This document shows, one piece after another, positions 1 to 64,000 of a DNA stretch of 64,000 bases. The position numbers and the translations under genes were made by a program. Where the stretch lies: NCBI GenBank assembly GCA_036172245.1, contig JAYWIR010000003.1, positions 186,001 to 250,000 on the forward strand. Direction: 5' to 3'. Positions within the stretch are counted from its first letter, which is position 1. Each line of letters begins with the position of its first letter. The notes under the pieces were generated by a model, which was given only the letters and a program-made list of their open reading frames with translations, did not search any database and was not told where the DNA came from. This DNA comes from Raillietiella orientalis (Eukaryota).

Positions 1-879
1 CGGAAGCGAGGGGTAATTGGGAGGAGAACGGAGACTGCGTTCGCACCGGAAGGACAGCCGGTCGCGATGGTGTCCGTGCTCGATTGCAATTGGAAGCCAA
101 GAGCGACGGCAACTTCCGCTTCACCCCGAATGAAAATGAGGGAAGCCGAGGAAAGTAAAGAGAATCCGCAGAAGTAAATCACGTGATAGCTTGATTGAGC
201 TGATTGTCCTGAATTATCTTGATGCCCGATCGATTAGTCCAGTCGATCAAGAACCAGGAGACCTTGTTGACCTTGCACACTATTCACGGTGCTGCTAATT
301 GTCTGCGCCAGAACTTTTGCTCCTGAACGAAGACCACCGCCATCAACTTGGAAACTGAACTGAGAAAAACGGCGGCAACCGACCCTCACGCGGGATGCTC
401 ACGTGCGTGTGTGCTACAGGCACCTACAACACGTGGGCCGAAGTTAACCCCCTTCCGTCGCCGCATGGTCAGAGCAGACCAATCCATAAACGACAGCGCA
501 TTCTGATATGTGATTGATTCCGGGACACCGAAGAACAGCCGCCGACCTCGGGAGGGATCGATAGGGCATCCGGGCGCAAGAAATCCTCTCGAAGGGCGTG
601 GGGCTTTGTGAATCGCTGGCGAGTCCGTACCAAAGGGGAGATTGAAACCGTCGAGAGAGACACGCCGACGTCTTCAGCTGAGAGGACGGTGAAGACCAGC
701 ATCGAAGCATCGACGCATGGAGACTCCAGAGCGGCAAGAGGCGATCCAACAGTATTCGATCTTTACGTTTAAAATGAGGCAAGTGTTTCATCTGATTTGA
801 TAATAGGCACTGCAACCTATCGCTTGATTCACTAGGGATCGTTTCTTTCGACGCTCTTTTGCAGTCCCGGCATTCTGTA

Positions 880-1640
880 CAACACACCTTCGGAAAACAA
901 ATCCAGGTGTGCGCCCCGCAGTTTGCTCACACCACGCTGAAGAACGGCCGGACCCTCCCCCTGAGGTGGCAGGGGTCGGCACTTCTGTTGCACTGGGGCC
1001 TCCCTTGCAACGCCCGTCGGTCTCAGTGGACCCGTAGGGCCGCGGACCCCAACTGTTGTAAATGCAGGGAACGAAAATCCTTCCCGCACCTGTTCGTAGA
1101 CTGTGCTGCTCTCCGGCCCCTGTGGTTGCATTTTACAACGGCCCTAGGAGCACCTTCGAACGCTCTCAGCGTCGTGTTCAAGTCCCTCTTTGTGCGCAAT
1201 GCTCCTTAGCCTGCCTCAGCCCTTGAAGCTCTTTGCTGCTGTCTACGTGGGATTTTGGCGGCCTGGAGCTACGCTCGAGGAGGACGGCGCGATAGGGACG
1301 CCATATGCTTCTCCCTGCGTTTCCTGTGGACGGCAGCAAGATGGCCCCACCTGGGGCATACTCGGATAAGTTGCCGACATCCTGGAAAGGACGTAGAGGG
1401 CGCTCTCCAGAGGACAGCGATCCTTTCTCGTGCCCCTTCAGAGTTTTTTTTTTCATTATTGATCTTTATTTTTGTTTGCCCCTCCGCTTCCGAGGCGAAC
1501 CTCGCTGGCCTGCATGCCGATCACTCAACAGGTTCCCGCCATTTTCGGACGATGTAGGGCTGATAGCCCTACACATGTATGTTTGTTATTTCTTACAATA
1601 AACGCCCTGGCGTGACTGGGTGATAAGCCACGCGCGTTCG
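880..1640 (+). mobile_element. 3' fragment of an L1/Tx1-like non-LTR retrotransposon (ORF2 C-terminal zinc-binding region + 3' UTR), degenerate
   Basis: Translation LLLHWGLPCNARR...PNCCKCRERKSFPHLFVDC...LW fits the zf-RVT pattern (LP..R..CxxC...E...HLFxxC...W) of LINE ORF2. In-frame stop at 1207-1209. Closely similar copies at 10450-11100 and 29281-30900 on the minus strand. Confidence 0.85.
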
Positions 1641-4600
1641 GAGCGCTGGCGGTCGCCAGGATGTCTTGTAGAGCAGGTCGGCGCAAAACATCACATGATC
1701 CCTACAAGAAGCATCGAAAGTTGGGCTGCTGGAGCGACACTGAGCACAGCGGTCTGCATGCAGCACGAAGATCCTGAGTCGAAGGAGGCCCAGACCACAA
1801 AATGTGGCCACTTACCACGGCAGGTGGGCCCACTCGATCCCCCCAGCCCTTGCCTTCGATCCGCCCGGAGCATTCCTAACGTGCCTCATAGATGGCGGAC
1901 GCGCTCCCCGAGGGACACGCCACTGGCCATCGTTCCGCAGGCCGCCGCGCGTACCACCACACCACCCCTTCGCACGGAATGAGGACCTCGTCGGAGGGAA
2001 TGCGGCTTCTACCACCACCACCCCTTCCGCACTCCAATAGAAGCTCGGCTGCCATCCGTCACGAAAGACGCTGCCTGACTCCCCTTACCCACGCTGGGAG
2101 CCACCCGCCTCATTCGCGATTGGTCCGCCGGAGGGGAGGTGGACTTGACCATGCCTGCAGAGCCTGCAGCACAGCGTGCTGTCCCCAAACGCAGGAGACG
2201 CGGAGGGACCGGGCAGCTGGCATGTCCCTCAGCTCATCTCCCCCTCCCCTCGCGCTGCAGGAAGGAGATCGTTGACCGTCCCCTGCTGGCACTCAGCAAT
2301 CCTGGCGGACGCGAGGAAGCGGATGAGGCTGCCGGTGCTCGACGCGCCATCTCGCGGGAGCTGGTGCGGAGGATTCGGCACGCAAGCAGCAAGCGGGGGG
2401 TTGGCCGAGGGCGAACTGGAGCGATGCGACCCCGGGCGTGCTTGGAGCGACCGGTCGGCTCACCGTCGTCGCTGCTGTCCCCCCTTCCCCATTCTCCCTT
2501 TTCCTGACGACGGGGCAATCCGAGGGTAACGGACCCAGCCAAGTGCTGAAGTTCGGAGGGAAATCGTGGCCCAGGGCACTCGCGCGACCGGGTCGTACCT
2601 CACCGAGTCGATGCCCGCAGTCTGGAAGGCAGGGTTGGGCGACGGCGCCGTCCAGAGAAGCTGGTCGTCCGCGGACCCGACGGCTGAGGGAAGGAAAGAG
2701 AGGAGAAGGAAAGGACAGGGAGGACCCTTCCATCCGTGCGGGAGCGAAGGTGCGTTCCTGGAACGGGGCGCCGAGTCCCGCCGCGCGCGCGTACGTTCCC
2801 GAAAGCGCAGCTGAGCGCTTTCTGCCGGCGTTTGCGCCGCTACCGCCACCGCCTACCGGTCCCCCCTTGGGATCAGGGAGTGGGGCGATGGGGTGGAGGC
2901 GCTGCATTCCCCTTCCCCACCCACCTGCTCCCGAGAAGAATTCGGGGGCTGGCAGTGATCGGGAGAGCAGCGCTCCCGGAGGTTCGTGGAGTCTCCGCAG
3001 GGAGTCTGCAGCCGCCGGAGCGGATGCCGCGGATGTCGTGGCGAACCGCACGGCGGTGAGCGGTGAGATCGCGGGGGAAGCACCTGCGGAGGCGACCTGG
3101 GTCCGCCTTTGCAGCGGGCAGTGCCGATTTTTTCTTTCCTTCCTCTCCTCCTCTCCTCGTTCCAGCGCCCGGGGGCGTCGATCCACCTGGTGGTCCACGG
3201 CGGGCGGCTCCCAGCTTCTTCCGGGAGGCGAGGGAAGATTCCAGGCTTGTCCAAGGAGATGCACCACTACCCCGGGAGGAAAGGCCGGGTTTTTCTCCTG
3301 ACGGCATTGGTGAGCGGCGCGCTCGCAGGACGCAGGACTACGAGCGGCTCCGTTGCCGTGCCGCCACAATCCCTGAACCGTTCTCCCCCCCGCCCCTCGT
3401 GCGCGCAGGAAGGAGAGGAACCTTTCGCGGCATGAAGGAGGCTCGACCTCGCTCCCCCCTCCCCGAGAGGAGACGAGGAAGGATGGGGACGAAGGGAGGA
3501 GGGAGAGGGTGGAAGCCGCGTCCCTTCCGACGAGGTCCGCATCCCGCGCTGCGAGAGAAGGGGGGGCGGCCGCCGCGCGTTTCCCCGCGAAGACACGGGG
3601 AGTCCACAGCGCCCTCTCGTCCGTGGGAGTGTCCATCCCGGGGGGCGTGGGATAGTCGGAAACGAATGGCGAATCTCCGGGAGCTGTGGGTCGAGGAAGG
3701 GAGATGGCGGGAGGCAGGGTTTCCCCTCCCCTCCCCAGTTTCGAGGAACCTCCCCCGTTCGGATGGCCAGCCGAATAATCGAAGGCCCGGGATGCCACCC
3801 GCCCGCGCCGTTTCCCTGGAAATGCGGGAGCGTCGCCGGCATCCGCCTCGCGCCGTCGTTCGCTCGGGCTCGCCGTACAGTGCGCCGGGCAGACCCCCAC
3901 TCCCCCATCCCATCATTCCTTCGGCAGCGACCCGATCGCCACCTCATCCGCGCGCGCGCTCGCGCACTCGTCGGTAGCGTCCCTCCAGCGTGTGCGGCGA
4001 AGGGCGACCTCCGCGGGGTGCTGGGAAACGAACTTCCCGGTCAGCCGGAAATGGACCGGACCGGGCGGGAAGAGCCTCCCGCCTCCCTTTTCTGAGGGAC
4101 GGCGACCACACTTCGCCACGGAACTTTTTTTTTTTTTTTCAAGAGGGGGAGGAGCGAAGGGGGAGAGGAAGAAGGGAATCTCCGGAAGTCCTCCTGCACT
4201 TCCGCGAGGTCTTTGGACGAGGTCCATCCGGACAAAATGGCGGAAGGGAGGTTGAGGGTCCTTTTCATAGCGGAGGGGGGGGGACGCGTCCCTTCCTCCG
4301 CGTTGCCATCCCGTTTTCCCCGGCTTCGGTAGGGGGACCCGGAAACACCCTGCGCGCTCCTGGGGAACCGGTTCTCGCATCCCGTCTCCGGGACAACGGG
4401 ATTGATCCTCCGCGATGCGGACGAGGGGGGAGGAGGAGGGGCTTGGCTGGCTCGCGGAACCCGCGAGAGCAGCTTAGGGAGCTCTCCTGGTGCCGATCCC
4501 GGGCAGCGTTTCCAGGAGCACTGGCAGGATGGGGGAGGGGGGCGTCTTCTACCGGGTTGTCCGGCTCGACGCGACCTCTTGATGACCTCCCGCGGAGGCG

Positions 4601-6452
4601 TTTGCGGCGACAGCATCCCGAGACCACGCACTGCTCTCCGAGGAGCTCGGAACGACCTTTCCAAGGTCTTCCGGCCGGACTGTGCACGTCAGGCTGCTCA
4701 GGAAGGCAGACCCTGCCGGCCGGGTTCGGGAGGACCCAGCAGGATTTTCCTTTTTTCCGTCCGGATTCGTTCTCGTCCTTGACCGGAATGAAGGGGGTGG
4801 GGGGGGCAGCTTCGTCGTGGACGGTAAGCGCAGCTGACACTGCCTGCGGCGACGGCTTGCTGGCGGCTCGCCTGGGGGTGACCCGCACGATGACCGGGTC
4901 CGGAACGCAACCGGAGTCCTTCTGTTGGGTAGTGGGTCACCCACGTGGACGAAAGTGGAGGTGCCCCGGTAGAGACCTGTAGGAGGAGACACCTCGGGGT
5001 CGAAGTGGTGCACGCCGATTCCCCGCTCTGCCGAAGTGCAAAGAGGGGCCTCGGAGGCCGAGAGGGAGGCAGGCAGCTACGGCAGGCTGCAAGATGTCGC
5101 TGGCAGTAGGGGGAGGGGGAGGGGATTTTGGGTACGGTGGGCTGGGGCGGTCTTCTTCCGCGAGACGGCGCCTCGGCTGCGTCCCTCGCTCAGGAAAGCA
5201 GCGATCGAGGACCACCGGAGGTCGGAGCGCTCCTGCCGGACTTGTCCGCGGCTGTCCTGGTCGTCAGGGCCATTCCCGCCCGCAAAAACCATTCCTGCAG
5301 GAACGGGAGAAAAGGTTGGGGGGAGGGTGTCATCGCTGCTCACGCGCGAGGTCAGCAGAGCAAAGCGGGCTCTGACGGGCGCGATCCCCGGGAAAGCGGC
5401 GGGAGGAGGGAAAAGCGGATGCAAAGTGGGACTCGGGAGCGTCTCCGTGCCTGGAGGCGAACCTAGCATCGCGTCTTTGGCGGGAGATCCCTCGGTGGCC
5501 CACGGGTGCGAGCGGAAAGGGGTCAGGGGGTTGCCGCGAGCGCTCCCCCGCGGAGGAACAGGCAACCGAAAGCGCCTTCTCGTTCTTCGCGGGAGCATCC
5601 ATCCCACGGGGAAGGGGAGAGAATGGCGAATCTCCGGGAACCATCGGAAGGGCATCGGGGAAGGGCGTCGGGTGCCTGCAGGGGAAGGTGGGGGAATGGA
5701 TGACCTCGTTTCCACCCTCTTCGTCGCGCGCTCGGACAGCTCGCTGAATTAGGGGCAGAGTAGGATAGGAGCGGTCTTTCCGGATGGGGTAGGAGGGGAG
5801 GGGGGGAGCGATCAGATGGGCGGACCCGAGGAGAGAAATCAGCCGTCGGCGATGCGAGCTGATTGGTTCCTGTCGGAAGTTCCTGCGTCCAACCCTCGCG
5901 CTCCCTGCTTGAAGTGTGTGGGGGGGGAGGGGGATTTGGGGAGAGGAGAGGGAAACGAATTCCCTTTCGGCGTCTCGCGTTTTGCCCGCGCGCCAAATGA
6001 GCAAAGCCCCGCTGGTACGGCCGGGCTGCTGCCCCGGTCGTCCCAGCGTGGCGCGGGCAGAGCCTCCGCCGCGCTCCAGGCAACGGGCGCCTACCGAGCG
6101 GCGGCGTCCCCATTGGAGTCGCGAGGCTTGAATCGGGCCAGCGGCGCGTCGCCTCCCGGAACGCGGAGGGGCCCGGCGGGAGGGTGGCGAGGATGCAGGG
6201 AAAGGGGCCTTCGTTCCGGGCTCGGCGCGTGCTCGAGGCGAAGAAGGGCCTCTTCTTCCTCTTCCTCCTCCCACGCGGGCTGGGTTCTGCCGCCGCTACA
6301 TGCTTGCAAGGCTGGGCCCGCGGGGGCCGAAGGATCCGGCATGCGCGCGTCCGGGGAACGCGGCGGCGGTGGCAAAGGGAGCGGGGGGGAGGAGGGAGGC
6401 ATCCTGCCCCCAGAGCGCGCGTGCGCGTGCACCTTGGCAGCGGCAGACTCAC

Positions 6453-6803
6453 CTCTCTTCCTTGAGCGTCTTGTCGTTCCAGGTGCTGTAGCGGCGCGAC
6501 TTGTAGTAGCAGCCCTCGGCGTGCTCACAGCTGAGGAGGTTGGCGGCGCTGCAGCGCCGAAACTTGCACTCGGGGAAGTCCGAGGGGAGGCGGCCCTGCC
6601 TGCTGCCGCACTGAAGCTGCATCCTGAGGAACCGGGAGCCTTGAGCGCACTGGGGGATGCCTCCGCGCGCGCGACAGAGGGCGACGGCGGACTCCAAGGA
6701 GCCGGACGCCGGGTATCCTCCCTTCCGTAGCGCGGTGTGTTTGCACACGTCGGGCGATGCGCCAGACAGCCCGCGAGGGACGGCGCGCCCGAGGCCGGGA
6801 GAG
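6453..6803 (-). CDS. Putative internal exon of an unidentified gene (Cys-rich peptide SPGLG...CKHTALRKGG...CRARGGIPQC...CKFRRCSAANLLSCEHAEGCYYKSRRYSTWNDKTLKEE)
   Basis: Acceptor cgcacag, strong donor AG|gtgagt, 351 nt, stop-free, GC3-rich codons. No family recognised. Confidence 0.4.
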
Positions 6804-6984
6804 CTGTGCGGGACGAGGGATCGCCACGGGGAAAGCCCTCCTCCTCCTCCTCTCCCATCTCATCCCTCCCCCCATGCAGGTTGCATCGGGTAAGAGGCTA
6901 CAGTCGGAAGCTGCCCACATGCCCGCCACGGTGCCATGCACAGGAAGCGGAAGAGGCTAGGTTTGGCCACGCAGTCCCCTGCGG

Positions 6985-7210
6985 GGCTCGCCCTGCGAGG
7001 ACTTCGGTCTGCGCGCACGGTAGCGATCGTTGCGGGTTCGAATTCCACCTAGGGAAGATATCGACGCCGCGAGGGCAAGGAGGAAGGGGCTGCGTCATGG
7101 GCTTCGAACGCCCCCTCCCTCAGGGCGACGCTGGTTGGCCTATTTGGACGCGCCACTGGCGGAAGCCGGAAACCCCCGTTGACTGACCTCGGTCGGGTGC
7201 CGCACCCCCT
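6985..7210 (+). mobile_element. tRNA-headed SINE-like element, truncated copy
   Basis: B-box GGGTTCGAATTCC at 7034-7046, followed by gctggttggcc...ggcggaag...ttgactgac shared with copies at 17.4-18.0, 21.5, 22.0-22.7 and 31.9 kb. Confidence 0.65.
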
Positions 7211-7779
7211 GGATGGCTCCCAGAGGAAGCACCCGCTGCCCGTCGTGATCGCAACCCGCGCGATCCGAACCGGGCACGTAAGGAAGGAATGCGGCTTCCT
7301 CCTGCTCAGCCCTCCGGGTTCCGAGAAATTCCGGCTCCGTGCTCGGTCAGGGCATCTCTTGCGCTCCCTTCGTTCCCGCAGGCACCCGTCCCGATTCTTT
7401 CCTTGTGCGCGGGCGTGTCTCTGCGTTTCCAGGTTACACTTCACGAGCAGCATGAAGGCATAGCACGGCAATAACCACACGAAAGTCTCCTATGATGGGA
7501 GCGGCATGGGTTCAGCGAGGACGTTTGCTTCCTCTCTTTCCTTTCCCAACAGCTGTGCAGAACCGGCCCGTTTCCCGCGGTGAGGTTGCTCACGGCAGCT
7601 CCAACAGTAGGTGCGGGACCCTCACGAAGACTTCCAGAGCCAGGAGAAAACCGTTGCAAAGAGGACGTCCTTCCCGTCGCCCGCCGTGGAACCGAACCTC
7701 CTTCGCTCCGGACTGAGACGCCTTCAGAGTTCATTCCTCAGACGTCTTCTGGCTCTTCTTCAGTTCTTTTCCATTTCTT

Positions 7780-9700
7780 CAAAGATCTTCAGTCACCCGA
7801 GGGTTCGTGCTGGGTGCAAAGGGGACATTGGCGAACGAGGCAGTTTTGGAGCATTCCTGGCTTGGAAACATCCAATCTGATGATGCCGGCTGGCGTTTTC
7901 AACGGACACGGATACATATATGTATACACATACACAGAGAGAGAAAGAGAGAGGAAGAGTTCTTCGCTTCCTCTTGCGATTAGAAGATGCTGCAAAAGCT
8001 GCGAAGAAGCACGCAGCAGGGATGCGGGGAGCCCTTTTGCAGCCAGAAGAACTCCGGAGAGGAGCGAACAAGACGTAAAAAGAAGTCTGTGGCACTCCGG
8101 GAAAAAAGAAGCCGCAGCACGATGCGACGCCATCAGGAGGCACGCGAGGGAGAGCACATCCGAAGTCCACGGTGGGAAATCTCCGCCATCTCGTGCGAGC
8201 CGAAATCTCGCGCTGATGTGGTGGAAACGTTCTGCAGCCTGCAAGACTTTTCGCGACCTCGGCCGCCGCTGCTCTCTTCCAGATTAAAAACGTGCGTGTG
8301 ACTCACGGAGGCGATCAGCTGCCTCCACAGCAACCGCAACCTCGCGCACTTGAGGACACTTGCAGCGGGGATGCCGAAATGATGCGGAGGATGGGAACGA
8401 AAACTCGGAATGGGCAGTGCAATAACACGTACCGGCGTCCACGTAAACTTCTGTACTGGGTGACCTGTCCACTGGTGGAGCGGAGGCGACAACTGCTCGG
8501 TTTCGATTAAGAAACGGGAAGGGGAGGGGTGAGGGGGAACCGATTCCCCCCGTTCGACATGGGCCACACTGAAGGACTCGCAGATGGAGCGTCGCTGAAC
8601 CCTCATAATGCGAGGGGCGGACGTATGCTGGACACGGAGAGGCGATCCGCACCCGCACGTCGGAAGGTGTTTCTCGCGAGAATGGGCAAAACACACACGC
8701 CGCTCGGAAGAGGAGAGGTGCTTGATGCTTGAGCAACTTGGGGGGAGCTCGCGTCGGAGCTCAAGGCGGCGACGGCGGCATCTGGATCACGATCCAACCC
8801 CGGGAAATGGCACTGCCTCAATAGCCAATCGCTTTGGAGATTCGGGCGGAAAAGCGTGCTTTCCTCGTATCCCGGGAGAGAGAGTCTGACATATATCCAC
8901 GATCCGTCGCGGCCGTCGTCAACCCGGATGAGCTCAGCATCGCTGTCCGCTGCCGCGCTTCCTCATCCTTGAACAAACGGCCACCTGCTCGTAGGCATGG
9001 CGAGCGTCTGTGGTTGACAGGGAAGCGGGGAGGCTCCCGGCGCGTTTCGAGCACCGACCGAGAAATGACTTCGCGAGGGCGTTCACAGGGTATACCCTGT
9101 GATCACCTGCTCACGATAACTTCCGCTGGAGCAGAACGATGGCGACAGAGGTGGCGGCCGCGATGCGGCGCCCCATGCTTTTTCGAATCGCATTCTGCAC
9201 CCATTTTCGTGCTCCTTCCGCTCTTCTAGATGGAGAGCTGCTCTCCAGGAATATGCGGGCGGCAAAGCGAGCATCTTACCCCTGCCTTTACCCCTACCCT
9301 CCCGGAACGGAGAGCACCACTGTTGCCACCTACCTCGTCTCCAAGGCACATCCAAAGCATGACGACGCTTGAGATTTCCCTACTTCCGGAACGGGACAGA
9401 AAACGTCGATTCCTCCCTCCATCCCAGGGAAGAAAGCAGGAAGAGCGGTCCCAAGGCCGTGACCTGCTCGGATGCGTGGGGGAAGGGGAGGAAGATCGGA
9501 AAACCGTGAAGTGGTTGGGTGCACGTGGATCCGGCCCCCTCCGATCGGCTACGAAATGGCAACGCCGTCTTCGAACGCTCCCCGCGTCTCGTTGAGCTTA
9601 CCAGGCGAGGTGCGTCGATCACACTCTCAACGTCCAGAATGCTCCCAGTCACTGCCGGAATGCTCGTGTCCCCACGAGGTCACTGGTGCCGGGAGGATAA
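7780..9700 (-). mobile_element. Highly decayed LINE ORF2 (RT to C-terminus) remnant
   Basis: On the minus strand, in the expected order and across frameshifts: EQVTALGPLFLL (PQGSxLGPxLF-like), HALDV (YADD-like), ALHLEERK, RISKAIG, and later RQCPLC. Confidence 0.45.
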
Positions 9701-10139
9701 ACAGGAAAAAAAAAACACCAAAAGTTTCTTGGGACCAGGGGCAAAGTTTGACCGCCTTTCCCGAATCAGGAGATTGATTCGCAGCATCCGTTCTGGGAAA
9801 CAGATTTTCGTGATTTAATGGATGAGTGGATCCATTAATAAATCGCAGCGGACTCTGGCGTGGAGGGAGGGTAGCTTTGGGGTCCGAGAACGTCCCCCGA
9901 GTCCCGGCGTGTATCCGGACCTGATTCTTTCCTCGATTCGAAACATCAGGCTCATCCGCGATAAGCCCAGCTCTTCTTGTACGTCGAAGCAGCCAGCGGG
10001 CTTGAAAATCTTCTTTGCCTTCGCTTTCCTTTCAACTCATTTGTTGATTCTCTCTCTCTCCCCCTCAAAGAAAGATTCATTCCATTTTCAGGATTTGTTT
10101 GTTAGGAAGGAGTTCTCCGGAAGCGAACTCGCATGAAAG

Positions 10140-10445
10140 TCACCGCACTTCCGGCGAAACGCGCCCTTTGGTCAAGTGCACCTTCCCCGTCGTCGCTCCT
10201 GCCCCCGACCCGGCTCGAACTTGGCCCGAGAGTTCTCTCTGCACACGGAAGGAAGGTGGACAGACAGCTTGAGTGACCACCGAACCAGCGCAGCCTTCAT
10301 CACCGGGGGGCACGGGCGATTCGAAAACGGGAGAACTCACCGACGCTGCGACCCCGATTGCTCGACCTCGTGGACTTTGGCGCTGGGGCGTGCTACTGGT
10401 TATTCTGGAGGAAGATCTGCAGTGACCCCCAGTGGCGCTGTCTTG
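10140..10445 (+). mobile_element. Internal ORF2 fragment of the Tx1-like LINE family
   Basis: 10340-10435 (gacgctgcgaccccgattgc...gctggggcgtgctactggttattc...gaagatctgcagtg) aligns with 18900-18995. Confidence 0.6.
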
Positions 10446-10449
10446 ACAC

Positions 10450-11100
10450 CCGGGTGCGCCGTGGCATTTATTTTAAAATAAACAAACATGTGTAGGGCCA
10501 TCGGCCCTACAACGTCCGAAAGAGTTCGGAACTTGCCGAGTCACCGGCACGCAGACCAGCGAGGTTCGACTCGGCAGTGGGGGGGGGAGGGGGGGGGCAA
10601 ACAAAAAGAAAAATAAAGAAAAACGCTATTTACAAAAACAGGGAGGGCTGGGGGAGGGATTACGTTCCACTGAAGACCGTCCTCTACATCCTTTCCAGGA
10701 TGCCTACAAGTTCCATCCGTGTATGCCCCAGGTGGGGCCATCTTGCTGCCGTCCTCAGGAAGACCAAAGCGAAGCAGATGGCGTCCCTTATCGTGCTGTC
10801 CACCAGTGGAGTTGCTCCAGGTCTCCACAATCCCACGTAGGCAGCAAAGGGCTGCAAGGGCTGAGGCAGGCGAAAGAGCATTGCGCACAAAGAGGGACTT
10901 GAACACGTCTCTGAAGGCGTTTGAAGGTGCTCCTAGGGCCGTTGTAAAATGCAACCACAGGGGCCGGAGAGCAACGCAGTCCACTAACGGGTGGGGGAGG
11001 GATTCACGCTCCCCGCACCTGACACAGTTGGGGTTCCCACACCCCCTCATCCATTGATGACGGCGGGCGTTGCACGGTAGACCACAATGCAGCACCAACA
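10450..11100 (-). mobile_element. 5'-truncated L1/Tx1-like LINE copy (zf-RVT + 3' UTR)
   Basis: LVLHCGLPCNARRHQW...PNCVRCGERESLPHPLVDCVALRPLWLHFTTALG. Collinear with 980-1640 through the 3' hairpin and AATAAA. Confidence 0.85.
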
Positions 11101-11284
11101 AATGAATAAATAATGTATATAAATATTTTCATGTTGCATAATAATATTAAATCTGATCTGAGCCCCGACGGCCCGGCACGTCTGTTGTATGATCGGCTGT
11201 GGTGAGGCCACACGCTCCACCGCGTCGCTCGCATATTTATTTTAATTAAAAAACACCCCGACGGGTGACAAGTCTTCCCGTAGC

Positions 11285-12640
11285 TGGATTTGTACGCGGT
11301 CACGCCAGGACGTTTATTCAAAAAATAAACTCCGAATCAGGGAAACTTCTTTTCATCCATAAACACAAGAGATGCCAGAAGAAAAAAAAAGAAATCCATT
11401 GGGGATGACCGGCACGCAAGCCGGCCGCTCTGGAAACTTGGAACGGAGGGAGGGAGGGGACAATAATTAAATGGGAAAAGATGGGAAGGTAGGGACAGGG
11501 GTCCTTTCTTCCTAGAAGCGGCTGTGGATGCTGGAGATCTCCCTGGAGACTTCTTCTTCTTGTAGGTGAGGCCGCCTCGTAGCCGTCCTCTTCAAGGCGG
11601 TTGCTCCGTTCGGATGACCTCCTTTAGCTGCTTCAGCATGCTGCGGACCGTCGCGATAGTAGCACGGATATGCGCGATCACGGCGCCCGCAGGCAGCCCC
11701 GTCTCGAGTGAAGGGGCGATGTCCTGCGCTCGACGGAGCGCCCAAGCGAGTGTCCACCACATGTCCTCCAGGGCACTGCAGTCCAGCAGGAGGTGCGGGA
11801 ACGATTCCATCGCCCCGCAACTCGAACAGTTCGGGGAGGCGACTCCCCTGGGAAATCAGGTGCCTGAGCTGGTTGCACCGGAACCTCCAGTGCAGAAACA
11901 GCAGCTCATCCCGTTTCCAACGGAGAGGGAACACAGAAGTGTCCGAACGCAGGGAAGGGATCGCGAGTTCTTCGGGGGCCACAACGAGCAGTTCGCTCCA
12001 CCGAAGGAGTCCCTTCGCCCGGAAACGAGGATTGGCTCGGCGCCCACCAACTCGCTCATCTTGCGGCAATCGAGGAGTTCCTCCACTCCTGCGATGGTGC
12101 AGGGCAACTATCACAGCGCCAGTTGGCTGCTGTCACCGTTTTCCCTGAGGGCAGACAGTGCTGCGGCGGGGGGTGTGACGGCAATCCGGGACCACCGTGT
12201 CCAGTCCTCCAGATTCCTAGTTTCCACAGCGGGCGAAGTTCCTCCGGGCGCACTACCAGTGTGGCCACTCGGGATCACAGTGCCTCCTGCCTCCAGGCGT
12301 TCCGGTTTGGTTATGACGGCAGGGGAACTAAGTAGCAATGAGGACGAATCCTGACATCCCTTGTCGGCGGCGCGGAAACAACGCAAGGAGTCCTGCTCTT
12401 TCGGCGCATCGCCGGAGGACGTGGCGTGCCGAAGCACACCGCTGGCAAGTCCACAAAGGGTTTGGCACAAAGGGTCAAAAGTCGGAACTGCGCCTGCAGT
12501 TCGATCTTGTGGATGGTCAAGACACAATCTGGCGCAGAGCCACCAAGTCGTTCTGACGGATCCGGGAAACTCCCGTAGCTGAAGGAATCGCAGCTGTTCT
12601 AGCAGGCTCCCGTCTTCCATTGAGGGCCTTCCACAGAAGG
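11285..12640 (-). mobile_element. Diverged subfamily copy of the L1/Tx1-like LINE (ORF2 3' part + 3' UTR)
   Basis: GLLRWSELL...LHWRFRCNQLR...(frameshift)PNCSSCGAMESFPHLLLDC...MW zinc-binding motif. The 3' end aataaacgtcctggcgtgac matches the copy at 1597-1616. Confidence 0.75.
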
Positions 12641-12879
12641 AAATCTATTCCCAAGTGGAACTGGCATTTAAGCATGCGAGCCTTGGCAACTGTCAAACGC
12701 CATTTTTTCCTTTTTTATCTTCAGTGTGTTTTGGACTAGTGAGTTTCATAAAAATTCTTCGCCGTTTTCTTTCCTCCACGCATCGTGTGCTTGTTGAGTG
12801 TTGGCTTCCCTGCAGTTTTGGACATTTGGAGCTGCTGGAGCGTGAAGACAAAGGAGAAAGAATCGACCGCGAAAAGCTT

Positions 12880-13300
12880 TGCAGCTATCACGTGACGAGG
12901 ATTCAGTGGCTCCGACTGCACCTGTTCTGTCGCGAGATTTGCCGAGAAGGGTCCTCGAGCACCCGTGGAACAAACGTCCACTCGGAGACACCAACGCAAA
13001 CGCGGCTAACGAGAAAGAACCGCTTGAAGTGGCAAAACCACCACGGAGCACGCAGAAACTGAAGGTGCGATCTCCTCCCTGTTGCAAGGTCCTCCTCTGG
13101 AAATGTGTCCATCCAAAGACGAGAATGCCATTCGCATCCCGGTTGGCTCAAGATTTGCATCCGCCAGCCTTAAGCGAACAGCGGCGGCAGTTCGATGCTT
13201 CCTGTTCGCGCGGGAGCGCGGCTGCCGCACTGGAAGAGGACAAGGCAGACCGAAGAAAGGAAGACAGACCAGGCAGTGGAAGCTGCCTCTACTGCTCTCC
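12880..13300 (+). mobile_element. Decayed AP-endonuclease (LINE ORF2 N-terminus) remnant
   Basis: Ordered degenerate motifs LGDTNA (GDFN), LLWKCVHP (DxWRxxHP), SRLAQD (SRID), LSEQ (SDH), followed by WKL. Confidence 0.55.
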
Positions 13301-15879
13301 CGCCGACAGAGGAGCACCGGCGCGGTAGGATCCCTGGAAGCCCAGAACAAGAAAAACGAGGAGGACCTGAAATCTAGCACATCTGGGGTCGCCACTTGGG
13401 TCACTGGTGAGGATAAACAGCTGACTGTCGGCGAGCTTCCTCCAGATGATAACAAAACAAGGGAAACTGGAAAATTCTCGCCAACATCCATTGTAAAAGC
13501 AGGGTTAAAAAATAACGTCCGAGATCTAGAGTAGCATTTAGAGAGTTCCTTACCATTGCTTTCCCGTGTTATAATGAAGCTGATGCAGTGTGTTTTCGTT
13601 ATGAGATTTTTTTGGTTTTAAAATGATGCCGTAATCGTTCCGCCGGAGCACTGGAATATATTTTATCGGAATGCATGCAGAGCCCTTTTCGTTTTCTATT
13701 CCCTCCACTCATAGAAAATGAGTTCTTTTCCTCCACTTGCGACTTCAAATGCATGAACAAAGGGGCGCTTTAGACTATCGTTCGTTTTGTGTGTGTGTGT
13801 GTGTGTTTTGGGGGGGGGGAGTTGCTTGGATTCCCAGTTTTAAAATCCTCATTCGTGAGCTTATTCTATATTCAATTAATTTTCCATGGATGGTGAAGCC
13901 TACGTGGAACATACTTAACCGTGGAATCGTCATTTCGTGTCGTTAGCGCGCAGCGTAAATTCTATTTGCAGGCACCATTTCTAGCAAACAGGCGAGCGGG
14001 AAAGGGCTGCCATCCCCTGAGGATTGCGAGTGGGCATGCTCCTGGTCCTCCAGGGATGCCAACAAACATCTATGCATTGAAACAAAAAAAAAAAAACAAT
14101 AGAGAAACCCCAACATCAACGATTGTGAATTAATTGTCACGTTATGGAAAATTGCATAATGGATGTGTCGTTTTGAAATTATGGCAGTAGGTGTGGATTG
14201 CCAAAACTCAGTTACCTCGAACGAAACTTGTATATGAAAATGACACTTCCAGGGACAAAAGGAATTCGGGATCGTTTGATTCGAATGCGTTTTCTTGCGA
14301 AATGGATTCAGATTTTAAATAAGTGAATGCAACTCTCTCATAAGGCAGAGCGAGCGCCTCCTGTCGAAATGGCGTCACTTTCAGTGTTGCCAACAGTAGG
14401 ACAACACTCTTGGGAACGCGCTGCTGAATACCTTCCTTCCCCTTGCCGCTTGACCTCTGATCAAAGTTTCCTCCGTTATGATCAAACTGATTGCATTAAT
14501 GAGCTGAATCCAAAGCTTTCGAGATTTTGTACATCTATTCTTTGGACTCCCATAACCGTGTTCTAATTAGGGTAATTCTGATTGATGACGAAATCGTGTT
14601 GAAATCGGTGCTTATGGTGATGCCCTTTCTTTCCTTTTTCCCTTGTCCTTATTCGGGATACGATAAGTCTTTTCTCCTTCAACACGAAATTTTCAGACCT
14701 CAGTTTCCAACATCTTCCGGTAAATTGGGAGCTGAAGATCGTTTCAGTTACCGTTTGGTCGCACTTTTTTTCCGTCAGAAACCATTTCGTGCCTTTCGGC
14801 AATATGCCGCACGGTACTAATGGAATGGAGAGCACGACGACACCGTCGTGCGGTGTCGAACACCATTTCGAAAGTGTCTGCAGACATTCCGAACGACATG
14901 CTAGAAGTGCACAGAAAATAGACCGCAATGTATTCATCCCAATTTCTTCTCGTAATTTCATTCCGTCTTAAGGGTGCACAAGGAAAGTGCACGGATCGAT
15001 GGAAACATGGGTTTGCCCACTCCCCGGGAAACTCCCTTTGGAAAGTTGGTTTCGAATGCCGGAACCCGAAAAGAATGAAAAATCAGTAATGAGCAGATCG
15101 TTTTTCACAAAGTACGAAAACTTCCAGTGGCATCTTACTCAAATTAGGCGTGTGCTGCTCGGTGTCCTGGGAGCAGTTGCGTAACAACGTAGCAGCGGTT
15201 CACGTTGCAGCATGGATCGCTAGGGCACGGTCCGCCTCACAGATGTCTAACCGGGCTTTTTCCTAGACTAAACTTCCTAGGTCTCTGGAGCGATGGGGTT
15301 CCCTTCAGCCACCCGATGCTTGACGTTCCCGTATCTAAAGTTTGGAGGATGAAAGCAGACCCAGCTGTACAACTCGGGTCTTTCCGTACACAGAGCTTCC
15401 AGTTTGCAGTGTGCACACTTTGCTGACAGCTATGTTTTCCTGGTCTCCCGTCACGGACAGGTTTTCTTGTGGAGCATTGCCCATTGTCACTACGCGCCTT
15501 TTCCTCCTTTTTCCGTGGTGTCCACCCCGACAGCTTCGACCGAATCATCGCAACGAGCGACGAGCACTGCGCCGCCGCGCGTCCTCTCCCTGCCTCTTCT
15601 GGACGCACGAGATGCAGTGGGGCGAAAGGAGGGGGAGGGGCAAGTCGAACCCCGTGCGTGGCGATGCGTGTGCACCTCGATCAGCAAAGGAAATCGTCCA
15701 TCATCTATTAAGTCCACAGAAGAAGGACCAAATCGGCAGCACTGAGGGGAACAGCGTCTCGGGGAGCCGTTTCGGGCAGCCTCCGGAAAGCAGGGATAGC
15801 GCAAGAGCTCTCCCTAGGATCTTCCAGGCAACCGGAGAAGGAGAAAGCAGGATGGACGGAGTCGGCGACGGATCCCTCA

Positions 15880-16450
15880 GGTGGACACCCCGCCTCTTCC
15901 CCTGGCCTCGCGTACACGAAGGCGAATGGAGGCGCTGTCGCTCACCAGAACCATCCTGAGTCGTCGGAGGGTCCAGAGGGAATCAATCAATCGGGCGCGG
16001 CGCGGTCCTTGCAGACGAGACCGGAAATGGGCGGTGACAGCGCTTCTGGTCCGCTCGTGGAGAGCTAGGCAAGATGAGAGGAGGATTCAGGTGGATCCAG
16101 ACGTCCCGAAGCTGCACACGCGAGACGAGGGGGTAAGAATGCGCCCACGGGAAGAAGGCAGAGAACGAAGGACGTCGGAAGGATCGGGCCTGGCAAACCC
16201 GGAGAGATCCCTGTCCTCCCAGAAGACCCGTTGAGGGAACCGACTGTTCCTCACCTCGTGTGAAAGGGCGCGGCAGCCGAGAACTGATACCCCCTCCCCC
16301 CAGCTCGAAGAAACCGCCCCAACTGGTTCGAAAACCAGGAAATCCCACGCCGAGAAGTTCCATGATGCGGGTGGTTCGAGAGTCTGGCGGTCCACGCAGA
16401 GGAATTCAGACTTTTCTTCCACCCGGATCTTCGGAGCCGATCTGTTCCCC
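15880..16450 (-). mobile_element. Decayed AP-endonuclease remnant of a LINE
   Basis: LLGVGFP...FF, LLGG, LRDVWIHLNP, then (frameshift) RLID...VSDS...RGRG. This matches the L1/Tx1 endonuclease motif order. Confidence 0.6.
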
Positions 16451-17409
16451 TGTCGCCCACGAGGTTCTCAGCCCGACCTCTCCGCGTGATACGGCGCAGC
16501 CGCAGGCAAAAGCGGGGGCAACGGCCTGTTCTCAACTTCGAAGGAACCTTCCAGAGAGCGCACCCCAGAGGAGCCACTCAAAAAGGGGGCAGCTGGAGGG
16601 CCACTGGGTCGCCACCGACTCCAGCCGGGACACAGGTGAACTATCGGCTGAGAGAGAGAGCGGACGGAGAGGCTGCGATTCTTTGCCTCCCGGTCGCAAC
16701 CTAAGATGCGAAGAAACCTGGGACTCGAAACGGACCGCAGGAAAAGCCAGCGAGGGAGGAATCGCTCAGGATCTTCAAAGGTCGCTCCCGGAGAGGTCAC
16801 GGATGCCCACGTAACGGCATCCCACCCATCCATTGACCATTCCAATACCGCGGTGACGCATATGCAGGTGCAGCAGCCATCCCCGAAGGAGAAAACTCTG
16901 GTGTCTTTCGCCGTGGGGTCTACGGAAGGCCTTCGCTGGACCCTCTCAAGAGATTCGATCGGACGCTGGTACACGTGGACGGTACCAACGGCAACGAAAC
17001 AAGGAACGTCAAAGGCAGGTCATCACAGGCACCCGTTGTCTTGGCAAACCCGGGCAGATCTTCAAAGCGCATCTGCCGGGAAAAGAGCGAAGGTGCTCGC
17101 GGGCATTTTTGCGCGCTTCGAGTGGCCACAGGCAGGGCTTACGCGGCAGGGGAAGCAGGCATTTTCAGGGAGCATGTTCTTTCTCGATACTCTCCTAGTA
17201 TCGAGAAAGAACCACCCCGGGGAACCCCGTTCGGGATCTCGTCGCCGACTGGGGCAACGAGTTCGTCACGAGCCGTCGCACCTGTGGGACTCCTGTTTGC
17301 TCCTTTCCTTACCGCCTTTTTTGGGGGAGGGGGGGGGGGAACTCACGAAGCTCTTTGACACTGTTCACGCTACCCGAGGGTGGACGTCACTCTTTCGCAG
17401 TTGTAGGGA

Positions 17410-18015
17410 TCAACCCCACAGGGAACGCCCCATGAATCCAGGAAGGGTTCCGGAGGAAGGAGGAAGGAGTTTGTTCCTCTCTTACCCTTGGGAGGGAACG
17501 CCGAAGGGAACCTCCTCTTCCTTAATCTATCCGGAGATTCCTCAGAGGAAGCCACTTCTCATTTCTTCTCAAAGGGGAACCCGAAAAGGATCTGCTCTTC
17601 CCACTTCCCTCTTCTGAAGAGGAACCCCGAAGGGACGCTTCCCGATTTCTCTGAAGGGGGCTCCCCGAAGAGAGCAGCGCGCCTCTTGCACTCTGGAGTG
17701 GTGTCAATCAACCTTCCCCGTGGAACGCGATGGAGAGGGTTCCCCCATGGGAGAGGGGACGGCTCCTCGATTCCTGGAAGGACTCCGGAGGCCAGTCAAA
17801 GGGGTATCCGCGGGTTTCCTTCTACTTCCACCAGTGCCGCACCCAAAACCTACTGGCCAGCCAACCAGCACAAGCTCCGGGGGGGGGGGGGGAGGATTTT
17901 TATTAAACAAACGATGCACCCCGCGTTCTCGACGTCGACCCTTCCCCGGGCGGGATTCAAACCCGCGACGCTTGGTTCGTCGCGCGAAGACTGCAGCCAC
18001 ATGGCCGTACGTCCT
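17410..18015 (-). mobile_element. tRNA-headed SINE-like element, ~600-bp copy
   Basis: Minus-strand B-box GGGTTTGAATCCC (17952-17964). Body and end (cccttcctggattcat) shared with 22015-22730 and 31885-32365. Confidence 0.7.
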
Positions 18016-18299
18016 TAGGACTGCTACGCAAACGGAGTGTGTCCCGCCAAAACTTTTCGACCCCCGGCATGTTTGGACGTTCCGATGCGTTCCGATGCCG
18101 CACGTAGGAGCGTGACTGGATGTTTTCTTCTTCTTCTTCTTCTTTTTAGCAATTCGCTTGAGAGTTCGTAAGCGCGGGACTCTGGCGACGCTGCTGGCAG
18201 CGTGCAGCCGCTGTGCACGTTGCCAAGCAACTCCTTAGTTCGCGAGCGCAGTTTCGTGGAATTTCGTTCCCGCGACGTTCAGGCAGCGGATGTTGTCAG

Positions 18300-19010
18300 A
18301 CTTCCGGCGGTCGGCGTGCAATTTAATTGCCGCGAGAAACTCGGATCGAATCGTGGATGGGGGCGCAGCGAACGAGCGTCTTCAGGCGGGTCCCGGATTC
18401 CGCGACGACTTCCGTCCAGAGCGGGAGCGGCGCTGCCTCTCACCGCTGGAACCGGAGTAGAGGGAGCGCTCCGTCTCGGGATCCCGCGCGTGCGTGGCGC
18501 AGGGTGCGTGCTTGTACCTTCCCTCGAGGAAGCCAGCGGCTCACACCGGCAGCGAAGGCCGCGACCAGTCGGGCAGGCGCCTCCTCCCGTGTTCCTCCGA
18601 AGCAAAGGCCCCGCGAACGGTAGTGACTGGCTGCAGGAAACTGCTGTTCTCACGTGGGCGAGGAACCAGGAGCGATGCCCGCGCGTTTTCTGTACGGACC
18701 TTACAGCAGCTGCTCGCTCCTGGAGATCATCGAACATCCCACGGAGAGCCCGTGGGCAGGTAGGAGGACCTCCTTTGCTGTAGCTCTGCTTCCCCGAGGG
18801 AACACACGGGCAGCAGCCTTCCGGCTAGATGGGTGGTTTCCGTGGGAATCCCCACAGGGACAAAAAGACTACGAGTGAGTGGATGACGGGCCAGCTTACA
18901 GACACTGCGATCCCGATTGCCCCACCTCAAGGACTTCTGCGCTGGGGCGAGCTACTGGGTATTCCGCTGGAAGATCTACAGTGGCCCCCAGTGTTCTTGC
19001 ACACACGTAC
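18300..19010 (+). mobile_element. Decayed internal ORF2 fragment of the Tx1-like family
   Basis: GLLRWGELLGIPLEDL matches GLLRWSELLVVAPEEL in the 11.3-12.6 kb copy. DNA similarity to 10340-10435. Confidence 0.6.
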
Positions 19011-20699
19011 CCTCCTTTTAAAGGAAGATCTTACTTTTTGGGGGGGGGGGAGGAGGAGGGTTGTGGCGCACGCTGGAGACACTCTTCAGAGCCTCACTGG
19101 TGACGCCCTCTGAGGAAGCGCCCACCACAGATGGAGGACGAACATCGGCCACCTGCAGGAGATGCACCTGCTTTGCTTCTTGCGTGCTTCCTGCGCGACA
19201 GCGACACCCACTGGTAGTCGGTGGGCGGCGGGACAGACGACGGAAGGGTCCCCCTGCTCGTTTCGTTGCCGGGCGAAGTTCTCGGCGGCTCCTCCTGCCA
19301 CCGTCCTTCCAGCAAAGCGGTCAGGTAAGGGAGAGGGAAGCCGAACCTCTTCGCACCTCGTCTCCAGGAGTGCGCAGGGGCAGGGCGGTGGCGTCAGGGG
19401 ACATCGGGAACGCCTCCAGGAGAGACTCCCGGTACAAGGATCTGCGGATCTGTCTCCGTCCCCCGGGTCCTCTGCAGGACGGCACGCTGACCTTCGCGTC
19501 TCCCCAGTGCCGTGCGGCGCAGCGATCTTCCTGCTGTCCCTGCGTGCGCGTGCTGTGGCGGACCTCTTCGAGACTGTTCGCGAAAGTAGAGAGTCGAGAG
19601 CGGGCACTCCTGAGCATCCGGGCTCTCGACCTAAGGACACGACTTTGACATGGAGTGCTGCTTGGCAGGTGCCCAGGAGGCACGGGACTTGAGACATCAC
19701 GGGATTGGGGGAGAGGAAGAAGGGGGGCAGAAATGCTCTGCCGGGACGCTTTCTGGGAGGATCGGGAGGAAGAAGGGAAGGAGGAACTGTGGGTAGCCAT
19801 GGGAATAGGATGCGAGCTGGCCTCTCTACCTCCCACCTGATCCAGAAGCACTCCACCAGTCACCACCCCGACCATGGCGAGGAAGCGCTTCTTCAACAGG
19901 AGAGGAGGATCTCCGAGTTGGAGGGCGAAGAGCCCTCAAGGGGAGGACAGACGGTGATCTTCCCGTGTGCAGCCAAGGCCGTAAGGGAAAAAGCTGGGAG
20001 GAGGGAGGAGCAGGGTTTCTGTGGGAGAAAAGAAAGTGTGGAGGATGACCCGGGCCAAGGAACCCGACGGCGTTTTGTGGACGCGCTTGCGAGGAGGTGG
20101 TGGATGCTTCAAGGAAAGGGAGTGCCTGAGGGGCACGACGGACAAGGGTGTCGAGCCCTCTTGCTCGAGACGCGACAAGTCGCCCTTCCGGACCGCCGAA
20201 AAAGTCTTTCCGTGGGCAGGGAATGGAAGGGTCGCTGCTTGACCCTGGGGACTTCTTGCCTCGGCCGTCCGAGGAAGACTTCAATTGAGCGGAGGCAGAG
20301 ATGAGGAGGAGGAGAAGAAGGGAGGAAGACACCGCAGATCTCGCATGAGCAGAAGATCAGCCGATGGTCTCTCTCTTCCGACTTGGACGCCACATCTCTC
20401 GCAGTCCTCCTTCATCCAAACACTAGCCTCCTAGTGGTCCAGAGCAAGGTGTGAAGCCACCCACTCTTCTCGGCGGCATGGCCGTTTTCTCCAGCGAGAA
20501 CACCCTCACTTTGACGTCCGGCCGAAGGCCGGAGCGACCCGCACACGTGTCTCAAGGTTCTTTAGCTTACGCCAGGTTCTTTCGCTTGCTCGGAATCGGA
20601 CATTTAGAGCTGATGAATCCTCTTTCGGATGGCCCTCCAGGGGCCCGCATCTGATTTCTGGAGGGAAGGAAGGGCTTCACGAAAGTAGCAGACGGGAAA

Positions 20700-21500
20700 A
20701 GAAGACCAGCTTCATGCCCTCCGGGGATGCCTTTAGAAATCGCCAGCCGAATCCTTGAGTGGTGATTGCCCGGTAGACCTTGAGTTGCGTCTCCCGAACT
20801 GATCTTCCTGGCCCGTTGCTGCGTGTGTGTGGGTGGGGGAGTGGAGATAGATTTTTCTTGTGATTTCTTCCTGATGATAACGAGGGAATCATTGGATCAC
20901 AGAAAACACCGTAAGCGCAGGCAGGCAGACAAGTTAGGCAAGAAACACGGTGTTTGGCGTGCCAGACTATGAGGAACTCGGTCGGTATTCTTTTGCGATT
21001 GCGCTGACATCTGAGGAACATCGGCTGGACATCCCTGCACTCCTAGAGGAAGCAAAAACAAGGCGCGTTGCAAGAATTCCATGAGGACGTGCCGGTGAAG
21101 CTTTCCGTGAGATCACACTTTCTTAGAGACACTTTCCGTGAGAAGTCCCATCGGTGAAGCTTTGAATGACGCCAATGCGGAGTCCGTGGAAACAAAGGGA
21201 GGTGACCCTTGATACATTTGAAGGGCCACCGCTGGTGAATTCGTTCGCTTCGCTCTCATCTCTAAATGCTCACTCGAGTAGAATCTTTCATACAAACAGG
21301 AAGAGAAGACACGTAACCACCGCTCGTTCCTCAAAGTCATGTCCGTTGTACCTTTGGTCTTTTCCCACAATCATGTTTGAACACATTCACGAAACATCTT
21401 CTACGCAGGAAAAGCAGGGAAGGAGGGAGAAAGATGGAAACAAAAGGATGATATTTGAAAAAGCATCAGCGTCGTCAACTTGTGGCAGCATGCGTTCTCC
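20700..21500 (-). mobile_element. Decayed LINE RT N-terminal remnant
   Basis: LYERFYSS, MEFLQ, CLTCLPACAYGVF and PGRSVRE appear in the order expected for L1/Tx1 RT subdomains 0-2. Many disruptions. Confidence 0.45.
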
Positions 21501-21534
21501 AAGAAAATCAGGTCTGTAGCAGCATTCCTGCGTT

Positions 21535-21860
21535 AGCGGTCGTGTGGCTGCGGTCTCTGGGCGTGGGAACCAGAGTTGGGAGTTCGAATCCCCACGAGGA
21601 GGGTCGGCGCCGATAACTGAGGGTGCGTCATGGATTTCGAGTCCTAATTCCCTCGCAGGAGAACTCAGACTGGCTGTAGGCTTAGGGTGAGGCACTGATG
21701 GAGGTAGGAAATCGCATGTTCCTGTTGACTGGCCAGGATCGGAAGTTGATTCTCCGGGGTCCTTCCAGGAAGCCAGGAAAGAGGGGCCATTCCCCTATGG
21801 AGGTGAAAATAGTGCCATCCCCTCCCCCCATGGGCAGGGGGACCTCCACCGTGTTCCTTG
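21535..21860 (+). mobile_element. tRNA-headed SINE-like element, partial copy
   Basis: gtgtggctgcggtc head, B-box GAGTTCGAATCC (21580-21591), shared body (ttgactggcc...gggtccttccaggaa). Confidence 0.7.
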
Positions 21861-22014
21861 GAACTGGTTCGCCAAGTACCTCATAGCCGGTCGCGTGCCT
21901 TGCGGCGCACCTGGCTCTTTAAACACAGTTTTGTTTCCACGCCTCTCCCCTGCGACAACACCGCAGGGGAGCGTGTAATTCTTCAGGATAGGGGGCACCC
22001 CGGAATGGAGGGGT

Positions 22015-22730
22015 CTGCCCTATGAATCCAGGAAGGGCTCAGAGTGCGTTCCTCTCACGCTTGGGGAGGGATCCCCTCCGGATGGGGAGGATCTCACCTG
22101 CCACCCTGGTTGTCGCCTGAAGGGAATCTCCTTCCTCATTCTCTTCGAAGGGACACCCCCGGGAGGGGGGAATCCTCTCCATTTCATCTTCTCCGGAGGA
22201 AACCCGCAGGAGAACCGCTCCTGTTCACTCCTGTTCAAGAGAACCCGAAAGGACGCTTCCGAAATTTAGAAGGGGAGCTGCAGCTTCCCGCAGGGGGATC
22301 GCTCTCGCTTGCTTCCTTGCACTTTCTAGAGAGGCGGCGACTCGGAGGGTCCCGCCGGCGATGGAAGGGGGGGGTCCGCTCCTTTAAACAACTGGAGAGG
22401 TGCCTATGAAGGCTCCTTCTCCATCTTGAAACTGGAGGGGTCCCCCGGTGAGGGGGCCCGCTCTCCGTTGCACGACAAGAGGGGGAACTCCCCACTCCTT
22501 TATTCCTGGAAGGACCCGAAGGTCGACTTACATTGTTCCGGCCTTCATCAGGGGCCTCCCGGTTTAATCCACCGCCGGTGCCACTCCCGAATGTCTCGGC
22601 CATCCAGCGCCATCTTGCAGGAGAAACTCGGAACCCAACGACGCAGTGGCGTCAGTTTCTGCAAGGGTATTCGAACCCACGACGCATGGTACCACACGCG
22701 GAAGTCTTAACCACAAAGTCTCCGACGCGG
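22015..22730 (-). mobile_element. tRNA-headed SINE-like element, ~700-bp copy
   Basis: Minus-strand head gtggttaagacttccgcgtgtgg...gggttcgaatacc (A/B-box-like). Shared body and end cccttcctggattcatagg. Confidence 0.7.
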
Positions 22731-24790
22731 GCCTTGGAACTGTTTGAAACCTCGCCAGAGTGTAAGAAGCACGCTGCTCCCAACTCGGTTCGAACCGCAG
22801 AGACCCATATAGCTCCCAAGCAACTTTATGGTTTGGACTTTCTGCAAGTTCGATTTGGTTTTGTTTTTTCGAGTTGTTGCCTGCCGTCATCGTGCATCCT
22901 CGGAGTGGGCTCTCGGAACCAGGACACGTGATTTCCGCTCGTTTCCTCCTCCGTGGGAGCACCAACCGCCTCTGCGTGCGGCTCTGACGAGCCTGCTTCT
23001 CTCTGTGATCGGCTTCCCGTGCCATCAGGGAAAAGAAGAAAACAAAATTCTTCTTCCAAACCCCAGAAAATAAGCACGTATGGATTTATAGATTCTTCAC
23101 CAGATAGTCCACGCTGGAATTGGAATCACTGCTGTTCCTTTGACAAATTGGTGGATGGAGAAGCTTATGCGTGCTGCTTTCTTCGATGCTGTCGGAATGA
23201 GTGCAATTTCTCTTCTCGGTGCTAAAGGAAAGCAGTAAATTATGTTGTCTTCGTTTTTGCATAGGTAAACCAATCGGCCTATCGTGAAGCGGAGGGTGAG
23301 AAATACGCCTTCCAGACGGAAAATGGGAATTTCTCGAGAGAAAACGCGGGCCAATGCTATTCACGGAACGGAAGTACCACTCTCCCTGAAGCGATAGCCA
23401 GGCGGTATTGAAATTCAGCTCTTTCCCAGTCGCTCAGTCGAAGTCTTGCAATAAATGTGCAATAATAAATAAATAAATTCTTTCTGGCTTTCTCTGGAAT
23501 GGAGGTGTGAACGAGTGTCTTTCGGGGCTGTGCGAGTTCGAATCGCGTTTCCACGCGGCAGACAGTGAGCACATAGGAAAGTTGGTGGGTAGAGAAAGAA
23601 GTACTGTGGTGCAGTGTTGTTTTGGTGCTTTACATCCCAGTGCCTGCATAGCAGTAGAAATCAGAACTTTGCCTTCGGGCGAAGGGTTTTTTTTGGATGC
23701 TTCGGTGGCCAGTTGTGCAGCTGCGTCTCCGGTATATGGTGTGGGAGAAGAAGGAAAACAGTTTTCCCATTTAGTTTTCGTATTTAGAAGTATCATTGCT
23801 TTCTTCTTCTTCTTCTTCTTTAACCCGTGCTTTTGTAGAGGAAGAAATCACGGCGTGGGTTTGAAGAGCTTTCGAAGGCCGAAGAGACGGCGTCGGTAAA
23901 GTGAGCCCGTGGGGATGAGTGGTCATCTGAAAGAAGCCTCCGGGGGGAGGTGCGCTTGTCAGGTCACTTGGCGTAAAGGAGACAAACCGTCGAAAGCAAA
24001 CATTTTTAATTCAAAAAGTGGATCCATGGGACCTGAAGCCAGCATTTACCCTAAAGGCCACCTTCGGTTGATTCATTCACAATTTGTGCGTGTAGTATTA
24101 TGTACAACACAAATATTTTTTTTTTTGACAAGTGTGATTTAAAGTTGAATGTGTTAAATTCACTGCACTTTACATTGGTATAAATGTTTCACCCCTATTG
24201 GGAAAGGAGCCCCTTATAAAATGAGTGCACTTTATCTGATATCTTCAAAAGTAATAATTTTGTAATTCCGTTATTTAAAGTTTTCAAATGGCAATGAAGT
24301 GCTAGTAAGTGACTAGCCATGAAGTGCTTTTGGCTACTACATTAATGCCCTCTTATATGTGCAAGTAATGAAAGGTACAAGTACTCATACTTCTCCTATC
24401 AATTGCTCGTGTTTCTTTTTGAGTTTAAATATTATTTGAATAATTGTGGACGTCCGTATCGTGTTTTGTGATTTGCCATTATTTTATTTGTCATATAAAT
24501 ACCAGTATATATATATTTTTGCCATCCCAGGTAGCTCAAAAAACCATAAAATTTCTTTAGAATACAAATTTTTGTTAGATTTAGAAGAAAAGAACCAGAA
24601 AGCCAATACAGATTCAATTCACCGGATTCAGTGCTCTGAATGAAGCAGAAAAATGATAGCTTTGTAAACTTCTAAATGTGTTCCTTCAGAATAGATCGGG
24701 TGGATTCATGTCGTTATATTGATCCAGTGTACTAACAAAGTGAGACAAAGAATTTCAAGTTTCAAGTGGAACAGGAATGATAAAACAAAA

Positions 24791-26132
24791 ATGCAGAATT
24801 CCTCCAGGAAGGTGTTAGCTTTAAGTATACTATGCATAGTTATAGTTCAATGTAAAAGTAAGACTGGATACGTTTTGTTTTGTCCATGTATGGGTGAGTA
24901 GATGCTAAGGTTAACTGGTTAATAAATGTACGTAGGAAGGTTTGGTAATCAAGTGGATCAGTTTCTGGGAACCGTTGCTTTTGTCAAAAGCATAAACCGT
25001 ACTCTGGTATTACCCCCTTGGGTTGAATATCACCCTGGAAAAAGACATTCTGTGAGTGAGGCAAGGGAGAAAGGACAAATAACACTGAGGTGCAGGTGCA
25101 GGTTCCTTTTGACACTTACTTCTTGGTGGAACCCTTAAACAGCTACTTGCCTGTTGTCACCATGGAGAAGTTCATGGAGTTGCAACAATCAACCTTATGG
25201 CCACAAGGAAAAAGAATAGGTAAAAACCATGATAACTGATGCTAAACTCATGGACTTAGCTTATTGCTATGGGCCAAGAACTGGTTCTAAAGGATGCAGT
25301 CCAAAAGATGGCAACCCTTTTGGCCCATTCTGGGATACATTTGGAGTTGATTTTGATGGAAGCCAGTTTTTTGCTCCATTACATCATTCTAGTGATCCTA
25401 AGGAGTGGGTTCAGAAATTTCCGATCAATGAGCATCCTGTTCTGGCATTTGTGTCTGCTCCAGCTCCCTTTCCTATTCGAGCTGCATTTCGTGATTTGCA
25501 GAAATACCTTGTATGGTCACCAGAAGTAGAAAAAAAGGCTTCCACTTTTTTAAAGACTCATGCAATCAAAGGAAATTACGTTGGTATCCATCTGAGAAAT
25601 GGACCTGACTGGGTAATAAGACTTTCTGCATTTGTGCTTTAAAAAAAGCAAGAATTAGCTACATGCTTGTGACCTAATCAAGCAAGGGAGCAAGAGTCTG
25701 TTTGCATCACCCCAGTGCCTAGGAGAGTTGGGAGAGCATGGTTCACTCACCATGGATCTTTGTCTCCCTTTAGAACGCACCATCATGTCCCAAGTCAGAT
25801 CTGCTGCAAAAAAATTCCGTGCAGTTGCTGTGTATGTAGCTACAGATCATGATGACATGAAAGATCAGCTCCAAGAGCTTCTGCATCCCATGAATGTAAA
25901 GTAGGAAACTTCCCTGTTGCTTACTTGACCAGTCTTCCAGGTGTCTGTGATTTTGTTGGATGCCCCCGATCCACACGTAGATCTTTTTATTCTGGGAAAG
26001 GCCAACTTTTTTATCGGAAATTGCGTTTCTTCCTTTTCAGCGTTCGTTAAGAGGGAGCGAGATGTGATGGGTTTGCCTTCAACATTTTGGGCCATTTCTA
26101 GGAAGCGTTCGTTGAAACGCACGGAATTGTAG
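24791..26132 (+). CDS. POFUT1: GDP-fucose protein O-fucosyltransferase 1 (six exons)
   Basis: Exons 24791-24893, 24936-25051, 25096-25219, 25260-25612, 25659-25895, 25941-26132; all GT-AG and phase-consistent. Diagnostic motifs [75 protein letters not shown]-terminal signal peptide and C-terminal RTEL. Confidence 0.97.
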
Positions 26133-26140
26133 CAACTCTG

Positions 26141-26146
26141 AATAAA
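26141..26146 (+). terminator. Polyadenylation signal of POFUT1
   Basis: AATAAA 8 nt after the stop codon. Confidence 0.7.
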
Positions 26147-26556
26147 GTGCTCTTGCATTCAGTCTTTGGGACGTCGTTTACTGAGACAAACGTATTACAA
26201 AGCCATGGTTGAACAGATGCATGATTGCCTGCTCACGGCAGTTTCCCTGTCTGTAAGTAGTCTTTGATGAGGCCTGCTTCCCATTAACACATTATGCATG
26301 CGACCTTCGCCCGGTACTCATACCTAGTGGCAACGGTGTGATGGATCGTTTGTTGTTTACTCTTTCGGAACCCTCATGTGTCGCCCGGTGTGATGTTACA
26401 AATGCACGTCCCCCCATACTGACTGCATGCTGCGTGACGGGGTTGCCAGCCTCGCACGTTGCTTTTATGGCCACCCAAAGGCGGTATGACCAGTATGACC
26501 GTCCTTTGGATAACCTGCGCGCTGCAGCACTCGGCTGCCTTAATCGTATTTGTATT

Positions 26557-26578
26557 TGTGTGTGTGTGTGTGTGTGTG
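26557..26578. repeat. (TG)n microsatellite followed by poly-T
   Basis: Directly visible. Confidence 0.9.
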
Positions 26579-26803
26579 TTTTTTTTTTTTTTTTGTTTTT
26601 CGTTTGTATTGTTTGTGTGCTTTCGGTTTGCGTTCCGTTTCGAAAACAGCAGCACCGGAAGAGGTGCACGGTGGTCGGGGGCAATCGAGTTCCCCAAGTT
26701 CGCAGGGATTACCGTTTTTTTCTTTTTTTTCTTTTTTCTTTCACGCACGTGTCATTGCTCCATTTCTACACCAAAACATTTAAATTCAATAACCTTGAAG
26801 GCT

Positions 26804-26836
26804 ATTGGCCGGAACTCCCACTCTGACGTCATGACG
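26804..26836 (+). promoter_or_regulatory. Proximal promoter cluster of the IER gene: inverted CCAAT, ETS-like CCGGAA, full CRE (TGACGTCA) plus adjacent half-CRE
   Basis: attgg 26804-26808, ccggaa 26809-26814, tgacgtca 26824-26831, tgacg 26832-26836; about 110-140 nt upstream of the ATG. Confidence 0.65.
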
Positions 26837-26943
26837 CTATGAGGCGATGTTACGCTACGCACAGGGCTTGTAAAACAGAAGCGTGATGTTTAAGTATAGG
26901 TGTAAAGTGGTGTAGTATTTCAGCGTGAGGTTAAACTGTGACA

Positions 26944-27624
26944 ATGTGTACGTACGATCAGCGTGAAATCGAAAAACTCATATACGTGTCGCTGGGCAAG
27001 ATCGCTTCGTCTCGCAAGCAGCGTGGTGGTGCCAAGCTGCACAAGAATCTGCTCGTGTCCACCGTTCTGCAGAAGGCGAGGCTGCAGCAGATGGAGATCA
27101 CAGTGAATTCTCTCCACGTGTCCCCCCCGATTTTAGATAATGACCTGGTGGAAGAGCACTTCGCCGGTGAGCTGGGGACGCTCGGCGACCCCGCGTGCTA
27201 CAACGAGACGCATCCCGTCAAGGTGGCGGCAGATTGCGATTGCGAACTTCATCACGAGACCGCGACCATGATGGATCTCGACACATGTTATCTGGAGATA
27301 CTGTCGTCGTCGCCGCCCGACCTGGAATTCAGCTTCAAGCGCAAGCAGCAGCAGCAGCAGCAGCAGCAGCATCAGGAGCAGCAGCTCGGATCGGAAGATG
27401 TGATGCTGAGCAAGCGTCTCCGCTACGACGAAAGTGTGCCGCAGCCGGAATCGAGTGGGAATTGCATGACGAGTGGCTCCTTGGAATGCCTGAGCAAGCT
27501 GAACGGTGACCTGCAGCTCGATGGCAACGTCAAGTGTGGAGTAAGTCATGAACTTAATTGTAATATGCAAGCAAAGGACATTTTCGAATTCATAGTAACG
27601 CCCGTCATTGCATTGACTGTATAA
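26944..27624 (+). CDS. Immediate early response (IER2/IER5-like) family protein, intronless
   Basis: The N-terminal motif LIYVSLGKIASSRKQRGGAKLHKNLLVSTVLQKAR is the IER family signature. Single ORF with a (CAG)8 polyQ at 27346-27369 and basic KRK/KRLR motifs. Confidence 0.92.
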   Translation: MCTYDQREIEKLIYVSLGKIASSRKQRGGAKLHKNLLVSTVLQKARLQQMEITVNSLHVSPPILDNDLVEEHFAGELGTLGDPACYNETHPVKVAADCDCELHHETATMMDLDTCYLEILSSSPPDLEFSFKRKQQQQQQQQHQEQQLGSEDVMLSKRLRYDESVPQPESSGNCMTSGSLECLSKLNGDLQLDGNVKCGVSHELNCNMQAKDIFEFIVTPVIALTV

Positions 27625-27930
27625 GTGTCTTTAGTGTATTAGAAATATACTTGTCTTCAGAAGCCCCCCTTTCTTTCCCTCGCTCCCCCCTTTTTTTTTC
27701 TTTTCTTCCCCCCTCCTCCTCCTCCTCCTCCTCCTCCCATGCACTTGGTTTATGCAGATTGCCATCGTTCGGGAATAAGTTCTTTCCTCCGTGAGATCAA
27801 GAACCTGAGGTCTTCTCGTCTTTTGGAAGCGGTGGGGGGGAGAGGGGAAAAAAAGGGGGGGGGGAAGCCGTGTAACCTCAAGGCATCCTTTTCAGCATTT
27901 GTTGTTGTTGTTCACTCAAATCACAGCACG

Positions 27931-27945
27931 TATTTATTTATTTAA
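27931..27945 (+). promoter_or_regulatory. AU-rich element (overlapping AUUUA x3) in the presumed IER 3' UTR
   Basis: tatttatttatttaa about 310 nt downstream of the stop codon. Confidence 0.6.
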
Positions 27946-29280
27946 TTTTTTTTTTTCCCGTTTCCTGCTGAATGCAGGCCACCTGCCTGGTGCCTCCTCT
28001 CCCGTTCGGCGGTGGACTCGTCCGATCCCACCGATTTTCGCCTGGCGCCGGCGCCATCCATTTCTTCACATTTAATTGTCCGAACACACTTTTCCGTAAA
28101 AGTCAGTGTACCGTTAAGTTGCCGCAGTATCCTAAATTTATGCCATTAACCCGCGGTAGTGGGTCACAGCGAAATCAACTTTCTTTTTGCGTTGTTTTGG
28201 CCGTCTCGCGTGCAGCCTTCTTCTGGCCAGCGGTTGCTCCTCCGTACGAACACTCCTCCGGGCCGAGGGAGTGTGTGTACACTCTTCGCGCGTGCGAGTG
28301 GGGGGGGCCAAAAAAAAAAAGAGGAGGAAAAAAAAAGAACTCTCTTTTACTGCACTTGCGTACACGGGGAAAGACTTTCCGCCAAGCATGGGGTTCGCAG
28401 CCGGAGACTGCGTGCATCGTGTGTGACGGAGATTGCGAATTACGCGGTGAGGGAGGGAGCAGCTGCTCTTCCTCCCTCCTCCTCGCAGTCATTGACTGGG
28501 ATTCGCGCTTGTCGTGCAGCGTTTTTGCTCTTCCCGGTCCGGTGGAATGGGTGAAGCAGCTCAGGGAGCACGCGTGGAAGAATTCCAATGGGGGGAACCT
28601 CGGGTGTGGGCCGTCCGAACAGGTGAAAGTCTGCCGAGGTGAGGAAAGAAAGTTCCCTCCGGTCTTTGACTCACAGGGCCTGCCGGCAAAGAATGGGTAA
28701 CGTCTCACGCACCTCTCGTTGCCGAGACCACCGTTGTGAACCCATGGAGACGAAGGGAAGGATGGTCGGCTTGCGAACGAGAATGCCATTTGAAAAGGAA
28801 ATGGTACCGTTCTCCCTCCCTCTCTCCTGGATCGATGGCGATCCGAATCTCCCCCTCCCCTCCCCTTCGTGCCGTCCGTGTTCCTATGGTTACGCTTCCG
28901 TGTCGCGAGTGCACTCGACGCGCTTGGTGTTGGGGAACCTTTGACCGCGTGAATCGCCGAGAACGCGGCCGGAAGCACACGCCGGATACTCGCTGAGTGC
29001 CTCGGGAGGTCTTCCAGGCTGCCGATTCATGAATCTCTGCGGGATGCGCCGAAGAGGATTTTCTCCTCGAAAGTTCCCGTTTGGCGCAGTACCTCGCGAC
29101 TCGTCGTCGGTTCGATGGACTGCCGGATCGCGCGTTCCGCGTTGAGCTTTCTTCTCTTCGGGGATCAGTGAACCTCTCTCGCACGCGCGCACGTCCCGCG
29201 CCTGCGAATCGAGGCAGTCGAAGCGCGGGGGCGGCCCTGCCGGAGGTGCGGGTCGGGTGCTCAGGTCGATTTGGCTCTCG

Positions 29281-30900
29281 CCTGGGCACGCCGGGGAATT
29301 TAATTACAACTTAAATGATAAACATTTTCGATTTCTGTGGTTTGACCGGTGGTCCAACGGTCCCGTCCCTTTTTGATCGAATCCGCTGCGTTGAAGATTC
29401 GCAGACCGGTGTTTGGTCTACCATGGCAGCAGAGGTAGGGGGCAAACGAAAGAAAAAAAATAAAATAAAATGATTTGGGGGCGGGGGAATGCGGGAAGTC
29501 ATGCGGCATTTTGGGCATGCTTTCTGGAGGCGGTCCCCTGCATCCTTTGGTGGATGCCTGCAAGGTCTTGCTGTCCAGGTGGGGCCATCTTGTTACCATC
29601 CTCATGAAACGGGCGGCGAAGTGGATGTGGCACCCCTGCCGCTGTGCCCCCTTCTTGCGTCGCTCCAGGCAGCGACGATCCCGCGTAGGCAGCAGAGGGC
29701 TGCTGGCGAGACTGATGGTCGAAGAGCGTCGCGAGCGAGGAGAGGTTTGAGAGCGTCCCTGGAGTTGCCGCCGGGAGTTCCTGCGAAGGGTCGCGGGCGA
29801 AGCGTTCCCAGAGGGGCCGGAGGGCAAGCAGGTGTGGGGGGAATTCCCTCTCTCCGCATCTGCCACAGTCTGGGTTCATTCTCCCCCCCCCCCTCCCGCG
29901 TCCAGCGATGCTGGCAGGAAACTCATTTTGCTGGGAGGACTTGCCGTCAAGAACCATCACCGGAGGACCCGGCCGGAAGCAGCCTGCGAACACTTGTGGA
30001 ACACCTCGGAGAAGACCTTCCGGGCCGCGTGTTCATAAATCTCTCCAGGATGCAAACTTTGGACTGTTCTGTTGCAGATCGATCACGGTTTTCTGTATCC
30101 CATGCCCAGCTAGCGCGAGGTGAATTCTCGACCTGGTCGGAACCAGGGTCAGAGAGGGCAGGGGTCCGCGCTCGTTGCGGCAGGCGACCATGTGTCGTCC
30201 GCCCCTGGAGCTGCGAACTGCCAGGGGAGGTGGCGGAGGAAAGCTGGTCCCCCTGTTCGAACTCTCCTCGTTCGAATCAGCGAACCAGCTGAACGACCTT
30301 CTGCATCCTTTCGGCTCCCGAGCCCCTCCGGACAACTGCTGCGGAAGACAGCCGACGGAAAGACGCGTTCGAGATGGAGGAAGAATGCGCGCGCCGTGAA
30401 CGTGCTCGAGGCAGTCCGAGGTTCCTGCACTCGGAATGCGTTCATACCCCCCTCCTCCCTCTCGCGAGATGATGTCACCGGTCGGATGCTGTCGTCTCTC
30501 CGGACGACTTCGGTTTTCCTACCGCGGCGAACCAGACGGGCATTTCGGATTCGGCGATGCGCGCGCGGAAACGGGGCCACTGCCAGACGCGCGGCGCCAG
30601 CGGAGCTGACGGCGGCAGCCTTCGGAGACGCGCAGCCTCCGAGGAAACTTGGCGGAGGCCGCGACTTGTTGACTCCGCAGCGAGAAAGCGTCCTTGTCGA
30701 GCCTCGTATTTCCGGGCTCGAAGACTGCGTCTTCGCGCGCGCGCCTTCCGACCCGGCGCAGCGAACGTGCCTTGAACATCCCGGCCGTTTGCCGGGCGCC
30801 CTCTGTTCCACTTCCTTTTCCCGCCCAGGGACCGCGAGTAGAAAGAAAGGGAACTCTTCCCGAGGGAACGTGGAACTTTCACGGAAGGGGGGGGGGGGAG
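29281..30900 (-). mobile_element. Decayed L1/Tx1-like LINE copy (ORF2 3' part + 3' end)
   Basis: PDCGRCGEREFPPHLLALRPLW, AALCCLRGIVAAWS and RWPHL match the 880-1640 and 10450-11100 copies. The upstream limit is approximate. Confidence 0.8.
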
Positions 30901-31884
30901 AGCTGCCTGCAGCTCGGAAGCAACAGAGGTCGCTCGAGGTGGTTTCCTGCCGGTCAAGCCCAGCGTCGCACTCCAAGAGTTTATCAGAAACGGACGCACC
31001 CACTGTGGCCGCGCTCAGGCGCACTGACCCACCTGCACTTGGTCCGAGGGAGTAGGTACGGAGTGCGAAGGAGGACAGTGAACAAATAAATAGTTGGAAG
31101 AAGGGGGAAGGGTCACCGGACTCGAGGCCCTGCTGCTTCTGGTCCTCAGTCCTTGCGCGATGCTGGCAACCGATCTCCGTCGCCGTTCTACTCAGCAGAG
31201 ACCACACCACCGCGCTGCTCTCTGTAGCATGGCAACGGCTAGGAAGAGCGGCTGCTCTCCCCTTTTCTTTTCCTCCTCCTCCTCGGCGGGCGCTCCGCTG
31301 TGGAACGAAAGGCCTCGACGCCGCGGTTGCAGCACAAGATGGCGGCGGCCGCTGCAGCCGGCGAAAGTCCATCTCTGACGATAAAACGCCTCCCGAGGTA
31401 CCCCCGGGCGGCGTGTCGCCCAGGCAGGAGAGCGTCTTTGCCACTCCTTCCCAGGCCGCACGAAACGCAGCGCGCATGCGCTGTAGGCCGAGGCGAAGAA
31501 TGGATTCCTTCGGTCGTCACCTTGCGCTCTTCCTCCCCCTCGCTCGCGGGCGGGCGGTGCCTGTTCATAGGAGCACCCAGTGCAAAGGGAACGCCATGGT
31601 CCTGTGCATGCGGGATGGAGCCGCGGGACGGACCCGGCGGATGCAAAGGCAGCGGAAGGGGGGGGGGGAGGGACGCACCAGTTTCACTCGGGAGATAGGC
31701 CGTCAAAACAAAAAGTCCCTCTTCCTGTGTCCTCGGAGTGACCACGGCCGGTCAACCGAGATGCTGTCCATTCGCTGAACAGTTTAGCGACGTCCCTCAT
31801 TGGGGGGGGGGGGGGGGCAGTGCAAGTCTTGGCTGCTGCTGTTTCTTTTTCTTGAGGAAGGCGGCGCCGCGGCTAATGGCACGG

Positions 31885-32365
31885 GGGCCTTGCGGCTGCT
31901 GCAGTCTCACGCGCGCATCGCGGGTTGGAATCCCTCCTGGGGGGGCGACGGACGGATCGACGCAGGGAATTGGGGGGTGCATCGTCTGTTTCGAGTTGCC
32001 TACCCCACCCCCACCCCCTTCCGCAGGATGACGCTGGTTGGCCTGTAGGCTTCGGGCGCGGTGGCAATGGTGGAAGCCGCCGGATGCCCCTGTCGACTGA
32101 CTGCGATCGGAAGTCGACCCTCAGAGGTCATCCCAGGAGTCAAAAAGTCCTGCGGGGCTGCTCTCCGGTTGCCAAATGGACTGTCTTCCCCTCGGGGAAC
32201 CGCCTCCCCAGAGTGGCAGGAAGAGCTCTGCTCCCCTTCGGGGAGCGTCTTCCAGAGAAAATTCGGGAGCGCTTCTTCGAGGTTCTCTCCAGAGGAGGGA
32301 AGAAGGAGCGGTTCTCTTGCGGTGCGTTGGGCCGCATCGGAAGCGGAAACCCTTCCTGAACCTCG
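31885..32365 (+). mobile_element. tRNA-headed SINE-like element copy
   Basis: ggctgctgcagtc head, degenerate B-box GGGTTGGAATCCC (31922-31934), shared body gacgctggttggcc...ggagcggttctc...cccttcctg. Confidence 0.7.
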
Positions 32366-32882
32366 ATCCTTCCCTTCCTCTACTTTCCCATCGCCGCGCC
32401 CCACGAAATGTGGCCTTCACGCCTTAGCTGTTTCGCCTTTCTCCTTCCGCTGGTGGCAGTTCGAGGATGGGCAAGGTCCGTCGGCCAACTGTGGTCTTCA
32501 CCTGCGCGAGTGCGCGCCGACCCGGCGGAGGCCTCGTCGCAAGGGAGGTCCAGTCGCACGCGATCGCCTCTTCCTCGGGCTGGCCCGTGCGGACTCATGG
32601 AGGTGGCCCAAAGCCGGCCGAGGTCCAGAAGCAGCACTCCAGTCCGGCGACCCCGTCCCCCCTTCTCCCGTTCGCTGCCTCCTTCGTACCCCAGATCTAC
32701 TCCCTCGGACGCATCCTGAGCGTCGAGGGCGAAACGGGTTGCAGACCACAGCCCGGTGTTGGCTGAAAGGGCAGGAGGCAAGCCGAGGTCACAAAGAAAG
32801 AAGAAATCCGTCCTGCACAGGCAGCGTCAGTTTCCAAGTGCTCCTCTGGCAACGTGCAGAAGCGCGGTCTGGCTGTGGGGCG

Positions 32883-33962
32883 AGGCAAGAGGACCCCGAC
32901 CGCCCTCACCTGCGTCCAGGCGTCCCACATCACCAGCACGTCCGCCGTGATCACCTGGCTGCCCAGCAACAGCAACTACCAGCACGCCGTGGTGGTGAAC
33001 AACGTCGAGGTCCGCGTCCTGAAGCCGGGCGTCTACCGCCACACCATCTCAGGCACGGGAAGGGGGGTGGGGGACGTCGCTATCCCGGGAGCGGGACCCA
33101 TGTTCCACGCTTCTTCCTTTGCAGGCCTCACTCCGGACACCCTGTACAAGGTGACCGTGCGCTCCAAGAACATCCCGCCTCCTGGCTACGGGGAGAGGCG
33201 CGTGGACGTGCCCACCACGGCGTGCGTCGAGTTTCGCACGCTGCGCAAAGGTACCAGTCGCCTCGTGCCGTTCCCTGCCCGGAGCGCGCGGAGATGGTGG
33301 GGGAGGGGCGCGGTAACCCCCGTTCTGTCTCCCGCAGGTCTCCCGGACTCGCCCACGAATGTGCAAGTGGAGCCCGGACCCCAGGACGACACCGTCCTCG
33401 TCACCTGGCAACCCGTCGCTCTCGACAAGCATGCGCTCGCCAGCATCAGCGCCGTCGTCGGCTACTCCGTGTACATGGATGGCAAGAAGGTCGCGGACGT
33501 GGACAGCCCCACGGGCGACCACGCCCTCATCGACATCGCCCAGTTTCCCGTGCCCAGCAAGGTCACCGTGCGGACCAGATCCAAGGACGGGCTGTCCGTC
33601 GACTCGCTTCCCGGCGTCGTACCCGACGCCATGGCCGGCTTCGCGAAGGGGGAAACCGAGGAGACGAAGAAGCCCTCGTCGTCTCCGCGCAAGGTACGCG
33701 TCGGAAAGGTGGGGGAGAGGGAGTTACGCAGGGGCGGCTGCGAGGTCCTCCCTCCGCTCCCTCGAGGGCGAGGCACTTGCCTCCTCCCATTTCCCTCTCT
33801 CTTTCTCCTCTTCCTCTACCTTTCTTCCTTCTTCTCCTTCCCTTTTCGTCCTTTTTGTCTTCCTTTCCTCCTCCTCTTTCTCTCTGTTTCTTCCCTGTTC
33901 CTCCTCCTCCTCCTTTTTCCTTCCTCTAGCCCCACTTCCTGCTCCCTCCCTTTTTTCCTTTC
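32883..33962 (+). pseudogene. Inverted partial duplicate of RIMBP (FN3-2/FN3-3 exons with introns)
   Basis: Reverse complement of 57613-58692. Starts mid-exon and retains both internal introns. By eye, only about 2 substitutions in the central ~950 bp. Confidence 0.9.
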
Positions 33963-34400
33963 CTTTCTCTTCCCGTTCCTTTCTTTCTCCTTATCCTTTT
34001 CCTCCCCTTTTTCCTATTCCTCTCTTCTTCTTCCTTTCCTCCTCCTCCTCCTTTTCCTTCTCTTTCTCCCTGTTTCCTCTTCCTTCCCTTCCTGTTCTTT
34101 CCTCTTCCTCCTCCTCTTTCTCTCCCTGTTTCCTCCTCCTCCTTTTCCTTTCCCTCTGCTCCACTTCCTGCTCTTTCCCTCCTTTCCTTCCCCTCCTCTT
34201 TCCCTTCCTTTCTTCCTCCTCTTTCTTCTCCTCCCTTCCTCTGACTGCTTTTTTTTTTTTTTCTTCTTCCTTCTCTTCCCTTCCTCCCCCTCGAGTGCGG
34301 CAGCTCAATGTCACGGATGATCATCTTTCGTCCTCGTCCTCCTCCTCTTTTCCCTTCCTTTCTTCCTTTTCCTCCTTTTCAAGCTCGTCTTTCTCCTCCT
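33780..34400 (+). repeat. Long polypyrimidine (C/T) low-complexity tract
   Basis: About 600 bp almost entirely C/T, with reiterated cctcctctttctctc / ccacttcctgct units. Confidence 0.9.
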
Positions 34401-37400
34401 GCTTTGTTCCCCGCCCTCTTCTTAGTCGCGGAACGGGCTTTCCACCTCGGGGTACGGCGGGCAGCGCAGTTTCGAAGGAGCTCCCCACCAGGATGCTGGG
34501 GGGTTCCCAGATGTCCTCCTGGGAGCATTGTCCTGGACTGAGGCGCCTCCGTTCCTCCTTCCCTTCCTTCCACTCTCACGGGAACATTTCGCTCTTGGAG
34601 GCCGTGGTTGTGGCGAGTGGCAACGAATGCTCCCTTCCCTGCGGATGGCAGGTGTCGAGGTGGCACGCATCTCCCGGAATAGGTTCACCTTCTCCTGGCG
34701 ACTTGTCTCTCAGAAGTGAATTTCCGTAGCGTCCCCCTGGACCTCCGGATCGGCGCCCCCGCCTTCCACGCGGTGTCTCGCCATCTCGGCCACCGCATTT
34801 CCCCCGTCTTTACCATTCCGCCGGCAGCGCACTTTCCGCCATCCCCTCGGTATCGCTCGTCTCCATCTCCTCTTCGCCCGCCGTTTCCACGACGATCCTC
34901 CCAGATCGGGAAGACGTCCTTCCCCCTCTTCCTCCATCCGATAAGTTCGAGGTGGTTATTAATAGATCTGCGGTCGGTATGAGAACGCAAAGGTTCTGCT
35001 CGCCCGGGGTGCTCGTCGCGCGAGCGAAAGGCGAGCGAAATGCCCCGAGGCGATTGCGCCAGCTCCGATTATGCGGAAACCCAGGGGAGGAAGCTCGACA
35101 GGGAAATCCACTTCGCCTGCAGGGAGCGGAAACCGGTGGAACCGGTGGCTCTCGGCGCGAACGCCGACTCAGTTCCGGTTGGCATGGCCACCGGACGCCC
35201 TCTTCCTCTCCTTTCGTCGCTGCCGGGCGCGCGCGCCGTCCAATCCGCTCGCGTGCGTTGACCGCGCGCGAAGCGTTCCCTGCCGCATCCCGGAAATGAG
35301 CTGACGGCCTCGGCAGGAGAGGAAGAGCGCCGCGGAACCCTCTGGGGCTGCGTGCTCTTCGGCGGCGCGGATACCTGGGGTCCCGAGGCGTCGTGCTCTG
35401 CGGCCGTTCAGATCCTCCCTTTGGGGCTTGAGCCGTCGTCGTTGTCCTGCGAAAGGAAGGAAGGGGAAGGGGAGGAGAGGAATCGCCAGTCTCGACCGGA
35501 AAACAAACCACCTCCGAGCGCGGCAGCTGCCCGTGATGAAGCTCCCGGAAGGCACTCCTGCCACCCCGACCTTCCTCGCCCTAGGTGACTCGTGTGGTGG
35601 CTGCGCGGAAGGAGGCGGCGGCGGCCGGACGCGCTCAAGGGGACCTGGAGGAGGAGCACAGCCGAGATCCGAGGGCTCCAGTAGGGCACGTCTTCCCTCT
35701 TCCTCCTCTTCCCCTCTCTCTCGCCTCCTCCTCGGTCTGGGCGCCCCTGTCTTGGCACGCCCTCCAGCCCGCAGGCTTCCCAGTCGGGCTCGGGCGCGTG
35801 AGCTGTCGGGGGGTGTCTGCAGGCGAGGAGGCGGCTCTGGGCGATCCTGCCGCAGGGATCCCGGCATCCCACTCGTTAGCAGCTGCGCAGCTGCTTCGGG
35901 GGAGACGGCCAGATGCGGCGGCCGCCTCTCGGGACGCGGCGAAGGCATCACGCCCCCTTCAGGAGGCTGTTTCCCCGGCGACTTCAGGCGGGCCCTCAGG
36001 CTGAAGGGAGGTTCGGGCGTCCGGCACGCGGAGAACGAACGCCCCGGGCTTGCATCCGGCCGAAAAGCGCCAGCCTGGCGAGGCAGATCCTGGAGGGGTG
36101 GGGACGCGCGCCTCGGCGGAGTCGCAGGGCGCCAGGGTAAAGTTGGGCGCCCCTCCCGTCTTTTGAGCAGGGAGGAGGAGGGCAGGGAGAGGTGCGCTGT
36201 GGGCCCATGGAGCATTCGTCCCCCTCTCCTCACTCGCGTCCGACGGTCGTCCGACCTCGGACTTTTTTCTCCCGCCGGCAGCCTCGGCCCGTGAGGGGAG
36301 GGGAGACACCAGCAAGAAGAGGACGGAAAGAGGGGAGAAGCCAACCGCACTTGGCCGCCATGCCGCTTCCGCCGACACATCCGATCAGCTTCCTTTCCTC
36401 CTCCTCTTCCCTCACCGAATCTATGAGAGCTGTCCGCTGCTTTCCCCACTTCGCCCTTCAGTGCCACATATTCTCCCTTCCTCTTTGGCTTCCGGGACCA
36501 CTCGGCCACCATGCAAAGAGAGGCACTTCCTATCCCACCCTACAGCGAAAGGGACACCTCCCATCCTCTTACGAGGCACGGCTCCTTGAGAGGGAACTGA
36601 ACTTCCGTCTCCTCCTCCGTCGCCCTCCGGGACACGAGTACCTCGGCAGCTGCTCCAACATGCCTCTTGACGTTGCTTGATCCCAGCATCCCCGTTGCCA
36701 GGAGGCGGAGGTGCAAGCACCAAGTCCTAAGTCACCGGCGCGCACTGTCCAGCGGGTTCCTCCCTCCTGGGATCGGACGCACCCCCCGGAGAGCATCTCG
36801 AAGGAGGAGGGAAATCTCGCCGCATGTCCTTTCCGGAAAGCAACAATCCTTCTGCCGCGAGCTCGCAGACCAGCAACCGCTCCTGCCCCGAAGGCATCCG
36901 TCTTCCAGAGGGCGACCTGGAGGGGGGATTGGTAGGGACACGTCCCCCACGTCCATGCTCTTTCCTTCCCCCTCTTCTCCGCGCAATAGTATCGGGGCCG
37001 ATGGCGGTTTCTCGTCCTCGGAGTGCAAAGAGGACGGCCACCCGCAGAGTGCCCAGCTTACCACCCCGTCCAACAACAGCGGCGGGTCGCTGAGAAATTC
37101 GGGCCGGCGGCCCAGGATCTTCCCTGTGGTTCGTTGGGACAGATCCAAGGAGAAAATAGCGTGAGTGGGGCACACCCAACCGTGGTCCCGGGGCTCGTCC
37201 GAATATCCTTTCCTGGAATGCCCGTCGGCGCCGCCTCCGTGACCCCCCCCTTGGGGGGGGGCAGCGACGCCGCGGGCGACGGCGACGGAGAGGGTGCCCA
37301 CGGCAGCAAGGAGGCGAGACGCCCTGGTGGAGCGTGCGGGGAAAGGGCTGAGTCCCGAGACGTCGAAGGGGAGGTCTGGGGAGGAGGGAGGGCGCCGCCG

Positions 37401-40400
37401 AGCCCCTGCGCGCCCCGGGCGGACTGCCTCCTCATGAGGGTGCCGGTGCCGGTGCCGTCGGGAATACGGTTGGGTCTCACGTAGGAGGTGGTCTGCTCGC
37501 AGCAGGCGCTCTTTCTCTTCCCCTCCTCCTCCGAGGGGAGAAGGATGCTTGGCTTTCGTTTCCCCGGATACGAGTGAGAACGAGGATTGTGTCGCAGGCA
37601 GGAAGAGCACACGGGGAGCTCCGCTTCCCTGGGCAGCAGACCTTCCCTTTGATGGCTGCGGGCACATATAAGGATGCTGCTTGCGGTCCCGTGCGTTTCC
37701 AAGGAAACTGGTTGTCGGACCGCGCAGGAGGGCACCTGGAAGGAGTGCCGAGGGAAACTGAGGGTGCCACCGCGGCCTGACCCGGCGCTCGAGGTCAAGG
37801 CGCTTGACAAGGCACTCGAGCTTGCCGGTTGGCGCGGTCGGACATGCTCCTCTTTGTGGGGTGCCACCTCGAACATTGGGGTGGGGAGCAGTCGCAGTGC
37901 CGTCCGGGGACCTCCTGGAACGTTAATTCCTCCTACCATCTAGGAAGGAGCTGCGTCACGCGATTCTCTTGACCTCCTCCTCTCCTTTACCCTTGGGTCA
38001 CTTGCTTCACCCCATTCACGGGCGCCAACTCTCCCACCTGTTCCGCGGGATTCAGGGGCATTTGTTTGCCCTTGCCAGACCGAGGCCGTCCCGATGGAGG
38101 AACCCGCTCTGGCGGACGGGAAGCATCCGTTCCAGGATGCTGTCCGGGGGTGCTGGAGTTCGATCGTGAGGCGTCCAAAGGCGAAAGTAGCTCTCCTTTT
38201 AGCGACGCGCCAACCTGGGCACGGTTAAGCGAAAGTGCTGCGTTTCCTAGGTGGCGTTCGCTTGGCTGTCTCCTCGTGCACACGGGCGCGCCCTGAACAC
38301 CACGTGATTCTGACGTCACCGTGTTCCCGCGCGACGACGGCGGCGAAACCGTCGAGCGTCGCAGCCTCGGAGAGAGGATTTTACGCACGGAGCAGTGGCG
38401 CCGTTCGCGCGCGAACGGGAAGTGCGATGAGGGCTCCTCCCCCTCCCTCCCCTTTATTATTATTTTTTTTTTTTTTCGGGAAACGAATCGTAGCAGGTGA
38501 TTGCGGGCCCCATTCATTGAAGGAGCGCGGCACCGGACGCTCGCAGCTTCCCAGGCAAACGATCTTCGGGATGCTCGGCTCGCCCGCCTTCCGAGGCGGC
38601 CGCTACCGGCGGAGTCAGGCTTGAACGGAAGATGACGCTGCGCCATCTCGCAAGACTGCTTTACTGGCAGTTTTGAGAGATGGCGCTGCGCCAGAGGAGA
38701 GCTGGCTCAGGAAGGTGTCTCCCTCAGGTCTCTCCTCTCCGGTCTCGTCGAAGTGAAAGGAGGTGCCGGGATGAGGCATCAGCAACGTGCGGCAAGGGAT
38801 AAATCGAAAAACATCGAAGGCGCAGCCATCGATTGGCGCTTTCGGAGAAACCGCGTCAGGCAAAGCGTGTGAATGGCGGCGCTGTGTAGAGTGGGTCTTT
38901 TGCTTCTTTCGTGTCCCTCGATGGCGTCTCCTTCGTACATGGTCGATCACTCATGACGACTCGAACGAAGAGTTTTTTTTTTTTTTCTTAAGACGGCAAG
39001 CTGCTTTTACTTTTACATTTGAAGTGTAGGAGGCGCACTCGTGCCGAATGAGCAACGTGGCTGCTGACGTGAGCGTGCGCTGCCGTGAAAGCGAGCAGTG
39101 CCGCGGAAGCGGCAGCTGGCTGCAAGCGTCATGTGGAAGGACCGGAGAAGAGTCCCTCAGACGGGGAAAATTCAGTCTCCATCAGTGCGTGAAAGTCCAC
39201 GGAAAGACTTCACGCCTTGCTCCATGCGAGGGCGACGAAACGGACTCTGGCATGTATGGTCTCCCTACATCTGTGTAGGTAGGAAATGTGGGGAGATACC
39301 TATACAGCAGAGGTGGTAATAATTTGCTGAAGACTTTCTTTTCTATTCTGCTTTTCCGCTCTCGCGGGGCGCGAAGCTCGAAGGCACACACCTTGGGAAT
39401 TTCTACGAATTGATTTAGAATTGTTTCTTTGAGGCCGGATCTATAAACTCTCAAAACAATTCGTGTTCATGAATGAATGCTTCACGTTGATGAATTCTTG
39501 GTATTATATTTTAAACGTTGTTGGAAACCAAATCGAATCCAACATCTACGTTTAACCATATCGAGTGTGCTTGGAATCTATGACGACGGACATCTCTTCG
39601 CCCACAAGCTGCAAAGGGAAGGGAGGAATCTTTGGAAACCTCGGACGCCTCCTCGAGCCGTCCTGGAAAATCGAGCTTTCAGTTGCTCTGTTGCCCAAAC
39701 AACTGAGAAGATCTCGAGGGTTGCTGAAGACGTGCAGACGTAAGAGCCCCTGGCGAAACAGAACGGCAAGGCAGAAAGGGAGGCGACGAACGGAAAAAGA
39801 AAGGAAATCGGAAAAGATGGCTCCAGAAACGTGGATTTTCGATCTCGGGAAAGGAATTTGTAACTACGCGGGCATAGCAGCCACGAATGAGGAGGACTGC
39901 AGCATCCGTTGCGGGTCAGAAGATTGTTTCATCCGGAGAAATGGAAAGAAAGTATGGCATACAACGCGGTGCTTTCTCCGCCATCTTGTTTAAAGCTTAG
40001 GGAGGAAGTGGGGAGTGCAACTTATCCCATAAAGTTGTCCAGTCGTAAATTGCTTTCCATGTGGGTCGCTTCTTTTTTGGATATTCCAGCTCTTGTACAT
40101 GAAGCGCAACCGAATCCCAAATATGGAGCATTCTGCTATCTTTGCCAGCTGAGGGTCTGAGGAAGTTTTCCGAGACCTTTTGACTTGGGACTCACCGATG
40201 TTGAGGTGTGAATATCGAATGAAGCATTCATTCCGAAGCCTCTGTATCTGTACGCGATTCTGTGTGCTTCTGTTACTGTACAGTCTGAATTTTATACAGT
40301 CAGAGGTTTTCGGTTTATGGAGCAGCCACTCGTTTCTCTTTGTCTGATTTTTCACGTCTCAGAAGGTGAAGACTTTCCGATGCCATTAGGTTCGCACGTT

Positions 40401-41059
40401 GCTTATTTCTTGTGTTCACCGTGATCCCAGCATCGTCTGTCATCAGTGCAGAGAGCCATTGCCCAGTCCAGCGTTTCCGAAACTTTTCCTGTGACGGAAC
40501 ACTCCACGAATCCTGAAATCTTAACTGAATACCTTGGTCATTTTATAGGGTAGGTAGATGTGAATAATAAATAAACGAAGCAAGTAAATATAAGAGTTAA
40601 GAAAGCAAAGCAAACATTTATTCTCCAATGTTAATTATGCAAGAACAAAACACGTGAAAATAGTAAAATAAACTTAATAACATTTAAAACATGTTAATTT
40701 TCATAACTTTTCGCGGAACACCAGTGTCCCCGCAGTTTGGGAAACGCTGCTTTCCAAAGGCACACGAATTCGAAACACACTTTGTCACCCCGACTAGAAA
40801 ACCCCTTTGTTCTTCCGTCAAAGAGTGTCGGGGTAGCGAGCCTAAAAATTCCCTACAAGGGCGAAAGACATCAGACGCCCATATCGCTTCAGAATGAATG
40901 TTAATTATGGAACCCCACAGCTGGAGGACCTCTCTGACCACTCAGAGGTCTTCTGCCTCTTGTCCTATCGAGATATGTGCACATCCGTCCACTTGCAACA
41001 GTACTGAAAACAAGATGGCAAGAGTTTGATCCATTCTTCATAAGAGCAATGTAATGAAT

Positions 41060-41400
41060 GCTGAACACTCATTACATTGCTATTTTTTATTTTTTTCATT
41101 TCAACCTTTCAAGTCTTCATGTCCTGCTTGAACTTATGTGTAACTTCCTCAAGAGCGAGTTAAAAAAGTTCAACGTTTGGGGTTGGGTATTGGGCAAACC
41201 CACACTTGGCGACCTCTGTAAAGGAAGCGGACATCCCAACTTGCCTCGATTTGCATTCATCGTAACCTCTCGATTTCCTTCGGATGAGTTTTTACACCAA
41301 CCAAAGGTCCGAAAGAGAAGGGCGAAGACCACTCGGCGGAGACTGGAAACTGCCCTCCCCCCCACCAAATCTTCGGAAGCCGTCGTCGCAACACTTTTCC
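41060..41400 (+). mobile_element. Possible decayed LINE RT remnant
   Basis: LLELMCNFLKSELKKFNVWGWVLGKP...KGSGHPNLPRFAF resembles the segment around the RT PQG motif. Weak. Confidence 0.35.
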
Positions 41401-44400
41401 CGTAAGAGTCAACGTCCAGAACACGTTTTCGTGTGGCATATGGATTCCGTCGTGCCAGCCACAACGCTGGAAATAACAGAGAGAAGGGCCCAGAACCTAT
41501 TTGCAAGGAATTTTAAGGACCCGGAACCTCTTTTCAATGATGATTTTTTTTTTTTAAAAAAAAAAAGGGTTGAAAAGGAAGGAATTTCCGCACTTCCTAT
41601 GAGTTTTTTGCAGTCCGTCTTAATGGATGCTCTCTTTGATTTTCAGTGTGTACGCAGTGAAATGAAAAGCCATTGGATTCTTCTGGTTTTGCAACTGCGG
41701 CCTATTCCGCTGGAAGTTCATTTCCGATAGGCACATAGGAAACTGGCGATTTGGAGAAATCGCCGTCTATCAAGTGGTAACTCAGGAAGGAGGAAAACTG
41801 CATGCGAGCAATTTAAGCAGTGCATTTGCTGGAGTCTGTCTCTGAGAATGAAAAGGTTTTATGGCGTCCTGCGGTGGATGTCGGGAAGAATGGATTCTTA
41901 GGTTAAGTGTTGCTGTTGGCCTGGTGTTCCGGAGAATTTCTTTGATTCTGTCAGTTGCTCCCTTTCAGAATTTCAATGAGTCTCTCTTGTTCTAACCGGA
42001 CCGGTCTTGGACCGATGTCAAATTGCAGATTTCCTCAATAGGTGTTTTTGAAAATGGAAATCGTGAGCAGGGCACAGTCTCCATGAATAGAATTCACTTC
42101 GCTGTGTTAAGAGCCACTTGAAAGGAAGTTGGAAATTTTAGCCTAGTTTATTAAGGCATGTTGTTAGCAACATTTTATTACTGTTATTATTATCGTTGTC
42201 TGGTTATCCTTTCATGCAACTTTCAGTTTCAGTTTTCCATTGCCTTGGACGCGTTTCACGGTTCAAATGACTATTTTTTGATTATAATTCATTTTGCTTT
42301 TTGAGCGTTCGTGTTTTTTTTTTTTTTTTATCCGCAGATCTCGGTCTGAAGTTACTCCACCTATTTCGAGAGACTCACCTTTCAGCAAATTCTGCTTATC
42401 ATGTCAGCAAAGCATTTCTTTGCTAGGTAAAGAAATGCTTACCCACCCAACAGCTGTATCTGATTGTATCTGACAGTTTGGTTCGAGGCAGTCTCAGCAA
42501 GAAGTGATCAGAGTGATTTGTTTCAATAGAAGAGCAACGATACACTCGCTGGATAAGTAATGGGAGTCGACACACCAAGGAATTCTGCAGCCACTCCATC
42601 GATCGTGTTCCAACATCCAGCTGGGTCAGCATTTTCGCTAACGTTCAGTGCCCATCTCTTATTCGATACCTTGCGAAAAATATCACGTGATTATTCGTAC
42701 TCATTATGTGATTTTGTGTGCTTTGCGTTTGTTGAAAACGAATTTTCGAATGGTTTACTTCCATGTGGAAATGTTTGCAAATGAAGAGCGCCTCGTGTTT
42801 GCGTCATCCAGCATAGGACACTCGGAATACCAAAACGGTCCATTCTGCGTGAAAACTCCAGTCCAAGCCAACCCAAGTGATTTGTGACTTCCAAAAGCAG
42901 TTCCCAGCGCCCGGAGCAGATCATTTAAGCTTCCAGGCAGACCTGCAGAGAGCTTGGTAACCACTAGTACTGTTTTTCTTCATGAAGCTGGAAAGCTTTA
43001 GAATGGTACGTAATCTCCTGAAGGGCCTGCTAAAAAAGCTAAAAGCAACTTCTGGATAAAGCATCGAAATAGATCAGGGATCGGACGTTTCCAATTGCAA
43101 AGGAAAACACAACGGACAGTTCACACCAAAAATACGAGGACAGTGACAAATTTCATGTCCATTTCATGTCTCGAGATTTTTCTAGGAAAATGCATCAGCT
43201 ATTCGTGCTAGCAGTAGCAGGGAATAATTGATGCTGAAATGAATAGCTGGCACTTCAAGGCATGGATCAGTTCAAGCATAATTCCTTTGGAATTGTTCGA
43301 AAGCCGTCACAAAAGTTTGCGTCATGGCAATGGTAACCCTGCTCTGCCACCAATGCTGGAATTAGAATGTTGGAACCGTGTTCAATTTGTCTACTGAGGG
43401 TTGATTTAATAAAACGTTTAGGGAATATTTAAAGGGTTCGTAGGGTGACACAAGTTAATCGCTTCAGAAATTGTAGTGAGCATTATAAGTCATGATGCAG
43501 AATTTGGGTTTGAAGAGTAATTACTTGCATCACTGTTGATTCGTTCCTGCTAAACTCGGGAGAAGCTTTCCATATGAATAGAGTGATTGTAAAGTATTTG
43601 CCTGGATATTGATGAACGCACGGAGACTCCTGGATCTTACCGATGATTGGGACAAGTGGCTGATTGCGGCTTATAGAGCCTATCCGAAGTTTAGGACGAC
43701 TGCAATGGCGTGATCTTAGCCCTAGTAGGCAAACCAGGAGAGCAGGGGAACATCGACCCCAGCTGGAAGAGGAAGTAGGCACTGTTGAAGATTCACCAAC
43801 TGAAAATAGTGCCTAGCAGCAAGGAGATGTGGGAAGAAGAAACTAACTGGCCTTGGTGATTCCTGCTTTCTTCCCGTTCCAATGCAATGGATGTGGCAAT
43901 GGATACACACCAAAGGTCAAGATTAACCATTTAGGGCTGCGTGGCAGCTGTCATAAAATGCGGCTGTTCCGAAACTCTGGAAAAGTCAAAGGCGAATTCA
44001 TGCACAGGACATGCGAAATGTGGAAACACCAGAACAGCGTGCGGTCCAGAATAGTAAACAAGAATCTCCGGGAATACATTCCACAGAAGAACAAGAGTGA
44101 GGACACCCTCATCACGGCAGTCAGCCGCTCCGGGACGTAACAACCTACGCGCGGTTGGAACAACAGTTTGGAGGAGAGACCTGCTGCCGGACACTCAGGA
44201 TGACCTTCGTTTTTCCACGAAGCAATCCTGAGGGGCTCGAGGGTCAAAGTCCGGACTGGCAACATTCAAGATGAGTTCTGCACGGGAGCGTGGGGATAAG
44301 GAATCCAGGCTCCAAGTGCTCACTTGCCCAAAGCTGCGTCCAAACTGGAAAGTGCTGAAGACGGTGACAGGTCTGCAGACCAATGCAGAGGTGGAAGTCC

Positions 44401-46799
44401 TAGCAGGAATGTTTGAAGGAGACGGCGGTAACGTTCCCGATGCAATCCCAGAGTGAGGACCACGACGGGCCTCTTCATCACAAGCATTGTGATGAGATAG
44501 ACCTACGTGAATCCACAGAGAAGTTCATCAAAGTCAGCAATCCAGATTCTGAAAGGACTAATACGCAAAGAAATTGGAATCAGGGAATGTGGGACTGGTG
44601 ATATGTCCAGGAGGGGACTCCTCCTGGACATATCGCACCGAAAAGGATAGGCGATGAGCGAGACTCCCGAGAGCCCTAAAGTGTGAATTCCAAACGACAG
44701 GAATCCCAATTCAGGAAACAAAAGGTGATAAAGTGCAGTGATAAAGGCGACGGGAACTTTTCCTCAGTTCTCTGTGGTTTGCTGTGGAAATGAATTTCAC
44801 CCCCGCCGCGTGCCAGGCGGGGCCCGGCATGCAAGAATGGCCGGAAAGAACCTCCCGTTCAATTTGTTCCCATGTATATGTGTTTTTAAAACATAAATGC
44901 ATAAAGATTTTCGAACAGCAGGGCGATGACTCTTGGATTGTGCTTTTGTTGCAGTTTGCAAAGAAAAGCGAATTTGGTTGATTATACGTATGTATGAACG
45001 GTGTTGCTATAACTGTCACAGTAATGTTTTCATGAAACATCTACGGCGTGAATTTTCGGAGGATGAAGGTGCATGTCGTAATTTTCAAAATTATATCATT
45101 TATAAGATTTTTATGCCAACGAGTCGAAATACGTGGTTAATTAAAAAGTCCAGGAATTTTTGGTGGGCTCACCTGTATATAGATATGCTAAATAAAAACC
45201 ACTGCTCATGTAGAGTACCAGCAGGCAGTAACATATGAAAGATGGAGCTGGGTTTGCAAATGTGAAGTCTCTGGGAAACCTTACAACTGAGAAACCCTTT
45301 CTCCCTAAAGTTCCATTCCATATCAGATGTTTTTGAAGTGGTTTTGCAAAGCACCAAATGTTAAGAGCCTTAACATAGGTGTGTTTGAGGAAACTAGCTT
45401 ATACAATCCTCCCCCTCCATCCAAATATTAGTGGAAATTAATTGGTAATAATCTGCTGTAATGTCCAGTAATGTTTTGTAAGGGAAGGGAAATGTTTGAA
45501 ATGCCTAAAGGAGCTACATGTGCACAATATTAAATGTGCCTCTTGTTCTGTATCTGTATAAATTGATTGCAAAGATCCAGATCTTTGCAATCAATTTATC
45601 TTTATGACTGCTACATTAGCCTACCACCTGTTCTCTAGTTTAACATAATATCACCATGATTGGTTAACCTTCTGGAGCTGAGTGTAAGGTTTCTGTGTTA
45701 AGATTCCATGCTAGAGATCTTGGTCATCATGAGAGAATTGATGAAACTTGAAGCTCCAGGGAATTAAGTGGTTAGGCATTTTTTTTTTTTTTTAGAAAAA
45801 CGGAACTGGAAGAATTTATAGATGTCTTGCACATCTACAAAAAGAGAACATTCAGAACGATGTATGAATGAGAAATAACTTTCTCATCACAGGAGCTTCC
45901 TTGTCAGCTTTCCTCGCTTGCACAATCTTCGCAATTTTTCCATCAAAGCTCTATGAATCACATTAGTCAAGCTTTGGTTTGGTTTATTTGTTGTATTGAA
46001 AATTTGTTGTTTTTTTCAATACAAAACTCAAATAGCCTCGGCTTCATTTATGTTAGATGGTGGGTGATCAAGGTAAGTCAAGGTTCCAACCTAAACCTGA
46101 TTGGAGAATGCCACAAGCACACCTTGGACCATAGTCCAAGGTGTACATTAGCCTCCCTGGGTTCTACAGGTTAGATGTCAATAGTTGTAGTAATGCACCA
46201 AGCAACCCGTTTGGCATAGTTGAAAATTTTTAACTACATTCAAATTCAAATTTAGCTCATTAAAACTGCATGTTTTCCCCTGTAACTTGTTAATTTATAT
46301 TGTGTCTGTAAAAAGCCCCATTGCCCATTCTACAATCATCCCAAGATTACAATACAAGATCTGTTGATTTAGAGATTTCTAGATCAGCTCCTTGTTCTTG
46401 GGATGACAATGACTTACCAAATCTTTTGTTTTAAGAGAGCTGAGAAAATGCAATCACCTAATGAAGCACAACAAATTAATTCGTGTTAAAACCGATTACA
46501 TTTGAATTTCGCCTCCAGATATGAGATCTCAAGCGTCTTACGCATCAAATAACTTTATGCACCCATAAAACTTGATTTTTCTTTTCAAGTTGCACTCGGG
46601 ACAGACGAACTTGCGTCTCCATCCCCTTAGTGTTAAGGCACTTTGAAGATACTCGGAGACACCTCCCAGTAGGGAAGTTTTGTACGTTATAACGTCGTGA
46701 TACTTTCTTGACTTTTACCAGATGTAGTAACTTTGATGTACCATACAGAACTCATTCATTTAATCGCATGTATTCGACGGCTTACATGAACTTTAACCA

Positions 46800-47520
46800 C
46801 CTTAAATGAATTTTTGGTTAGTCCGTTGAGCAGATTTTGCAGTCTCATTTTCCTGCTAAGATTGAAACAGCTGAATAACAGCATTCTAACAAACATTGTA
46901 AGCATTATAATTATTACGAATGTTCTCAGATCGTCTGCATCAGCAACGTGGTTTTTGTGGAAATCTACTTCGTGTAATGTAAACGAATTCTCCCGATGAG
47001 AACATTGCACCCCTGAATGCGACACTTCTTTTAAAATGCGCCTGGAATTCGAGGTGCTGAAAGTTGGGGTTACACGTGAATATGCCCAACTAATGTGGAA
47101 GGTTTTAATTTTGAATTTGAAGGCAGAGGCATATAACACGGGAACTGAATGCTTGTCGTCGAAGGGAAGAAATCTTTTGCATGCATTCCCGCAAAAGAGT
47201 GCCGTTCTCCATCCCAACGTCCATGGAGACTCTTGGATCACATATAGTAGGAAAAAGTCTTGATGAATAGGTTAACCAAACTACAAATGTGTGGATCGAA
47301 CTTTATGCCCACGCGGTTGTACTCTTCAAAAGTGTTTCATGCTGGGCAACCTGCATGAAACTTAAAAGATAGGTTAAAGCAGGTGTCAAGTCAAATGGTT
47401 TCAAAATAGAGGAATTATGTAAATACCGAGAAGCCAGGAATCGGTTGAACATTTTCAAAATTGGGAAATCGGACCTACGAAATTGGGAATTATGCAGATC
47501 CGTATCCGTCGGAACGACTT
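46800..47520 (+). mobile_element. Decayed LINE reverse-transcriptase remnant (different family from the Tx1-like copies)
   Basis: Ordered motifs VSPLS (ISLL), QQRGF (QxGF), FPQKSAVLHP (PQGSVLSP), LYAHAVVLF (YADD), KWFQNRG/VNTEK, KLGI (YLG), with frameshifts and stops. Confidence 0.7.
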
Positions 47521-49146
47521 CTGAAGCCAAATGAGCAAAAACATATGCATCCCTCGCGAGCACTTGGCACCGAAGGAGATTTCCGTTGCTGCGTTCGAGC
47601 ACAGCGAAGACGTTTAAGTAAAGGGAATCCGAGTGAGGCTGAGGTCCTTCTACTCAACCCCTTCTCTTATTAGATCGACGGTGTACAAAGGATGGAAAAG
47701 AAACGCTAGCCATCTTTGCCGTCAGAAAGCATTCGTCTCCGACGTGAAATGGGCGTTTCTGCTGAAGTCGGTGATGGCCGGGGAGTTTGGTGAAGGAAAA
47801 TGCTTGTAAATATTAAATGTTTGTTCAACATCTATCCATTACAGCTTCGAGTCGATGTTCGGGTGCAGTTTTCTACATATCTGAGCTTACCTCTATCTTG
47901 GGCGGATTTCTTAGAGCTTTAATTTTCGCAGAAAACAGATTGAATGGGTGATCGATACTGAGCGCTTCGATCTTCTGAGAGCCGTAATAGATTTGCATCG
48001 GTGGCACCATGCAATGTGAGAAACCTCAGAAAAGATTCAATTTCAAAAGCATGCCGAGCGTGCAAAGTTCATTCCTTGCCCCGAAGTGCTGTTTGCGCCA
48101 AACAGAGAGAGTCTCAAGAACTACACGGGCAAATGAATTTGATTTTATTGCAAAGATGAGCTTGTGGGCAGGGGAGGGTGGATTCTGGATCCCTTCGTTG
48201 TGCAACAGGGTTCGAAAGGAATGCTTTGAAAGGAACAGTTGCTGCCCATCCATCGGACTTGTGGTCGTTTATTCTCGCTTTAGCCCGTTTACGCGATTCG
48301 CGGAAGCACGAGACCGAATGCTTTCCATCCGAATCTTTCTTTTCTTTTCTTTTTCTTTTTTTTCTTACTTCGATTGAATTCAGAAAATTTCCCTGCCCAT
48401 AAGAATTTTCAGTAATCCTTCAAGGGTACGCTCTCCGTGAGCGGCCATCGTGCAACTATGGTTTCAAGCAAAAAAGACGTTGCCTGGTGAACGGAAGGAA
48501 TAGGCATCCATTTTTACCACAAAGCTCCTCGATACTTAAAATGGGTCAGCAGGGAAATGTAGTTATCCACGTATGAAACGGAAAAAAAGAAATATATATA
48601 TATATGAAAGATGAAGGTGTGCTCTCCGTCCAGAGCTAAGGGAACGCCGGAGCAGGGAGATACGTGAAGGGAATGGGAACCAATGGATCGAGGACGGAGA
48701 AAGCAGCAGGGATGGGGGGGGGGGGAGGAATCGGGCGGATTCGTGTGTGTTTGGACCTCTTTCGTCCCCTCTGCGCTCCACCCCCCCCTGATTTCGCCGG
48801 GAGTAGTCCGATCCGGTCCATCCGCAAGCAGGCCGAGCACAAGGCAGGTGCTGCCCTGAGGCCGGTGCCGCTGCCAAGGGCAACAGCAGCGACAATGGGC
48901 AGCGAAGAACCGTCTGGCTGACCGGTGGCTATCGATCGCAGGTCGCGGCGGCGGAACCCACGCCCGTTTGCCGCATTAGCCTTTCGCAGAGTGCTCTCGC
49001 ATGGAGGCTGTCTGGTCCGGGGGCGCGGAGATCAAGTCATGAGACACGGAAACTGCGTCAAGCTGCCCCTGAGCCCGGCTGCGAGGCTGTCTTTCCGGAG
49101 GCTGTGCTTCCCGCGTGCGCCGAGGAAGGAAAGGCGTGCGCGAAAA

Positions 49147-50690
49147 ATGAGGGCCATCCATATTCTATTGAGGCTTGGCAAAATGCTCGATATCGGTGGC
49201 AAGCTGCTGATAGCAGCTGATTTATTCCTGTCAAGTAAGTGTTTGCCATAATTCCGGACAATTCGGTTAGGTGGATTGATCGGTTCGGGTGTGCATCTGA
49301 ATAAATAATGCTGCTCGCATGGAGCTGCCATCCTGGCATATTAACGGTTGTTTATAGCCGAATCGGAAAATTCGAAAATCAATGTATTTGCCAAAGCATC
49401 TTCCTTTCCGCAGCCGGAATCTCCGGTCTGCAGCGAGGTAATCAAGTTACCAAAAATCAGGTAGCGAATATATTCAAGAAAAGGGGGGGGGGGGAAACCG
49501 CTTTTCATGTAACGCTGTGACCAGCATCCCCTTTCGTTTTGCACCATCGCAGAGCACGAGAGAACCCAATCGGAGAGGGATGTTTGAGACTCGAGAGACT
49601 GCTCGTTTCTTTTCTGCTAGCGTTAAGGCTGCAAGTTTTTATGGCAACTTTGTATGCACGCATCCTATAGATTATGTGGCGGTGGCAGTGGAATGCGTTA
49701 TAGAGAGTGGGAACATATGCACAACTCCATGGAATTACGAAGACGATGTTTTGGAATACTGCGGATACACCCTCTTTTTCTATAAGTATTTCTTGAAAAG
49801 AGACGCGTTGCTGGAGTCGTACTCCTACGTGAACAAGGAATCCTATCCAAGGTACTTGAGCATCTGCGAACGCCTAGTACGGTGCTCTTTCTGCGTGAGC
49901 AACTACCGGCACTGCACCGGTCAAAAGGGTGTCGATGGATTTGGAGTGGACGAAACGAAACAAAAGAACTTGCTGAGGACGACGATCGTCTTCTGCGACC
50001 TTGCCGTTGACCTGAGGAACGGTATCTTGTGGCAAAAGGAAGTGTTTTTTTTTTTTTTTTCTGACACGATGACACAGCGCTCAGGTTGCCTTCCCTATCT
50101 TTGGCTGATGAAAGAAGCTCTCTCTCCAATGTCATCGAGCGTTATTCCTGCTATCTGGACTTACTCGAAGCGTTTTCCGACTGCCAGATAAAGTTCCTCA
50201 AGGAGGTGCAATGCAAAGTGTCATTCTTCAACTTGGATACCATATACAACGTTGATTCGTGGTCATTCTTTTGCTGGTGACTACCTTGCATCCCTAGGCA
50301 TTCCTATCCTTTGTTTTCCAGCCCGGTATCTCTTAAGAGATCTTGCTACAGTGCGGTCAATTGGAAAGAAGGGAATACCTGCCGCAAATTCTCTTCGGAT
50401 CTGGAAAAGAACTTTTTTAAGGGCGGCCTATCGAGGGTGCAGGTGAGTGAAGCAGACGTGTTCCGCACAAGTGCCTGCAGGCGGAATTGGGTTGTCACGA
50501 GTACGATGAAGCAGAATGCAACCAAACGGATTACTGCGTCTGGATCGCAAAGCTCACGGAGGATGAGCACAAGCAATACAGGATACAGATGCAAGGATAC
50601 AGGCAGACCCTCCGGAAGCGGAAATTCCGCTTTTGCCAAGGGAAACCTCAGCATTCCTACCCAACTCTACATCGTTCCGACGTTCAGTAA
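49147..50690 (+). CDS. Unassigned Cys-rich, probably secreted protein (five-exon model, roughly 320 aa)
   Basis: Phase-consistent GT-AG model 49147-49234, 49671-50021, 50078-50276, 50322-50442, 50481-50690. The last three introns are 56, 45 and 38 nt, similar to POFUT1. AATAAA at 50731. The first exon and start (49147 or 49183) are less certain. Confidence 0.7.
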
Positions 50691-50722
50691 AAGTTTTTTC
50701 CCCAGCTGTTATAAATATAAAT

Positions 50723-50736
50723 TTTATTTTAATAAA
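50723..50736. terminator. Back-to-back polyadenylation signals (TTTATT-TT-AATAAA)
   Basis: AATAAA on + at 50731-50736 and on - at 50723-50728, between two convergent stop codons. Confidence 0.55.
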
Positions 50737-50869
50737 GATATCAAAGTATCCAAAAAAAGGGGAAGAAAACCAATGAGATTTAACAACAAAGGCACTCACG
50801 ACATTGATACAGCTGTGAGATCGTAAATTTAACTTCCGTGTGTATTTTTTCAGATCCAGAACCTTTCCT

Positions 50870-53800
50870 CTAACAGCTACCAGTCTTTTTCCTGCTGGTA
50901 GAATTCTTCTTTCCTTCGTTCGCTTTGCTTCGTTCTGAAATCACACAGACGAGGGAGTTTCCCTCAAAGTCCACTCGGGACGGCGGAATGGCCGTGCAGA
51001 GCACCATCCAAACATTCCGCCAAATCATAGGACGAAAGGAGCAAAAACGAAACATTCAGATGCGATCGGTCGCGCCCGCAGCCTCCAAGAATCTTTCGCT
51101 CGTCGGATGCGATTCTTGGAATTTCCCGGAAATTCCAGAGGGAAGCGTGTTTTTTTTTTTGTTTTTTGCTTTCATTTTTCTCATTTGAAGGAATTCTTGG
51201 AAACTTTTCAGAAGTTGCAAAAGTACCTTCCGGTCGCGGAAGAATTTCTTCCAGACGACTTTTATGAGGACTTTTAAGGAGCGCTTGACGGAATGCATCT
51301 CACTGGATGTTCCAGATGCTGGAAGAAACCGCTCGCGGGCGCGCCCGAATGCGCTTCCAGAGGAGCCCGGAGGGCGAGATTTCCCTGTTTCTCTGTGGGG
51401 TCTGTGAGCGGGCAAGCAGTGTCGAAGGCCAATTTCCAAAGGAAGTGCGTCCGAAGCGATCACTTCGGAAACCGTGCACGTGCTGCCGCGCACCGCGTTT
51501 GCACCACAGCGCGAAGGTGTCGGTGGATCTTCGGATCCGTCTCGGAACGGGTGCGCGCCCACGCCTTGGCCAGCATAGGTGTTTGGGAGCGGACGGCAGG
51601 AAAGGCCCAGCAAGAGCGGGAGCGGAGATCCCCTTGCCACCTTCTTGAGAAAGCAGCGGCGGCTGCCTCTCTGGATGTCGGCGAAGAGCTCCATGGGAAA
51701 CCCCCCGAGTGGAGGAGGAGGTACTTGTGGAAGAACTCGCCCAGACAAGCGGAATGCCTCCCTCACCCTCCTTCCTCCGCCCCCACGTGGCCGCTCAAGG
51801 AGCGCAGCTTTTGCGTTTTCGGTCCAAGATGCCATCCGCTTCCCCCCACCCCCATTCGGAAAATCGAAATCTTCGTGTAACCGTAAATTTTCCGTTTCGG
51901 CTGGGGGCCCCACGGCACACGTAGGCGCACCTGGCCGTTCGCGGAACGCAGGGTCACCGCAGACGCCAGGGCTGGGAGGTCGAGCAACTCGCGAGAGCCC
52001 CATCGGACCGGCGGAGAGGCCCTCTGGACTTTTCCCGGCGACGTTCCCGTCGCGAGGGAAGTGCCGGCTCGACCGTGAATTACTCCTCGACTCCCGAGGG
52101 CTTGTGAAGCGCAGCTCTCCGGGACTCATGGGGGACCTTAGCCCGAGCCGCAGCGTGCCGAACAGCCCAGCCGGGAGCGGCTCGTCGAGACGTGCCAGAC
52201 ACGCCGATCCCTGCTCCGCGCGTGTCAAACTCAAAGCGCGGCGGCGGATCCAGAAGATGCCGAGCACGCGCGCGTCCCGGCGAAGAGGAATCGAACCGCG
52301 TCCGCTCCACCTGAAGCCGCCGACTGGGGAAGCACGCGGGACTCCACGCGCCCCGGGAAGAGAGCGACGACGGGAAATCCTTGTTTCCTCCCCCCTCCCT
52401 TCCCCCGGTTTCATTGGTTTTCCTTCCAGATTTTATTTTCCTTTCTTTCTTTCCTTCCGGGTTGTCCTTCCCTTTTTCGGGGATGGGGTTCCAAGGAGTG
52501 CCGAGGCACCGCTCGCCGCCTGGCGGCTCACGCAGCTCCTTGAGGGCGAGGACGGCGAGCCGTCCGGGTGCGCGTGCGTTCTTGAGAGGACGACCCCCCT
52601 CCCTTCCCTTCCTCCCTTCAAAAAACATGAGTGTACTCGCAGGTGACCTCAAGTAACTCGCTGGGTCTTCCGAGGTGATGGGATCGGTTCAGCGGCAAGC
52701 AACAAACAGCCCCTCAAGTAGACGGCAGCCCGCTTACCGTCGCCGTGTTCCTCTTGATACGGGTGACCATGGTTCGTGGCCTTTGAACTGTATTCTGGTA
52801 CTTCGGCCAAGAAGTTGGAAGGAACCAGGCCCCGTACTCCATGCAGTTCTCCCATGTAGAAGCCATCGTCGTCCATGTCACCATACACATCGATCATGTC
52901 TCCCGTGCGGAAGCGCAGCTCCACCTACCGGACCACAATCAGCGAAAGATTCCACGCTTTGAGCACCCCAGATTTTTCGACCCTTCTTTTGGGGAGGAGG
53001 AGGGAGATGGGTGGAGAAATCTGCGATTCTTAGCGAGGCGCATGGGGGCCTCGCCGGCATTTCCGCGACACGTGAAGCTCCTTCTTTTCCCTCATCCCGT
53101 TCCTGCCTCTCTCCGGACCCGCGAGCTGCTGCGGGAGGGGAGACGCCCTCCGTCCATCGCGCCAAATGCTCTTCCCCATTCCTTCCTCCTCTCTCCACTT
53201 CCAGCGCTCCCGGAGGCAACGGATCTGCAGTGCAAGATCGACATGCTGGAGGTTCCCGGGATCGGCAGGTGCTACGTCTACGTCGCCAAGTGAGGGGACT
53301 CTCTCCCCTCTCCCCCCCCCGCTGTTTCCCTCGTCCCTCTGACACCGTCTCTCCGACCCCAGGTACTCCTACGACCCGCTCCTGCACTCCCCCAACGAGA
53401 ATCCAGAAACGGAGCTGCGCCTGAACGAGGGGGATTTCATCTTGGTGTGGGGAGAGATGGACGAGGTAACGGCGCGCGCTGCTCCCCCTTCCCTCCCTCT
53501 TTCCTTCCGCGTTTCCGCTGTTGCCTCCGTTTCCGGGGGATATGCGGCAGCCGGTCCCGGGGACAGGTAGGTACCCCTTAGGGCGCTCCCGACTTTCCCG
53601 GCGTCGGAGAGCAATCTTCCTCCGCGAAGTTCTTCCTCCCTTTCTTACCCTTCCTCTTACTTCCGGAGGATCATGCGAGCCCACCGCGGACGGATGGACA
53701 GGGCGGTGCGGTAGGAGGAGGAGGGAAAAGAGGACGGCTGGTTCCGTGAACGAAGAGCCGCTCTGCAGCCCGTGTCTCCGTCGGACGCAGCAGCACTTGG

Positions 53801-56800
53801 CGCGCAACGAATTTCGCCCACTCACGTGAGGACCATCTTGGTGTGCAGGAGCAGATAGGTGCGGAGACTCCTCTCCTTCCTTCCTTGTCGCCGTTCTCGC
53901 CCCTGATGGATGCGCTCGCGAAATGCGAGATGAGGATGACCCAGGATGATGCCGCTCGATCGTCTTCCATCGGGAGCTTTCCGTCTTTTCGAGCTTTCTC
54001 TCGGGCGTAAGAAGACACGAAACCGGGAGAGAAGCAAGGAGATGAACTGCCGCGCGGGGGTCGCATGCCATAAGGCCTTCCGTTTGGAGGTCAGAGTTGT
54101 TGCTGCTGCTGCCGCGTTGCGGTTCGTCTACGAGGAGGTCGGTTCGGATTCATCACGTGACGACGTCACATCTTGCGACGTGACGCAAGCCCAGGATGGT
54201 GCTGTCGGGACTCCGCTTCCAAGATGATCAGAGAGAATCGCCCGAGGGGACTTCTTCCTCGCTCGCAGCTGGGGGAACTCGCCCGAACGAACCTGCTGGT
54301 TGCGTGTTTGCCGTGGGTAGGCAGCGACCACCAGGTCCGCGCCAGCCAGAGTGCTCCGTTAACGTCTCATGCAGAGGAAAAGAGCCATAGGATGCTCAGA
54401 GTCCTAGGAAAACGCCCGTGGGGAGCAGGCGGGAGCTCACTGGTCATTCGGGGAGGAGAGGATCGAGGCGTTTGGAGATGCGTTTTTCCGTAGATATGGG
54501 ACGAGAGTCTCCACCGCGAGCACGAACTGACTGTGCGCTGCGCCAGCAGCAGCCACTCTTTGACGACCGCCAGTCTCGAGGGAAGCCAGTCCGATGCAGT
54601 GCAACGGTGGGCGTTGGTCTTCCGAGAGATACGCGAAACCACTTCCATCCGTTGCTCCTAAACTCCGACACGGACCGCGCCCTCCCTTCAGAGAACATTC
54701 CGGAAAAAACCAAGTTTTCTTTCGAAGGTTCCTCTTCTCAGAGCAAACTGAGCTGGAACCATCGTCAGCTGGGGTCTCTGGCAGTGCCATCGTCGTCCTC
54801 CGAGACGGCAGAGACTCGGCAGAGCGACAGTTTTCTTCCCTCCTTGCAGGACGACGATTTCCGAATTCTCGGACAGGCATTGCGAAGGATCGAGGGGAGT
54901 CCAGAAGTCCTTTCTTACCCCGAAGTTAAAGGTCCCCTCTCCTAAGTCCTCGTCTCTCTCAGCTTGCATGCCTCAGGAATCCACCGCCGCAGTGGCACCA
55001 CGAGGATGATGGGTGCAGCCTCGGTGTCCTCAGCGCGTTTCGAAAGTCCCTCGGTGGGCAGCGCGCGTCCCGCTCTTGCATCCTTGGCACCTCAGCTTTC
55101 CCTATTCCTTCGCTCTTCCCGCAGTGGATAAGTCGTTGAGTGCGGTTCGTTGCTTCTTTGCCGGTCCGCAAAAGGAGCTGATCTTCTTCTGTGAGGGTTC
55201 CTCTACGGTTCTTTTCCTTTCCCCTTTTGCCGCAGAAGCGTTTCAAATCTCACCGTCCAGCAGACTGACTTGAGATGAAACAAAGTTACCTCTGCCAGCT
55301 TCTTCTTCATCTCCGTGTGTGGAGAGCCACGCAGGATGCTTCCTCCATCTTCGACGATGTGACTTCATGTGCTTCTAATCCCACCCCACTCCCTCCCACC
55401 GAACACAAAGCTCCCTATTGGAGATCGCCATTCTCATGCGTGTGGATGGAAGGAACCGCAATGTTCGCAGTCCACAGCAGGTCAGCGTGCCATTTTCCGC
55501 TGCTCGGTCCATTCCTCTTATCCTTCCATGTTCGCTCGTCCAGCTTTCTCCTCGAGCCTCCCGTTCTTTTTCGCCCAGGGCTTCTCGGAGGAAGAGGTTC
55601 TCTCTCATCCTGGGATCGCATCTCTCGGGGCTTCGGCTTCTCCTCTGATACGGTGACGTTCCATCCTCCAGGACACCAGGTCAGGGAGCGCCACTCTGCC
55701 GGGCGTATCCCGTGTGGAGGAGGCGAGAGCTCCGGTTACGACATAGAGGAAAGCAGCCTGGTGCTAACACCGCCAATGTGGTGCATCCTCGCGTTGCCAT
55801 TGCATCCAAAAGCTTGCAGCACTTAGATTCGACACCTTACCAGCTGCATCGTAGCCCCGGTGATGGAGGGGATCCTGTTTGAGCCCGGACCTCTTCGCGC
55901 GCCCGTGAAGACTCCAGTAGCCGGGGAGCTGCACGATGCAGTGGGACACCGCCTTTCGTTTCATGGCATCCCGGGTCTCTTCGAGGAAGCGCCTAAGCCT
56001 CTATTTGAACCAGGCGGAAGGTAGTCTTTGTCAAACCACTCTCAGCTCCCTCTGATCCCGCTGCAGAATGAACGGCCATCGCCTTCCCGGAGCACGCCAT
56101 CCCTTTCACGGAAGTTCTCCGACGACAGACTTGACCTCCCTCCCTTCCCCCCAGAGCAGTTCCGCCCCTACTCCTGCGCTGAGCGCATGCTCCTCTAGCG
56201 AGCAGCACGTCCTTCGAGTGGTCTTGACCGCCCACGGATCCGTGGGGCGCGTGTGGGGAGGAGAGCGTCGAAGGGCAGAGCTACCGCTGTTTCCGCACCA
56301 CGACAACGACCAACCGGCTGTCATCGAGAGCGAAGAATCAAATTCTTGCACAGGGGGAATAGAAAGGGAGGAGAAAGGGAGGAAGGGAAGAAGAGAGGAG
56401 GCGGAGAGACTCACTGTGGGGAGATCAAAGCAAACCACGGCCGCTGCCGCTCTGGCAGCCCTTTCCAATCGCCACCCCAACTCATCATTACCTCCGCGTC
56501 CACATTGGGCGACAGCTCTCGGGGGTCGTAGTCGTAGAGGGCGACCATCTTCCTGACGGGCATGCAGGCGTAGATGTCCCCCCACCGGTCGTGCTTGCCA
56601 CCCCGGTGGCTCGCCTCCTTGAGCAGTTCCTGGGCGATGGTCTCGTCGTCGATCTGCACCTCGCTGACCATGTTGCAAGGCACGTAACCCTTCAGGCCAT
56701 TGGCTTCGCCCCAGAAGAACCCGTCTGGGTCCTTGTCCCCGTAGATCTGCAAGTGAGGAGAGGAAAAGAAGGGAATATGGCTCTCTTTCCCGTGAGAGGT

Positions 56801-59800
56801 ATGCTAGTCCACTCTGGGAGGCGGACGCACCCTCGCTTGCGCACCAACCTTGATAAGGTCTCCTTCCCTAAAGGGCAGCTCCTCCTCGCACGCGCCCGGG
56901 TTGGGGGACATGGAGGGAGGGTCGTAGTCGAAGAGAGCCACGAAGATCCTGGTCCTCTCGGTGGAGGAGGGGGCCTCCCACTGCTTCTTCGGGTGCCGGT
57001 CCGGGGCTTGGGAGGAAGGGACCCCCGCCACAGGCTCCATCGCCGCGTGCCTCCTGGGTTTGCGGTGGTGGTGGTGGGACCTTACCCTCTCCAGCGCGGC
57101 CTCTCCGTCCGGGTGATGGTGCTTCGAGGGATTCACCTTCCCGTTCACCGTGTCGTGCGTTATCTCTGTTGGGAGGACGCCCCACGCTGCGCGCAACTGC
57201 CTGCGACCACACACAGCCCTCACGGACCTATAGAAGGGATCGGTCTCCTTTCCTGGGGGTACACCTCCTTGTCGCTGAGGTTCTCCTCCGTCTCCAAAGT
57301 CACGTGGTTCTCCAAGTTGCTCCGCCTGTGGCTCCCGTCCTCCTGGGAAACAACCTTGTAGGACTTGGAGACGGTCGCGGTTTCCTTCACTCCGTTCTTC
57401 TTGCCGTGATCCTTCTCTTTGGACGCGGGCTTCTGGAGCTGGTAACGAAGAGGATTGATCCCCACTGCGGCCGGAAACGACCAACATTTTCTCTCCCTCC
57501 CGCCAATGGAGCTCCCCTGTCCGAGGGAACGTTCCCACGTTGGAGGTTCGCGCATGGCGCGAGTCTCCAGCGTGGCTACGAGGATGAAAAGAGAAGGAAG
57601 AGAAGGAGGAAGAAAGGAAAAAAGGGAGGGAGCAGGAAGTGGGGCTGGAGGAAGGAAAAAGGAGGAGGAGAAGGAAACAGGGAAGAAACGGAGAGAAAGA
57701 GGAGGAGGAAAGGAAGACAAAAAGGACGAAAAGGGAAGGAGAAGAAGGAAGAAAGGTAGAGGAAGAGGAGAAAGAGAGAGGGAAATGGGAGGAGGCAAGT
57801 GCCTCGCCCTCGAGGGAGCGGAGGGAGGACCTCGCAGCCGCCCCTGCGTAACTCCCTCTCCCCCACCTTTCCGACGCGTACCTTGCGCGGAGACGACGAG
57901 GGCTTCTTCGTCTCCTCGGTTTCCCCCTTCGCGATGCCGGCCATGGCGTCGGGTACGACGCCGGGAAGCGAGTCGACGGACAGCCCGTCCTTGGATCTGG
58001 TCCGCACGGTGACCTTGCTGGGCACGGGAAACTGGGCGATGTCGATGAGGGCGTGGTCGCCCGTGGGGCTGTCCACGTCCGCGACCTTCTTGCCATCCAT
58101 GTACACGGAGTAGCCGACGACGGCGCTGATGCTGGCGAGCGCATGCTTGTCGAGAGCGACGGGTTGCCAGGTGACGAGGACGGTGTCGTCCTGGGGTCCG
58201 GGCTCCACTTGCACATTCGTGGGCGAGTCCGGGAGACCTGCGGGAGACAGAACGGGGGTTACCGCGCCCCTCCCCCACCATCTCCGCGCGCTCCGGGCAG
58301 GGAACGGCACGAGGCGACCGGTACCTTTGCGCAGCGTGCGAAACTCGACGCACGCCGTGGTGGGCACGTCCACGCGCCTCTCCCCGTAGCCAGGAGGCGG
58401 GATGTTCTTGGAGCGCACGGTCACCTTGTACAGGGTGTCCGGAGTGAGGCCTGCAAAGGAAGAAGCGTGGAACATGGGTCCCGCTCCCGGGATAGCGACG
58501 TCCCCCACCCCCCTTCCCGTGCCTGAGATGGTGTGGCGGTAGACGCCCGGCTTCAGGACGCGGACCTCGACGTTGTTCACCACCACGGCGTGCTGGTAGT
58601 TGCTGTTGCTGGGCAGCCAGGTGATCACGGCGGACGTGCTGGTGATGTGGGACGCCTGGACGCAAGTGGGGGCGGTCGGGATTCTCTTGCCTATGATCAT
58701 GGTGCAGGCGGCATCCGTGGACGTCCTCCTGTTCGCGGTCACGGAGCGTACGCTGACGCGGTGGATCTGTGGCGGCGGAGGGACGCCGGTGAGCACGGCG
58801 ACCACGAGTACCGCCACGGATACGCACCTTGGAGAGGTCGATGTTTTCCACCAGGGCGCGGGTCTTCTCCGTCGCCTTGACGACGTTCCTGAGGATGCCA
58901 TCCACGTAGACGTAGTAGTATTCGATGCCGCAGTCGTCTCCCTGGGCCGGGCTCCAGCGCAGCAGCACGCTTTTGTTGAGCTGCCTCTCCAGAACGAGCT
59001 GCTGCGGGGGCTCCACCAGCGTGGAGAAGAACATCTCTGGAGACAGAGAGGAGGAGGAGGAGATGTCGCAGTCCTCGTCTTCTCGTCCGCCCGCCCGAGA
59101 GAGCGAGAAGGAGGGAGCGAGGGAGCGTGCCGCGAGCATCCTGAGTCGTGCGGATGCGTCTTCGAGGGTCGCTGCCTGCAAAGAGGCGAGCGCCGTGCGC
59201 TGGCCGTGGGTGCGGACGGGGTGGGAGAGGTGAGGGCCCGAAGGGGGAGCCTCTTCCGCCACCGCCGCCGCAGCCACCTTCGCTGCAACCCACGCGCAAG
59301 CAGCTGGAGACGCGGCGCTGCAGCCTGCGGCTGTTCCGCGTGTCCCCACCGCGAGTCGTCGTGCCCGGCAGCGGAGGCGCTGCCTGTGTCGCGGCACGCA
59401 GGATACCGGGCCTTCCTTCCCTGTGGCTCCCGCCGTCGAAGACCCTTCTCGTCCGTCCCGCGTGCTGCTGCTCGTCTGCGCGGGAGCAGAGGCGGATTGC
59501 CGCGGGCATACTGGCAGGGCAGGAGCGGCAAGGGGCTGCACCCTTGCCCCCACGGTGACTCCAGTCTGTCCCTGCAAATGAAGGAGAGGCTACGAGGCTA
59601 CGAGGAGGAAAGGAGGAGGAGAAGGAGGGAAGGAGAGGAGAGGAAAGGAAGAGGAGGAGTGGGAAAAGAGGAGAGGGAGGAGAAGGAAGAAGAAAGGAAG
59701 GAAAGGAGAGGAGGAGGGAGCAGGAAATGGAGCAGGAGGAAGTTAAAAGGGAGAAAGAAACAGAGAGAGAAAGAGGAAGAGGAGGATGAAAGGAAAGGAA

Positions 59801-62800
59801 GAAAAGGAGGAGGAAAAAGGGAGGAGGAAGACGACATCGTCCTCCTCCTCCCTTTGGTCTCATCCACCCCCTCTGCGAGCTCTGCTCCTCTGCCACGTGC
59901 CGCTCGACCTCTTCGCCACCTGGCCGCTCGCATTGCTCGTGCCGCCGCCGCATGGACCGGTGCGCTTTTCTTCTTCTACACCAATCCTTGCCTCCTCTCC
60001 CCCTCCCCTGTCCTGCAATCGCGTGAGCTGTGGATTGTCTGACTTCTCCCTTTCTAAAAATGCGCGCATACCGCTCGCCGGGCCGAGTCGGTATCATCGT
60101 CGGGCGTTGCTGCCGGCAGCGGGGACTTCTCGTCAGCTCACCCGCTTTCCAGAGGATGGTGGTCCCCGATCGCCGGACTCCCGGAAGAAATCAGTCTCCT
60201 TCCCGCGAGGAGATCGCTTCTAATCCCTCTTTCACCCACCTTCCGTCGGCGACCTTCCCCACTCATTCATGCCCTCTTGGGCTTCCCAAGGGATGTCCCG
60301 TTGCCACGGTTCCCGTAGAGGATGCGAGAGCGCAGTCGGAGGGAGGCTGTCGCGCCCAGGAAGGTGTTCAGGGGTTTCCAGGAGCTTCGTGCGCATTTCC
60401 AGTGCTGCTGGAGATGGGAAGAAAGGAGTGACAGAGGGGCGACTGTGGGAGGGCTTGCTCGTGCTTGCGAGCAGCCTCGCTAGTCGTAGGAGAGGAAGAG
60501 GGAATGTGAGGGAGCGAAGGTCCCAGAAGAGGAAGGCTGAGGGCCCGGAAATCCAGGAGTGGACATTGATCCTCCGGTAGCCCAGGACCTCCTCTTCCTG
60601 GTGACCCTTGTACCCACGGATCTTTCAGCGGCGTGTTTCCGGGAAGACGCCTTCCCCACCGAGCGTAGGAAATTCCTTCTTTTTCCTCCCTCTCCTTCCT
60701 CACCTCCTCATCCTCCCTATGTTCCTTTCTCCCTCCTTCCCTGCATCCCTTTGCTTTCAGAAACCTCCAAGCCGGTCTCCTCAGAGGATTCCAAGCGCCC
60801 CTTCCCAGAAAGAGACCCCTCTCAGCCTCTTCCCAGATTCGCCTTCCGGAAGGCGTGGTCCCCTTGCTCCCTGTCTCCCTCCGCCCCACTGCTCCTCCCA
60901 TCGACTCTTGAGAGAACTGATCCTCACCGTTGTTTCTGGGCTCCTGCTGGTGGTCTTCGAAGTCCTCGATGTCGAAGAAGTAGCAGTCGAAGCGCCGGAA
61001 GTCTTCTGCAAGGACATCGGGATCGCTGAGCAGGGAGACTTCCGAAGGAGGGGGCAAGAGGAAGAAGGGAAGACAGAGGCGAAGAGGACAGGAGGTTCTC
61101 TCGGAGGGAGACGCGCGCACCTGTTGGAGGTGCCCTCCTCCCCTTCCTCCGCGGTTCACGGCGGGCAGAATAGGGTGGAGTCAGAGGACAGGGTTGGACT
61201 TCTTCCTTACCCGTGAGGAAGCTCTTGAGCTCTTCCATGGCGTCCAGCTCAGGGTCCTCCCCTGGGTGGCCGCAGCGCTCCTGCTGCTCTCTGAGCCTCC
61301 GGACCACGGCCTGGTGGAAGTGGATGAGATCCCTGCCCACCACCTGCTCCACGAAGTTGGAAGGGACGAGCCCCCGGCGTCCGTCTAAGAGCTCGCCATC
61401 GAAGTACCCGTCCTTCATCCCGAAAGAAAGAGGAAGAAGGGATGTTAGCAGTAGCAGGAAGGAAAGAAGGGATCAAGGACGGCGCGGCGATCACACCGTT
61501 CCCCCTGGGGCGGGCGCCAAGACGACCTTCCTCTTCCCCCTCCTCCTCCGCCCAAACCGATCGGGCGATTCCACCCCTCTTTTCCTCATCTGCTCTTCCC
61601 CTCTGCCTCCTCCCGGTTCCTCAGCAATCCTCTACCCCCTTCCTTGCCTACCCTTCATAGGGAACCCTGGGATATTCACGAAACCGGGAGCTTCGATCTC
61701 CGAGAAACGGAGGGAAAAGGGAGGTCAGTCCTTGACCCTTAACCTTGATCTCTTATCCCTCCCAGCGGTTGTCTCTCCCTGGGAGGAAGAGAAATCTCGA
61801 CGGGAAATCGCAGCCATCCCTTATTTGAAAAAAAAAAAAAGGGAAAGGGAAGGAAAGGACCCTTCCCGCTTCCCAACCCATCACCCTCTCCCATCATTCT
61901 CCCTAAGCACCCTTTCGGGGTTCGGGACAGCACCGGACGCTCCTTCCATCGAGACCCTGCTGTAAGGGTGCCCCTCATCCCCTGCTCTGGGGTACTCCCC
62001 CGTACGTACCACGGAACGCGCACAAGGGGCCCCAAGACTCTCTTAAGGATTCCTCGGTCCTTCGCCTTTCCGACCGCGGGAGGGTGCAGGAACGACCTGA
62101 TACGGCCCTCCCCTCCAAGGGAGGGCTTTTTCGGCCGCCTCGGAGTGGTCTTCGCCCCCAACCCGAACCTGAAGACGCAGCAGGCACTGGACCGCGGGCT
62201 GCCGTCGCCGCGAGGGAGACGGAAGCTGAGTTTCCGGGAAGACGGGAGACCACTGGAGAGGAAGGGGAGAGGAGGGGGAAAAGCCTTTTCGTGAAAAAGC
62301 CTTTTCCTTCTTTCCGAGTTCCGTCGTCCTCCCTCAGAGGATGAGGGCAGGGGAGCACCCACCGCGTGGGGAGACAAAGGATGCCACGCCTTCGTCCCGT
62401 TGGTCCTGTCACCCTGCTCCCAAGGAAGGCACTCCCTCCTCGCAGAAACGGCTCCTGGGAGGCGTTTCCCTGCAGCCCCCTACCGTACCGCCCTGTCCAT
62501 CCGTCCGCGGTGAGCTCGCATGATCCTCCGGAAGTAAGAGGAAGGGTAAGAAAGGGAGGAAGAACTTCGCGGAGGAAGATTGCTCTCCGACGCCGGGAAA
62601 GCCGGGAGCGCCCTAAGGGGTACCTACCTGTCCCCGGGACCGGCTGCCGCATATCCCCCGGAAACGGAGGCAACAGCGGAAACGCGGAAGGAAAGAGGGA
62701 GGGAAGGGGGAGCAGCGCGCGCCGTTACCTCGTCCATCTCTCCCCACACCAAGATGAAATCCCCCTCGTTCAGGCGCAGCTCCGTTTCTGGATTCTCGTT

Positions 62801-64000
62801 GGGGGAGTGCAGGAGCGGGTCGTAGGAGTACCTGGGGTCGGAGAGACGGTGTCAGAGGGACGAGGGAAACAGCGGGGGGGGGAGAGGGGAGAGAGTCCCC
62901 TCACTTGGCGACGTAGACGTAGCACCTGCCGATCCCGGGAACCTCCAGCATGTCGATCTTGCACTGCAGATCCGTTGCCTCCGGGAGCGCTGGAAGTGGA
63001 GAGAGGAGGAAGGAATGGGGGAGAGCATTTCGCGCGATGGCCGGAGGGCGTCGCCCCTCCCGCAGCAGCTCACGGGTCCGGAGAGGGGCAGGAATGGGAT
63101 GACGGACGGGGAAAAGGATGATGGAAAAGGGGGGGTCACGCGTTCCAGGCGCGCGGGCAAACTGCCGCCTCCAGGCAGATGGGGACTACTTACCTTTCGC
63201 TCCCGTGTTGCCATGGGCGCTCGCTCCTGGTGGTTCCCTAGCGACAGTGATCTCCTCCTTCGCTGGGACGACCACCGAGAGCTCGGGGGCCGTCGCCACG
63301 TGCTTCTTGCCGGGAAGATCCGTCTGGCTGCAGCCTGCAAGGGAGGAGCAGGGCGGCGGGGGATTCCGAAACCGGGATGCGGAACGGGAGGGTGCAGCAG
63401 GTCTTCCCGGCTGGACCGGAGAAGGCGCGGGGAGAGACCGCAGGGTTGCCGCCCTCTCACCTTCGGTGGAGCTGTCCGGAAGCGGGCGCAAAGGGGGGGC
63501 GGGCAGGACCTGCCCCGACCTTCCCCTGGGCCCGCCTCCGTTCAGCTGCGGGGGCGGCGGCTCCATGCCGAGCTCGTGTCGCAGGCCGGTCACGTTGTCC
63601 AGCTTTCTGTCCAGTTCATCAGCCAGGTGGTTGACCCTGTCGATGCCCATGTCCAGGGCGCTGGGCAGCTCTGCACGGGAAGAGGGGGAAGGGGGGCAAG
63701 AGAAGCAGGGGGCCAGTGGGGAGCGTGGGGAAAGGTCGCAGGGGGCTGAGGCACCGACCGTGGTTGGACGAAGAGGGTAGCCGCCTCCGCGCTCCGTGGT
63801 CCACCGTGTTGCCTCCTCCTCCTCCTCCTCCTGGCTGGCACGCGAAACCTGAAGCACGCGCGGGACTGAAGAAGGAAAACGGAACCCCTCCTCCACCCCT
63901 CCCCGCCCCACCTGGACCCCTCCGCGGGCCCCGCCCACCTTTCTTGATGGCTGCCAGGTCCAGCATCAGCTCTTCGTGAAGCACCCCCTGCAGCTCGCTC
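50870..64000 (-). CDS. RIMBP2: RIMS-binding protein (RIM-BP/RBP; SH3-FN3x3-SH3-SH3), 5' part outside the window
   Basis: Phase-consistent exons (minus): >64000-63939, 63848-63759, 63670-63461, 63334-63194, 62989-62905, 62831-62729, 61412-61211, 61005-60928, 59036-58828, 58766-58523, 58450-58325, 58237-57882, 57575-57539, 57464-57228, 57165-56849, 56746-56492, 52924-52738, and putative last exon 50934-50870. Motifs: [18 protein letters not shown]...[87 protein letters not shown]...[13 protein letters not shown]...GLVPSNFL. The terminal exon is tentative; the symbol denotes the closest family member. Confidence 0.95.
51280..51780 (+). mobile_element. Probable decayed LINE ORF2 fragment inside the last RIMBP intron
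   Basis: 51650-51725 resembles 18705-18770 of the Tx1-like fragment. Confidence 0.35.
53092..53715 (+). repeat. Inverted duplicate of RIMBP SH3-1 exon block, lying antisense within a RIMBP intron
   Basis: Reverse complement of 62479-63102. Contains exon copies 53205-53289 and 53363-53465 with intact splice sites. Confidence 0.95.
57590..57795 (+). repeat. Polypurine (A/G) tract in RIMBP intron
   Basis: Directly visible. Contains one end of the duplicated block. Confidence 0.85.
59600..59832 (+). repeat. Polypurine (A/G) tract in RIMBP intron
   Basis: Directly visible. Shares units (gggagcaggaa, aaacagagaga) with the other purine/pyrimidine tracts. Confidence 0.85.

Follow-up and report, generated by a model that had tools for sequence, protein, structure and literature searches.

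A RIM-binding-protein (RIM-BP) gene on the minus strand of the 64-kb window (the whole stretch of 64,000 nucleotides analysed here) is accompanied by two inverted copies of parts of itself, and we think it probable that both are real and rather old duplications made at the level of DNA, whose cores have been homogenised by gene conversion and whose capacity to fold is mostly incidental. The RIM-BP gene is the source of both inverted pairs (IR1 and IR2), found within 30 kb and each recovered by independent methods (repeat search and blastn). Of the twelve distinct self-matches in the window, no others are more than 90% identical over more than 100 nt.

The host gene is recognised by its order of domains, SH3, three FN3/Ig, SH3 and SH3, together with the RIMBP-specific Ig-like domain. 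Pfam returned Ig_RIMBP2 (E = 4.9e-32) as well as fn3, SH3_2 and SH3_9, the PDB matches were 6q9m (E = 4e-58) and 2csp (E = 1.8e-12), and the gene is collinear in tblastn with nine arthropod RIM-BPs, with which no further RIM-BP pieces were found in the window. Among the matches listed, the closest relatives share only 39-49% identity, and those that are named are all arthropod by species name (119 of 120 rows, and the named rows among 37), which suggests a probable arthropod affiliation. Between FN3-3 and SH3-2 the sequence shows no conservation. A metagenome scan with an exact 33-mer of exon b (one of the exons described below) gave 0 matches, a second with a protein pattern gave 297 pattern matches of which 0 were confirmed, and among 118 candidates for an IER-like ORF none was found at E <= 1e-5. 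The gene model includes the following intron and exon block:

52925..56491, minus strand: host intron splitting SH3-3 (donor 56492/GT, acceptor AG/52924, tblastn)
56492..61412, minus strand: exon block enclosed by the arms of IR1 (Pfam, PDB, tblastn, splice borders)

The enclosed block carries the end of SH3-1, the three FN3/Ig domains, SH3-2 and the first half of SH3-3. An acceptor AG/61412 is present, and donor 56492/GT and the acceptors AG/52924 and AG/61412 all border between codons, which bears out the proposal, made in an earlier sequence-only reading, that the block is in phase 0 at both ends.

IR1 joins a parental segment of this gene (arm B) to an inverted copy of it (arm A) in the intron that splits SH3-3:

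62465..63106, minus strand: arm B, parental segment (repeat search, self-blastn, tblastn with arthropod RIM-BPs)
62989-62905, minus strand: SH3-1 exon a in arm B, 85 nt (peptide mapping, alignment)
62831-62729, minus strand: SH3-1 exon b in arm B, 103 nt (peptide mapping, alignment)
53088..53729, plus strand: arm A, inverted copy (repeat search, self-blastn)
53205-53289 and 53363-53465, plus strand: exon copies in arm A (alignment)

A repeat search over 50000-64000 returned IR1 as the single inverted pair, with 53088-53729 the reverse complement of 62465-63106 over 642 nt, 97% complementary and with 8735 nt between the arms. Comparison of the window with itself by blastn aligned the arms at 97.7% identity across 642 columns (14 mismatches, 1 gap), at an E value of 0.0 that excludes a chance origin of the match; under stricter scoring 62479-63106 aligned with 53715-53088 over 628 nt with 11 mismatches and no gap, and the homology of arm A is secure over 53088-53715. 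The sequence-only reading had paired 53092-53715 with 62479-63102, and this pairing is confirmed, with coordinates that agree exactly at one end of each arm and to within 4 nt at the opposite end. Its estimate of about 3 mismatches in a 540-bp core was exact, as arm A differs from arm B by three substitutions (at 53592, 53681 and 53708) in the 542 nt of 53174-53715, and it was right to place two SH3-1 exons and flanking intron in the copy: on the minus strand the peptide LPEATDLQ...YVYVAK maps to 62987-62904 and YSYDPLL...WGEMDE to 62830-62729, and the AG and GT borders of both exons are seen in the alignment of the arms. Arm B also includes the 73-nt intron that separates exons a and b, along with flanking intron. 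The sense strand of arm A is the plus strand, and it is antisense in the minus-strand pre-mRNA. Both arms fall between exons of one predicted RIM-BP gene model (tblastn), in agreement with the suggestion that they share a gene at a spacing of about 8.8 kb, and according to this model one pre-mRNA should contain them both. The end of arm B lies 1053 nt upstream of acceptor 61412, the start of arm A lies 2763 nt downstream of donor 56492, and arm A stops 164 nt upstream of the acceptor of the host intron.

IR2 repeats this arrangement with another part of the gene:

57581..58692, minus strand: parental segment of copy C (repeat search, tblastn)
32883..33991, plus strand: copy C, a second inverted RIM-BP fragment with FN3/Ig exons and introns (self-blastn)

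The pair agrees over 1107 nt at 98.6% (98.5-99%), with about 11 substitutions, and copy C lies about 24 kb from its parent. It falls outside the RIM-BP gene body as far as this is recognised, about 19 kb past the final exon, with 16 poly(A)-signal hexamers between the two. The left breakpoint of the parental segment (58692) falls within a coding exon and the right one in a GA-rich intronic low-complexity tract (57584-57800), while the right end of copy C passes into CT-rich low-complexity sequence. Pfam searches of ORFs elsewhere in the window gave 2 matches for 120 ORFs and, for 82 ORFs, a single match, which is copy C.

The differences between copies and parents are not uniformly distributed, as is seen most clearly in IR1:

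53174..53591, unstranded: perfect 418-nt run between the arms, putative recent gene-conversion tract (alignment, permutation)
53088..53173, unstranded: left edge of arm A, diverged by 9.3% (8 substitutions in 86 nt)

The perfect run takes in the two exon copies with their intervening intron as well as flanking intron, and is longer than expected (P = 5e-5, 200,000 permutations); the corresponding longest-run permutation test for IR2 was not significant (P = 0.13). In IR1 the left edge differs at 8 of 86 positions against 3 of 542 in the rest, and in IR2 at 4 of 28 against 2 of 974 interior positions (Fisher test, post hoc, P = 7e-6), although for both Fisher tests the segments were picked after the data had been seen and the diverged edges are only 86 and 28 nt long. 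Because the edges differ by about 9-14%, the copies do not appear to be young, and we propose that gene conversion with the parental exons has homogenised the interiors and so accounts for the perfect 418-nt core. In the palindromes of the Y chromosome, gene conversion between the arms is established as the process that maintains near-identity of inverted repeats (PMC3723533), and the edge-clustered divergence of both copies is typical of neutral gene conversion. Error-prone synthesis at the breakpoints is rejected as a cause of the mismatches at the edges, since 9-14% is far above the error rates of break-induced replication.

Several features of the breakpoints bear on how the copies arose. 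They were copied as DNA and not retro-copied, because introns are retained and the breakpoints are arbitrary, one of them lying inside an exon; a retro-copy is ruled out by the retained introns. The left junction of arm A has a CTTTTCCC-type stretch in common with the parental flank. A single, larger inverted duplication that was later split is ruled out as well, because the order of arm A (at 53 kb) and copy C (at 33 kb) on the plus strand is opposite to that expected of one inverted copy of 63106-57581. What we propose is that a 630-640-bp piece of the RIM-BP gene, with two SH3-1 exons and introns, was duplicated in inverted orientation into the SH3-3 intron of the same gene, most likely when a local template switch or ectopic repair made use of short CT/GA-rich microhomologies, and that the interiors of the copies would later have been made alike to the parental exons by gene conversion. 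As a by-product, the unspliced pre-mRNA could fold back over about 630 bp, and exons a and b, once joined, would still be able to pair with the intronic arm A over 187 bp, in a manner resembling that of an exon and its editing-complementary sequence (ECS). If there is any effect at the level of RNA, it would most likely consist in transient access of ADAR to the SH3-1 exons or in low-level back-splicing or exon skipping, rather than in an evolved switch.

It is unlikely, in our judgement, that the inverted fragments are absent from the genome and stem from chimeras formed in long reads or during amplification, or from gaps that were filled wrongly. The composition of the region (58-66% G+C with long GA/CT low-complexity tracts), the presence of two inverted fragments of one gene within 30 kb, and junctions at short microhomologies, which are also used by polymerase template-switch chimeras, would fit such an error. 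However, both fragments are cleanly inserted, each with two junctions beyond which unique flanks continue, and the window is without N. Relative to their parents, the copies carry 14 and about 11 changes, mainly substitutions, concentrated at the edges, and this argues against an artefact of chimeric or duplicated reads, because one made from the same DNA should be identical to it or show randomly spread errors. Homogenisation of the interiors by short-read polishing is ruled out, as it needs a uniformly low true divergence, which the edges contradict. A 13-nt motif from the loop of a sequencing adapter is found at neither junction; its sole match, with one mismatch, lies at 27898-27913.

The pairing potential of IR1 raises the question of function. 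In silico, the full arms cofold at -1494 kcal/mol with 631 intermolecular pairs, and the 188-nt spliced exons a and b form 187 intermolecular pairs with arm A. One may then suppose an evolved cis-regulatory hairpin, in which the fold-back circularises the enclosed exons, recruits ADAR to SH3-1, or feeds endo-siRNAs that tune RIM-BP output, but we hold this to be decidedly unlikely. The geometry fits that of circRNA loci driven by reverse-complementary matches (RCMs), with complements upstream of an acceptor (61412, arm B) and downstream of a donor (56492, arm A) and with borders between codons, though an arm B that is partly exonic is atypical; an exon and its intronic complement in the same predicted pre-mRNA, the pairing of exon and ECS on which ADAR acts, are likewise found in silico, and the predicted duplex is very stable. 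RCMs promote back-splicing and exon skipping (PMC8330042), ADARs act on RCMs (PMC8938519), exon-intron pairing defines editing sites (PMC1920255), and the hairpin RNAs (hpRNAs) of Drosophila are proposed to derive from their targets (PMC10317233). The copy also seems to have persisted, its edges diverging while its core stayed identical, but gene conversion explains the identity of the core without selection.

The order of transcription also speaks against such a device. Arm B is transcribed at least 8.7 kb ahead of arm A and its exons are split by an intron of only 73 nt, so masking of their splice sites and back-splicing to 61412 would need unusually slow splicing; by what is generally known of co-transcriptional splicing, the exons of arm B should be spliced minutes before arm A is synthesised, and splice-site masking and efficient back-splicing are unlikely. 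Arm A itself exists only from its synthesis until its intron is removed, and the 3' splice site follows 164 nt later. Exons a and b hold 41 A's, and a long, perfect duplex would be expected to lead to their promiscuous editing, which is more likely to be harmful than tuned. The location of copy C, about 19 kb past the last recognised exon, indicates that the copying process is not specific to a useful position, and the idea of a dedicated device is weakened because copy C lies outside the recognised gene body and the divergence is clustered at the edges. The presence of two antisense-oriented copies of one synaptic gene could nevertheless be a sign of selection for antisense material. In a more elaborate version, which we find very doubtful, the antisense exon copies would constitute a built-in dsRNA module, with arm A folding back onto the SH3-1 exons of the nascent transcript so as to recruit ADAR or drive an open-frame circRNA from 56492 to 61412, and with the guide kept perfectly matched by gene conversion with the working exons; transcription of copy C from the minus strand, should it occur, would make this copy a second antisense trigger. 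Were this true, the regulatory hairpin would be part of the gene itself and would update itself.

Movement of the fragments by a non-autonomous DNA element, Pack-MULE-like or Helitron-like, with arm A as its cargo, is highly improbable. The introns that are kept and the arbitrary breakpoints resemble those of captured fragments, and a complementary pair lies at the ends of arm A:

53083..53097, unstranded: 15 nt at the left junction of arm A, 14/15 complementary to 53717-53731

The partner, 53717-53731, sits just past the right junction. This pair could be a short insertion-site palindrome, a TIR-like end, or chance in CT/GA-rich sequence, and chance is the likely origin because its GA patch pairs with two other CT-rich sites too (53179-53191 and 53325-53336). 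No target-site duplication is seen at arm A, copy C is without a terminal inverted pair at both its ends, and the flanks of the two copies have no sequence in common, so that neither TIRs with a TSD nor Helitron ends are common to the copies. Pfam gave no match for any of 22 ORFs of the host intron or of 63 ORFs around copy C, and so no transposase or RT domain, and Rfam returned no family across the whole window; the results for the host intron and from Rfam uphold the view that arm A was built from the gene's own exons, and introns, rather than from a transposon.

Inverted extragenic copies of the factor VIII intron 22 and intron 1 repeats are known. As in these repeats and in the Y palindromes, recombination between the arms could invert the enclosed segment. 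IR1 and IR2 share with the human Y palindromes (PMC3723533) a very high arm identity, a non-uniform divergence that suggests conversion tracts, and the location of one arm in a gene. The arms here differ from both systems in being only 0.64 and 1.1 kb long and in consisting of coding exons of the host gene, and both arms of IR1 lie inside one transcription unit.

The circular RNA of mouse Sry is an example of a circularised exon that is flanked by RCMs. In RCM circRNA loci (PMC8330042 and PMC8938519) several exons are enclosed between long complementary sequences, which lie downstream of the donor and upstream of the acceptor, as they do in IR1. Known RCMs, however, are mostly intronic transposon copies, whereas the upstream arm of IR1 includes two exons that look constitutive, and 8.7 kb separate its arms. 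The duplexes of exon and ECS edited by ADAR (PMC1920255) also pair an exon with an intronic complement in the pre-mRNA and must act before the intron is removed, but the known ones are short, imperfect and usually formed with the adjacent intron, in contrast to the perfect pairing of 85 + 103 bp predicted here with an intron several exons downstream. With hpRNA endo-siRNA loci (PMC10317233) IR1 shares antisense material that comes from inverted duplication of a potential target gene. Both arms of an hpRNA lie in a separate non-coding transcript, whereas one arm of IR1 is a functioning gene. There are also plant miRNA genes that were born by inverted duplication of their targets.

If the copies are real, they offer a compact example from nature of an inverted repeat that derives from exons and lies in a conserved presynaptic scaffold gene. 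It could then be measured how far co-transcriptional splicing shields exons from an antisense intron segment that is made later, whether a perfect exon-intron duplex of 85-103 bp is tolerated, edited or circularising in neurons, and how gene conversion with exons under selection keeps a non-coding copy identical. If they are a neutral by-product or an artefact, they call mainly for caution in annotation, where exons duplicated on the other strand can lead gene prediction and read mapping astray. IR1 may also represent a standing risk of inversion for the enclosed exon block, through which null alleles could arise recurrently.

An inverted-repeat search of 50000-64000 found a sole inverted pair, 53088-53729 against 62465-63106, of 642 nt and 97% complementary, with 8735 nt between its arms. 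We call the parental SH3-1 segment of the RIM-binding-protein (RIM-BP) gene arm B (minus strand), its inverted copy in the SH3-3 intron arm A (plus strand), and the pair IR1. When the window was compared with itself by blastn, IR1 showed 97.7% identity over 642 columns (14 mismatches and 1 gap) or, with stricter scoring, 11 mismatches and no gaps over 628 nt (62479-63106 against 53715-53088). The inverted antisense exon copy proposed in the sequence-only reading is therefore borne out, its coordinates exact at one end of each arm and at most 4 nt off at the other, and our analysis adds a second inverted RIM-BP fragment, copy C. Base-by-base comparison, with which a MAFFT alignment of the arms agrees, gave the following pattern in arm A.

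53088-53173: left edge, 8 substitutions
53174-53591: perfect run of 418 nt, 0 substitutions
53592, 53681, 53708: isolated substitutions
53716 onward: end of homology, differences dense

The three isolated substitutions are exactly the "about 3 mismatches" that had been counted by eye in a 540-bp core.

Six of the nine minus-strand stop-to-stop ORFs in 52.6-64 kb match Pfam families at E <= 0.01; three ORFs lie above the curated cut-offs (Ig_RIMBP2, E = 4.9e-32, with fn3; SH3_2; SH3_2 with SH3_9), and tblastn gives collinear minus-strand matches from 63999 to ~52625 with nine arthropod RIM-BPs. The FN3 ORF matches the solved FN3 array of the Drosophila RIM-binding protein (6q9m, E = 4e-58) and the human RIM-BP2 structure 2csp (E = 1.8e-12). 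Protein searches with the FN3 region (191 matches among 3754 candidates, the best 120 of the 191 being listed; in a second search, 37 matches at E <= 1e-40 among 6169 candidates) gave relatives with 39-49% identity at best, and the species-named RIM-BP relatives among the matches listed are, judged by their names, all arthropods. The exons and borders that concern IR1 are as follows.

62989-62905, minus: exon a of SH3-1, in arm B (MAFFT alignment, peptide mapping)
62831-62729, minus: exon b of SH3-1, in arm B (MAFFT alignment, peptide mapping)
61412, minus: acceptor, GAAG/GACGGG
56492, minus: donor, GAG/GTAATG
52924, minus: acceptor, GGTAG/GTGGAG

Arm B thus holds two SH3-1 exons, as had been claimed, with a 73-nt intron between them. 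SH3-3 is split over two exons, one ending at 56492 and the next starting at 52924, and the 3567-nt intron between them contains arm A, whose end lies 164 nt upstream of the acceptor. Since arm A is inside this intron and arm B holds SH3-1 exons, a single pre-mRNA should contain both, arm B being transcribed before arm A. Peptide mapping places the borders at 56492, 52924 and 61412 between codons, with splice signals present, and because both borders of the putative circle are in phase, the frame around it would be open. A possible donor at 52739 (minus strand, GACG/GTAAGC), ~185 nt into the exon starting at 52924, suggests that the gene may not end at the read-through stop at 52649 but extend to another 3' exon, as yet unrecognised.

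Copy C and its parent, together IR2, were found by self-blastn to be reverse complements.

32883-33991, plus: copy C
57581-58692, minus: parental segment in RIM-BP

Their identity is 98.6% over 1107 columns, or 99.1% over 1081 with stricter scoring. Copy C contains FN3/Ig exons with their introns, and Pfam recognises Ig_RIMBP2 in its plus-strand ORF 32767-34317 (E = 1.1e-31), with which tblastn agrees. Copy C breaks off on the left within a coding exon and fades out on the right in a CT-rich low-complexity stretch, expanded when compared with the GA-rich tract of the parental intron. It lies ~19 kb past the last recognised RIM-BP exon, with 16 minus-strand AATAAA/ATTAAA hexamers in between; none of 63 short ORFs around it has a Pfam domain. 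Of the window's 12 distinct self-matches, none besides IR1 and IR2 is both longer than 100 nt and more than 90% identical. Arm A and copy C lie on the plus strand in the order opposite to that expected from one inverted copy of 63106-57581, and therefore represent separate events.

The second-FN3-domain intron at 58522-58451 (minus strand) seems to be of the GC-AG type (TCAG/GCACGG ... TTTGCAG/GCCTC); no other reading leaves the FN3 motif in frame, and the intron is identical in copy C. The region from 28 to 38 kb around copy C has 59-65% G+C without a Pfam-recognisable gene.

The differences within IR1 are strongly uneven: the left edge has 8/86 (9.3%) and the remainder 3/542 (0.55%). When 11 differences were permuted over 628 nt, a fraction of 5e-5 of 200,000 permutations reached a perfect run of 418 nt. 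IR2 has 4 differences in its first 28 nt against 2 in the next 974, and many at its right end, inside low-complexity sequence; its longest-run permutation test does not reach significance (P = 0.13). Fisher tests of edge against interior are significant (P = 1e-5 and 7e-6), for segments picked after seeing the data. Assuming a mutation rate of a few 1e-9 per site and generation, ~9% edge divergence, resting on n = 8 substitutions only, would mean millions of generations. We consider it probable that these are real, fairly old local inverted RIM-BP duplications whose cores gene conversion has kept identical, and that the pre-mRNA fold-back is a by-product. Conversion would have homogenised the interiors of older duplicates with parental sequence, reaching the ends of the homology block less often and leaving diverged edges; arm-to-arm conversion is well documented for inverted repeats (PMC3723533). 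The locus falls within known kinds, namely inverted duplications homogenised by gene conversion and potential reverse-complementary matches. An assembly artefact is unlikely, because a chimeric or doubly placed read should yield identical copies or randomly scattered errors, whereas what is seen is two clean insertions with substitutions crowded at either edge.

Cofolded in silico as minus-strand RNA, the arms reach -1494 kcal/mol with 631 intermolecular pairs, against -252 and -278.5 kcal/mol when folded singly. Complementary flanks are reported to promote back-splicing and exon skipping (PMC8330042), such duplexes to be acted on by ADARs (PMC8938519), exon-intron pairing to define editing sites (PMC1920255), and Drosophila hairpin-RNA loci have been proposed to originate from their own targets (PMC10317233). 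An evolved regulatory hairpin, as the sequence-only reading had suggested, is still less likely than an artefact. Kinetics would count against splice-site masking and back-splicing. Arm B precedes arm A in the transcript by at least 8.7 kb, and from the general kinetics of co-transcriptional splicing the 73-nt intron should have been spliced by the time arm A appears, as should, probably, the 1.3-kb intron upstream of 61412. Masking of the splice sites of exons a and b, and back-splicing onto the 61412 acceptor, should therefore be inefficient, and arm A can itself be removed once transcription has passed the acceptor that follows it by 164 nt. A short-lived, ECS-like duplex between the joined SH3-1 exons and intronic arm A is plausible: the spliced 188-nt exons, which contain 41 adenosines, form 187 pairs with arm A on cofolding (net gain ~-258 kcal/mol). 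A limited literature search gave nothing specific on circular RNA of RIM-binding protein; two reviews mention both terms, once each.

Capture by a transposon is very improbable, given that none of the 22 ORFs in the SH3-3 host intron yielded a protein domain, that arm A and copy C share no flanks in the self-blastn of the window, and that no target-site duplication was seen at arm A. Returning to local duplication, the copies were made from DNA, because their introns are kept. Local strand-switching replication or repair could have produced both, which fits the CTTTTCCC-type stretch shared by the left junction of arm A and the parental flank, and the polypurine/polypyrimidine breakpoint of copy C. 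At its two ends arm A has a 15-nt pair, 53083-53097 and 53717-53731, complementary at 14/15 positions. Chance in low-complexity sequence is a fair account of this pair, since its GA-rich patch finds partners at two further CT-rich sites within arm A; otherwise, a short palindrome may have served as the insertion site. No Rfam families were found in the window, and nothing related to the locus in a metagenome collection.

GA-rich low-complexity tracts at 57584-57800 and 59600-59831 (purine-rich on the plus strand, CT-rich on the gene strand) lie in RIM-BP introns and flank FN3 exons; one such tract holds a breakpoint of copy C and is expanded in the copy, where 33806-34242 is pyrimidine-rich (plus strand). 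Long GA/CT tracts can form triplex DNA, and they may make the RIM-BP locus prone to rearrangement.

Elsewhere, 986-1584, 10327-11094, 18886-18993 and 29575-29695 form an older repeat family or local duplication. Here 10480-11094 is an inverted counterpart of 986-1584, with which it shares 78-84% identity, and shorter pieces are found again at 18.9 kb, in direct orientation, and at 29.6 kb. The ORFs of at least 110 aa that overlap this repeat have no Pfam domains. Two plus-strand ORFs match GDP-fucose protein O-fucosyltransferase (25220-25639, E = 2.4e-11) and the immediate-early-response (IER) family (26935-27621, E = 1.7e-17), the latter with no relatives at E <= 1e-5 in a large protein collection. 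Between blocks of about 60-65% G+C lies an AT-rich island (40000-48000, 41-44% G+C) with short near-perfect palindromes at 44600-44634 and 45558-45599.
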